From: Ptychomitrium polyphyllum | Lineage: Eukaryota | Direction: 5' to 3' | Length of the DNA stretch: 64,000 nucleotides | Assembly: GCA_973851085.1 (NCBI GenBank) | Contig: OZ316775.1 | Location: 15,872,001 to 15,936,000 of the forward strand | Part shown: piece by piece, positions 1-64,000 of the stretch | Numbering within the stretch: the first letter of the stretch is position 1 | Layout of the letters: every line of letters begins with the position of its first letter | The notes under the pieces: generated by a model | What the model saw: the letters and a program-made list of their open reading frames with translations, nothing else | Told to the model about the DNA's origin: nothing | Databases searched by the model: none | Program-made: the position numbers and the translations under genes

Positions 1-2838
1 AAACCCTTTAACTCGGTCTCAGTGAGAACTTTATCGTGGTCTGGGTCGAAATGATCAAATAACCTGCCAAAACACAATGCATACATGAATTGGGTAACTT
101 AGTTCAGAGCTGTCTTTAGAAACCGAACGCTTTTCTGTTGGCAGAGGAAGCAATTTCACGGAGTTAAATTCTGAGCGCCAAACCTCACGACCACTCTAAC
201 TGAACAAGAAGATACTTCATAATCACCAAACCTACCTAACCAGCGCCTCCTCATTTGGTTTCCCTCCATCTATGAAAAGACTGCCCCAGTTCTGTTCATG
301 AGTGTGATAAGACATCTTGTGAAGAGCGTGGCTTCTCCTGTATCTGGTCTTTGCCCAATCTATCCTCCTTTCCTGAATCCAAGGAGCAACAAGCTGCATC
401 CAACCCAAACAAAATGCACTTTGTTGAGAGAACTAACACAATGCAGAGAACACATTAACAACCATCAATTAGCTTCAGGCAAGAAGCTCTTACTCATGTT
501 AACCCACCTGATAAGTACAGTAGGCGATGAGACCAAGTGTTGCAATAACAGCAGCAATTGCGATGAAAAAATGCCCTTCAGTTTTCAAGCCGAATAGTCG
601 AGGTATTTGTGCCACAAGAAAGGGTAGGAGAGTGCCCATCATAATCCAAGATGCCCATTTCGTTTGATTGTCGTTGGTGACTCCCGTCTCTGCTCCCAAT
701 GTGCCCAGCCGCTCAATATTAATCCAGTCTCATCTTAAGCAGAAGACTTTGATAACCAACAAGAAAAGAATCTTTGAATCACCCTTCCAATTATTCCAGT
801 CAATATCTCGCATACAATAGCAAGTGAGGTGAGCATCGGTAAAACAAACAAGGGGAGCTTTTAAATGAGTCAACATAGTATCTTCAATTTATGAACAGAA
901 TTTGCCCTATTACATTGAATATTGATGAAATCTTTGTTGAATTTTCAATTTTAAAGCTGAACATTTCATTGAATTCTAAAGCTGAACGAAGTACAATTCG
1001 CTTTTTCCTATTAAAATTAAAAACATGCTTCATACTTTTCTAGTAGATGACATTCGTTCTGTGCACCAATGAAAATCAATACGTCTCTTTTTACAGGTAT
1101 TTTTTCGCACACCATTACTTACGAAAGTAAAAAACAAGCTGTTCTTTGAGTCAAATCGAACGTTCACTACAAAAATCAACTAATTGACCAAAACAGTGTA
1201 AAAGACTGTCGTACATTAAACCTTTCCAATCTGTCTAATTAAACACCGAATTTTTTTAACCAAAACATGTTACAAGATTAACAGAGATAAAGATGGCACC
1301 TGTAAGACTGAACCCCTTGGTTAACGTCCGATCCTTGGCCACAAGTGTGCCATTGGTCGGATGTGGCACAAGATCGCATCGGCCAACAATAAGGCACGCT
1401 CCCCAAAGCGCAGTGAGCACCATCACTGATGATCCAGCAACCAAACCCATGCCCACGAGCACTTCCTCCTGTGCATCTGCCTGGCTTGCCCCCAATCCCG
1501 ACGCTGCAATCCACATATTTACCACATTAGTTACATAACAGGTGTTCCACTTGCACTTGTTATGCAGAACATGAAAGAACCTCAGGCGTCGCTCATTTTA
1601 TAGTCTAAGGCTCTACTTCCGAGTCCCAACTTGGTTGACAAAAACAGAGACTGCATTCTGTTCTTGTATTTCAATAACGCAAAAAAACAGGCATGCGAAG
1701 TCCTTTGATTAAAAAAACAGTATAAGATGATAGAAAAACGTTTTTAAAAAGTTCATGAACATTTTTAGGAGGATGTACTTGGCGAAACAACCACCGATAG
1801 GAACCAAAACCCACTGAACTGCATGTACTAAGTTTACGTCTAAAGATCCAGTAGGTACAGCATGGCGTTCTGGTATTCGCATTTCTTGTCTGCAGAGTCT
1901 CGCGATAAGCTCAATTTAGCAAGTTCCCTTTACATTCTTTCTGGGTACTAAAATTCAAGTGGCAGAAGAGCATCCCCTTTCCACGTTCGTCCATTAATTC
2001 CAAGTGAGTGTTGCAGGAAGCCGCGCCGAAGAGTGGGAGAATTTCCAAGAATACAGCTGGGAAGTTACAACAATATACGAATAATGTCGTTTCATATTCT
2101 TCACGGAACTTGAGACAGGTCCGCAGCAATTCCACTAATACCGTAAAGGCGACCTCCAACGGCTCCTCCACGCCACCGATGCAGCATTTAACACGTAATC
2201 TACTCGGGTGGGAGCAACCTGCGGCGACCTCCCTCGCTCTGAAAACTCGTTCAAAAACCAAACAATCCCAAACCTTCAAAATGAATCGACCCTGTAATCA
2301 CCCGCAACAGTGCACCCAATTACCCAATCCCAAAAAACCCCGCCGGCTCGCTTGTTCATGGCCAGAACGTGCACAAGGTGCAGCAGCGTCGTCATGGAGG
2401 TGGCTTACCAGCAATGAGCAATGCGTCCGGGAAGGCGCCGAGGACGGGCAGCACGAGGCCCCCAATAACACCCGGGCTCATGACCGTCAGCAGCAGCTCG
2501 CTCCCATCCGACAGCAGCTGCGCAGCCCGGAGCAGCATGTAGCCGTAGATCACGAGCAGCGCCGCGTTTCCGCCCAGACTCGTGGAACACGGCATAATCC
2601 CGTAGTGCTCCTCGCAATCGCCCCTCGCCCGCAGCCCCCACTTCCCAAAAACTTTCCCCACCACCCGGTACCATGGCTGCGCCGCCTGCCCCCTCCCCAC
2701 CACCGACTCAATCCTCCACACATTGTCACCATGGACCCCCTCCACTTCCGCTCCCACCCCCCCAGCTTGCAATCCCAGCAGCAACACCGCGCCAATCAAC
2801 CACGCTCCCAACCAGCGCCGTCCCCTGCAGCACCCCAT
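1..2838 (-). CDS. NCL: Na+/Ca2+ exchanger-like protein with EF-hand (NCL/EF-CAX family), 5' part; the gene runs off the left edge. Exons: 2838-2409, 1503-1300, 689-508, 393-236, 63-<1
   Basis: Spliced translation gives a signal peptide, then CEEHYGIMPCSTSLGGN..LLSDGSELLLTVMSPGVIGGLVLPVLGAFPDALLI, EVLVGMGLVAGSSVMVLTALWG and an EF-hand LFDHFDPDHDKVLTETELKG. All introns are GT-AG and frame-compatible. Confidence 0.93.
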
Positions 2839-5079
2839 CTCGTCACGACGTCGCGGCGAAGTGCATGCGCCTCCAGGCTGTACTGAGTCTCGTCACCTAG
2901 AAGCAACATGCAAAAACTCAGAAACAAAGGTCACTGGAATCTGCATGAAAATCCGGAATCCCGATGAAAGCTTGGAACTTGCAGTACGTTACGTCGGGTT
3001 GGGGCCGTCGGCGACGCGGAGAGGCCCCCGGTCCTCTGGCAGCGACGGCGGATCTGCACGGCGACGCGTTGGACGCTTCTCTCGGACTCTCGGACGTACT
3101 ACGCGGGTACCGCGTAGGTCGGAACCTCGTGGAGTGGGGCCCAGCACTAGGTACTGGCCTGCACTTTGGGTCGGGTGTGGGGTAGGTAACCGGGCCTGTA
3201 CGTAAATACATCCTTTCTGTTGCTGCTGGTCGGCGGTCGTGTCTTCGGATAATATGCGTTACAGCACAGCCTCGGCAAGTTGCGCTGGCGTGTATGGTGA
3301 AGTTGAGTTCAGGACTTCTCTCCATATTTTTACCTTTTCCGTTGTTGGACCAGCAAAGGGGTGGGTTACACGTGGGGTCCAGGTGTAGATGGCGGCAAGT
3401 GGTTGCAAGCCCCTCGTCCTGTTGGTGGAGAAGTTGGAAACGACTTTAACTGTTTTAGATGAGGGGCCAGGATTCTTGCGTAAGTTGTTCTGTTTTTCAA
3501 TTCACTAAAACACAGACGACATCTAAGCCAACTGAAATGGTGCTACTGTTTTGAAGGTTTGTTGTTTGGCTGTTAAAGCCGATTTGCCAATTGTGAAGGC
3601 TATCTATAGGGATGCACATGAATGGAAATTTATGTTTGTAAGGAGGCTCGAATAAAAAAAACATTCCAAAAGTGCTATTTCTGGTTTTAAATTAAAATAG
3701 AAAAATAAATATTTTTTTTATAGAAGTTCTAAATATAAGAATTACAACCAAACTATTTAGAAGAATGTGTAATTTACTTCTTGATAGCAAAAGTGACTAC
3801 ACAAATTGGACGATTTATATCATTTGAAGCAAAGGAGAAAATTAAATTTGCATTTTAACCAACATCTAAGAAGATCAACAAACTTTAATTCCATCTAAAC
3901 AATCAATGCAAAGATTGTAGCTTTTTCTAAAATACAAACACAAAAATATATATTAAAAATTCATGAAAAAATTCTAACTTCTACCTATGATAATGTAGTG
4001 GAAGGTGCCAATGTTTTAAAATTCTATTCAACAAGGTCACCAAATTTTAGTTTGTCTCAAATTCGAAATTTTTACACTATTAAGTGTAAACATGATAAAA
4101 TGTGCAACAAAAGTTGAGCAAAAAGTTTCATTTCATGAATCTTTTAGGATTAAATCCAAAAAATACTATTTGATAACTAATAACTTGATATTTTTCTTAA
4201 AGAATTATTTTAAATAAATTTAAGAATCAATTTGTAGAATTACATTTCAAAAATGTCATATTGTGGTGTCTTTTATATTGTAAGCAACTTCCAAAAAGTT
4301 AAATTTTTATAACATAAATCCAAAATTCATATTAAAGTATGGAAGTTGGTGTTTTTTTGCAAATTTTATAAAATACATATATGACACACGTTTTATAATA
4401 ATGATATTCTTTTAAATCATGATTTTTTACTTTAACAATGATTTGATTGAAACATGGATTAATTTTACAAATATATTTTAAAAGGAATTCTTTCCACGGT
4501 ATTATTCAATGTTTATTTAGCAACAACCTATTTTGCACTTTATAATGTTTGTATCATGGAGAAAGATTTTCTAATATGACAACATCAAAGAAAATTATAT
4601 TGTTACTCTTGCAATAAATCTTAAAGGTAATAGAAAGATGCAACTTAATTTTTTGAGTTTTTCAATAAAGAGCAAAACTATTTAGAATGTACAACCTTTA
4701 CTCATGATGACTTGTAAAAAGTTATTTATTTCAACAAAATTTATACATTTATCTAATTTTTAAAAAGTCACCTTGAAAATTGATATTATAGGGATTTATC
4801 TTTAAAAAAATTTAAGAAGTGAATTGGTCTAAAAATATATAACTTCAATTCCATATAGAAATTACTTTCAAATTTTATTTTATTTTTAATTCTCAAAGTA
4901 ATACAAATCTATAGAAATTTACATAGATATTAAGGGTAAATGATCATAATTAACACAAAATGAATAATCCTTAGTTCTTATTTATTTAATATATGTTGTG
5001 TTTGTTTATAGATTGCAATGATTGTATTAATCTATAGCTTGATTATAAATTTTATTTTAAATTGCTATCATGGACATAT

Positions 5080-5300
5080 ATTAGAAGCTTTTAGAAAGAC
5101 CTAGAAGGTCGAAGAAGGTTAAAGAAAATTCTTAAAAGATTTAGGCGTCTCTAAGAAGTTGCTAAAGAAGCTACCTTGGTCTTAAAACGTTCCAATGAAT
5201 CAAGAAAATTCTTAAAGTTATCTGAATGCAAAGCATTATATTGGTTGTATACTAAAAAACTTCCAAAAATTTCTAAATCTGTAATAATACATAGAAATCA
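5080..5300. repeat. Degenerate repeat remnant rich in TTAGAAG/CTAGAAG-like motifs, possibly an old LTR-retrotransposon fragment
   Basis: Clustered ttagaag/ctagaagg/ctaagaag motifs in AT-rich DNA; a similar low-complexity pattern is seen at ~26750-26990. No coding remnant recognised. Confidence 0.35.
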
Positions 5301-8300
5301 AGGTTGAAAGAATCTTTAATCTCAACATTACATCTCTTATTCTCTAACTTAAATCTTTTGAACTTATACCTTGTCATGATTCTTGGTTCTTGATATAAAA
5401 TCTAGCAATTTTATTTTCAAATTCTTATCTTGTAAATGTGTTTATACGCAACTAACTTAAACGCAAAGCTGAACAAATCATTTTTATAAAAACAACATAA
5501 ACTTCTATGTTTTTATTATGAACTTCACTTGTGTCTTTTAATTCATTGCATTTAAACTAGTTGTATATAAACACAAACATTTAATAAAACATAACTCTCA
5601 CATACTTTAAACAATTTATGAACTTAAGCATATTTACTTTAATCTATAAAATAGAAATTTGGTCATGAGATATATATTTGATTTTACAACATATTAGACA
5701 ACTTCTTGACTTTCATTAACTATGTGCAAACTACTACAACATTGTACTTTTTAATTCATTTGATGCAACATTCAAAGTAACATTATTATGGAAGATCGTA
5801 TTTTTAATGTTTAGGTTATTAAGTTGATACAATTTTCTCTATAAATATGTATGATATATGATCAAAAAAACTATAGTATAATTAAGAAAAATCACTATTA
5901 CATTATCTATGAAAAATAATTTAAAAATTTTCAAAATCTTTTGGATATTTTCTTGTATTCTTGGAATGTTTTTTGGTTTCTTTTTAGAATATTAATTGAA
6001 AATTTTACCTTTTATCTAATATTGTATTTAGAACAACAATTGCCATTATTGTGTCTTCAACAAAATATGTATAAGTAAGTGTTGATTAAGGTATAATCAA
6101 TCCAGATTATTATACATTTTAATCTAGATTCTAGAAGTTGAATTTTTAAATCCAATCACATTAAAAGTTTTAGTGAATTTTTCAATATCTAGAGCATTCT
6201 ATGTTAATAACACATTTTTATAAATGAATGATAGAATATTATGAACATCCAAAATCTAAAATTGCAAGGTGTTACATACTTTGGTATCCCCTGTCATGAA
6301 ATCGATCTACAGTCAATTGAAACAATTTATTGGTTCTGTCTTCCTTGTCCCTGATTATTATGCTCGTCTAGGTGGCTTCTGTGGTGGCCATGAGTAATGC
6401 CTTCTTGTTACAGGGCTTCCTATTAGTTGTCTTCGGTTGTCCCTGTCTTGTACTTGGTCTTGCTTGATATGTTCTTGGTTATATGTCGGTGTTACTGATT
6501 GTCTGGTGCTACTACTATCTCTTGCTGCAATACATAGGGAAAATTAGAGTTGATAGTCTAAAGGAGAAAAAGAAACAAAAAAAACTTGTTCTGCACAAAT
6601 GCAGGGTAAAAAGGCATGACAAAATCTAACAAAGACACTTCTACAGTCGTTCAGGACAGGGACAAGGACAAGGCGGTTTCTGTACATTGTGAAGTCCCTT
6701 AAGTACAAAACATCGTAACATCGTGTCAGAAAACAAAATGTGTCAGGCCTGCACCGATGTCTTTCATGCCACCTTCTTACACATTGAATTATAGTTTAGT
6801 AGTCAATTTTTTTGGTCCAGCCTTTGTAGTACAAAAACAGTACAAGACAGTTTCTCAGCCAGATTGGTTCACGCAGTTTTTGGGGACTTACGAATTTTGT
6901 TCACACTTTGGATCTCGTTTTATATTTTAGGATTCAAGTAAGAATAAACCATGGCAAGAATCAGCCTCGAGTGGTCACATGACTAAGAATCCTTGCATGA
7001 CAAGGACGAGACAGGCACATGGCTGAGGCTTTGCAAGTGCGATTTTTTTTCTTTCTTTCTCCTTGCTTGTGAAGAAGGTCACTTTTGGTGCAGTTGCTAG
7101 GTGGCCAACATCACGAAGCTTGTTAGATCTACACTAGACAACATTAACAACAATAGACAACATTGCGCAACAACAATGAGAACAGTGCACAGCATTAACA
7201 ACAGTGGACGACATTGCACAACAGACTCCAGACAGTTTTGCAACAGCCTTAAGACTTGGCGCAGTTTCAGCTTTACAGAACATCACAACCAGATGCAGTC
7301 AGGTACAACAGCAACAAGATAATAGCACTGCAACAGGGCTGCACCAAGAGGGCAAGCCGACTAATAACACCAAGAAGAGCAGCACAACCAAAAACATCAA
7401 GATCACAACCAAGATGACCACGGCAAAGCTAATGCATAAGTGGGCGACGACGATGGCGGAGAGACGCAGCTCCACTTTAGGATTTGTGAAATCTCATCTG
7501 CGAGTATCTCAAAATAAACGACCACATGCGAAACAGTAGGATATCCACGTAAGCATGACGACAACTGGATTTGTGACATCCTCTTTTCTTTTTTGGGAAC
7601 CAACATGCTATTACTATTTATCATACGACAGACGCAGACAAGGTACCTCCTACACCTGGTAGGTATGTAGAGAGTGTTACAGGTTCATAGTTCAGGTCGG
7701 TGCACTACTACGGGCCCAGCATATCAGATGCCAATGCTTTCTTGCCAGGGTCGCTCAACTTGGCCTCAACACTGACAACCCTTGGTGCTCGCAACTTGAT
7801 CAAAAAAAAGTTAATGAAAGAAATCCTTCAGTATCTTACTGTCAGTTACAATTTTAGATGAAATTCTAGCACTGCGAATCCAGTTCAGTTCATTCTAAGA
7901 CACTTCTGATAGTGGCTATCGCACAACAAGGATTGGATCCTTAAGCATTTTAAACAAGATAAAAATAATAATTATAGTAGTTTGCATGAATGAGCTTTGA
8001 GAAGGCAAGTTGAGGAGGCAAGTTGTCTGGGAAGTATTTATCATTTCCCATTTTTAGAAGATATTCACACTTTTAAGGGCATGGAATTTCTCCAAGGATG
8101 GATCAAATGAACATCCTTGACACCTCACTCACCTTTATTTCTTAGATGTAGGATTCAGAGTCTTTCACTCATACAAATCATTTCTCATCTTTAGAATTTT
8201 CAAAGCTATACTCTTTAAGGATGCACTTAGTGTTTATTTCCTTTTGAAGAAAAGAGAAGGTATTGCAATTATTGAAGGATGTAATAGTTGGAAAGTTATT

Positions 8301-11300
8301 TAATATGATTTCTGTTTTGTAATGATTTATAGATTACAGGAAATTACAAATAAAAGCATAGGCATACAACTTTAGTGTAGTTATTGTTCCATCTCACCAT
8401 TACAAGTTTAGTTAGAAAATATCCATATTTGTCTTTAAAAACAACTTATCTTAATGTATATTCATCAAATTGAGTAATGAAATATATTGGGATATATGTA
8501 ATTGCATAACAGAAGAATAAGAAAAGTTCTATCATCAAGTGATCAAATGATAACTACAGGATGCAAGATGGTTGATATAATAAAAGAGAATTGACTCCAA
8601 ATAATGTCACCGACAAAATGAGATGAAATCCAACCTCTCTCTGAAGCAGCCATGAATCAAAGAATCTATGTCATCAACTGTAAAAACACAGAAGGTGTAC
8701 TTTATGGCTTGTTGGTTCCAATAATTCAAGTGCACCAGTGTTATGTTTTAAAAGTTCTCATTTTCTTGAGTTTGTGCACTGCCCAACTTACGTCGATTTT
8801 ACTTCACAATCAGTGCATTTATACGATTGTTCGTCAAGCTCCTCAAGCCTGCATTGAACCAGTCTGTATCAGAGGTGCATATGGACCCAAGGTAGCTGGG
8901 TGAAAGCAGTCAGGCGCGAAGACGTGTTGCAGTAGTGACAACATCACGCCGACACGGTTTGCATAAGCATCTTTGTGGTGCCATGTGCAAGCTCATGCAA
9001 CTCCTCTGCCAAAGTTATCGAGTACGCAGCAAACTCTCTTTTCCAAATACTTGCTATAACGTAGTATAATGAATGAATGTTCCCTGTATTGATAAGCAAT
9101 GCCTTTTGGTGATTGGGTTTCTGAAATTATTAAGCTGAATTGTTATGGGCACACCAGCAGCCATAGAGTTTCTTTAGCTGGAGACTCTGCACCACAATGA
9201 AATAGTAATAGAACAATATTTCACTTATTCTTGAAGTTTTTAATTCGTAATGGTTGCAAGGTGCCTTCAGATTTGAGGACTTGAGAAAGACTATTATAAA
9301 GTAGTACTTGGGAGAAGTCCTTGGAGTTGATGTATAAATACAAGTTGTAGATTTTAACTATTAGATTTCATGTATGTAGTCATATTCACAAATGCTATCA
9401 CTTATAATATTTTCTTAAGAATAACTTTACAATTAGTACTCTTTCTAACTTCAATCAAGAAAATTATCAAAAAATTTGACTAAAAGCTATTGGAATGCAT
9501 TTGAAATGGCATGATCTTGGCATGGTAATTTCTTGAAATACTTGTATTTATTTAAATCTATTCCTTCAATTTTATAAGACTTATTTAGAACTAAAGTCAA
9601 TGCAAATTTTACTTGGTTTCAATTTCACACAATTTGACATCATGGTTTAATATAGTATGCATTCTAGTAATACCAATTCCAATTATAGAATATAAGAACG
9701 TCTTTATGAACTAGCTTCAAGAAAATCTTTTCAATAGAAGACTTGCAATGAAGGAAAACCTGTAGAGAAAATTTGTCATCAATTCAAAATGGAATAATAC
9801 AACATTTAGACACTAGACTTTGTATGTTGTAGGATAAATGGCTAGTGCTATATTAAAATAGTGGGTCCGGTGTCATCATGTTAAAAGATGTTATAGCAAT
9901 TAAATAATAATAAGAATTCTAATAATAAATTTAGTATGAGAGAATGAAAAGTTGCTAATGAGCTTTCTTACCAACATCAATAGTGGTTCATTTTAAAATT
10001 TCAAAATAAAATATATTGTACAAAAAATATAATGAATTAAGAGGGATTATTAAATTTTAAGTTTTTAATGTTGCAATAGTTTTATAAATGAAAACCATTG
10101 TTTTACATAGTTTGAATTGCTTAAAGTTGTTATTGCTATGTCTATTATTTTAAACATTAGAATGCATCACCATTGTCTAGTACTAATAAATTTGAATCTT
10201 TCAATGCATATGGCCTCATGGATTTTGACATGATCCACATGATTTACAATGAGTCTACTATAAGATGGTATGCTCAAAATTTTCATATATTACTTCCATT
10301 TACACCTCTAATATTTCAAAAGCAATGATGTTTTAAGATTAAAAAAAATCCTTACTCCTCCATAGATTTAATTTTAATTTTAATTTAGCTTTATTAATGT
10401 AACTTGAATTGGTTTTAATGATATAAAAATGTTATCCATTTAATGTATTATTCATTTGTAATTATTTGTTGTATGTCATTATTAGATGGGAATTGATCTT
10501 TGACTTAGGTTAAGGGCTTCTTTGTACCTTTTCTTATTTTTTAAGGAAGAAGAGATTTTGTCATGTTTAGGAAATTCTAGCAATATGATTGGTCAAACAT
10601 TATTGAATTTTCTTGTTAGGCTTTACACCTTGTCCCTTTGCCCACAAAAAAAGAAATTCAAAGATGGATTTGGCTACCTCCATTTAGCAATATAATAGGC
10701 AATTATTGTAATGAACTCTTTTCTCATTGATCATTTGGGAAGTGCTTTTGGGATGGTGATCAAAAAGTTTAGTCACAAAAGAAATTCTTTTTGCACCCAA
10801 ACATTATTTCAATATCTTCCCATTTTCTTCTATAGATTATCCTTTGCTTAAAACACCCTTCTCTTTCACTATTTTTTTGTCCTTCCCATCTCCTAGCATC
10901 TCCTGCACAAGAAGGCTTAAAGTGGCCAAAATTGACAAGGTTCTGCAACAAATCCCAAATCCCAAATCCCACTCATCTCTGGTTATTATAGACTTCTTCC
11001 AAACTTAGGATTTGCTTCCATGCAATGTTGGACCGCATCACCTTAGGCCCACATCTCAGATTCACATGCACCAATTCACCCAATCCATCTTCCTCGACAA
11101 GTCGAAGAACGTGCAAGATGAAGTCCCAAGCTGATCCAGCTTCTGTTTCTGTATGTGTACCGGACTTGGAAAATATATACCAACTTAAAACGTTCTTTTG
11201 AACCAAAATGATATACTCGCTGACAAGTTAAAAAGTAGAAGTACAAGAAAAAGATAACGAAGAGGAAGATAATATATTTTAAGAAGATTGGAATGCGAGG

Positions 11301-13125
11301 GATGAAAGAATATGTTGTAGCGCATACTTTCAAGGAGAGGGAGGAGAAGCTTTCAACTGGAGCTGCATATGCCTGATTAGATCCAGTAGTTAAAACACAC
11401 GAAGCTCAGCTGTGGACCCATGGAATGGACCCAAGGGGTGTGTCTTGTGGGTCATGCAAACAGCCCAACTTGGCGAGCTACAGACTCGGTAAACAGAATA
11501 GAATCTGAGTTCAAATCTATGAGACTATGAACTGGGTTACATACAGGACAGTCATGGGTCCCCTAATCACTGATCATAAATCTGATAGGATCCACAGGCC
11601 TGGGCTTCATGTGGGATGCTTTGACACGGGCGACCTTCTTAGTGACCAATTCAAACGATTCAAGACTAGTAGGAGTTTTGTGCTAATTGCAGCTCTTTTT
11701 ACTAAACCAAAACTAACTTGCCTAGTTGTTCTTGGCTAATTGCTCATAAGGGAATTTTGAAAAACATGAATATAAATCATGTTCCCTACACAATATTAGG
11801 ATTTGTAGCTTTGCATATCCGGGTATCATCTATGTATCAACCTAATATCATTGTGATATCATGCTATTGTTATTTCATATTCTATGAAGTTTTCATTTTA
11901 AAAAATTTCCTAGTACATTTTTTTAATCTTTAGTAAAATGAGTAGAAGTATTGTTGATTAAATTTGACCAAAAGTATTTTTATTGTTTTGAACTATGTTT
12001 ATTATTTTGGTTATTGAAAGTTGGAAGATCCACATTAGATTGGAAACATAAAAACAATGTAATATAATGATTTTTTAATTCGCTATTTGTAAATAATTTT
12101 TGACACTTAACATATTGTGGCTCATTTTAACTATGGATTTTGAAATTAAAAAAGAGGAAACTTGCCAAATTCTTAAGAAAGATTGAGACATATATCCAAA
12201 TTTTATTAAATACCAACCAAATATCATATGGCATAGAAATAATGTAATTACATGATAAAATTGAATAATAAATCACAAGTGTAGCTTCTTTTGATGTTTT
12301 GAATCTAACCTATAAAAAAGTGAATTTCTATAGACATTATTTTTAATCAAAAAGTAGATATATTATCTTAACTTTGAAGAAAGTGAGGTGTGTAACTAAT
12401 TCATTTTCATATTTCAAAATGAGACATAAAAGTATCATCTAATGTAAAAGAAAGTGTTCAATTCCTTTATAAAGAAGTAATTATAATTTTCAAAAAGATT
12501 TTCTTTTATTCTTTAATCTTTTTGCAACTTCAAATTTTTTAATTATAAGAGTTATTTTTAATCATATCTTCAACCTCATCTTTCAATGCTTTAAAACAAT
12601 CCTAAGTAGCTCAGTACCATGGCAAACTTGCTTTTTTATAAATTTCAAATTTTCAATTGCATATATTTGGTAGATAAATTTGATTTTTAATAGTGGTTGG
12701 AAAAATCCACACACCATTATTAGGAATGAAACAAAAGTGAGTCAATAGAAAACTTTCTAATTTCTCTAAAAATTTACTACCATTTATTCATTTTATTGTG
12801 TTTTCATCATTCTTAATAATCTTATTTACAAGAAGGAATAAAGACTATAAAAACACTTTGATCCATACTAAACATAACAACCTTCATCCATCTTTAAAAT
12901 CATTTTTAAAAAAAGAAAATCCTTTTATTCTAATTTAGTAAACAACCCATGATGATGATAATGGATAATAGTACTAAAATGAATCTTAATGCTAAAATGT
13001 AACATAGTCATCATTGTCAAATGCCCTTGTTAGTACAATATATGTGTTTAATCCTTTAATTAAAAATATCTTCATCAATTATTAAAATGCAAGGTTTTTC
13101 AATTGATAAAGAATTGAAAGTTTCA

Positions 13126-13565
13126 CATGATGTGGCATTGCAAGCCAAGTCATATTGGATGGACAAGGTGTGCTTTAGTTTATGAAACTTTTCATCCATT
13201 TATTATTAATTGGTCTTATTAGTGCCAATTAGGATTTGGAAAGGGTGTTAGATAAAGAAGCCCTCTTGACTTGGCATTCTTTATAAGTGAAGTTTTACTA
13301 GTTCTTCTAGAAGATTTTCTCATTGTACTTTTGTTTGGATATAGAATATTAATGATTTAGTAAAACTTAGAGTTCTTTTTACCACTTGCACTTTTAGATT
13401 CTTCTTTTATGGAGTAAGAGTTGTATGACTTATTTATTGTAATTCTTTTTGGTTTCTTGAAGGTGCATTTGTTATGCATTCTTGTTTGAATTTGTTTATT
13501 ACAAGTTCAATCACAATTGTAGTACTCAATCTGTTGTTGTGTTGGGAGTTCTTTATTTACACAAC
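13126..13565 (+). mobile_element. Decayed dispersed repeat copy (LTR-like), homologous to 54169-54660
   Basis: Collinear blocks shared with the 54.2-54.65 kb copy: tgatgtggcatt/tgatatggcatt, ttttcatccat/ttttcatctat, cacttgcacttttagattcttc/cacttgcaatttggattcttc, tttatttacacaac/tttatttacataac. Confidence 0.6.
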
Positions 13566-16500
13566 TTATGTGGTACATTCAATACAATGCTTTATTGAAC
13601 AACCTTATGCCATGATGAATGATATTAGAACACTATTCTACTTCTCCAAATATTAAACTTTGTGTCCAGCGAAATGTCTGACCAGCGTAAAGGTGTAGGA
13701 TCTTGCTTCTAAAGAATGATATGGCATGCCAAAGCCTTAAGTTCAACTTTTCTTTCCTCTCCACTGGAGAGAATGGGATTTTTGGGCGACTTTTGGTGGG
13801 TACCCAGAGTTGACAGAGTGTCCTGTGCTAGTGTAGTCCTACAGAAACTGACAATGGCAGAGCAGAGCAAAGCGAAGCAAAGCAGGGCCAGCAGCTGCTA
13901 CCCCACATTCGTTGGAAGAAGGTCGGTGGGTAGATGGTGCATTACAAGAGTCTTATTATTCCCTGTTATCCATCGACAAAACTCAGGAATAAGAATAAGT
14001 AAGGAATTTCTCATTGCTTTGAATGCCAGTTGGGGATCATGTTCAAAGGCATGCTTTCGCCTGCAAACACCCAGCATCCTTTGAAGACCCTTCATGAAGA
14101 CCCTCTTCTCAAGATGTGATTGCATTTTCAAGGATACTCTTCTATGCTGTCAAAGTAAGTACCATTGAAGCTTAGTGAAACTGTACACCACCCTCCCTAG
14201 TGCACCTAAGTACACCAATCTTGGTTGTCACATGTATTTTCTTATTTGATTATTAAGTTTTTAAACTTCATTGTGAAGGTGAGTTATTACAACTAATTCT
14301 TGAAGTTGTCATGTGTTGATGTTGTTTGTATATCTTTTTGTTTGAAAGATATAGACACCATAGTCACATAATAGATTATTTTTCACTTCCTTGACAAACA
14401 TTTTTGCATTTTCTAAAAAAGATTTCAAGATAAATGTTTTTAAAAATTGTTTCATTTCCTATGCACGTTTTTTTGGAAACAAAAACCCCTAAAACTTTGC
14501 TGTGTATTATTAAAATAAATTAGTAATGAACATCCAATGTAACTACACAAGGATTTTCAAATTCTTTGATTTTAGTATTAATTCTTGTTCCTAGATGGAA
14601 CATCTTGTCTTATAAAACTCTAACACATTTTTAATAATAAATTCATTAAATTAAAATATGCAATATTTCATTTCCTTCATGACAACTTGTATACTTTCAA
14701 TCTTTTAATAGGCTTTAAAGATCATTTATGAACTATTTATAATTTCCACATATTATAATGGCTTTTAAATACATTAGAAATGAAAAGTTTGTAGAACAAT
14801 TACATGTAAATCAAAGATCTTTATGAAATTATTTTTAGACTTAATTCCTAGATTTTTTTTGGTTTTCCAAGAATTTTTTTTAAAGTGTCCATTCTAGTGC
14901 AAAAAGAAAAACCAAAGAGAAATTTAAAAAATTACATTCAATTACATTTAATTTTCAACCAAACTATTAAAAAATTACGTTGATTTTAGCTAAGTCAATT
15001 GCTCAATTAGAAGACTATTGCACTTCCTTTTTTTGAAGCGTATTTGATAGGATTAGCACATTTTAATTTTTCTTACAATTATAATTTTGCAATATCATAG
15101 CTCAACCCAATTGCCTATTATAAAGAAAACCATTTTAACCATTTGTATATCAAATAGGAGAAACAAGAAAATGATGTAGCATGTTTTAAAACTTTCACAT
15201 GTTTCTTTAGCAAATTCAAATGCCTTACAAAATCCTTTATCAACTAAAAGATTTATATTTTTTTTAAAATAAAAATTAAAGAAAAACCTCTAATTTTTCC
15301 ATCCAAAAATGTGATAGATGGTGCTAATTTATGTGCAAAATCTGGGGTCATATTAAATCAAATAAAAGATGTATCATTTTTAATTTTAATTTTTTTAATT
15401 TTTTTTTTTTTGTATGTATATATAGGTGTATGTATCAAAATTTCTTCACCATCACCATATATTCTATTCAATTGTTAATTTCAAGTAGAGAAACGGAGAA
15501 ATTCTAATTAAAAACAACAAACCTTACAAGACCATCAATTTTTTTTGCTTCCATTGAGAGACTTCCATAATCCTTTGTCATTCATAAATTACCATGTTGT
15601 ACCATATTCATGGTTTGTAAAAAAATCAAACCAAATAAAAACATATTACTACATCATAGTTGGAATAAGATAATAGAAATTATTCTTGTCATTATAAGCT
15701 AATTAACATATATGAGACAACAATTGTAGGATATTTAAAACAAAATTACACTAATCAAATCTTAGGATTTGGAATTCAAATCCATAAATATAATATATTT
15801 TTTGCACTTCATGTGAATTTCTAAAGAATTTTTGAACTTAACTACCGTAAATTCCCACATAAATTAATAGATGAATTCATCCAAAGTTGAGAATGCATCC
15901 ATAATTGCCATATGTAAAATATACAATCACTATATATTTAATTGCTTCAAAAGTACCAAGTATCTCTATCAAAATGATGCACATGAGTGATTATACAAGG
16001 GACTAAAAAAAGCCCATCACTATTAGAAATGCCCCTAACTTAAGTTATTGTTTTACATCCTAAGATCAAATCTCAAATTCTCTTCTACATTGGCACACTA
16101 AAAGTATTGTTTAGAATTGTTGACACTGTCTCAACAATGATGACACGTGGCTCAACAAATATGACCAATATGACTCTATTTCTCACCATGTTTCATGAAA
16201 TATGTTATTCCTCTCAAACTAAATCACACTTTCAAATGCACCTGATTTCAAGCAACAAATTATTACCAAGCCAGTAGTGAAGTACACCAGGTCTGCCACC
16301 TCAGAAATTCAGTCATAAAAAACTGTTTTGCATGCCTAATTAGTAGTGCCCACCATGTGGTGTAACAGGTATAGCACGCACAGCTGACATTTTCAAACTT
16401 CTGAAAGGAGTGTATTTATGTTACCTGGTCAACTCGTCCCAGGCTTATCTGATTTTAAGGGTCACTTCAAGCTTAATGCCAACGATTCAAAAGAAGGCGT

Positions 16501-16756
16501 GTGCATACAGTAGTAAGTTATGACCCATTCCACTTCCTTATCGGCTTAACGAAATCTGGTAGAGTAAACACGATACACAGATTGTGAACAATATTTGGTA
16601 ATTTATAACTTGCCGAGAGAAATCAGTAAAGTGGGCTTATCCGCTTTATGCATGGCGCATTGAACCTGCATTGCACTACCGTAATCAACCTCTGCAACCG
16701 AAGGAATGGCATATTCCAAATACTAAAGCTTGAAGTAGCATGTAAGCATTCCCACC

Positions 16757-19700
16757 TCAGAGTTCAAGGAGAGACTTGATTGTCCGGAAGCCATGATTTA
16801 AAGGTAATGGTGCATTTCCAGGACGTAGCAGGAGTACCGCTTGCAGACCTGAAATAGCAGAATAAGGGGACATTAGTGTGATACACAATTGGCATCAATG
16901 ACTTAAGAAGAGGGCGTTAAGACTAGTACAAATCAAAGACATTTTCTAAGCTTGAAAGGGTTATACTTTAACATAGGTAGCAAGCAACGCGACCACAAAC
17001 TCATTAGTAGGTGCTAAGAGGAAGGAAAAAGCTTTAGATCAGTAGAAAGGGACCTGCTTCCTTCGCAGCTATGGCTTCAGCAAGCACGTCGGTGGCAAAT
17101 GTTATGCAACTAGGGTGATCAGCTCCAACTGTAAGGTAAATTTCTTTATAACTCCTTGGCTCTCTCTTGTTTCTGAGCAAAAAAAATAAGGTATTCAGCA
17201 AGTTATAATTTCATCAGAAAATAATTCACAACCAAGATCGTAGACCATTTGGTCCCGACCCTGAACCTTTGAACTGCTACATTCTAGATAGTTGTGTGCT
17301 TACAAACTTTCCCAAAAAGCACATAAGAAAAACATCACGAAAATAAGTGGGTATACATGAATGAATAAGAAACCAAGTGACAACTATTACGAAGTTTTGA
17401 TGTTGAAGAACATACCCAATAGTGGTGTCAAAGAATCCAGACAAGTAGACCCGAAGGTCACCAAAGTTTGTATTTCCAAAAATAAGCTTTTGAGCCTCTC
17501 GGCTACCACTAGAGTATATGTATGTTTTAATGCCCCGTGCGTGCCACTCTGCCAGTGCCTCAGGAACATCATCAAAAACCACACCTTTCAACTCGCCATT
17601 TTCATATCCAACTCTCCAAATATGACCCTGCGGCAACAATATAAACAAGGAGTCAACATCAAAATGATTAAAGTCATGAGCACCAACCCAATAGCATCAG
17701 GGATCCTAAACATCCATAATTGATGAAGCAAAGCGAAGACAATTACAATACTAAGTTCGACCCGCACCTGCACTTCCTTCAGCGCAGTTACTTTTCGGTC
17801 AGCTATAATCATAGCCTGCACGTTCTTCTCAAGGGCTGCGATCACAGCATCTATGCCTGCACACTCAGCTGGTATTTGTGTAGCTCCCAGCACTTGGTTT
17901 CTCAAATCCTCATGCACCTGTAACCAAGGTTGCAATATCAGTAAAGCTAAGCAGCAAGACGAGTAACTTTGCCAAGCAAAATATCTACAAATGTGTGGTT
18001 TTATGTATGGTGCAATGTGCAAAGTTCCACCAACCTGGTCACGAAGCAGTCGAATGTCGTTGACTGTTTCAATACTGTTGTATGTGGATCTCAAGAAACT
18101 CCCGACATTCTCTTTCGCATACGGGAATAATACTTCCGTCACGAACGAGATAGGTGTTGTGGTGCCCTCGATGTCCAGCACAAACACATGCTGCAATCCA
18201 GTTACTCCACCTAAGCCACGGTTTTCGAAGAATAGCAATGTGCTCGATTCAGCAAGTAAAGAACACAAACACCCACTTCAAAAATTGAAGCCTTAAAATT
18301 ACAGAATCATGCACAGGAACTTCGCAACATAGACTCTAATATGCTGTATAAGTTACCTTCGAGCTAGCACCCTTGCTTGCGGAAGCTAGAGGAAGGGCCT
18401 GTGTTCTTGTAAGAAACCCATGTTTACTATCAGCTGGATCAAGGCCTAGTTGGTGAAGCTTCAAGGCAGCGTCGAAAAGGTAGTGGTAGCACTCTGCCTT
18501 TACAGGAATCACACCCAGCACAGTTTTAGGGATAAAGGTTTGGATTCCTTTTTTTATGGATAACCCAATTCTCAGAGGAGCAGATCTGGTACTACATCTT
18601 AAAGGTCATCAAAATCCTCTTACTATTCTGTACCGTTACTAACAGAGACCAAACACCTGCTTGCAATTCAATGTACGCATCACCAGCGACTGCACTAGGA
18701 CTAAAGTTTGCATAGTACCTGGGTTTTAGCGCTGATCCAAGAATCTCCCCAGATGTATATGCCGTGGTTTCTCACGAGGACTGCGGTTGCCTTTGGATAT
18801 GCTTCCATCTGAAATTGATAAGGGTCCGAGCTCAGGCTTACTGCTCGTAAATTCAGTTCCAAAACGTAGATCATTGACAAAATATCAAATATGTACAGTT
18901 ACACTTTCGAGAAAGAAAAACCTATCGTACAATCTACTCATACTCGAAACAAAAAGTTGAAACACAAGCATTGAGCTTCTTCAGATTTAACAGGAGTGCA
19001 GATGCTGGAAAAGGGACTTACAGCTGCAGCTAAAGAATCAGTAAGCTCATATTCACGAGCCGAATTCTCGATAATAGGAACAACAAGCTCGTCATAGTAT
19101 CCGTGCCCAGCAATGCCCTTGATCATCTCCATATGCGTGATCTGTACCCAAAGATTCTACAAATGGTCAGAATCCTGTATTATAAAATAGTCAATTACAC
19201 TTTTAGAGACGCATGGTAAAGACCAAAATATGTAACTAAGAGTTGATCCATCTTCCCACAAATATTCTTTGGTAGACAACGGTACCTACGATAGCTGAAT
19301 ACAAGTCGTAAATAGGCACCCAATTGCCCAATGAGTTTTTCAAGAAGTAAGAAGTGCACTTCTGAGCAAGACAGTCAACAATATGATGCCTACCCGAAAT
19401 TCTTTGGCCGTAGGATTGATCATGGTAGCAAGACATGATTCCAATCCATGGCTGTGGATGACAGCCCCAGCGTTTCGCATTTGGTACGCCTGCACCACCG
19501 AAAGAGATCCACATTAACATTTATTAGTTTAAAGCTCCATATTTACACATAGAAAATTGAAGTAGCATTTGAAGTAATGACAACGAGGGAGAGCAAACTA
19601 GACCTTGAGAAAGAGAGGGCAGCACTCTGAACACTTAGGAGGTTTGTGAGGTGGTCCCCTGACAGAAGGAGCTGATAGCACAGTCCCATCTGAACTCATC

Positions 19701-20532
19701 ACATACATGTCTTCGGGCAACATTCTTTCCTTCTGCACACCTGCGCATCGACACAACCCGGAACCGTTACACTACACAAGCTAGTAATTAATGATCAGCA
19801 TGCGACACAAGTGGGAACTATTCCATCTATATTATCAGAACATATTCTGCAATTTTAGGTGCACGCTGTTCCAACAAGACCGCCAAATTCGAAATAAAAT
19901 TTCACCAAAGAGGACCACTAGACGATATTCTCAGAGTTCAATCAAGAAACAGAACTAGACTAAGCGTGAAAGAGGTAAACTCGAGGTTTAGAAAGGCTAG
20001 AATGAGTATTGAAAACTAGTCATGAAGCATGATTGGCTTACTATAATCAGAGGACATAGCATTCTTTCTTTGCATCAAAGAATAGGAATCAATACGCATC
20101 ATTCCGTTGACTATAGAGGCTCTAGAATATTATGAAGAATGCGAGTAAACGACTTTCGCACAGGAACAACTGAACACCAAAAGAACACAGTCTCGACATC
20201 ATTACAAACAGAGGGAATTGATGCATAATTTCCAACCTTAATCGCGCGAAACGTAAGCAATAGCGTGAAGAATAATCATCGATTTTACATAATGCTGGGG
20301 ATTGACAAGAGACAATCTCACCTGAAGGAGCCATAACAATGAGACGCTCCTGCACATCCACATCGGGCTCCAACACCTTCAAGGTAATGCTCCCCCCGGT
20401 ACCCGACACCCACCCCTGATTGTAGAAATGCTTGCACAACTCCGCGGCCAACTCCTTGGCCTCCCCGACCTTGGCCGACCCAATCTTCTCCGCCGCCACC
20501 ACCGCACTGCCTCCGTCCTTCTCAAATCCCAT
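16757..20532 (-). CDS. DEP1: Bifunctional methylthioribulose-1-phosphate dehydratase / enolase-phosphatase E1 (methionine salvage, Yang cycle), 507 aa. Exons: 20532-20322, 19740-19604, 19489-19394, 19141-19022, 18808-18719, 18497-18357, 18190-18035, 17917-17768, 17627-17416, 17172-17054, 16848-16757
   Basis: MtnB motifs [39 protein letters not shown] and AECYHYLF, plus MtnC HAD motifs [14 protein letters not shown] and [11 protein letters not shown]. The 11 exons total 1524 nt in frame, all GT-AG. Confidence 0.96.
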
Positions 20533-22625
20533 CGCTCTCCGCCTCCTCCTATCAAACCCACCTCCCCTTCTCGGCCCTAAGTCCGGTACGGCAACGCCAA
20601 CACCGGATTTTCTCACACCTAGAGTCAGAAACAAAGACACAAGGTGAAGAAGTCTCGAAGAGAGAAGCCAACATGTAAGCAGCCTCGCATGCGAGAATAA
20701 AAGCAACCTGATTGATGATCCACGGATTGATGATCCCTGAAAATGATAGCAGCGTTGACGATTCTCTCTCGCAGAACAAAGACTTTCGGACCTTTTTGCA
20801 TATGGGTTAGTAGCTCGTGGAATAGAAGCATGTACCTGGACACAGAAGAGCATCTCCCCAGCTCGCATATGCAGATTCGGCAAACGGTCGTCCCAGGAAA
20901 ACTCGAGCACTTCCTCCTCCTTGAAAGCTGTGGCAGCCTCGCAGCAGAGTCCCTTCCAAGGCCATGGCCTTGGCTTTGGGATTGGCTGCAGTGGAAACAG
21001 AGCTTAAGGTTTTAGTAGGTCAGAACTGTCGACTTGCTATTTCACACTGGCCACAAAGAGACTAATAGAAGCCATTAAGTGCTCCATTACAGTACTGCTG
21101 TACTGAGCCTTTGTGAAAAACAGGGGCCTAACTTGTCGAGAATGTATGTTCTTATGTTTTGTAAAAGCTGCAAATACCAGGTGAGAAGTGCTGGAGATGT
21201 GGTTGAGGGTGTCTTCATGCTGGACGAAGTACGGTAGGTGTGGTATACAGAAAGGGAGGAAGACGATTGAATGTGAGTACAGAGCTTGTGCATACCGTTG
21301 GATCATGTTTCTTGCTATTTCTGGTTGTGGGCTTCCTCAGCTCATTGTGTTGCAGTGACTAGGGACCCTGAGAATGAAGCTCCTGTGTGTGTTTTACATG
21401 ATGCATTGGAGCAGGTAAGGACGGATGTTATTTCAAAGCAATTGTAGTTGTTGAGAAGGAAGAACCTTTTGTTTGGTTTATATTAGGGAAGAGGTTTGAT
21501 ATTAAACTTGTGAGTGCTATTCCATCATCACGTAAGAGCACCAATAATGCCAAACTGGTGAGTTAGAGACCTCTCTGTTATTATCCAAAGTTAACCACAA
21601 GAACTATTGGATGCCCATGGTATATGTTTTCATGAGCACCACAGATGCAGCCAAAGATTCAGCAAGAGGTGAATATTAAAGTAGTAACAGCTTGTGCACC
21701 ATGTAAGGTGGAACACGAACTGGTGACTGTAAATCATGACTCTTCCTAACAACACCACAACAGAATGCAAAGGACCACACTTGATGAAAATTTTGTTTTG
21801 CTACAACATATTTCTATTGTTCTATATAGGTGGTCTATTTACACTAAAGTGGAAATTTGCCCTTGTTCTTAGCAATCTGCCAAAGCTGTACCAGAAATCC
21901 AATCGAGTTTGTATATTGATTTTTGACCTTTAACGAACACCATTATTCAAATTAAAAGGAAAGATACTTTAATCGTTTCTTTTATTTATCTCACAACAGG
22001 ATAGATCCCTCTACAATATTCTTCCAAGTTATTACCTCCATCGTATTCAAAAAAATCCATTTACGTCACTATGAGAATGAAGTGAAATTGTTGGTCACAG
22101 CATCCACCTGTAAGCTGCAAGTAACATTAGTATCCTGGATTCCAAACAAAAGAAAACTCCACGTATCAGAACAAGGTTCGCCAGACAAAAGGAAACTCTA
22201 CATGTTAGAATAAGGTTCACTTAATATACATGCACAGTACATAATGTAGTACTAAACATCCATGTGCCACAGACAGAGTCGTTTGTTAGCAACCCAATTG
22301 CCCATGTATTGAGGAAAGAGTGGCAACCTCCTAAAATTGTCAAATCAGAGAGACCGACGTTCTTCTTTAAACACCCGTAACCAGGGCTCACTTTGACAAG
22401 ATTCAAAACACCCACATAAGAGCTGAACTTTGTATAGGTCCTCATACGCAGTGCCAACTTATGAACTAACATGTGGTACCACAACAGGAGTATGGGTTGA
22501 GAAAATCGAAACATAGACCTTGTCAATTGTAGGGATTCTGTCACGTTCCGTTCCCCGTGAACGGAGTCTAGACATTTCATATCTGATTAGTTGATTGCAG
22601 TTAATCTAAATGATTGTTTCTAAAA

Positions 22626-22699
22626 TCCATCCCAAGGGAATTGAACCCTTCTAACCATATCATGAGAAAGTGGTTAGTGTTGCCTGTCAACATGGATGG
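22626..22699 (-). ncRNA. tRNA-like cloverleaf A (mascRNA-type four-way junction; not a canonical tRNA)
   Basis: Minus strand reads CCAUCCA | UGUUG-ACAGG-CAACA | CUAACCA-CUUUCUCAUGAUA-UGGUUAG | AAGGG-UUCAAUU-CCCUU | GGGAUGG | A. Confidence 0.8.
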
Positions 22700-24817
22700 T
22701 TTATAGAGTACTGCTACAAGATACTTGCACAATACATTGCTTCATTCTTACCATTTCCATTAAAAGTGTTGAATATATCAACCGTCTTCAGGGAAAATCT
22801 CAATGCATGTTTGGTCCACATCGAAAGACCAAATATCTCGATTTGTTTAAGCCAACAGGTCATAGAGATAGAACATGTAAAATAATCTCCATTCATAATG
22901 AACCATAGATCTGATCAAACAGATGACGCCTAAAGCCCAACGCCTCAAATTTGTAAACTACATAATAGTGAAGAGCACCATTCACTTACAACTATATATA
23001 ACAAGAAATAAACTTGGACAGGATTCTCTTTTACGAACACCCATCCCTGTCAAAAATGAACAAGAATAACTCTTAGAATGATCCAAGCTTTAGACTCTAC
23101 CACCCCAATTAGAGGATAATGCGAGACTTGTATAATGTTAACGCAGGCTACCTACTACATACTTAAAACAGAAGCAACGAGAAACACGATAAATAAGAGG
23201 TCAACGGATGACAATAACAAGATAAACAGGAAACTGTGAAAGAGAAAGCAACTCAATTTTTAAATACCTACTACTTCGAAAAACAAGCCAATTCTTTACA
23301 TGTAGTTCTGAGCTGATCAAAACTAGTGTCCTTTCGGATGGAACAACTAACAATATCCGAAGAACATTTTGGAATGACAATTGAATATTGAACTCAGTTA
23401 TCTTTCATTTCTGTTTACAAAAGTCCACCAATGTAACAATCGTTGGGGCATAACGAGGATACTCTTCCGTTCTGAAGACGCAACCGCAGAAGATTGCACA
23501 TGTCACTGCCTCTAAAACGAATCCACCACGGCGCTCAGTACACAGTGAAAACTCGTCCAAAAACTCCACTACTGAAGAACACCAATTGATACTCCAGTAC
23601 ACCCGCTCCAGGCTGCCAAATTAAACGTCTCCAGCTGATTTCAGTCGGCAGGTTCCTAACTCAGCATCCCCATGGACCTGAGCAGTCTAGCTTCAAATAC
23701 TACTATCTACCAACCAGAACAATTCCTAGAAACTATGTTCAAAGCATTATAAACCCCAACAAGATGAGCATACATTTCAACGCAACTGAACAGACCTCTC
23801 AACTACCTACAAAAATGTCAATACAAGGTTCGCTAAGCTCTGTTCTAATCGTGTTGTAACTAAAAGGAAATTTTCTAATATTTCTTATATATAAATATTA
23901 ATACAAAAATATATGGACATAGTGAGCCTCAACTGAGGTAGATGCAGAGAATATATAATCGAGTCCAATTGAATCAGACGTCTTCGTGAAAGTATATATA
24001 AACAATCGACGAGACAGCAGACGACTTCACAGTCCAAATTTGAATGTGCAGTGTCTCCACGATGTAAACTGATAGTGTGATGCTCAAGTGGATGAGAGGT
24101 GTTCAAAATGAAATGGTGTCTACACAATAAGAAAAATTCTAGGAAAATAGACGAAACTTTCATAAAAACATGCGAGTTCCTTTCCGGGATTGACGAGACT
24201 AATCGTGCACGAAGGACTTAATAGAAATCGCTTACAAATGAGGATAGATCTACTAACTACTTAGAGAAAAGGAAGGTGTTTGGATGAAGATTCAAAAAAA
24301 AAGGAGGGAGGACCAATGAAATGACCTACGTAACCTAGAAAATGCAGAAACTTACAAGCAATTGAAATCCAACCAACATTACAGTTGAGGTTGAGACACA
24401 ACTACCTTAAGTTGTTGACGACAAATCGGTGTGTGCTGGACTCGGTGGACGGTCATTGCTAGCAGTAGTAGTAGGCCCCTTGATATGAAGAAAGAATGCA
24501 TCCACCCACACAAAAACTCTTAACAAAGAGCGATGGGGGACATTACCATCAGATATTGTAGAAAGACAGGGAAATTGCCAGTCTCTCACCCGTCAGCATA
24601 CCATGGCTTTCATCCAACCAAAATAAAATGATGATACGTGGTCAGGGACTGTTTGAATCTCCTGCACCGTCTCAAGATTATTCGACGGAAATTCCTAACA
24701 GGGTAAAATTCGATAAGTAGCATGTGCCATTTGATAGTGTTGGTTGAGAATGCTGATGGTACAAGAGCTTCTATCTCCACCTTAGATCTCCACATCCACG
24801 CAACAACACTCCAAATG

Positions 24818-25118
24818 CTTCACCAACATGATCTGAGACCTCAAGTCGGTGTCCGTATGAGTTCTACAAGCAGTACCAAAAAATGACGTCGCATGATAGC
24901 CAGATTACCACACCCAAGAGAGGTTAGCGACACAAACACCACATACGACCAACACAACACAAGCGGGAGGATCAATCCTCCCTGCACCACGTAACATATT
25001 TTTTATTAAGAGTAAGACCCGCCCCGTAAGCGCACCCATAAGGGCAAGGTCTCGCGACACAACAATCAGCCTGGTAACTTTCAGTTCAACCATGGCTAGA
25101 CTGCGGCCGTCAACTCTT
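24818..25118 (-). ncRNA. Conserved structured RNA domain A, with core hairpin at 25014-25053 and a second hairpin at 24963-24985
   Basis: Aligns with 32382-32700. Core GAGACCUUGCCCUUAUGGGUGCGCUUACGGGGCGGGUCUU folds into a stem with compensatory changes relative to copy B. Confidence 0.75.
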
Positions 25119-25840
25119 TAAACCATCATCATCCTCAACGCAACATGTCGAATGCGTAAATAACCGCCGCTGCAACTATCCCGAATAGTGACTCCTTGTT
25201 GAACATCGTAAGCCGCTTAAATCTCTGCTTCAAACCTAACAATACAAGAACATAACCATTTGTTACATTATCTCCCCGACAATCGAGCTTATAGCCGCTG
25301 AACCAGAAAGGAACCCAAGCACAACTTTTCAAACTTAGATTATGAGAACGAAGGAGAAAAACCTCACCGAAAACTCCGGTTCAAGCGCCAAGAACCAAAA
25401 CCGCAAGTCAGTCGCCACAGACGAAACTCCATCATCCTAAAAAACAGCAACTAAGCTCCTCGAGCACCATGCGTCGTCATGACGGACAATCGAACTTCTG
25501 CTCTCTCAAGCGCGCCGTCCACCTTAACCACCATCTCCTCCGCGCTCCCTTCCTTTCCAAACCTCCCGCCAAGGTACCTCCGCAACAGAGAGTTCATCGT
25601 CACCCTGTAAACCACGTCCGGCTCCCTGCCACGAACGCACTCCGCAAAACCACGCCATACACACAACCACGCCTCCCGATTGCAGCACTAACTCCATCGA
25701 ACGCTCGTTCAAGCACACCATGCAGCGCATAATCGCACAACCTCAGCTTAAGTTAGCCAAACTAGTGCCGTTCTCTGCACGTCTTCCACTTGCCAGAATC
25801 TATGCCTCGGACGTCGACAGCTGTGATCGCAACGGCAGGC

Positions 25841-26084
25841 CTAGGGTTGTCGGAAGCAAAGAAGCCGTGCAGGGAACGACAAGGAAGTGGTCAAGCGGAG
25901 AGCTCAAGACGGAGGTGCTTCGGGAGAGACGACCCTATGGCCGCCTCTTCGCTTGACAGCCGTCGGTTTAAAGGCCACGGATTTGAGGTTCGACATAGAG
26001 ACCGTAGATGTGCGAACTTCTGGAACCTTCCACAGCCCACGCGTCTGAAGGCGGCTGCGTATCGACCGTAGATGGATGGACGGT
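25841..26084 (-). promoter_or_regulatory. Putative promoter/5' region of locus A
   Basis: Telo-box-like AACCCTAG (25841-25848) and ACCGTAGAT at 26001 and 26065; the same motif types occur upstream of locus B. Confidence 0.4.
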
Positions 26085-28768
26085 TTCAAACTAAAGTGAC
26101 GCATGGCAAGTAACGCCTATCACTCTAGTGTAAGGGAAGTGCGTCACTGCCAGCCAATCTGGGAGAAGATCTTTATGTGGGAGCCAGACTGCCAGCTCGA
26201 CAGAAAGTATACTTACTTTAAAGTAAAAGCGCATACATACCATCATTCAGCAGTTACAGGAACTCACCGTCACTTTGCAAAGTGAGAAACCAATGACAAG
26301 GAGAGCATGTCACATGTATGGATGAATGCAGCACATAAACCTTTTCAATCTTTAATGGAACAAGGTTTTGACCATATAATGATACTTTTGAAAGGAAGGT
26401 ACTTAAAAGGATAAATAAAAGTTAATAATTATATATTCACTAGTATTATGTACAGCATTTTTCATCTTAGTCAAAATAAAACACAATTAATTCATAAAAT
26501 GTTATTTTTCTCTTTAACTTTTAAGACAATTCTTTCTCAAACTTATAATTTGGTATAAGTTCAACAAATCTTTGAATGCATATTACATATATGAGATATT
26601 TCAATTGTTAGTTAATGATCTTATACATTATTATAAGACATAATATAGAAGAATATTATAATGAATCATCATATCAATACAAATGGTTTCATTGTATTTT
26701 TAATTCATTTATACTTCATTTTACGGACATAGATCATGCAATATAGTCCTTAGAATCTTCTAAAGTCCACTATATTCCAATGCTAAGGTTCCATAGATAT
26801 TCCAATATTTAAAAAACTTCTTAAGAGGGTTCCATCTCCTTAGAAAACTTCTTTGAAAGGTTTCATAGACTTCTAAAACATTCTTAGAATATAGTTTCTT
26901 AAAAGTATTTTGGAAGTATTTTAAAAGTCTATATTTGTAATTCCTATAATACTTTTTTTTTTCAATTCAAAAAATTCTAGAAATAAATAAAAAAATAAAA
27001 TTGTACAATATGAATGCTCACAAAAACAATTATTAAACATTTCAAACACAAATTTTTAAAATAATAATTTTAAATTTGAAAAACACAAGGAAAGTTTTCA
27101 AAAAAAATTTACATTTTTTCATTTTAAACCTTTATATTCTCCTTTTGTATATAAATTATAATATATTATAATATGTATTACTTATTTAATATTTGAAAAA
27201 ATTTCAGTGCCTATTAAAAATAAACAAAGTCTATTTTTCAAATGGATTAAAAGAATGGTTCTTTGAAGCAATTCCTTTTTGATATAAATTAACATTTTTG
27301 GATTTATGTTATTACAAACTATTATCTTGGACTTTTTAGTTGGAAGTGATAATTTAACAAGAAGAAAATGCTTGTTTAAATATTTTATTTCTATACTGAA
27401 AAATAAATCAATACATCTATATTATTATTTAAATACAAGTGTCGACATTCATAAACAACAAGGAAGATTTCTATTTATAATTTCACCTTATTTTTTTATT
27501 ATTTTCCTAAAATTCCAATTTAATTTCAAAAATTATCATTCTTAAAAATATTATCAATAAACCATTTATTCTCAATGGTTATGTACAAAAATCAACAAGC
27601 TTTAGTTGGAAATAATATAAGAACAATATAATTATATCAATGTTGATTTTTTGATTTTATAGGGAGTTAATCAAATCTAAAAATTCTAATGATATATATT
27701 TAATGATTTAAATCAAGAAAAGAAGCAAATAGTAATTTGTTTCATTTCTTAACTTTGGTTGTAATACCAATGTAACATTGCATGAATATAAAATCCAAAA
27801 AATACTATTTATATATTAAATATATTTGATTGTTAAATATATTCAAATAAATTTTAAAAATCTACTTTTAATAATTATAATAAGTTGTTTTTATTAATTC
27901 GCAACCAAATTGTATGAAATAAGCATTCAAAAATGAAGTTATGTACAAGAAGTTGATGTGTTAGCATTTATAATGATGAATTTATAAAAGGATGATTTTT
28001 AAATAATTTTTTGAATCCAATGTCATCATATTAAATAAAAATTTCTTTGTTTTTAACTTCATGTTATAATTAGAGACATCCATGGAGGACATATATTTAA
28101 TTACAATTCCATTAGTATAATGAGTAGAAAATCTAATTATGAAGTTGAAAAAAAACTCTTATATGGAAGTATGTTTTTTATATCTCATGTAAAATATATG
28201 TGTACATCTTTGTTATTAATTTTGTCTTTATTGTACAATAAAATTTCCTTAACTTTAATTGAAAAATTTCAAAGAATCAAATGTGAAGATAATCTGTGGA
28301 AGTCATAAATTACATTATTAAGAGATATATTTGAATAACCATACTATTATTTTTATTTATAATACAAACAAAAAATACTCTGCTTTCAGTTGAACTTTGA
28401 CTTGCATATGTTTACAATCAACCGTTGCCAAGCATAATTCCCATAGTATTATCTTTCTGATATTTAAGTGTTGTACAAATCAGAAACAAATATTGAGACT
28501 AGACAAGTACTCTAAGAAATCTAATGGACCTTTTCACTCTTGTAACACGTAATGAACAAGGGTTCTAAAGAATGTTATCTTGAAGCACAGTAAAGAACTT
28601 CAACCTCTTCCTACAGCCACAACATGAATTGTGGTAAAAAAACAACTATGCCCATGACCATATTGAAGGTGTGAAAGCTACACAAGGCATATACTAATGT
28701 GGGATAAATGTAACTTCAACTGACAAGATGTGATAAATATGGTTCACAACAACTGCAAAGAGCCTGGA

Positions 28769-29915
28769 TTATGATGTATAGCCACACATTCCATACTGAC
28801 ACACCTCTCCGGAAGGACAACTGTTGCTGCAAGACCCACAATGTTCATTATTGTTGAACATGTCAGTGCAAACCCCGTTGCAACATATGCTTCCATAGAA
28901 GCAAATGTGACCACACATCCCACAATTGAACATATCTGTTTTCATGTTAGTGCACACAGAGTTGCAGCAGTCCGGTCCTAAAAGGAAGTTGATGGGTTCC
29001 TGTTCACATATTTGCTTCTTCCATATGCATAAATACTGTGCAGAGAGTCGCCTTCCATTTGCAGGCTTCATGGGCTCCCCTGTTGAAAATCTGCCAGCTG
29101 GTACAGTATTCGAGTCAGCACTACACCAAGTAGACAGAGTTTAAGTTCATAGTTTGAGGAGCCTTCTAATGCATTAAAGTTATTTGTAAATTCACTCGTT
29201 TTCATAATACTCATCCACATGTTGCTGAAGTAAAGCAGATAAGTTCACAAAAAACTCTTTTGTGTTTATTAGTTTCCATTAGTTTGATTTAGTATTTTTG
29301 ATGCAGTGCAAGCACACTATCAGCATTTTTGATGCAGTGCAAGCACATTATCAGCATTTTTGATGGGCACACAAACGCTAATCAGTAAAACTTCTGATAG
29401 GGTACCCTGCTTATCAGAATTTGAGAAAGTTTAGACAAAATTTATATACTCCCTGGTGTATAGGTAACTTATATCATGTGAGCATGGATATTGACCGTAA
29501 CCCAAAGGCTAATAAAAATTACTGTCATCTGAGCAACTTTGCATCTACTTGTTAATTACAGAAGATGTTTGGAGAATGATATTCAACCCTTCAGGTTGGA
29601 AGTCCGGAATAGTCGCTTAGGAGTCAGGCTGCTCAGATTAGAGTTCATTTCTAGAGCTGGGGAGATGATACTGGTAGAGCTGGATTCGGCTACAACAGCA
29701 GTTGGGAAACTGGAGATGACCACAGTGAGCATCACAAACAATAAAGCCAATCGCAGCTGCTTCACCGAGTTCAATAAACCAGGGTCGCCAGGGAATTCAA
29801 CTGATGCTACTCCATCCCCAACGCATTTGGCAGCTGACCTGTAAGTGAATAGCCATTTCCGTGTGACTCGAAACCATTCAGAGTATTGACATGAGAAGTG
29901 GGACTGTTTAATCAT
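28769..29915 (-). CDS. STIG1-domain cysteine-rich secreted protein. Exons ~29915 (start uncertain)-29588 and 29097-28769
   Basis: C-terminal CCNSVCTNMKTDMFNCGMCGHICFYGSICCNGVC..NNEHCGSCSNSC..CQYGMCGY has STIG1 cysteine spacing. The hydrophobic segment LRLALLFVMLTVVISSFPTAVVA joins in frame through a phase-1 GT-AG intron (NLK-AGRFSTGEPMKP). The true start may be an internal Met, or lie in an upstream exon using the acceptor at 29838. Confidence 0.8.
29294..29365. repeat. 31-bp tandem repeat, ~2.3 copies, in the STIG1-gene intron
   Basis: atttttgatgcagtgcaagcaca(c/t)tatcagc twice, followed by atttttgatg. Confidence 0.9.
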
Positions 29916-30642
29916 GTCGCGACGACAAGACTAGCATCCGGTATATACATTGTTTTCTGTTCCTGAGCATTTGAACTATATCACTCCTCGTTGTGGATTC
30001 AAGCCTCAAAATACTTCCAATTCAGATTCTCCCGACGCTTTTGCTAATGCAACTCCGTCAACACCTGATTTTGTTCAAAATTGTAGAGCACACGATTAGC
30101 CTGCACAAGCAACTGAAAATATGGCATATTACTCCCTCTATAGATGATGTGATTATTAACCATGACAGACTCGCACATATTCTACTGATAAAACCAAGAG
30201 GGAAACTAATAGAGTCGACGAACCGTCCACAAGCTCGGACAGTGAGAGCAACCGATACAGATGATCCGACATAACCGACTTCTCTATAACCAACTCGTGA
30301 CCTTCGGCACTACCTCCATAACGGTGGCGGCCCAAGATGCAACCGCAGCGGTTACATTCGACGCAGAAAGCCATTAGTGTTAGTTTGATTGCAGAACGAT
30401 CGTTTAAAGGGGTACTCAAACCAAGGGGAACGATTTGTAAACAAGGGGAAGGGCAGTTTTTCATCGACGAAGGTCAGCTCTCCTCCAAAGCAGAACGTGA
30501 CAAAGCAATAGCAGCAGCGATCTACGGAGCACTAGCACATTCCAGACGGACCGTTACACAAGAGTTCATCGAAGTTTGTCAATTTTAATGAGCCTCACAT
30601 CTACAAAAACTAAAGCAATTGTTTAATGCGGGTATGGGCATT

Positions 30643-30717
30643 TACAATCCAAGGGTATCGAGCCCTTCCAACCACCTCCTACATGAAGTGGATGGTGTTG
30701 CCGATCAACAGGAGTGT
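30643..30717 (-). ncRNA. tRNA-like cloverleaf B (mascRNA-type four-way junction; not a canonical tRNA)
   Basis: Minus strand reads ACACUCC | UGUUG-AUCGG-CAACA | CCAUCCACUUC-AUGUAG-GAGGUGGUUGG | AAGGG-CUCGAUA-CCCUU | GGAUUGU | A. Confidence 0.8.
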
Positions 30718-32381
30718 TTAGAGATATTGCTTCACCGTCATGAATGCTACTGATGGTACGTCAGGTTAACGCAATAAGTTCACAATTCCGGAATTCATGC
30801 AGCATCCAATGCACCAAAATGACGATCTGCAATGTAGTCCAAACGAGTTAAAAAGCTTCTCATGTTTTCTGTACCTTTGATTTAGGGAAATGCAACGAAC
30901 AAAATATTTACATTTACGTATCAGAATACAATGGTTCCCTTGCTCACATGCATCACCTTATCCGCTCGAATGGATGACAGGTCCTTTCCATCAGCGGAAA
31001 GAAGTCAAATTTAAGAGCACTTAAAAATTTCCACCTCTATTTCACATGCTGTACAGCAAACGAAAGTTGAAAATCATCAGACTGTAAAAGCAACCAGAGT
31101 ATAAAACAGACATCACCAGTACAAACTAAAGAAAAACAGAGCCTGCAATAAATAATGATTCCAATAGGAGATTAGTAACGTGTAAAACAAGTAAAACAAT
31201 GAACTGCCTACATGCCTACATTTTTGAAATTTGTGGTACATTTCAATTTTCCTTACAGATATTGCAGACGATTTTCCAATAGCTAAAACTCCCAAGTTCA
31301 AAAGAAGGACATCCTTTACAAATAACCTCTTCACTACCTACAAGCCTAAAGATAAAATGTTTCTCTCTCCAATCAACTAAACTACAGAAATATGCTGCTT
31401 AAAATGTCTGCGTGTACACTAATTAATAAAGACCCTAGTGAAAGACTAATGTGTAGAAAAAACCACTACATCATTCATGGACTTTAGATCGTTTTCCACA
31501 GTACTCACCTCCAAGTGTATCATCTGCTTTACGCCATACCGAACGGTTCTACAATCTACTACATCCTATCCACATACTAACCGATGATTAATTCTGATGG
31601 TTAAGGTTCATCAATTTTAAACTGACAGATGCATTTCTACAAAATCGACATTTCTAAATACCCTGACGAGTAGGCAGGATATCAACATTACTCAACTGCT
31701 GAAAGCTTATACTTCTAGAAGGACAAAAACATCACCAGATTAATTATCTAATGATGATGTAAACACACATAATTGCTATCGATGTAACCAGATCATATCT
31801 TTCAAGAAAAATCATAAATGATCCAAAAAAAAAATAGCATGCTGAAAGGAAGGGAATAATGTATCACAAAGTAGAAAATATAGGAGTGAAAAGATTAAAA
31901 ATTAACAAAGAAAATACGAAGACAAGCACATGCTGCACACTACGCACAAATCAAAGATCAATGACTAGCATGTACCAACATCAGGATAAAATTGATTTTA
32001 TGAATCGCAAGGAGTGTGAATTGAGACACTACCTTAGAAATTGGTGTAGGTATGGCACATGTATGCTTGGGATAAATGCTTGAGAAGAGAGAAAACCGAA
32101 AAACACAATCAATGATGTAGTATAGAAACACCACTCTGTAAATGAATGTGTTAAGAAACTTTGGAATCAAAGATGATGTAGTGCGCAACTTTGCCCCAGC
32201 CTGGTCGCCATCTAATACGCGGTATCACAAACTGCTTCACAAGTGCTCCAAAGTCATGTAGCATAGTCTAATTTAACACTTATGTACCACGAGGAAAACG
32301 ATGTGCTGCTCCCAGTAATAAGAAGTCCAGATCCTCGGGTGCCACTTCCACACCTCCTAAAGCACAAACGTTGTCGTACGA

Positions 32382-32700
32382 CTTCACCCGATTATTGAGA
32401 CCTTAGCCCAGGTGACTATGTCTGCGGAGGCACCTCCGGAGAGCAGCCGGGAAGCAAATACAGAATAATGTTGCATGATAGTCAGGTCAACGCATCCGAG
32501 ACAGGTTACCAACACAAACCCTTGCACGACCGACACAACACCACCAAGAGGATTGATCATCCCCACACCACGAAACCTTTCTTTTTATTGAGAGTGAAAC
32601 CTGCCCCGTAAGCGCACCCATGAGGGCAAGGTTTCGCGACGCAATAATCAGCCTGGAAAACCACACTTTATCCATGGCTAGACTGCGGGCGTCAACTCTT
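32382..32700 (-). ncRNA. Conserved structured RNA domain B, with core hairpin at 32596-32635 and a second hairpin at 32548-32564
   Basis: Core GAAACCUUGCCCUCAUGGGUGCGCUUACGGGGCAGGUUUC; upstream block AAGAGUUGACGCCCGCAGUCUAGCCAUGG differs from copy A at one position. Confidence 0.75.
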
Positions 32701-33424
32701 GAAATCACAATCCTTGACGGAGACAAAATGTGCAAGGCGTAATATGTAGTTCTCTGGTAAAAAAAGTGTGCACTATCAACCCGACGACGGTGGAACACCG
32801 ACGATTACCATACAGTTGAACAAATCCTGATAGCACAAACACCGAACTATGAGTCTACCAAACAAAATACCTGTAATCTTAAAAACTATGTTCAGGTACA
32901 AATGTGACGTGGAATGACAGAAACAGAACTAAGAGAACTGAAACAATAGCCATAACAAAAGAAAAATCGAGAAGGAGTGCTGCCATACGCTTCAAATACT
33001 TGAAAGCACAAGAAATAACAATCTTACCATACAAACATAGTGCGAGGTCGCATATCAATCCCGTCCTTCAGCATTTTGGCGACTCCCCAAGTAACTGGAG
33101 CTCAACCGCCATCCCCCCGACTCCAAAAAACAAGCCGATCCCTCAACCATGTCATCTCATTGCACTGGAAACCGCCTCCACCTTCCTTCTCCCCAATGCA
33201 GTTCGGCCCGAACATCTCGGGATACAATTCACTGCCTCGATCACTCGAACGTTCCATAGAAAAGCGCAACACAAACACCTCGCCGCTTCACCTACCATCT
33301 CGCTCCACCGAAGAACCTCCGCCTCCACTTCAAAAACTGCTCACTATTCACGGTATACTCTTAATGGTACAATAACAACACCAAGTCTTTGTGCACAAAA
33401 CAAGAGAACGAGCGATGTTACGAG

Positions 33425-33713
33425 CTAGGGTTACAATGTTCGAAGCTAGGGTTATAGACTGAGAAAACTACGACAGTGTCGATCTGCCGCAACCTAGACG
33501 TCGGACGCGTTATATAAATTGCTGCAGTTAGAGAAAGATGGCCTATGTTAGTTGGATCTGGTCTCCACCGTCGATCTGTACCCACCGCATTTAGAATGCC
33601 ACTTGTAGCCGTCGATAGGGACTCGTTGCGCGCGGTTGAGGATCTCCGTAGACGAGATGTAGAACGTTCCAGGGCTCACTGTTAGAGAAGTCGGTTGTAC
33701 TACCGCCGTTGAT
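33425..33713 (-). promoter_or_regulatory. Putative Pol II promoter/5' region of locus B
   Basis: AACCCTAG twice (33425, 33446), TATA-like element at 33510-33518, and RCCGTYGAT at 33567, 33608 and 33705. Confidence 0.5.
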
Positions 33714-35843
33714 ATTTTGGACGAGAGGTGTACAGCTTAAATGCTACATTTTCGACATCTGGCGTTTCCTCTACACTTGTAATCCCAATTCGGCTCGAAA
33801 TTAATGTAATGCTTAATTTAGTACCTAACAACACAATGTAGAATCGTATATCACTTAGTATAGTAAATCTAATAAAGTAATTATAACTTTCATAGAATTT
33901 AATTGATTTATATTATTATATTGAGAAGGAATTACGTTGAGAAGGAACTACATTTATTATTATGTTTATAATAATGCCAAAATTTAGTAACTTAGATAAA
34001 ATTTTAATGTTTGTTGAAAATTCAAAATTTTATCTTTATAATTCTTAAGTTTTTACATTATAAAACATAGAAGTAATGGAGATTAATTAAATAAGTTTAG
34101 TTATTGATGTTGTAGGTGATGTTTCATTAATGTTGTAATTAATACCTTTATAAAAAACACTTATTTTATATTCTTATAATGTATTCATATAATGTATTTA
34201 AGTAACTTACTATAAAAATTTATCAGTTTTCCTAAGTATATAATCTTAAAATTAATAGGAAACTATCGCATCATTAATGTGATGGCATTTAACGCAAGTT
34301 AGTATATTTTTAAAAATCATTTTAATGATAACCGATGGAACTGTCATTTAATAAATATAGAAAATAAACAAAAATCAAAGGGATTATATATAAGTTGTTT
34401 AATTAAGTGCATACAATGCTTTTGAAAATTTCTTTTTTTAAAGGTGTTTATGATTTTCAAAAGAATATATTGTTATTTTTTTTAATATTATATAGAAACT
34501 TCCTGCTTCATATCAATCCTAAACCTTGTGGTACATACAAGCTTGTAATATTTTAGAACAATATCTAATGCATCCGTTTTATAACAAAATATATACAAAA
34601 CAACAATATCATGGAATTTAATTATTTAGGGTATCAAAAAGTGACATATACTCAAATACTTCAAATACTTAGAAAGCCTATGGCCTCTTCTTGTTCAATC
34701 ATGCCATTGCACACAAATACAGTTTCTGTTCTGAAAGTTAACCATAAAAATATGGAACTCAAGAGTGAAAGGTTAAAGAAAACAAGGATGAAAAGTTAAA
34801 GAAAATAAGGATGGTACCATACTCTGGTACTAAGCTCGAAGATATGAAGGATGAAAGGCAAAAAAGAAAACATGAAGGGCTCGAGAGAACTTTAAAGACA
34901 GGAAGATGTGAAAGTAAAAGCCCGCTATGCATCGGTTCCGAACTGTATGTCGCCACCTAATAATATTGATATCTGTCTACTAGCGATGCTCATGTCCGTC
35001 TAATACCGAGGCGCACTCGTCTGCGTCGAGGATCGCAGCACATGCCGAGGCTTCGACAACTGCGAACAACGTGACACAAGACCAACAATGGAAGCGCGCG
35101 GCATTGTTATGTGAATCCACCCGAAAGCTTTAGATTCTGGTGTAATATGTTTCTGTACATTTCAAATGGTTGAACTCCACCGAGACATCATTGGTGCATA
35201 GCATGTTGCAGAATGCTTTCCTGATCAGTACATGGTTTGGAGTTTAGGGCAATCTTCCAACGCTTCCAACAGAGGGGGGCTCATGCATGGTTTGCCGAGG
35301 TTTTCCAGAAGAGAATGAATCTCATCCGGTCCCAGGTTCTAACGTCTTCCACTGAAAGAGATTGCAGCTGCAATGCCGAAGTCGGTGTTCTTGTTCATTG
35401 TTTGATTCTAGGGTTTCATCGATTATGTGCTCAATAGGTGGGTCCGAGTTCGTTGGAATTTGATTCTTTGTAAGAGCTTGATGAACTTTTCTTTTCCCAC
35501 TATTTACTGGGTTGAACTTTTCGGACTCAGGTGAATTCTCAGCATGTCGGTTTTGGTCTTTGGGAAATGTCAATTAGGGTTGTGGTGAGCTTGTGACGAC
35601 GAATCATTTTACTGGTTGATTTGTTGAGTGAATTTAGTAAAGAGTGGGTAACAAGTCAGTGGGTGATAAGTTAGTGGTTTTGATCATCACAGGAATGGAC
35701 CGTTTGCTATGAATGCTGTTGTGAATTAACTATGTAGCTCTGTTTGCTGACAATGTTTGTTTGGTTTGTCAGGTGATTCACTTCGGTGCACTTGGTCTTC
35801 ACGGCTGCACAATAAGTTAGTAGTCGTCCAACCTAAGTGCGGG

Positions 35844-38800
35844 ATGACTTCGCAATCAGCTTCGATGACTTTCTGGTGCGTTGCTTGGGTTGGGTTTTTG
35901 ACGTGCTTTGTGCCGCGAGTGGTGGTTGGAGATCATGTGCGTCCTGTGTTGAGGTTCAACAGCGAGGGCACTTTTAAGATTCTTCAGGTGATTTATTTCT
36001 TAGCATCGACATTTTGATATATCTAAGTCGGCAGTCTTGTCCAGAAGAGTGATTGTGCCGTTGTGCACTTTTTATTTTTCATTCTTAACGTTAAATTTAG
36101 GAATGTGGCGCTAGCTCCTATTGAGATTTCAAATATGCATCATGATTGGAAGAAATCGTGTTAATCCGTCAAGTTATGGTCCAAAGTCGTAAAAACCCTA
36201 ATTCTATCCCAAAGGCCTTGGATGTTCAAGTTGAATCTTAATCATTATCCCAATCATAAAGTATTCACTTTCTGATTTATTTCACTTGGGTATACTCAGT
36301 CTGATCATACTCGTTAACTAGATAAATCTATCGAACAATTCTCTGCCCTAAGACTATTCTGCAACTTTCAGTATTAAACGCACTTGAGAGCATAATGGTC
36401 TTTGTTTGGCTTTGTCTATCTGATACTTATGCAATTACCTTGCATTGGATTATCTGATCAGTGCTGGTAATGCCATTGTTTCACTAAAACACCATGAGGA
36501 GTGAGGTTTTGGTTCCTGGTAGTGCCGTTGCGGTTCAGTTTCTCAGTACGCTTCTGGAATGTTGCAGTAGGACCACACGAACACGATATATTTGGTAATG
36601 GAACGATGTGTGGTTGCCTTTCTGTTTGTCTCTTTTACACGTCAGTTGAAGGTCGTTGACGATTTTTCTCTCTGTGAATGTGATGATGACATACGGGTTT
36701 AATATTTTAGCAAATTTCTGGCAGATGCTTTTGTAATGTTTGACGTCGTGATTATTACTTATCTTCGCAGGTTGCTGATATGCATTTTGCACAAGGTGCT
36801 CAGTCGCAGTGTTTTGATGTGTCTTCGTCATATCATTGCTCTGACTTGAATACTACTGTCTTCATTGAGCGGTTACTGGCTGCGGAGAGGCCTGATCTGG
36901 TTGTCTTTACTGGTATGCGATTGTACATTCTTGTTTTTGCACGGTGTTCTTTGAATCGAGTAGCTTGATAGCATGATGTTGATGATGTGTTTAGATTTAT
37001 TTCCGAATCTCCCAGCAAGTCGTTTTCCCAAACCTCAGCGTCTTGAAACTAGTGGACTACAATTGCTTGGTGAAGTGTATTCTCGAACAAGAATGATTCT
37101 GTTAATCAGGATGCGGTTGTGAGAAATACTAGCAGATTTGAGTAGTAGATTAGTTTCACAACTTTCCTTCGTAACTTGTTCCTTCAGTGTTTTGAGAGTT
37201 TACATCAAGAATTTACGTATATTCTTGCGCAGGGGACAATATCGACGGCGGTACTGCCACGGATGCCATCAAATCAATGGACCAAGCTTTTGCTCCAGTG
37301 ATAGCTGCTAAAATTCCTTGGGCTGGAATATTAGGAAACCATGATCAAGAATCAAATATACCACGAGCGAGGGTCATGGAGTATTTAACAAAGATGGATT
37401 ACTCTGTGTCTGAAGTTTTGAACCCTAGCATGGAGAGTCTTTTAGGGAAAAGCATTGACCACAGGGCCTCAATTGAGGTTCATGGGTACGGAAACTACTA
37501 TCTGCAGGTGTTCGGTGCTTTGGACTCAGATTCTGCCAACTCAAGCCTTCTCAATTTGTATTTTCTTGATTCTGGGGACTACTCAAAGTTTGATACTGTA
37601 GGTGGCTATGACTGGGTGCGAGCCAGCCAGTTACTATGGTTTGAAAATCTTGCGACAATGCTTAGGGTAAATATTTGTACCTGTCTTTCTATCTTGCGTG
37701 AGCAGGCTACTGGAGGTGATTGAGCACTATTGTAAATATGTTTTGCGATTTTCACATGAGAGTCTCTCTGGGTGGGATGCTGTCCCTTTGGACGCTCTTG
37801 AAAAATCTTATGCAATTTCATTGCTAGCCTATTCCTGTATCTGGTTTTTATGACTGTGACCGATAATTTTCAGGCGGAATCTGACTTGAGCTATTGAGCT
37901 GTTGCTAACACCCACTTGTAAATGTCTGCGGTGTTTCCCTTGCAGTCTGCGGAGGCCTCGGCAAATACTCAAATACCTCCACCTGTTACTCCGGCGTTGG
38001 CTTATTTCCACATCCCGATTCCTGAATACAGTGCAGTATTTATGAATCCTTCTACGGTGGTGGGTGAGAAACACGAAGTGATATGCTCCGCATCTGTGAA
38101 CTCTGGACTGTTCACGTCCCTTGTTGAAGCTGGGGATGTCAAAGCCACGTTTGTTGGACACGACCATGTCAACGACTACTGTGGCAGTCTACTTGGCATT
38201 AGTTTATGCTATGGAGGTGGCATTGGCTACCATACATATGGGTATGTGTTTATTGCTCATATAGTACCATTCAACATTGATAATCTTCTACATAGATCTT
38301 GAAATACTGTATATAATTGCTGCCAGTTACATGTTTTCTGCCACTCTTGTTGGGATTGGTCCTGGTGCTGTCTTTGTATGTTTGTTTTGGTTAAAATCAC
38401 TGTCTAAATGAATAATTATTTCATGTTTTTAATCGATCAAGATTCTGGTTCACGTTTGTGCTTCAGGAAAGCTGGATGGGCAAGAAGGGCACGGGTAGTG
38501 CAGGCCTCTCTTGGGAGGGGCGCGAAGGATGGTTCAAAAATCACAAGAGAGATCACAACATGGAAACTTCAAGATGATGAGGACTTGAGTAAAACAGATA
38601 TACAAATTCTGTACAATGGTTATGCGGGTGAATGGTTTTCTACGCCTTTCTTCAGCAGAAGCCTTTTATTCAGGAGAACTGGCAACAACTGGATTCCTAG
38701 TTTAACCCTCTTGTTGCTGCTAACAGGATTGGCTGGAGCATACTTCTTGGTTCATTTTTTGGTTCGGAAATTTCCAAGTCGTAAAAGGACAAATAACTAT

Positions 38801-38851
38801 TCCCCTGTTGAAAGGCCATCATCCGTTGAATCAAATGATGTGTACGACTAA
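35844..38851 (+). CDS. Purple acid phosphatase-like metallophosphoesterase (PAP14/28/29, Dcr2-like clade). Exons: 35844-35987, 36771-36912, 37233-37666, 37946-38241, 38467-38851
   Basis: Signal peptide; motifs LRFNSEGTFKILQVADMHF, PDLVVFTGDNI, LGNHDQES, LYFLDSGDYS, LAYFHIPIPEY, FVGHDHVNDYCG, YGKAGWARRARV; GT-AG introns in frame. Confidence 0.93.
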
Positions 38852-39817
38852 CAACCGCCTTGTTACAGTTTTTTTTTTTTCGGTTTGAAGGTGAAGTGCT
38901 GCTGCATTGAGTTTTAGGTGTAGCATATGGTACATATTTCTTTGTACTGATTTTGTACATAGCTTATCTTGTACTTTATTGTTCCGCTGAGTGTAAGGTA
39001 AGGGTAGTCCAACTTTGATAATTGTCAAACAGGGACTCTTTGTAGTTTTAAAGACGAGATATCGTTTTAAGATGTACCACTGAAGGAAAAGCAGTCAGAC
39101 GCTCTTGTCCGATAAATCCAATAAACTCAGGATTCGTCATGGAGATTGTCAAAATTTTGAGCCCTTTGAGCTTCATTTGAGCAGTCGTGTATTATGTTTT
39201 GGTTTCTGTTGAAAGTACTTTGCATTTGCCGACGTGTCTCGGATACTTTTTTGTATTGAATGATCATACTAGTCACAGAGGTGTAATTACTTAAATGAGT
39301 AGAATATCTGAGACTGTTTTTGATAAATTCTACCTTGAAGCAGATGCAACTAGTACACCTAGTTGATAATATGTGCACTAATTCATACCAGTATTCTGTC
39401 GTGTTCTTGGATGAAAATATTGCAGGAATAAATTACTCACCAGTTTTTGAATCTACAACAATACCGTTCCTCAGATATTTTTTCTCGAGGACAGGTAGAC
39501 ACGGTAATCAAGTGTGTGACAATGTTCATTGGTTTGGTAGGTCTGTGGATAGTGTGAATCAATGAATAGTATAGACTTTTACGGTTAATAAGTGATGAAG
39601 ATAAAAGTTTTGTAAAAATTGTTTTGTAATTTAGAATGATACTGCATGGCACTCCGAATAAATATCAAATTCAAAAATCACTTTGGTCGATCTTCAATAA
39701 AGAAATTTTACTTTCTATATTAAGGAAATATGGCTGTGCAATATTTCAATGTGGTCATGCTACAATCATCAAGTCCAAGAGGCTGTTTACACTCATTTAA
39801 TTCCAGTAATCACACCA

Positions 39818-39902
39818 GTATTCCAGTAAAGAGACCGCGTATTCCAGTAAAGAGACCGCGTATTCCAGTAAAGAGACCGCGTATTCCAGTAAAGTGTACC
39901 GC
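39818..39902. repeat. 21-bp minisatellite, ~4 copies
   Basis: GTATTCCAGTAAAGAGACCGC three times exactly, plus one variant copy. Confidence 0.95.
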
Positions 39903-41735
39903 GTGTACTTTTCTTTAGAATCAAACAATCATTTCAAGACAAAAACACCATCATACTAAGGTAGTTGTCTTCATATTACATGCTAATTATCACCAAAATG
40001 AAACTTCACAACTCTATGAAACTTCCAAGTGACCTCCAAACGCATCATTTTACAAATCCCTTGCTGACTACCGTAACGTACTGCAAGTGACCTCACAAAC
40101 ATGACTCGGCGTGCAGTCCTAAGCATGACGAGCAGGCTGAACTTTCAGAGAAAGAGTGACAGAGCCATCTATGAAAGAGATGAATATCGTTTATTTGGGC
40201 ATCTTGTTCGTTGCTCGTCGAGAATTCGTCCACAGCCGGGGTAGGAGCTCCGTCCCTGCCTCGGAGGCCACACCCATGTGGGCTGTTGCCTGAGTGCTCG
40301 TGTTCTAGGGTTGCACTGAGCTCCGGAGCGATGTGAGATGTACAACTGCCGCTGCCGCTGCCGCTGGATCATCCTCGCAGCTTGATGTCTTCGTTTCTGG
40401 TAACGCACTCATTCGCTCTCCTGCTTTCAATTTTCTACTTTTCTGGGGCATCTCTGTTTTCTCCCTTGCTGCTACCATGTGGGGTTCCATGGATTGCTCC
40501 GGGTGGATCTGAGCCTTTCTGTGCTGTTTTCGCAGTTGGGTTTCGTGCACAAAAGCTTTTCTAGTCCGGTTTCTCTTTAGTAGCATGGCTGCCATGGTTT
40601 TGGGAGAGGTTGAAGTGTGAAGGAGATTAGGTTAGGTTACTCGATTTTACTGAACATTCAAATTGGTCTCGATCTTGAAGGTGATGAAACGAGCAAAGGC
40701 TCGTTCGATGAAAGTGTCTGTCGTGTAATTTTGGCTGAATTTGAGTTGCTGAAGTCCCATTTTTTGTAAATTAATTAATTAATTTATTTTTGTAATTTTT
40801 ATTTTTGCATCTTTTTTCCTTCCTCGGTTGGGACGTAGATTTGTTTTTGGTCATTTTTGTGGATGGCTTCTCATGTTTTTGTGAAGAGGGTTATGTTTTG
40901 GTGTTGACATGGGACGTATGGTGCCTTTCATGGTTCTCGTTCGGGAAGCCAACATGAGTATTAGCAGCTGGGAATATGAGAAAGTAGTGCTGGATGTGAG
41001 AGAACAGAACGGATTCTGAAGTATCGAAGTAGCTGATGATTTGGTTTTATGTGTGCCTTCATATATACATGTTTAGAGCTGAGAGCGGTATAATCTTAGG
41101 TCTAGGTTTTGTTTAGAAGTTGTCCTACTGTTTGAGCCTACTCTGCCGGTTGATCATGAACGATGAGAGGTGAGGAGTATTTCTGGGTGAACATCGCTTT
41201 CCCCGAAGCCAATCTGGAATACGTTTAGATTGCAGACTGAAATTGGAGGTTTCATTGAGTTACTAAAAGCATCACTACGAAATCACACTCCCTTTGGTAT
41301 CTAAAGTGAGCATGTCAAAGAATGATTCAGTAGCTCTTTGACCTTTGCTAGGGATTGACCATTTGCTGTTAATTGTTTTCTGAATGTGGGATGATTGGAT
41401 CAATTATATGCAGCCCTGCCGCGGACAGTCGTTTCACTTGGTTTCCGCAGGACCCACTTGGGTGCACTTGGTCTCTACCTCAAGGTAATGACAGCAAAAG
41501 GACTCTCTAAATCTAAGTTGGTGGGCGATGCTAAGACTAGGTGAAGCGCCTACAAAGAGTGAAGATTCCGAATGGTTATCATTGATTGTTGGTGAAAAAC
41601 GGAATGCTTTGGCAGTGATTGATAGAGCACTCGCTCTCTTTTGTGTATAGTGGATAACAGCTTAAATAATACCCGAGACTAGTGGAGTTGGTCTTGGAAC
41701 TTAGCTTTGATCAGGTTTAGCGAAATCCGTACAAG

Positions 41736-42290
41736 ATGGGGGTGATCATATCGAGGTTGTGGTTTTACATGTTTCCGGCAAAAGAGTACAAAATAGTTGT
41801 TGTGGGTTTAGACAACGCTGGAAAGACTACAACACTCTACAAGCTGCATTTGGGCGAGGTGGTCGTCACACAGCCCACAGTAGGCAGCAATGTGGAAGAG
41901 CTTGTATACAAGAATATACGTTTCGAAGTCTGGGATCTTGGCGGCCAAGAGCGACTGCGGACATCCTGGGCGACCTACTACCGAGGCACCCATGCGGTGG
42001 TGATGGTTGTTGACAGCACAGACCGGGCGAGGATCTCGATTATCAAAGACGAGCTCTTCAAGTTGCTGCAACACGAGGAGCTTCAAGGTGCCGTTGTGCT
42101 GGTCTTCGCAAACAAACAGGATTTGAAAGATGCGATGACTCCAGCGGAAATAAGTGATGCGCTGTCGCTGCACAGCATTAAGAATCACGACTGGCACATT
42201 CAGGCATGTTGCGCACTAACAGGGGAGGGGCTCTGGGACGGTTTGGGGTGGGTTGCGCAGCATGTGACTGGATCCAAGGTCACGCCCTAG
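41736..42290 (+). CDS. ARFC1: ADP-ribosylation factor-like GTPase (ARFC1/ARL5 type), 184 aa, uninterrupted CDS
   Basis: MG myristoylation start, [51 protein letters not shown]; splice acceptor tcag at ~41714 just before the ATG suggests a 5' UTR intron. Confidence 0.95.
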
Positions 42291-43134
42291 AGATTATTGT
42301 AGTTCATCTGGTTAGCTCATTGTATTGTATCTTACTGGCCCAGCCAGGCCTTCATTTCCATCTGCTATTTAATGCAGTATGGGATCTGTATTGAATCCTC
42401 TCATGATGGTGAATCTTCAGCTTGTCTTAAATTGACACTGAATTCGTTGGCAGCACTTTTGCATAATATCAAAACAAGGTACTATTTTGTAAGTTGCCAG
42501 TGGTTCTCCCACAGAGCTTTGTTTTGTTCTCTGAAGAGTTCTATAGATTAGAGGTTTGTAGGCAAGGACTTTGACACTTGTTTTATTGTTTACAAAGCAG
42601 CACTTGTTGAGACATTATGTGGCGATCTTGCAATTGGTGCAGTTTATAAGTCACTTCCTTTAAAAGTGTTCGTTGGGGAAGCCCTCATCTGCTGAATGTA
42701 ATGCAGGGAGCATAATATATGAATGTTCTGAAGCTCGTGAGCTGTACTGGTTTGTTGGTGCATAACCTGGAGGTTGTAATTTTGGGTTTCCTACAAAAGT
42801 TCTACAGTATGAAAGACACGAGTCATGTTTTGAAGGTCTTCGACTGGTGGATGTGAAGTGCAAGATAATGTGAGTTTGGAACTTTCTGAGTGTATATCCA
42901 CCCCAAATCACCACTTTGAGTGTATTATCACCCAAATCACGTCTTGATTCACAAGTGGAGAGGCAAGGAGCACATGATGGAATGGAAGCTTATAGCGTAG
43001 TTGCAGATGCCTGAGGCATGAGTCTGGCAACTATCAAAGGGGCTCCTCTGGTTCATGGTAATTGCAAACGAACTGATGAATGCGGATGTGGAGGTGATAG
43101 ATGTGGATGAAATTACACAAGACTATTGATCAAA

Positions 43135-43283
43135 CAATAGCAACTATAGGTAGCCTAAGTGCAATAGCAACTATGGGTAGCCTAAATGCGTTTATAGATG
43201 GCAAAGTGATAATTGCGGGTCATGGCGAAAGGCAATTATATGTTGACAATTGCGGGTCATGGCAAAAGGCAATTATATGTTGA
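43135..43283. repeat. Two adjacent tandem duplications (27 bp x2 and 37 bp x2)
   Basis: caatagcaactat(a/g)ggtagcctaa(g/a)tg twice; aattgcgggtcatggc(g/a)aaaggcaattatatgttga twice. Confidence 0.85.
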
Positions 43284-44743
43284 GGAATTTGGGCAACTAT
43301 GTGTCCAAAATTTGGACGGGAAGGAATCTTGTAATTGTTTTACTTGATGTACTCTTGTAATTGTTGCACTTGATGCAGTTGAAGATAGTACATCAAGGAT
43401 AGTATAAGAGTTCATTTATGGCCACTCGAGCATTCAACAAAGTTCTTACTTCATTATAAATCCAAGGCCTAGCATTAAGAATTGGATTTTGCTTAGATTC
43501 ATGGAGTACAAGGTTTTGTCAACATATTTATAGGAAAAAATGTTCAAATTTTACATACACTTATGTGTTAATATATCAAGTAGCAACAACAATCAACAAA
43601 AATTCCTATGAAGTAAAAAAAGTTGTAGGCTTACAAGTACTATGAGCAATTATTGCATCAAGTTCAAACATGGGCGCTCAAATTGATGAGCTGTCTTAAT
43701 TTTTAAGTAGAAAATTACAAATAAGAGAAAGGATGATGGTCCAAATTAGCCTTGTTGTTGATACCTATATCTTGCTTTAAGCTTGTATTTGGAGTAGTGC
43801 TTATTAATGTCAATTGCAAAGATTTTCCAAGGAATTTCATATATGTTAATAATGCAAAGTGCTCGCTATTCTTAATGATAAAGCAATGCATATAATATTG
43901 ATAATAAAGGATGTATTACCGATTGATTTTTTGTTGCTTGTAGGCAAAGATGGATGGAAGAATTGAGAGCATTCTAAGAATTGTGCTCTATGTCATTTTC
44001 TTATTGCTGGTTATGTGAATCATGAATAGGCAATTGTGCCAACCGGCCTTCTTTGTTTTATGTGTGACAAAAAGAAAAAAGCTGCTACAATGCATTATGT
44101 AATCAATGCCAATGTGGTTAACATATGACATATTTGATACCACTTCTTTCTATTTTTCTATTTGTAGATGGAATGTACCTTTGTTGTAAAAGGTTATATA
44201 GTCATATCGCATTTATTAAAAATAAATTGAGAACTTTGTAAGAATTTGTCATATTTTAGTGGCTAGTCCATCATTTACTTGGTAAAAATTAAAAATTACA
44301 TTAGTCACTTTTTACTTAATCTTCTTGGCTTATATGGTTATTAGGATGTTGTTGTGGCATTTAATTCCAATAATTATGTAGCTAAAGTCCTAGTTATCTT
44401 AGAAGGATTCTAAGTTTAGCTTAAAGAATCATTTAAAATTCTATTTATAATTTTTTCTTATTTCATTTTATTTACTAAAAATTTGGTAATGGTTGTGGCA
44501 CCCAATTTGTTGTGTGTGGCAATCTTAACTTATATAACAATTTTTGAATGCTTAATCATGCAAATAGCATATAATGACCATCATGAACCAAACCTATGTC
44601 CACCACATAAATTTTTGCTAAATTAATTCAAATATGGCTTGATTTTCATTACTACTATTTTATAATCCCATTTACACTCAATCTCAGCCCATTGTAAGCA
44701 CTTGTCAAGTCTAAATTCTAAATAAGATGAATTTTATGGTTGT

Positions 44744-44751
<8 letters not shown>

Positions 44752-44776
<25 letters not shown>

Positions 44777-44777
44777 C
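44752..44777. repeat. (TA)n microsatellite
   Basis: About 12 consecutive TA units. Confidence 0.9.
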
Positions 44778-47700
44778 ATACATACATATTCATATTCATA
44801 TTGATAGTTTTAGTCTTTTTATAATTAATGGTCATGGATCTCATATAATAAGTTCTAGTGAATATAAGAAGGCACAAGTAAAGATGACAACATGGTCACA
44901 CACACTTCACCTTTACACTTCAATTGAAGAAAGCTCTCAATAGAATGATACTTTGTGGAGAGAGTACTGTATTGAGAAAGGCCACTGTTACATTATGTTG
45001 AGTTGATTCAGTCAAGGTCTTTAGTTGACGTGATGAACAATCTCCTTTCAACAAACCATTAATGGTACAACTGCATAAACTTTTTTTTGTAACTAATACC
45101 TATCCAATGTTCAAGCATTAAAGGGCTATAATGAAGGTCTTTCTCAAGTATAAAGCTTTTGCTGTTGAAGTGCTGTCTTCATCTGAACTCAAGCAGGTTG
45201 ATCCTTAACAGCCCTGAAAATTATCTGATACAACTAGTATTTCTGGGCATACTCCGCTCATGACGCAATTGTACGTTGCAGGAATACATAAGTTAGAATT
45301 AACCAATAAAACGAGAATCTAACTTCGGGCTGCATATATCCTAAATATAATATGTTAAAGGGGAGGTGTAGCCTGGAAGATTCGAAAATGTATCTGACGA
45401 AGAGACTGCTAGAAAAACCAGCCGTACATGTGCAACCCTCCCTGCTTGAACTGCTCATGCAGAAACAAATTGTTTTCCCCAGAACGTTCTAAACGGACGT
45501 GATTCTACACAATAGAGATTATGTAATGAAGTATCTTGCAGGAGCAATAGATTCTTCCTTAATTTTCTACAGAATAGACAAACACAAAGTTCCTATAAAA
45601 CCGGGTGAAACTCTTGATGTGTTGTTATGTGACTTGTTGTGTTGAACTTCTCATACCAAGAGCGGACATCACAATGAAGTAACGTAACAGTGTAACAAAA
45701 CATCACCAAAAAAATCCCATCGAATCACAACGAAAAACCTCAAATACGTTTCATGCTACAGTATTGTACGGTATACATATCAGTTCCTTCCAATGTTTCT
45801 CCTTAGACACCAACAGCCTCCACGTATGTTTCATTACTGTGTGACCATGCCTAACATCTTTCCCCTCCATTTTTATGTTTCTTTTGAACTCCAATCCTTG
45901 TTTCAGAGTATTTGGGTAACCTAGACAATTCCCTATACGTTTGTTTGTTTATATGTAAGTTTGTCTTTTTTTTTGCCCAATAGTTAGAAGCACAGAAGGA
46001 CTCTCATATGAAAAGAGTACTTAGTAGGTATGATTCTACATCTATATGTATTCTTTTATTAAAATTTTCTTATACAAGGCATATATTTGTTATACTCCAC
46101 ACCTTATCCAAGCAAGTAGGAGCTTCAAGGTCATCTATATTTGTGAGTATCTGGAATCAGGAGCCTTGAGCGCAATTGATACAAGCTTGTAACTCAAGGC
46201 AGCACCTATTTTATACATGTGATTATAAAATGGACCAGGGTAGAAGTCTATGATAATTTCATGGAAAGGCTGTCGCTGAACGGAAAGCTCAACGCAGACT
46301 GTAACATTTATCGGGAAACTCATAAACCACTCATTTGATATTTGAAGTTGAAAAGTTGTGCTTGAGACGGGTATGCATTAAATTTGAGCCTATTTCTTGA
46401 AGCTTCATGATGATGCCTATTTTGTAAAAAAGGATACACTGAATGCGGAACAGAACAATAGTGGAAGATGACAAGCAGAAGGAAAAACTGCAAGATTGAA
46501 ACTTTTCCATTTATATGGGAGGGCGGTCACACTGCGAAATGCAAAGCCTGTATAAATGGACTCAATAGTTCAAATCCAGAGCTTTATAGGTGGAACCCCG
46601 ACTTCCACTCCAGAGGAAAGCCTAACCTCGCCAATTGGCATTGGATAAGTATTTCCCCTCAGTTCATATAAAAATCGGTGGTTCCAGATTGCAACGACGT
46701 CGACTTGATGACCCTCTGGCTGCCAGGCTCGAGTCTTGTAGTCAAGTTGTCATCTACTGTATTGACAAAGGCTCGTTCTAACTTCAAATTTATGTGCTTT
46801 ATACCAACTCCATTAGAGTCAAATAATGAAATTACCCTAATGGCCCATGGATTCCTTACAGAAACATGGTTAGTATTTTCTAAACAGAGAAATTCCTAAG
46901 AATATAACTGACGCCTGACATAATTATGTACACTTACAGAGGCTTCTCGTTACAGCAACTCTGCACACCGTATAAATCATTAAAAGTAATCTTTAACAAG
47001 GCCTTGTCCTGAACAGAAATTGATTGCACATTTAGAACTTTCAATTTGAATGTGCAGGTGTATGCAAAGAGCGACTCAGAGCTAGTCTTTTGACGAAGGT
47101 TCAGATGTATCATATAACTTAAGCATATGCAGCTACTGCAATTGTCGACAAGTTGTCATTAAGCTTCTCCGAGGCCACTTGGCCGTTCCTGTGGACCTCC
47201 CGCATTTGTAATCTTAGATTTCAGTGCAGTAAATGCACAGATCTTTACTAATTTAGAGTGAAGACGAAGAATTCATGAGAGTTCACGTGTGACAGTACTC
47301 GCGCTAGTTACGTCGTCTCAGCTACTCCGAAATATTGATTCATGGCCCACTGTCATCTCTAATGACTTTAATCCCTTACAATCCTTCTCTGACAGAGCCC
47401 CTAATTGAAGTTGACTATACTAGTGCATGATTGCCTTCATTCATGTCGCCGTAGTAAATGTGTGTCTCCCCCTCATCTGTGTGAATGAGCGAGTAGCAGC
47501 TACAGTTATAGTCCACCTCTGAGAACCAAGTTAAGGTTGATCGTCACAGGTTGCATGCAACATAAGTTTTATAAATAGGACGTCCAAGTGTACCCGGATT
47601 TAATGCATGCTGAAATTAGAAAATTGATAATACTACTTAATCTGATATATGGGATGGTGATGCCAATAAATAACAATTTGTCCAACTAATAATCTAAAAG

Positions 47701-47875
47701 ATAAAATTCTTAATCGCACCCCCAATACCTTCGAAATGGAAGCACAAGCAGTGAACATCCTGTGTGAGAAACTATCTGTTGAATGACTCACTGGTTGTGC
47801 TTCCACTGGTTGTGTAATCAGATGAAAGCATGTTATAACAACGGATGTTATACGAAATAATATACTAGTATCGGC

Positions 47876-49763
47876 TTAAGGTGACGAGCTTGTGATGAGC
47901 TTCCAGGCAGTGCTGCAAACAACCGCTTGCTCCTTCCACGTGAGGTAAAGTCTGGCGTCAATTGTGTCAAGACCCCACCCCTTCTTGTATCTGGAAATAA
48001 AAATACATCCAATGATTGAACGAGTGTTGGAATTTGAACCATGGTATGATCGGTCGTGAAAAACATAATAGACCAGCTGCATTAAAGTTTCAATGATACA
48101 AAACATATATGTATCTTAAGTTATTAATTATGAATATCCATAAATTTGGTACCTTTTCAGAAGAGCTTGAACATCATCAACAACATCGAGGCTGAAAGGA
48201 GCAGGTTCGAAGCCAACTTGTCTTAGACGGGACTCCCAATGAACCCCCGTCTCTTGTCTTTCAATACTCTCCGAGGGATCACAGCTTAACATGTTCACCA
48301 GCTTCCGAGCGCAGTTCCTCTCCAGCATAAGCCGCTCATTGCTGGCTCTGGGAAAGCTTTCGTCCAGGGAGTCAAAGAAGAGCGAGTAGAACCTCAGGGC
48401 TTCACCTAAGCAGCCCACAAAGTCAGGCCACACCAAGTTCGCTTCGTCCTCCACCATGATCAAAATCTACAATAAAAGCAAAACAAACGAGTCATTACAT
48501 GCATTCAAAAGCTCGAAATTAATGCAAACAGTCATTAACTGAGATCCACTTAATTGCAAATACTAATTAATAACAACAAGTCTTTACAACGACCGACAGT
48601 TAAGATCGGACGCGAAGACAGATCTATTAGTTCAACGTAGGTTTAAATATAATAAATCAAGTATGTCTTTTACTAAACGTTTTATTACCTTGGGTTTAGC
48701 GTTTTGGAAAGTGCAGAGGATTCTGTCACGAGGGCAGCAAGGCTGCTCCTGAGATGTCACACTCTCAGAGATGTGATGCAGCGTTTGAACGCAGTTGATA
48801 GCAAGAGCTTCACCTTCACGGAAGGTCAGTGTAGCAAGGTCCAGGAGCTCCAATTGAGGCTGGTGCAGGACGGTGCCTTCGAACGGCACTCCCATGAGCC
48901 GGGCGAACCGTTCTAGCCTGTGCATGACTTGCTTCATGACCTTCAATGCCGCTTCTTCGTTTGAAATTACAATGGATGTGAGGCGGAGGTAAGGTGTCAC
49001 TTCAGTCCGAGTTGCCAATGCTTCCAGAAACGTTGGCCACTGGGTGCAGAATGTGCTACTGATGTCCACGATGTGAATCCTGGCCTCTCCTTCCAGCGCT
49101 TCTAGAAGCGCTCCGTTCCCAGCAACATGTCCAAATGTTGTCCAGGGACTCGCATCCTGGCCGTCAGAAATTTTATAAAAAAAATTCAGTATTTTCTGGT
49201 AGTGCAGCAATTGTAACATTAACAGGAGAAATCTACATTTTTATTTTTGATTTTGGTACCTGAAACTCAAGGATCATATCGCGCATGGATTCGAAACAAT
49301 ACGTCTTCTCCGCTGCCGCGGTGAGACTGCGGTGGCAACGGCTACCGGTGCCCGAGATCTTGCAGAAAAGAGCTTGGACGAAGTATGAGACCAGTCTCTG
49401 GCCGGAGTCACCGTAAGGGGAGGCACTCTCATTCAGGATCCACATGATACTTTGCACTCGCGGAGCGTCTTTTTCAGCAATGGCTCGTGCACAGTCCAGA
49501 AGCAACGCCTTCGCCCACGAATACTGGGTCAAGATGACGTTTTGGGAACTGCTACCTGGATAGTTGTAGGGTTGATCATCTTGGTGTACCGCAGCAGAAA
49601 AGGTGGCGGCTTTGAAGTTGCTGGAGTCCCAGTCCAGGGAGTGGCTTGATTGGCGTGGTGGCAGCCTGGATTCGGAATCGGTGTTACCACTTGACGGGTC
49701 ATGATGGGGTGCGAAGAAGCTGAACTGGTATCTGGGGTACCGGCACTCTTCGGGTGGTGCCAT
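47876..49763 (-). CDS. SHR: GRAS transcription factor, SHORT-ROOT-like. Exons: 49763-49260, 49156-48689, 48466-48153, 47990-47876
   Basis: LNESASPYGDSGQRLVSYFVQALF, LEFQDASPWTTFGHVAGNGA, IHIVDISSTFCTQWPTFLEALATR, ERFARLMGVPF, SLDESFPRASNERLMLER and C-terminal WKEQAVVCSTAWK; three in-frame GT-AG introns. Exact orthology within the SHR clade is not established. Confidence 0.9.
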
Positions 49764-52149
49764 GATGTTAGTTATGGGCTATTACTTTTGTTCTAAGGTC
49801 AATACTTTCTACAGAGTCGCTGCATATCCTTCTTCTAGTCGATCATGAACTGTAACCCACAAGACCTCGGCAGCTTATGGTTTTATAGTTGTGCAACCTC
49901 TGTCTGTAAGGTACCTTTAACTATTTGTTGTGGTCTCAACCAAAGTCCATCAAGCAAGCCGCGAGAAGTTTCTAGCATTTAATTTGCAAGGGTTTAATCT
50001 ACCTGCATGATGTCTTCTACAAACGGAACTTCACGGAGTAGTACTCGATCACCACCAAGATGATATTATTATTCTCTTTGTCACTGCCGAATAACCGCTG
50101 GCAAGACAAACTTGATACTACATGAGTACCCGCTACTGGTGCAGGCAACCTTAGAGTAGCTAATCATCAGAACATAACACAATATCGTCCAAAACATCCG
50201 CACGGCTGTGATTGCATTCTCAAGAGAAAACCTCTCTGAGCAGATTAACAATATCCATCCCCAGTAGAGCTTCAACCTAACCGCCCTTAACTATGACGAC
50301 CAGTGCAGAAAAGAAAAGAAACTGCAAGATTCCATTTTGAAGTGTTGGACAGCATCAGCCACCAACTAACTTGTCAATAATCTGAGAGATCGTGTCGAGG
50401 GATGCTGGTCTTTAGACTTTGAAGAACTTGGTCCACCCGAGCTCTCCCCAACGAGAAATCTGCACAACTGTACACACGTGGTAGCAATATACAGGAGAAT
50501 GAATTGCCAAATTAATTCTGGAGCACATGATGAGTTAATTCGGCCTTCATATTCCAGCAGGCTGTCATATATGACTTGCAACTGCTTCAAAGATTCTTCA
50601 AGAGCGGTACTACTACCATACGGGGCATTCATGGTTCAATCAATTGATAAGCTGGAGCATTGTATTACATTGAGCTGTATCAAAGCAGGTACTCATGGCC
50701 TTCAGCTAATTGAGGTTCTCCTGCTTTGGAGCGGAGTGGTTGTCTGTATTGAGCATCTTACTTCATTGAAGAACTTTCTATTCAAGATGCCGGGGGCTTA
50801 ATAAGTTTGCTTGAATAGATTCCACGGGCTCGCAACAAATACGTTTGACCGTGACTAGTATTCCCGCACTGTCCACATGGAACTCGTTGTTCTACTTCAA
50901 TGCAATTCTTGACTGATGACATTACACTCTCAGACTCTTCTACATTCAGGCTGCAGCTTCAGCTGCGTTGGCGATTCACCTGTTTCAAGTGTGTAGGTTC
51001 ATGACGCCATTGCCCTGATCCATAGTCCTCAGGACCATTTCTGTATGAGATCCTCTCCCTGGAACATTTTCTACCAGGTTCACATGAGATGCAGCCTGCT
51101 TTTCATAAATGACTTAAACAAGTAATAGAAAGAGTAAAGAATCCATATTCATGACAATGTTTGCAGAACAATGGAAATTGTATGGGGCCTTTACCGAAGG
51201 AATTATTTCTCTGAAACAAGTGGCAAGAATTTATTTATTACCACTGCAAGGGTAGGCAAAATACTACAGCTAAGCTGCCTGAGGTGGGCAACTGGTCAAA
51301 AGGATTTTTGTCAATGTGGAATTAACCATGAAGCTAAGAACCGTCTTTTGAATTTAAACAAGCTTTGTTGAAGAGGCCTTAAGTTCCAGCATGCGTCTTC
51401 CACCTGAACGCCAAGCACAGGACTCATCCAACTGTTGTCAAACTTCTTGTAGATTTGCCGCAGCTGGGCAGACCGTCTCTTCACTTCAAGGAGCGTTGGT
51501 TCAAGAATCTAAGAGCTACTGCAGACTGCAAGTGAAAATTGTTTATATTAATTAATTTGCAGATTAGCAATGCAGCTTATCCGATTACGTGGGAGCATTC
51601 TACCAGAATGAAAGGATAATTGATCAGGCAATTGCCTTATGAAATCTAGACTAGATGGAGATGGAGGGCTTTGAATGTACTTGTAAGACATGTAAGACAT
51701 GTTGAAAATGAAACCAGGAAAGTGTTTGAGATTCCCGAAGTTATCATGAGAAATGACTGTAAACCTCACATCAGGGTGACACATGATCAGATTGATATTA
51801 TTTTGACATCACACTAACCCTGCCCAAGTTTACTGATGCATGTGGCAGCAATCTTGCCTCATGATTGCCAAAGTATTATACAGGGCAATCTAATCACAAT
51901 TTAAGTCTCGCATGCATAATTACTAGCCAGCAATGAGTTTTTGATGGAACCCATATATTACAAGTTACTCTTTCAGTTGCCAGCATCAAAGATTGATGTA
52001 CACTAGGCAACTTGGCAACAGCCCACAGCCATGATTGAGATCACTTTATAGGCAAAGCACAGACTTCAAAATGGAACATCCAACTAGGCTCCATCAACCA
52101 CATCAGGAACTTGAGGGCATGTCAGTTTGATGTCAAAATGACATCAAAT

Positions 52150-55100
52150 TAATTCATGTCATTGTTATGGAGAATTTATAGCATTTTCACATTAAAAAAA
52201 TGACATGCTGAGCTTGCATTTCAACTACACATTACAAATCATTAGAAGAACAACAACAATGAGTCCCAAATGTACCCAAGTTTATTGATGCATGTTTCAG
52301 GAGTAGACTAATTAAGTTATTTAGAAAAGAAGAGAATTGGCCCTTTGCCTTCTTTTTTGCCAATTTCTTGGCTTTTATTGGGTTTTTTAATGAGTGTTAA
52401 ATGTAAATGGGTCTATGTTTATCACAGTAAGAATTGCATTTACTTATGAGTCTATTGAAATTATCACATATTAAATGAATAAACACTAAAATGCAAAGAT
52501 TGAAGGCAAATACAAGTTGGATTAATGTCCAATAAAGATTTGCTAGTACAAAGGATAAATCCTAACTTTATTTCTTTACCAAAAGTTATTTTCTTTTCAT
52601 TCAAAATCACTACAAAAAAATAAAATTAGTGGTATAAAGGGCTAATTTGAATATTATTTAAAATTAAAGGCATTTAATGCAACCTTCATCTGTTTGTTTT
52701 AAAATCTATTATAAATTATAAAAAATAAAAATGTACAAGTAAAAAGACATATTCATTAAAAATAATCAAAAAATTTGAGAACGAATAAATCCTAAGAATT
52801 CATTAAAATTTGTAAATCATTATTTTCAAAGTGCTATCTTGCTCATTGTATTTTTGATGAATTCAAGAAAAAAATTACACAAGAATTTATGTTGAAAATG
52901 CATTTTATGTGTAAGATAAGAAACTTTTTGGTTGTAATAAATAAATAGTATGAAGTCAAATGCTCATGAGGGGAAGTTATTGCTATTGGAAATAAAGTGT
53001 AGCAGTCAATAGATTCCTTTGTTTTAACCTTATATAAGAAGCATTATACATCTTATAGCTAACAATTTAAAAACTTAGACACTTTTCCATTGAAATGGAG
53101 TAGATTCTTCATAAATATGGCAATCCAATTTTTTTTTTTAATTTTAGGTTTAATAAAAAAATTATATTTGGATTAAATTATGAATTGTGTAATAATTTGA
53201 TTAAGATTTTCAACTTTAAATGGTCTTTGGATACTATTTATACAAACAAGATGTTTAAGTGTATATATTTTAATTCTTACATTTGTTCTCTATAAAATAA
53301 ATCATTAGACTTAATTTAAAGTAATTTCTTAAAAGTCATATGATTGCACCTCCCATTTGTTTACATGGATAAATTTATTAACCATGCTTTGAATATAAAT
53401 GTTTGTTTTTATATTAAGCTATAAGCATTTGTATTAGTAATATATTGTAATTGATTTATAAACTTACATACTTTAAATAATATACACCATGTTAATTTTA
53501 CAAAACCTTAATAATGATGCTTTATCAAAAAAAAATGTTTTTTTAGTTTTGTTTATTTATGTAATAGAATATTATTTTTTTATGTTTTTTTAAAACTTTT
53601 ATTACTGTTTGTTTATTTATTAAAATACTACAAAAAAATGCCTTCATTTTTAATACCATTTTAAATTCAACACTATTTATTTTATTTATGTTGGAGTAAA
53701 AATGAGCAAAATTAGCTATATTATAAAAATAAGCATAGATACAGACATACTAAGCTATATAAGTCACAAAAAAGATAAAGACTTACAATTGTTTTACATG
53801 ACTTAACAAAAAAGGTATCAACTTTTTCTTATTATTTATGATCTAACTTAAAATAGATAAGTATGTTATTTTCATTTACCTTCAAATTTCCAAAACTCAA
53901 TACAAGAAACCAAAAAATAAATTTCTAGTGCAATTACGTGCTTATTTATAAGCTATTATATACATAATTGAAGTTTATTATTACAAACTTGAAAATCCTA
54001 ATCAAACTATTCTTTTTAATTCCAACTTTTTACAATAAAAAAGCTTGTCTTTATTAAAATTATACGTTCATGGTTTTACAAGTGTTTTTATTATAATCAT
54101 ATTAATATAACTAATATTAAATTAAAATCAATAATAAAAAAATATATTTGTGTATATTGAAGAATTAATGTTGTTGATTATTCAAAATTGTGCATATGCA
54201 TTGTTATGTGATATGGCATTAGGTACTAAGATATGTTGAATGGATGTAAACAGTCTAATTTAGGGAATTTTTCATCTATCTAATGTAAATTTCATGTTAG
54301 TCAATTCTTAATGCTAATTAAAATTGAAAAGAAGTATTAAAATGCAAAAAATCCCTTAACTTGGTATATTTTGCTAAGTCAAGTCATGTGAATGCAAGGG
54401 AAAAGAAATCTTGTTAGGATTTGTTTAAAAATGGTTGTGTTTCAATTAGTAAAGCTTTAGGTTTCTTTTTACACTTGCAATTTGGATTCTTCCTTTATAA
54501 ATTGAGAAATAGCTTAATTCATACATTATAGTTTTTTCTTATTTCCTTGAGAATTTTTTTGAGATGTCTTTTATTTGGTTTTATTCATTACAAATTATTA
54601 ATTTGATAATGTTGTAATATCCAATCAATTGTCTATGGCATGTTTATTTACATAACAACACCAATTTTTAACAACTATTGGTATGTGATTTTTTTTTATA
54701 AAAGTGATCATTTCAAGGATGATTATGAACTCCACAGTTTAAAGTGATTATGAACTCCATTATGATCTTACAATGTCATTGATAGGTTTCAATTTCTTAA
54801 TTTCTCTTAAACTAATCATTCTTTGACTACAACTTCAAATTAAGATGGCTGTAGATACTTTTATATAATGTAGTCATATTAAAAAGATCTTTGTATAAAA
54901 TTTATTTAAATGATTTATTGTTGTTTTTTACATTAATTGATTTCAAATGTATGTTAATTACAAGATAATTTAACTGATTGATAAAAGCCCTTAAATGCAC
55001 ATGAATATAATCTTGAAATTAAAAACTAAAATTAAAATTAAAAAATTAGAAATTAACAAAAAAACATATATATAGTATTTATGAAAAAAAAATATATATT

Positions 55101-58100
55101 ATTTATGAAAATTTATTGCTAAATTAAAGTACATATGTTTTTGATATTAAATACCATAGTTTTTATTTGAATCGAACAAAGTATATCAAATAATCAATCC
55201 AACACTTCCAAACTTTCAAACAAGATTTTAAAGAAATTATTAATTTATTAGTGCATTATTTACATACATACATATACATTCACACACACATATATATGTA
55301 TGTGTGTGTATGTATATGTGTGAAACTTTTGGAATTCAAACTAAAAAATTAAATTTCAATTTCTTTTTTAATTTTGAAATTTAACTAAATTCTAATTAAA
55401 CATTAGTTCTTACCAATATATAAATAGTTTTTTTACATAATGTTTATATGAGCATCTTCCAAAACCAATTGTCTCTTGAATATAATATTATGAATTATGA
55501 TTTGCAATTTTTTGTATAGTGCTAATTACATCGATTGAATAATGCGTCACAAACTTTCTCATGCTACACATCATCCAGGCCATGATGTAAATCCTACATA
55601 CCATAATAAGCATTCCTGTCCATGTACCTTTTAAAATATTAGGTTTTCTAATGCTTTAGTATTTTGTGCAGAAATATACAATCATACCACATGTGCCAAG
55701 TCATACCTACTAGCAACTACCATTCCTTTGTACTAATTCATTTATATGACTTTTGGAGCATAATATGTCATTTTCATAAAGCAAAATTTAAATAATTGAA
55801 CACCATTTAAAATGCATTTACAAGGAAAATAAATAAACATGTTGTTTGCGTGTATAAAGCGTTTTTTAGTTTGTAACTATTAGTATATTTTTCAATGAAA
55901 CACAATTGAAGAGACTAGTAAAAAGTTGATCAAGTAGTCTTTTAAATTTCGAATTTTTTAATTGGTAGTTACAAAAAAACCATCACTGAAAACATGTTTT
56001 TCACCAAATTTTTTTTTTGAAATTAAATAAATATTGATGTTGAATAAAGTATGGTAATAATCAAAATTGGGGTATTTTGCTTTTGATTTCAAAATATAGC
56101 GTATAATTTATCATTTGTAAATTTTCAATTTTAAAATTTACTGTTGAAATATTAACAGTAATTCAAATGATAGGTTGTCTTGTTCATCTAATGTAAAGAG
56201 GCCACTAGGCCACTAAGGCAATTTTGCAAATTCTACTTAAATAACAAATTCTACTAACTACATAGCAAAAACTTGACTAATTCCACATTGCAAAACCAAT
56301 TGGTTATACATAAATTTTTCAAACTTGAACCTTTCCTTTAAAATCTTTTTACTTCACAATATTTACATTTAATCATGTGTAGTTCTTTGTTTTTAACACC
56401 TAAAATTCTTATATTGTGTTTCATAAGAAATGGATTGTTTGTTGAATAAAGAACAAAATCTCCCAAAAGAATGAAAAAATTAACCTTCAATTAGAAGATT
56501 TGAAATTATATTAATTGTAGAATGTGTATTATATATAATAAATTAATTGATCATACAAATTGAAAAATTATAGCATTTGTAGCAAAGAATTATTTTCTTT
56601 TGCACTATATTTCACAAAATCAATAGACTCTGACTTCTCTTGCAATGAAATATTTGCACTATGATATGTTGAGTATTTCTCACCATCACAAAAATAATCA
56701 TATTGAGTGCTTATGTATGAAATTTGAGAGATAGAAGAGTAATTTTAACACATTTGGAAATTTTTGCAATGGAAAGAAGTCCATTGTACCATTATCACAC
56801 AAGATAATGGCATTATCACACTTATCCAAGGTTATCCAAGATTATGCCATTTTCATACAAATAATTTTTTTAAAGCTAAAATTCCTATTAAAATTCAATT
56901 TAAATGATCAATATAAAGATTGTTGTATCTTCTCAAAGATGGAAAATTTTATACAATTGAAAAAAAAGAAAAAAATTCTAATTTTTACTTTTAAGGTGTG
57001 GTAGAATTGATAGCTTTTATTTGCACCCTATTTGATAAAGTCAACAACTTCAATTTTTTTTTGAATGACATTTTGCATTGTAAATTGTTTCTTTTAAACA
57101 ACTTCAAAGTTATTTATTCTAATTACTTGTGTGCCAAATTTTTAAAGTATTAGAAGATATATTATAAACTTTTAGATTTCTTAACAATAAAAAAAACTAC
57201 TTAAAGAATCATGATTTTTTTTCTTATTTTCAAATAACATTCATATTATACTTTTGTGAAGCTACTACAATTTTGCTTCTTTAAAGGACTCTCAAAACCT
57301 TACATCGAAATTGACATTGTAGAACTTGCTTATGATATACTTCTTGTGGATAATTGTCTATTTAAAATTAGATTCTTGCTTATACGACTTTAATGTATGT
57401 TGAAAAAATAAAATAAAATAGTATATCGTATATTTGAAGAAATTTGACATAAAATGATAATTTGTTTAAAAGAAATGCTACATATTATCTTAGCAATTCT
57501 TTGTAAAAAAATGATGTATTATTAAATTTAATAACTATTTTGGCCCTAAAGTACCATAATTGCCCTTTAAATTTTAATGCCATAAGTTTAAAATTATGTT
57601 AATTAGTATGAATTATCAAATTTAGGTTCTATGAATGTTTTACATTTTGAGGAATTAAATCAATATTATTTTTGAAGTATTAAATTTTTTATAATATTGA
57701 GAACAATAGAAATGCAAAAAAGAAATTTTTTACAAAAATAAAGTGTAATATAGGTTAGTAATACAAAAGAAACTCAATGCAAATTATACATTATATAAAA
57801 ATACTTAAATAAAAATTTATTTAAGGATTTAAAAAATGAATGAACAACATTTGAAAGGATTTGAAAATTTGATATAATGAAAAATAATAAAAATTAAGTT
57901 TTTGGTTTTTTTAAAAGAAACTTATTTTATAATGTTGTTAATTACTGACCTTTATATTTGATATTTTTGGAACTAGTTTGTGACACCATTTTTTAACTAA
58001 AAGGATGTTTTTTCTTATAATGTACATGCTATAAAATATTTAATGCATATTGATTAAACTAATTTAATGGCTTTCTAAAACTATGATTTAGTAAATTATA

Positions 58101-60600
58101 TTTGAAAATATAAGATGCTATTTTAAACCACTTTTGCATCCTTCCAACAACTTTTTGAGTCAAAAAACATGTATTGAGAAAATTCTAATTTGATTATTTT
58201 TTAATTGAATAAAATACCAATTCTACACTAAGTTACATGATATTAATTCATAGGCATTTGATTAAGTTGAAATTAAATTATATGATTTTACAATGCACCA
58301 ATAGATAATAATCTATAAGATCATTCTCTCATTTCTTATCAAATTCATTATTCATTCATTTCTCTCTTCTTTGTATATTATATTCATTGTTGAAGAAAAA
58401 ATATTGAAGTGTTTTAATGACCATTTGATTTTAATGATGTTTTTATATTGACAAAATTAAGTATTTACAAAAATTAAATTTGTGTACAAAACTTTTGTAT
58501 CAATAAAATTAAGATATTTACTAGTGAAAGAAACAATAATTTGTCTAATTGTAATAACAATTAATACAACCTTCATATATAAATTACATGACTTTTTAGT
58601 ATCCAAATGTAATAATAAAGTTTTTGAAAAATGATGCTAGTAGCAAAAAAAGAACTTTGCTACTTCACTTAGTTGTTACACTTGCTAGAATAATCAAAAG
58701 ACTTAATGTAATTCAATAATTGGTTGAGAAATAAAAGTGAAGCTCTTCTGTTCAAATAATAATAATTATAGAATTATAGCTTCAAATATATTATTAAAAT
58801 TACTATTCAAGATAATCTATATAGATATAGATATGAAGGCTAAAGTCCAATTGTTAAAAAGTAATTCAAATTGCAGTTTATATAATCAACTCATTTTCAC
58901 GAGTAAATTCTAATAAACAAGTGAATTTATGATTAATATGTGTTTTGAAAATAAGTCACTATATTAACAATAAACTTGTAAAAAAAATATTACATTTTAA
59001 ACTCTACATTCAATTTTATAATCTTGTATTTTAAATAATAGGTACAACAATCTAAAAAGTGAAGATTTCAAAATTTACATTTAAATCCAAATTTAGTAAA
59101 TTATATATATATAATTTTAATTTTTTCTTTTAATATTAAAAAAATTCAATCTATAATCTTTAATATTTGAAGGTTCAATAAAGTTAATATAATTAAAAAA
59201 TTTATATAAACCAAATTGCGTAATAAGAAATCCAATATAACTGTCATAAAAAAGTTGATATAGTAATAATTGATTTTATTTGGGCAATAGGCAAGTAATC
59301 ATATATAATAAAATCCAATGATTTCTTCAAACTCCTATTGTGTATTTTTTTTAATATACCAATTATATTTTACATTTATATCCACTTTAATTGATGCTAT
59401 TTAATGTTGCAAAGTATTTTTATAGTAAATAAAGAAAAAAAAAAGCACAATCTTAATAATAGTAAAAAAAGATCAAATTTGATTTTTTGACATTTTTTTT
59501 AAAATTTTTTATTCTTATGATTTGTATTTTTTGAATATAAGATTTATGACCTTCAAAAAAGAAGGTTAGTATTTAATAATATACAAAATATAGAACCTTA
59601 TTTTATTTATTATGATACTTGATTGTAGAGTCTCATTTGATTTGGCAATGACCATCAATATGAAACCATGGTAAATATCAAATCTCAAAGAAATTATACA
59701 TGGTCTACTAAAATTTCTAAACAATCTTGTAATCTCATTTGAATTTTATTATTTTTTGCTTTTGTTAATGGAAAAGTAAGCTTTTTAAACTCTTCTGCCA
59801 ACTTATACAAAGCCAAAACGTATATTTGAAAAAATTATGAGCATTTTATCTATCTTATCTATCTTATCTATTTTGAACATTTATAATTTATAAATAAAAA
59901 AAGTAGTACAAATTCATACTTTGATAATAAATCTTTCTTTTCAAACCATTGATGCTCAAAGCACTAATAAATGTTATGCCACATAAAATTAATGAAAGAA
60001 CATATCATGTTTGTAAGAAGATTTTGCCATAAAATAATTGATTTAATAAAAATGTTCCGCATAGTAGCTTTCTATTGTATTGGATGCCTATAAGAAATGG
60101 AGAATTATTAAAATTTATAGCATTGAATTGTCAAAGTTGCCCTTTGGATATGCATAATGTCAATTTAAAGATATATTTTGTGTTGTGATTTAAGATAATC
60201 AAATCTAATTTTATGGATGTTAAAAGTTTTGATGAATTACTTTTATAGTGTTTTTAAGGATTTAGAAATGTTGATGGTGTAAATATACAAAATCATAAAG
60301 CATGTATTTATGAAAATGTACAAATATAAGCCTATAAATTATGATTAATGACGTGAATAGAACTCAATTCAAAATACATAAATAAAATCTTTATAAATAT
60401 AAATGATTTTTTTATAATACAATTTAAATTTTTTAAAAAATACAAATTTAGTCAATTGTAATTACATTTAAGCTAAAAGTACTAAGGATATAAATTTGCT
60501 AGATTTTCCAATTTTAAACTGCTAATATTATTAGCAAGATATTCAATTATGTATTTGCAGACTTAACCATATGAATGTACCTTAGTGAACATACTATATA
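52150..60600. other. Long, very AT-rich intergenic tract, probably decayed transposon DNA
   Basis: No credible ORF over ~8.5 kb; contains the LTR-like repeat copy and a TA/CA/TG microsatellite at ~55262-55322. Confidence 0.6.
54169..54660 (+). mobile_element. Probable old solo LTR (~490 bp)
   Basis: Termini TGTTGTT...AACAACA (TG..CA inverted ends); homologous to 13126-13565; no intact target-site duplication visible. Confidence 0.5.
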
Positions 60601-63600
60601 AATGCTTTTTTATATTGAATCCCAAAAGTTGGCACATTCACATTTCATAATGAATAAAAAAGAACTCTAATCCCTTTTGAAGGGCCAGCATAAGTGAATT
60701 GTCTATTTATCCACTACCTTGTGTCACAGTTCATAATACATTTCATAATAAATCTACATTATATCTAAATCCCCCAAATGCTTTGGAATAACCTTTTTGC
60801 AACATTGTTATTAGCACAATAGCATTGAGTTAAATCTCAAGTCTTCTTCAAAATAATTCATTCAAATACTGCCCAGTTGATCCAAACTCAGTTGGTCCTT
60901 CATCTGAAGCGTCATTTCCATACACCCAAAAACTTGCCTTTCATCTAGTGCTACATTCTTTTGCTGAAACGCATATGATTGTGCCTCCCACATGAAAGGG
61001 TTAAACTCAGGGTTCAAAACATAAAGTAGTACTGGTTTCTGTGTCAGGGTTCAGGAATGCATTTAATGCCAGAATTCCTGACTCCTTACAAAATTCTGGG
61101 AGCTCTGATTGCTCACGACAGTGCTCTGTGTTATGATCACATCTCACAAAGTCTATGGTTATCTGAGTTTACAATTTCTCTGGAAATTGTGTATCATTTT
61201 GTCTTTTTTTGTATTTTCCTTTTCAAGGTTTCTCTTTCCAGAAGTACTCATTTATTAGCACTGCTAACAACAATGTGTGTATTCTTAGGTTTTCAATATT
61301 TGTTCCTATGGATGTCTAAATCCAAGTCTGTGGTACATTATGAAACATTGTGAAGAACTGTGAGCATGATGCACCATATGCTCACCAAAGACAACATTCC
61401 ATCATTTCAGGGCCTGTAGTTAAACGGACAGATAAACTGTACTTCTAAAAATTATCACATTCTGTATAGAAGCTACAGTACTATCATCACCATGCACATG
61501 CCCATGCACATGCTCAGGCAAAGAATTCTTGCAGCATTGCAGCTGCAACGTGGTTTTATTATCCCAGCTCTAGAGTTACAATGAAAATAAAAGAAATGTG
61601 AAGATTTGTGAATTGATTTTGACAAAAGGTTTTAACCCTAAAATGCTTGAGACTCCAACTTGTAAAATGCAGCTTGTACAAAAAATGTTCCATTTTGCCA
61701 CTGCTTCAAGTGACTTATTCTACTTATTCTACCTGTTTTACTTGAAATAGGAAATAATATCATTTGAACAATACATGTCAAATTTGTACAAGAGGAATAG
61801 CTTTTGCTTTAGTTCCATAGCTGAAATGCATAGGGTACTGTAGATCTACTACAGTATGGACCTTGACTCCTGGGCAGATTAAGCATAAATGAAATAAGTC
61901 TGTCACTTCAGCAACAAATTAATTCACACATATCACTGCAAGTAAGCCCTGCTGCACATCAATTAGGATTCAACCCTGTGATACACTCTTTGGCTCATTC
62001 TATAGATTTTACTTGAAGTTTTAAAGCTGTGTACTCTGACTTGTTTTCAAATACTGCACATGGCAAGAGTACTTTATACTAGCTTATCTTATCATTTGTG
62101 ACATTACCAGTACTAACTTATAATTTCTGACCCTTAGCAACCTCATCAAAACAGGGTAGGTACTCATTATTTGGTGGGCCCAGGGCATAGGCTACTGACA
62201 ATGGCCCTTCAAAATGCAACTTTTTGAACATGTGAGGTAGCTCAGTTTGGTAGTCACCTTGTGACTATGGTTTGTGAATCTTCAGATAAACTCTGAAAGT
62301 AAACACAAGTATAGTTTAAGTTCTAAATCTCTGAATGAATCTTTGAACTAAACTGGGTCACTTGGGCAACATTGTAGTGCCCCATAAAAAACCTGATTTG
62401 ATTTAATGCCGGTTAGACTGATTTAAGTTATGCAGTCATGTAGAGGTAGGAAACACACTCATTGCCAAGTTTCTTCCAGTCAATCAAACATTAAATTTTC
62501 CAACCCATTGGGCCAATCCAGACAGACATGAGTCAGGCAGTGTCACACTGTGAGTCAATGCTGATTCAAGCTTGACGACAGTACTAGCCTGCATAAAAGA
62601 TTTCGTAGATAGGAACTGAGTTCGAATCATACTTCAGCAGCAGCACTACTGTTACTCACACAAGTTAATTCTCTAGTCTACCACCATCTGAACAGAGCTT
62701 GAACCGGCAAAGGGTACCCCTTTCAAGAGTGCCGTTCCAACTTCCAAGGCATGCAGCTTCACACGAAGGCTTAGTAACCTGTAAGCTCTTCACCTATAGT
62801 TTCACGTGCTCACCAGTTTGAAACAAATTTATCATCTCAGTGTAGTAGGGTACGTTCCGTTGTTGATGATGGTGTGCTGGGGAACCAGCAGCTTTTCACT
62901 CAAGAGCTCATCATGACAAGCCTGGTTTTATTTGCATGATGTTTTCTGTTTCCTCGCTTGCATGAGGCTGTTCAGGGCCATGACCAGATTCTCCATGGAA
63001 AATCTGTCTGTAGCGCTTCGGCGCTAGTGCTGCTGACGTGAGTTGCAAGACAGCTGATTTTGAATCTGGAAGCCTTTGTTAAGTGGTAGGGGGTTGGTTG
63101 GAGAAAGTTGGACCACTCACGAGCTTCGTGCTTGTTCCTGGCCTGTGTATTGTTATCCCTAGATCTTTACAGGCCGGGGAAGAGTGCACAGTGATTCTAG
63201 TGCGAAAGAGTAACTAGTATGGTACCTCGTTTGAAATATTGGATATCGTGCACTAAGCTTCATCTTTACTGTAGAAATGTGGGGCCAATGTTGGCAGCCG
63301 GACCAACGTTGGGTAGAATATCTTGTCATTTAAACTGTTTTTTTGGTTCAAAAACTTTCGGTCATTTGATGATCTGCAGGTTGAAAACTTCTGCTCTTAC
63401 TCATTTTAGATCTCCGTTTCCAAAGCGTAATTTACACGCTGCTATCATTGACCTTCTACATGCCTTGACGACCAGTTAGCTGTTGAGCGTTGAGCGTTGA
63501 GCGTGGAGCTTCTTCAGAGATGGAAGTATAACACAGCTGCGACGTGTTTTTTTATTTCAGACAAGCAACTTCAACGTCCGAGAGTCTCCAGACGATCTCA

Positions 63601-63888
63601 CTTAGCCGGACGAGTTCTATTATTGTCGCGGCAACGAGCCACTACCATGCAATCTAAGACTCTTGAGCAGGGCTGGATCTTATGGCTATCATGAATCAAC
63701 GTGTATTTCGATTCAGCAGACATGTCTGTAATGAGCTGCTGCTGGTGAAGTAGAAATCGCAATCGGCACCTCACATTTGGGATCAATACTGAAGATGGTC
63801 GGGAAGCGATCCTGTGTTTTACCGGTTCCCTGCATTACCGAGATATGACAAGTATGCCCTGAAGACGCAGATTTCTAAGGAAGTGCCA

Positions 63889-63982
63889 ATGTGCACAATG
63901 CCGGGAAGGCTGCTGAGAATACTTTTCATCGCAACAACGATTTGCATCCATCATCGCCATGTGTCCGCCACACCCTCCGAGG
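63889..63982 (+). CDS. First coding exon (signal peptide) of a probable LRR receptor-like kinase or LRR protein; the gene continues past the right edge
   Basis: MCTMPGRLLRILFIATTICIHHRHVSATPSE-G followed by a perfect phase-1 donor G|GTAAGT; resembles the first exon of SERK-type genes ending in ..xEG|DAL. Only 31 codons are visible. Confidence 0.45.
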
Positions 63983-64000
63983 GTAAGTAATTCCACTATT

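Follow-up and report, generated by a model that had tools for sequence, protein, structure and literature searches.

The window, that is, the whole stretch of 64,000 nucleotides of the moss Ptychomitrium polyphyllum that was analysed (contig OZ316775.1, positions 15,872,001 to 15,936,000), carries two loci on its minus strand, A and B, each with a conserved structured domain and, downstream of it, a tRNA-like element (Table 1). Self-BLAST of the whole window gave two paralogous pairs, 24882-25159 with 32464-32742 (283 columns, 77%, E 6e-54) and 22632-22718 with 30649-30734 (88 columns, 75%, E 4e-6), on the same strand, in the same order and with an offset of 7.58 kb, the remaining pairs at E ≤ 0.01 being short or AT-rich only. 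From the end of the core hairpin to the cloverleaf there are 2317 nt in A and 1881 nt in B, and the alignment score of the 2-kb spacers, -503, does not exceed the best of 20 shuffles (mean -526, maximum -503). A previous, sequence-only reading of this DNA had described two minus-strand loci alignable almost solely in the domain and the cloverleaf, with order and strand equal in both, and this description is borne out by the self-BLAST pairs and the spacer; its cloverleaf coordinates (22626-22699 and 30643-30717) were exact, while of the domain it had recognized the existence but not the limits, which, at 24818-25118 and 32382-32700, were displaced by 41-82 nt to lower coordinates.

Table 1. 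Positions in the window of the features of loci A and B, and the basis on which each was placed.
Feature	Position	Strand	Basis
Locus A, conserved structured domain	24882..25159	-	BLAST pair, consensus fold, pair counts, land-plant alignment
Locus A, core hairpin, UGCG tetraloop at 25031-25034	25016..25051	-	27/37 nt shared with the GUT15 core of L030; compensatory pairs between moss and angiosperm types
Locus A, AAUAAA, 9 nt 3′ of core	25002..25007	-	sole minus-strand AATAAA within 22000-27380
Locus A, tRNA-like element A, 74 nt	22626..22699	-	four-way cloverleaf fold, z -3.07
Locus A, AACCCTAG motif	25841..25848	-	close to presumed 5′ end of locus A
Locus B, conserved structured domain (junction about 32590-32700)	32464..32742	-	BLAST pair, consensus fold, pair counts
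Locus B, core hairpin, UGCG tetraloop at 32613-32616	32598..32633	-	26/37 nt identical to the GUT15 core
Locus B, AAUAAA, 9 nt 3′ of core	32584..32589	-	sole minus-strand AATAAA within 29271-33950
Locus B, tRNA-like element B, 75 nt	30643..30717	-	linker-free layout as in A, T loop CUCGAUA, z -2.06
Locus B, two AACCCTAG motifs	33425..33453	-	close to presumed 5′ end of locus B

In domain A, the core hairpin of the GUT15/CR20 family lies within a three-way junction (about 25008-25118). After the junction come AAUAAA and a U-rich linker, then a second hairpin at about 24965-24982 and, last, a GU-rich tail. Domain B, folded alone, is no more stable than its shuffles (z -0.21). Across 7 moss-type sequences (here moss-type and angiosperm-type refer to the sequence type of a locus, which may not be the host taxon), compensatory changes affect 10 of 43 pairs of the domain, a number that 1 of 500 shuffles reached and that, like all the covariation counts given here, is drawn from related sequences of two or three clades. 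Compensatory changes had been claimed for both parts of the loci, and for the domain they are upheld; in the cloverleaf they amount to 3 of 25 pairs between A and B, as many as in 65 of 500 shuffles, and are not significant alone.

The cloverleaf of element A is composed of a 7-position acceptor with one mismatch, a 5-bp D stem, a 5-nt D loop ending in GG, a long middle arm and a T arm with a 5-bp stem and a UUCAAUU loop, followed by a discriminator A, and it has neither junction linkers nor a variable loop; element B also has an acceptor mismatch, and a C at position 54 of the T loop. The two are identical in 53 of 75 columns, with invariant D and T stems, the differences being loop changes or pair swaps. 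A strict descriptor of the linker-free cloverleaf, written from elements A and B themselves, matched exactly these 2 sites in the window and none in 200 shuffled windows; elsewhere the pattern gave 2 chance matches in viral contigs and 0 in prokaryote genomes. ARAGORN detected no tRNA at either cloverleaf, and scans of 221 nt around each element gave no Rfam tRNA or mascRNA-type match at E ≤ 10; of the canonical traits of tRNAs and SINEs, an A-box and a 7-nt anticodon loop are missing as well. The best Rfam match, to Plastid-ycf2, was rejected (28.4 bits where the cut-off is 65.7, on the opposite strand); it reflects the likeness of the T arm. The predicted linker-free mimic, missed by both programs, appears to be new, and since it escapes the standard scans, similar elements are probably unannotated elsewhere.

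The Arabidopsis RNA with which the moss loci are compared, GUT15, is 2399 nt long (PMC6152437) and has its core about 450-480 nt downstream of the 5′ end; the linkage of hairpin and mimic in GUT15 (At2g18440) and CR20-1 is already published (PMC6152437). The RNAs of this family are Pol II transcripts, capped, polyadenylated, alternatively spliced and hormone-regulated, whose mimic is excised and CCA-tailed; a 2023 review describes the family as conserved across angiosperms, with limited functional data (PMC10226578). A scan with a core pattern, which fixes 21 of the core letters, recovered 123 loci, and one of these, L030, is Arabidopsis GUT15: 6 of 8 published primer and probe sequences match it exactly, and its 75-codon ORF and 81-nt mimic agree with the published RNA (PMC6152437). 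L030 and a CR20-1-like locus, L003, have in common the core domain and the mimic, as does the moss pair, and in addition a promoter patch. Where the pattern does not constrain the core, the moss type is set apart from the angiosperm type by compensatory swaps (C-G/A-U and U-A/C-G), and 94% of cells are paired against 88% in shuffles, a value reached by 0 of 500; the land-plant alignment of 45 non-redundant contexts also gave the same flanking layout around the core. When GUT15 was compared directly with each moss locus by BLAST, no match at E ≤ 0.5 resulted. Kinship with the family is likely on the basis of covariation, of the 37-nt core and of the layout around it, and the hairpin that the sequence-only reading had assigned to GUT15/CR20 does agree with that core in the pattern scan, in identity (27/37 and 26/37), in compensatory pairs and in the recovery of L030 itself. 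The literature gives angiosperm members, and those proposed here for a moss appear to be new.

GUT15 and CR20-1 resemble the moss loci in the succession of UGCG-loop core hairpin, AAUAAA, U-rich linker, second hairpin and GU-rich tail, in a same-strand tRNA-like element about 1-3 kb downstream, in having no conserved ORF, and in that their paralogs can be aligned only in these modules. The moss core differs from that of GUT15 in its setting, a larger three-way junction to which a moss-type upstream hairpin belongs. The AAUAAA soon 3′ of the hairpin recurs in 46 of 51 plant-type contexts, plant-type being defined for this count by a folding-energy filter and not by the AATAAA-like-motif filter of the descriptor scan, and its presence across the family appears, from the sequences compared, to be a new observation. 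GUT15 is transcribed well beyond its AAUAAA, and therefore the hexamer is not a constitutive poly(A) site. The hairpin-linker-hairpin layout was also compared with Sm sites and H/ACA motifs, a reading that was dropped on the land-plant alignment because the linker and tail motifs vary.

When only cores with a flank of at least 3.3 kb are counted, 22 of 34 angiosperm-type cores are followed on the same strand, 1-3 kb downstream, by a tRNA-like element; none was found for the other 12, nor for the moss-type cores (2 of 2). The descriptor scan of plant-type loci, whose plant/non-plant filter used an AATAAA-like motif, found cloverleaves on the strand of the core only, with 0 antisense, and the strong matches of the mimic models fall on that strand in 32 of 32 cases. 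A model built from the two moss mimics (R2) found no further member in 523 kb, and an unfiltered 80 kb gave none either. Neither the relaxed ARAGORN calls nor the conserved island of L067/L068, considered as moss-type mimics, have a cloverleaf fold, and a weak model match in L051/L076 sits inside a protein-coding gene. In the sequencing contigs of this moss, from runs not on record as RNA and the sole source for genome-wide copy number, at least four single-copy cores are found; a third paralog contig, of single-copy depth, carries the 5′ part of a cloverleaf and a core, in the order of A and B. At 80% likeness, a level at which more distant copies would be missed, the cloverleaf gave one contig besides those of A and B, at single-copy depth. 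The proposal that hairpin and mimic form a linked unit survives as a recurrent association, in flowering plants and in the third moss paralog, and not as an obligatory one.

These results lead us to consider it rather probable that loci A and B are moss genes for lncRNAs of the GUT15/CR20 family, from which the cloverleaf would be cut out by tRNA-maturation nucleases. Another explanation accepts the hairpin as a homolog of that of GUT15/CR20 and supposes that the moss cloverleaf is a different tRNA-like element recruited to the same job. The moss layout, without linkers or variable loop and with its 5-nt D loop, does differ from the canonical D arm of GUT15, and the GUT15 and CR20-1-like mimics reach 47.9 and 44.1 bits on the Rfam tRNA model, to which the moss elements give no match; cross-model scores are weak as well, and other moss-type loci gave no mimic. 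Against such a recruitment, the strand is the same and the distance similar (1.9-2.3 kb in the moss, 1.1-3.1 kb in the others), and the acceptor of element A has A3-U, U4-A and C5-G, which over all 14 angiosperm mimics are the pairs most often seen; the angiosperm mimic model (R1) also places element A at the top of its matches in the window (18.8 bits, E 0.018), a place shared with an unrelated match at 43666, with element B unlisted. Separate recruitment seems to us unlikely, and descent of the moss cloverleaf from the GUT15 mimic is unproven.

If the cloverleaf were instead an independent small Pol III gene that simply lies downstream of the lncRNA, the full B-box of element A and the four T directly 3′ of its discriminator would be explained; nevertheless, the shortened D region has no A-box, in element B the B-box carries a mismatch and no T run adjoins, the GUT15 mimic is not transcribable on its own (PMC6152437), and an independent gene need not keep the strand of the core in three paralogs, all of which makes this origin quite improbable. 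Still less credit can be given to the view that the cloverleaf is a decayed tRNA gene or a SINE head, copied passively when the locus was duplicated: acceptor mismatches, the absence from several family members and a two-copy covariation without significance of its own would accord with decay, but 53 of 75 columns have stayed identical while the spacer is at shuffle level, the D and T stems have not changed, and the depth at 80% likeness is near single-copy, whereas a depth of about 300-fold is reached at 26.7-26.9 kb, where there is a true repeat. That near single-copy depth also disposes, at this likeness, of the notion, raised by the sequence-only reading against itself, that the modules are high-copy transposon or SINE parts. 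Weakest of all, and already disfavoured, is the idea that the domain encodes a short peptide, for although both copies have a 62-codon ORF that starts at the same ATG and runs through the core, a database protein of equal length is 84% identical, and most loci have an in-frame ATG before the core, the first 31 codons show 12 non-synonymous against 2 synonymous differences with third positions changing least (3/16), the frame varies from 9 to 109 codons and in 4 of 53 loci has no in-frame ATG, related database proteins shift frame or lose the stop, and Pfam matches are all below cut-off. A search for a viral relative of the ORF found none. Judged by its sequence, the domain has no conserved protein-coding frame, as in the GUT15/CR20 family.

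To return to the cloverleaf as a processing signal of an lncRNA, the closest parallel in shape is with mascRNA and menRNA, in which, as in the moss mimic, four helices are joined without the eight linker residues, with two guanines in a small D loop and a tRNA-like T loop (PMC11693755); in mascRNA the D-loop GG and the T loop are kept as a tRNA-like core (PMC11693755). The predicted fold of both moss mimics shows the linker-free four-way junction, the GG-bearing small D loop and the T loop, in a downstream position within a presumed lncRNA. The moss mimics differ in their 74-75 nt, 5-bp D stem and longer middle arm, against about 58 nt in mascRNA/menRNA, and in that plants use protein-only RNase P. 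In the last 60 nt before the mimic, windows of 10 nt hold at most 6 A (locus A) and 5 A (locus B), and runs of at least 5 U number none in A and one in B; with no A-rich tract abutting the mimic, there is no MALAT1-type triple helix. The analogy with MALAT1/NEAT1 drawn in the sequence-only reading therefore extends to the shape of the mimic and stops short of the triple-helix tract, and the likeness to mascRNA is most likely convergent. Plant mitochondrial t-elements (PMC4919922) are also non-decoding tRNA-like signals for PRORP cleavage within a longer transcript, a role that in the moss is putative; they are found there in organellar mRNA, unlike the moss mimic, which has a nuclear locus and is tied to an lncRNA core domain. 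PRORP protects G18, G19 and C56, and moss has a nuclear PRORP, the knockout of which is viable (PMC4919922).

By analogy with Arabidopsis GUT15 (PMC6152437), Pol II would transcribe through both modules, a CCA-tailed small RNA would be released, and there would be interference with the splicing of the host region. To judge from its shape, the moss mimic may form a mascRNA-like elbow, between the D-loop GG and the T loop, which could be recognized by nuclear protein-only RNase P and tRNase Z. Cleavage at the mimic would set an alternative 3′ end or a turnover route for the upstream RNA, the likely mechanism being that the nucleases compete with polyadenylation or with splicing. Every member found has the hairpin-AAUAAA-hairpin domain (with AAUAAA in 46/51 contexts), which would probably be the working part, a structured site for 3′-processing or other RNA-binding proteins, and the mimic an accessory processing signal lost by some paralogs. 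More tentatively, it is possible to imagine an ancient land-plant lncRNA with two competing 3′-end signals: (i) an AAUAAA between two hairpins, binding the polyadenylation machinery or masked from it, and (ii) a downstream tRNA mimic, which in mosses would have converged on the linker-free mascRNA fold and be cut by protein-only RNase P, in other words, a MALAT1-like module without the triple helix.

GUT15 and CR20 count among the earliest plant lncRNAs to be described; their family is still little understood. Structural conservation between moss and Arabidopsis would place it in the ancestor of land plants, and the parts apparently under selection (the tetraloop hairpin, the AAUAAA, the second hairpin and the mimic) are now pinpointed and testable by gene targeting in moss. 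A mascRNA-like fold under protein-only RNase P would furthermore reveal the tRNA features needed by both types of enzyme.

Upstream of the domains, the promoter motifs that A and B had been said to share are no more than chance likeness, the local score being 19 (shuffled mean 19.5) and the common 7-mers 16 against 14.5 expected (112 of 300 shuffles equally high), with the putative transcription start of locus A placed by a rise in GC. Each locus has near its presumed 5′ end the AACCCTAG motifs of Table 1, which we take to be telo-box-like. A splice-site scan of the loci yields candidate sites, and the window also encodes an ARL5 protein that is 96% identical to the Physcomitrium cluster, which bears out the moss origin of the DNA.

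The core hairpin of the two moss loci belongs to a family that is widely represented in DNA of plant type. A pattern of 21 letters, derived from the two moss copies and scanned against 43 of the 64 parts of the metagenome set, matched at least 123 loci (an estimated 180 or so overall), with 129 matches in 65 distinct contexts, mostly of low-GC, plant-type DNA. One of these loci, L030, is Arabidopsis GUT15, as it matches exactly six of the eight primer and probe sequences in the available part of PMC6152437, with which its mimic of 81 nt and its ORF of 75 codons also agree; in L003, a CR20-1-like locus, the mimic is 12 nt shorter, in agreement with the account of CR20-1 in that same text. The GUT15 core is identical to the moss cores at 27 of 37 nt (A) and 26 of 37 nt (B), and, at positions left free by the pattern, two full pair swaps around the UGCG tetraloop separate moss-type from angiosperm-type cores, labels that refer to the core, the taxon being established for L030 alone. 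Pairing at these free positions reaches 94% of cells against 88% when shuffled (0 of 500; 23 distinct rows). BLAST of GUT15 directly against the moss loci gives no match; what connects them is therefore a short, structural resemblance. By their core, then, loci A and B can be assigned to the GUT15/CR20 family with little doubt, as the sequence-only reading had proposed from the hairpin.

That the core is conserved as coding sequence is suggested by an ORF of 62 codons that runs through it in both copies, and is made very unlikely by the 12 non-synonymous against two synonymous codon differences between A and B (31 codons), by the variable length of the core-frame ORF across loci (9 to 109 codons), by the lack of an in-frame ATG in 4 of 53, and by the database relatives, in which the frame is kept, shifted or extended. 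This ORF is a by-product of RNA conservation. Eight ORFs that lie inside the two loci or overlap them were compared with Pfam, and none reaches the cut-off.

Comparison of the window with itself returns two duplicated modules, the domain (24882-25159 with 32464-32742; 283 columns, 77%, E 6e-54) and the cloverleaf (22632-22718 with 30649-30734; 88 columns, 75%, E 4e-6), in the same order and strand, within loci that, as first described, are otherwise barely alignable: in alignment, the inter-module spacers (2.1 and 1.7 kb) do not exceed the top score among 20 shuffles, nor do the 5′ parts exceed that among 50. The cloverleaf expected downstream of each domain is found as well, since elements A and B both fold as minus-strand cloverleaves (z -3.07, with 2 of 200 shuffles equally good, and z -2.06, with 8 of 200); the fold of domain A is more stable than its shuffles (z -2.71), and that of domain B is not (z -0.21). 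Compensatory changes occur in both modules: elements A and B have the same D and T stems and three pairs are swapped on both sides, and in the domain, a three-way junction closing directly before AAUAAA, supported by seven moss-type sequences, shows both-side changes in 10 of 43 pairs (1 of 500 shuffles), four of them within the closing stem, counts that are indicative only, given that one alignment, with rows in two clades, served both to derive the structure and to count the pairs. The promoter motifs supposed to be shared by A and B had to be abandoned, the few in common not exceeding those of shuffled sequence. Nor are the modules high-copy repeats: in moss sequencing contigs (two runs of one sample, possibly the source of the window), the core is the end point of four different contigs, whose depths of 38-48 are the single-copy level. 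The two-module arrangement is real and under selection.

What stays constant across the family is the hairpin domain. In 45 non-redundant contexts, the core is succeeded first by A-rich and then by U-rich sequence, and these by a second hairpin and a tail rich in G and U. AATAAA lies within 30 nt of the core in 46 of 55 contexts, selected by folding energy alone, and occurs in 3.6% of random 30-nt windows; of the nine contexts lacking it, four are GC-rich and bacterial-looking, and without those the proportion is 46 of 51. In each window locus the hexamer after the core is the sole minus-strand AATAAA. In L027, a metagenome locus (core at 7001-7031), AAUAAA has disappeared through a short local duplication and the downstream mimic is intact.

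The proposal that hairpin and mimic form a linked unit stands for most, though not all, long-flank loci. On both strands of plant-type loci, a cloverleaf descriptor matches on the core's strand only, 1.1-3.1 kb downstream of the core, upstream matches being explained by a tandem paralog, and when 14 of these cloverleaves are made into a model, 64 sources give 32 strong matches, each on the strand of the core, a result that the construction of the model partly dictates. Flanks of 3.3 kb or more accompany 36 cores. The mimic is present in 22 of the 34 angiosperm-type cores among them, which include redundant loci, and absent in 12, which cluster in the alignment; for the two moss-type cores (L051 and L076, which share 95% identity), the stretch up to the next gene contains no mimic, and none was found in the shorter moss-type loci L065, L067, L068 and L071. 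One moss contig beyond A and B carries the core and, in the same order and within about 4.1 kb, a match to 22677-22702, beyond which the letters run on as a paired middle arm and then the start of a T arm; therefore, the mimic occurs in at least three of the four moss paralogs. A related angiosperm-type subgroup (L006, L010, L025, L034-L036, L060, L072, L074, L075) retains the hairpin-AAUAAA-hairpin domain with no mimic detected within 3.2-10 kb, and offers a natural deletion series for functional comparison. Tandem core pairs, 3.8-4.3 kb apart, occur in angiosperm-type contigs, with a mimic for each core in L001, L015, L033 and L063, and also in L035, L036, L074 and L075.

The moss mimics are of a design different from that of GUT15. 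Mimics of the GUT15 type possess linkers and a variable loop, their D arm is canonical, and the Rfam tRNA model gives them 44-48 bits, whereas neither ARAGORN nor Rfam detects elements A and B. These have an acceptor of seven positions with one mismatch, a 5-bp D stem, a 5-nt D loop ending in GG, a middle arm of 7-8 bp, a 5-bp T stem, a 7-nt T loop, the acceptor and an A, with zero nucleotides between helices. A linker-free descriptor finds both sites in the window, none in 200 shuffled windows and none in 646 kb of other loci; with the angiosperm mimic model, element A is the top hit of the window, but its score is only 18.8 bits, which an unrelated site shares, and element B is not among the hits. 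In their predicted fold they resemble mascRNA and menRNA, the tRNA-like elements of MALAT1 and NEAT1, whose crystal structures show a linker-free junction and a small GG-bearing D loop (PMC11693755, available part). The analogy with these animal RNAs is thus kept for the shape of the mimic and lost for the MALAT1 triple helix, which is absent, as the moss mimics have no A-rich tract in front of them.

For the moss loci, the analysis shows how the modules are built, that they are conserved and linked, and that their copy number is low; the mechanism proposed below also draws on published work. In the available part of PMC6152437, the GUT15 mimic is processed from a Pol II transcript, receives CCA, is not transcribable alone, and slows the splicing of its intron; according to the portion of a review available (PMC4919922), G18, G19 and C56 are protected by PRORP, the protein-only RNase P, and the nuclear PRORP of moss can be knocked out without loss of viability. 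One moss transcript would span both modules, PRORP and tRNase Z would cleave it at the mimic, freeing a small RNA, and the RNA with the hairpin domain could thereby acquire an alternative end or another way of decay. With its fixed AAUAAA and its U/GU-rich tail, this domain may serve 3′-processing factors as a regulated site or a decoy. This last step is the least certain, because the GUT15 transcript continues far beyond its AAUAAA. As a whole, we consider the mechanism moderately probable.

The structured segment and mimic shared by GUT15 and CR20-1 have already been reported for both Arabidopsis genes in PMC6152437, the available part of which names only monocots and dicots. The literature searched, a scope outside which fall most subscription papers (including the original CR20/GUT15 reports) and the supplements of moss lncRNA catalogues, contains no moss member in titles, abstracts or available passages. 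What is new, as far as searched, is the extension to moss, a mimic shaped like mascRNA, an AAUAAA that hardly varies, and a linkage spread more widely among angiosperms.

Modules of the two loci and neighboring genes in the window
Feature	Position	Strand	Remarks
Core, locus A	25016-25051	-	
Core, locus B	32598-32633	-	
Element A	22626-22699	-	74 nt
Element B	30643-30717	-	75 nt
Aldolase-II-domain gene	20125-20531 + 17277-18277	-	aldolase-II/phosphatase type; downstream of element A
STIG1-like gene	28769-30560	-	Pfam E 1.5e-21; close downstream of element B
Calcineurin-like phosphoesterase gene	37196-38851	+	
ARL5, intronless	41736-42287	+	96% identical to Physcomitrium cluster, ~80-90% to vascular-plant proteins
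GRAS protein gene	48128-49778	-	

Around the cloverleaves, some 19 nt before each (22700-22718 and 30718-30734, minus strand) fall inside the BLAST match, and this leader may be conserved too; in GUT15, a small RNA arises from the 5′ flank of the mimic. A strong donor-like site at 22751 (minus strand), 52 nt before element A, would place this element at the start of an intron, and in locus B the corresponding position lacks a site of similar strength. A promoter patch common to GUT15 and the CR20-1-like locus (L030:2146-2210 and L003:69-133) contains CCGTCCAT, an 8-mer that is also upstream of locus A (26060-26075, minus strand) and not of locus B.

The aldolase-II, calcineurin-like, ARL5 and GRAS genes are ordinary moss genes, the first of which we take to be a methionine-salvage gene, and the closeness of ARL5 to the Physcomitrium cluster marks the window as moss DNA. 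Promoter-type motifs lie about 100 nt beyond cloverleaf B (30520), so lncRNA B may have its end at its own mimic or close by, or may overlap the start of the STIG1-like gene. Upstream of locus A, 26720-26900 is a short AT-rich interspersed repeat whose depth in both runs is about 300 times the single-copy level; it is probably what is left of a small transposon.

Follow-up and report, generated by a model that had tools for sequence, protein, structure and literature searches.

A 74-nt segment on the minus strand of the analysed moss nuclear DNA (the window, meaning the whole 64-kb stretch) folds like a tRNA from which every linker between the helices has been removed. Whether this cloverleaf is a tRNA, the relic of one or a tRNA mimic with a role in a longer RNA is the question addressed here.

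22699 to 22626, minus strand: tRNA-like element A, 74 nt, a linker-less cloverleaf

Element A starts with a C and is made up of an acceptor stem (nt 1-7 with 67-73) in which only the A7.G67 pair at the junction is open, a D arm (nt 8-22) with 5 bp and the loop ACAGG, a third arm (nt 23-49) with 7 bp and a 13-nt loop, and a T arm (nt 50-66) with 5 bp and the loop UUCAAUU. A discriminator A follows, and zero bases lie between the helices. The initial annotation of this DNA had drawn the same geometry by inspection, including the A.G mismatch in the 7-bp acceptor and the D, T and third arms joined without linkers, and the minimum free energy structure turned out to be this cloverleaf itself (-26.1 kcal/mol, z -3.07; 2 of 200 shuffled sequences were equally stable). 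Helix probabilities were 0.85-0.99 for the element in isolation and 0.49-0.98 when 200-nt flanks were included. The plus strand also folds (-23.0 and -22.1), with loops in the order 8-nt/5-nt and without a T-loop or GG motif, and this fold was rejected.

A conventional tRNA identity is not borne out. ARAGORN predicted zero tRNA genes in the window, and the Rfam tRNA and mascRNA families gave no match at E<=10 in the 11.8 kb between 21800 and 33600. Nine Rfam matches at E<=1 were obtained in the window and three at E<=10 in 21800-33600, none of which reached its gathering score. The cloverleaf copies described here lack the canonical 5-bp anticodon stem, 7-nt loop and linkers, and carry a third arm of 21-28 nt instead. 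A tRNA-Sec, tRNA-Pyl or tmRNA identity was rejected on the grounds that an anticodon loop is absent, the third arm is variable and ARAGORN was negative.

A descriptor of the layout, written only after element A had been seen, matched exactly two sites in the 64-kb window, namely element A and 30717-30644. In 1475 Markov-simulated windows the same descriptor gave 6 matches, and 47 when the rule for GG in the D loop was dropped. The second site is a paralogue.

30717 to 30643, minus strand: tRNA-like element B, paralogue of element A, 75 nt

Element B lies ~8 kb from element A on the same (minus) strand. It has the same D and T stems, a D loop AUCGG and a T loop CUCGAUA, the first position of which is a C. 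Its acceptor contains a single C.U mismatch and its third arm a single U.U mismatch. Its fold has an energy of -26.3 and was equalled by 7 of 200 shuffles. The helix probabilities of 0.52-0.85 in isolation fell to 0.0-0.46 with 200-nt flanks, which counts against element B folding unaided within a long RNA.

To see what the two loci share, we compared 5.0 kb around locus A with 4.7 kb around locus B by blastn. Only two segments aligned: the cloverleaf with a short leader (75% identity over 88 nt) and a block further upstream (77% over 283 nt), whose alignment nhmmer extends weakly in the upstream direction.

22700 to 22718, minus strand: leader immediately preceding element A, with weak similarity to 30734-30718 within the 88-nt alignment
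24882 to 25159, minus strand: block A, conserved, structured and non-coding, ending 2183 nt before element A
32464 to 32742, minus strand: block B, conserved, structured and non-coding, ending 1747 nt before element B and 77% identical to block A

The paralogue and the shared upstream block are additions to what had been noted before at this locus. A short motif of the type AGCAAU occurs 5' of both elements (22742-22700 and 30734-30718, minus strand), twice in the case of A.

Within the cloverleaf, conservation is uneven. Both strands of the D stem, both strands of the T stem, the GG of the D loop and the discriminator are identical between A and B, while the two acceptor strands are identical at only 3 of 7 and 4 of 7 positions. 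Of the 24 pairs, 18 are unchanged, three have changed on both sides and are still paired, and three are open in one copy. When the two sequences were compared in slid registers, no double changes were found and pairing was 33-50%, versus 94% in the true register. Ten random stem substitutions left at least 22 pairs intact in 131 of 200,000 trials. A shuffle control for covariation gave 71 of 500, which is not significant with two full sequences. By eye, the acceptor of element B can also be read with a register shift of one pair, which leaves two double changes and still holds the length of seven positions.

Further copies were sought in DNA contigs from two runs (X1 and X2) of one sample, possibly the source of the window itself. 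The core of the block is present in at least four copies in these contigs, comprising A, B and two contigs that differ at 2 and 4 of 46-47 nt. A contig at single-copy depth (6452 nt in X1, 4162 nt in X2) carries the core of the block and a cloverleaf's 5' part in the same order, the latter as a 26-nt match to 22702-22677. In its next 30 letters we recognized by eye a third arm of eight pairs, two of them G.U, closed by a 5-nt loop and followed without any spacer by AAGGG and UUCAA; this third copy is seen in part only. Within the window, a covariance model built from A and B found no third copy, the next best match scoring 9.6 bits when the antisense strands of A and B are set aside; true tRNAs scored 7-25 bits with this model. 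Across this small gene family, conservation of the cloverleaf extends to two complete copies and a third seen in part.

The length of the third arm differs between the copies (27 nt in A, 28 nt in B and 21 nt in the third copy), so that there is no anticodon, and no decoding role is expected. The loops of all three third arms start with CACUU and contain U-N-A-U-G, which may be a tRNA remnant or a protein site. With D and T stems, a D-loop GG and a junction free of linkers all retained, and a third arm that is free to vary, the element behaves as a tRNA mimic rather than a decoder. Judged by this pattern of conservation, the mimic is real and under selection in a family of non-coding moss genes.

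We next consider the upstream block. Both blocks fold into long hairpins, the core hairpin lying at ~25053-25014 in block A, where an A-rich run follows, and at ~32635-32596 in block B. Each block also contains an ATG frame of 61-62 codons (25093-24911 and 32675-32490, minus strand) with an invariant nine-residue core. These spurious block peptides were used as bait against the predicted ORFs of Logan, JGI and ENA assemblies. A first profile search returned the core in six of eight matches, the other two being P0093, an unrelated repeat protein, and P0092, which was left out too. In a second profile search the core was present in 14 of the 16 predicted ORFs listed, six of these 14 having already been part of the query, and two weak matches (E 1.3 and 8.8) were dropped. 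This recurrence of the core in other assemblies indicates that the block is common to other organisms. That gene callers translate the block frames in many assemblies makes these frames a practical bait for the RNA family.

Other searches with parts of the loci were negative. A homologue search with the block frame as a single peptide gave no candidate, none of 19 matches was confirmed in a peptide-pattern scan of viral contigs, and blastn against plasmids and phages returned nothing meaningful. Scans with block patterns gave 0 and 1 loci in viral contigs and 25 loci in prokaryote genomes; in these 26 loci similarity does not go beyond the 31-38 nt of the pattern itself, and we dismissed them as chance matches. 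A metagenome scan with the D-arm pattern gave 112 loci, of which none had a T arm and none aligned to locus A or B. The final 22 letters of element A recur without a difference in two viral contigs (L151 and L154), neither of which has a cloverleaf, and we take this to be chance.

The sequence around the elements was scanned for promoter motifs and, with a rough weight matrix, for splice sites.

25841 to 26073, minus strand: predicted Pol II promoter of locus A, with a TATA-like motif at 25972 and a telo-box-like motif at 25848
33425 to 33616, minus strand: predicted Pol II promoter of locus B, with TATATAA at 33516 and telo-box-like motifs at 33453 and 33432
22746 to 22754, minus strand: predicted 5' splice site ATG|GTAAGA
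22108 to 22160, minus strand: predicted 3' splice sites, with AG ending at 22135 and 22108

At both loci the motif scan places motifs resembling a TATA box and a telo-box upstream of the block and on the same strand. The donor that had been noted ~50 nt upstream of element A is indeed there, with its GT at 22751, 52 nt upstream of the element. Its score of 4.2 makes it the sole site of at least 4.0 in 21700-26000, 18 such sites being found by the rough matrix on the whole minus strand. Together with the acceptors at 22135 and 22108 this donor plausibly delimits a predicted intron of 617-644 nt that would hold element A. The earlier proposal of an intronic position is credible for copy A, the donor being the best-scoring one of the locus. 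Copy B has no equally strong donor nearby, its best site within 400 nt upstream scoring 2.4, which falls inside the range of 1.0 to 4.9 given by eight presumed donors of a neighbouring gene. At locus A, two tandem copies of a 39-nt sequence (81% identity; window positions 22142-22218) directly precede the predicted 3' splice sites.

The layout of the element invites comparison with mascRNA. In mascRNA the AS comprises positions 1-7/51-57 and the DSL positions 8-18, a GG is found at 14-15 and eight linkers are absent (PMC11693755). The initial annotation had equated the linker-less junction and the short D loop ending in GG with this layout, in agreement with the published structure. Likewise, the moss element and mascRNA/menRNA have a linker-less four-way junction, a 7-bp acceptor, a 17-nt T arm, a short GG-ending D loop and no anticodon in common, and a long non-coding host as well if the moss host RNA is as we suppose. 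In mascRNA, two G residues of the D loop and the T arm form the elbow from which RNase P and RNase Z measure (PMC11693755). Two D-loop G residues facing a C and a purine in the T loop are also found in the moss copies, since GG and UC(A/G)A are kept in both A and B, from which we infer a three-dimensional elbow contact between the D-loop GG and the T-loop C and purine. The parts of this elbow had been put forward as recognition features, and the D-loop GG and the T arm are exactly what the paralogues retain.

The resemblance to mascRNA/menRNA holds for the layout but not for the MALAT1-type module upstream: a U-rich/A-rich triple-helix module is absent within 200 nt upstream of either element, where there are only T4-T5 runs and no A-rich tract. 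The moss element is also longer (74-75 nt versus about 58 nt), its D arm measures 15 nt (5 bp) versus 10-11 nt, and it has neither an Rfam match to mascRNA/menRNA nor any sign of common descent with them. Size, sequence and triple helix all speak against membership of that class.

A closer precedent than mascRNA, in our analysis, is provided by the plant GUT15/CR20 long non-coding RNAs with their tRNA-like element (PMC6152437). These were among the earliest plant lncRNAs described, and functional data on them are still scarce (PMC10226578). In the Arabidopsis study, AtGUT15 and AtCR20-1 have a first structured segment in common that is followed by a second, tRNA-like region, and members of the family are described solely from monocots and dicots (PMC6152437). 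The tRNA-like element of AtGUT15 (At2g18440) is, according to the same study, Pol II-derived, excised and CCA-tagged; it sits in the 674-bp last intron, the splicing of which it inhibits, and it inhibits splicing in a foreign intron too (PMC6152437). The AtCR20-1 element is reported there as absent from tRNA-seq (PMC6152437), so that such folds are not always excised. GUT15 RNA is further reported as a target of HEN2 and the exosome (PMC4140647).

The moss loci resemble the Arabidopsis GUT15/CR20-1 loci in being intergenic non-coding loci of a small paralogous family, in combining a conserved structured segment with a second conserved region downstream, a tRNA-like element in which a canonical anticodon arm is missing, and in having this element in an intron in one member and apparently not in another, which for the moss is a prediction (PMC6152437). 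The predicted moss intron of 617-644 nt is similar in size to the 674 nt of Arabidopsis GUT15. The element itself is of another type: the Arabidopsis one is described as having canonical D and T loop sizes, a 3-nt acceptor-D linker and near-canonical A and B boxes (PMC6152437), whereas the moss one lacks linkers and has a D stem of 5 bp with a loop of 5 nt. One of the published primers for the Arabidopsis element finds no match in the window even when 3 mismatches are allowed. GUT15/CR20 RNAs are capped, polyadenylated, alternatively spliced and unstable Pol II transcripts, and of these traits the moss loci offer predicted promoter and splice motifs. The GUT15/CR20 segment has no conserved ORF and in angiosperms contains a like hairpin followed by an A-rich run, and the moss block, which is structured and non-coding, is likely its counterpart. 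On the basis of this layout and hairpin, the moss loci probably belong to the GUT15/CR20 family. A literature search, which covers few subscription journals, listed no moss GUT15/CR20 member and no linker-less plant element among its matches. By our comparison, the moss element is mascRNA-like in shape and GUT15-element-like in setting.

The nuclear RNase P of plants is the protein PRORP. Our preferred reading, to which we assign a probability of roughly 0.6, is that Pol II would transcribe the loci into a GUT15/CR20-type long non-coding RNA that carries the block and then, ~2 kb downstream, the tRNA-shaped element. The D-loop GG would contact the T-loop C and purine to give a tRNA-like elbow, PRORP would cut before nt 1 and tRNase Z after the discriminator, and CCA would be added to the excised element. 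The host RNA would then be either spliced or cut, and cutting would end or destabilize it in competition with splicing. PRORP1 footprints G18, G19, C56 and position 57 (PMC4919922); together with the mascRNA elbow this indicates that the conserved parts of the element are those read by tRNA-end enzymes. Plant mitochondrial t-elements likewise place tRNA-like processing marks in a longer precursor and are cut there by PRORP (PMC4919922); the moss cut is a prediction. The t-elements concern organellar mRNA ends, while the moss element belongs to a nuclear, non-coding gene family. Features that count against the preferred reading are the C at nt 1 and the junction mismatch in element A, and the C at the first T-loop position in element B.

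These same features, which are non-ideal for cleavage, speak for an alternative in which a genuine, selected fold acts without being cut, either by binding an elbow-binding protein within the long RNA, as a splicing brake or as a signal for localization or mobility. The conservation data fit this equally, and precedents are found in the AtGUT15 element inhibiting splicing even in a foreign intron and in the AtCR20-1 element not being seen as a small RNA (PMC6152437). Against it, both copies hold exactly seven acceptor positions and five T pairs despite a mismatch that has moved, as expected of the ruler used by RNase P and RNase Z, and the GUT15 element is described as excised and CCA-tagged (PMC6152437), which leads us to regard a role without cleavage as unlikely. 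The B-box-like T arm of element A and the four T directly 3' of it could be accounted for by an independent Pol III small-RNA gene, or a SINE-like unit, lying within the locus. Judged by eye against the A-box consensus, the reshaped D arm gives no A box; in element B the B box is degenerate and the first T5 run lies ~35 nt downstream; and the element travels with the upstream block and not as a dispersed repeat. Moreover, even the more canonical AtGUT15 element is not transcribed by Pol III (PMC6152437), and a Pol III unit appears improbable.

A decaying tRNA pseudogene without a present role, perhaps derived from plastid tRNA-Ile(CAU), would explain the sole Rfam match at the element, which is on the opposite strand, to RF04354 ('Plastid-ycf2 5UTR'; 28.4 bits, gathering 65.7, E 0.018). 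Read backwards, the RF04354 consensus is a tRNA with a CAU anticodon, which we take to be plastid trnI-CAU, and copy A agrees with it in acceptor letters, in the T arm and in a loop motif that includes CAU. The match hints at descent from a CAU tRNA, but copy A has neither the anticodon arm geometry nor the linkers of that tRNA, the score is far under gathering and copy B has no RF04354 match. The same acceptor/T signature in viral contigs marked four tRNAs among 16 loci (two CAU, one GAA and one UAC) and is thus not specific. Because the loss of all linkers in three copies and the invariant D and T stems amid unalignable flanks are unlike decay, we consider the pseudogene very improbable; descent of the element from a tRNA, which would not imply lack of function, is possible though doubtful. 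The frames in the block, with their invariant core recurring in other assemblies, could finally be read as selection on a short peptide with the cloverleaf as a passenger. Over the first 32 codons, A and B differ by two synonymous versus 13 non-synonymous changes and third positions change least, which is a non-coding pattern of change. Frames also shift on both sides of the core among the matched ORFs, and a peptide leaves unexplained the retention of the cloverleaf, and of nothing else, at a distance of 2 kb, making this explanation hardly credible.

If the loci are moss GUT15/CR20 members, the block and the tRNA-like element predate the split between mosses and flowering plants, and tRNA mimicry would be core to the family and not an Arabidopsis oddity. 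The linker-less mascRNA shape in a lineage with a protein as nuclear RNase P would be convergence on one minimal design. Gene targeting works in Physcomitrium. The knockout of its nuclear PRORP (PpPPR63) is viable (PMC4919922, citing Sugita 2014), and the question posed by the moss loci is directly testable. According to the abstract of a 2025 study, no lncRNAs other than MALAT1 and NEAT1 are matured by the tRNA machinery (PMC12941219). More tentatively than the preferred reading, land plants might possess an old, independently evolved counterpart of MALAT1/NEAT1 maturation, in which a moss-deep GUT15/CR20-type family would carry a mascRNA-converged mimic, PRORP would set the non-polyadenylated 3' end of a block-carrying nuclear RNA, and a 77-nt, CCA-ended small RNA would be released.

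Some other features of the region may be recorded. A motif resembling the plant snRNA upstream element is present at 26176-26183 (minus strand), ~240 nt before the predicted start of locus A, and none was found at locus B. Just upstream of the locus A promoter lies a short MITE-like high-copy repeat (26720-26890), with a depth hundreds of times that of single-copy sequence and many variant contigs. Loci A and B are arranged in tandem upstream of a gene with an Aldolase_II match below cutoff, which we take to be a methylthioribulose-phosphate dehydratase/enolase-phosphatase-like gene, and a gene for a small cysteine-rich protein of the STIG1 family (28772-29140, minus strand) is situated between the two non-coding loci. 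The other neighbours are ordinary and include a metallophosphoesterase (37196-38851, plus strand), an intronless ARL5 GTPase (41736-42287, plus strand), which is 96% identical to that of Physcomitrium patens versus 88% to that of Selaginella and so marks the host as a moss, and a GRAS factor (48635-49778, minus strand). Finally, a MITE-like 47-nt terminal inverted repeat encloses 262 nt at window positions 51792-52147.
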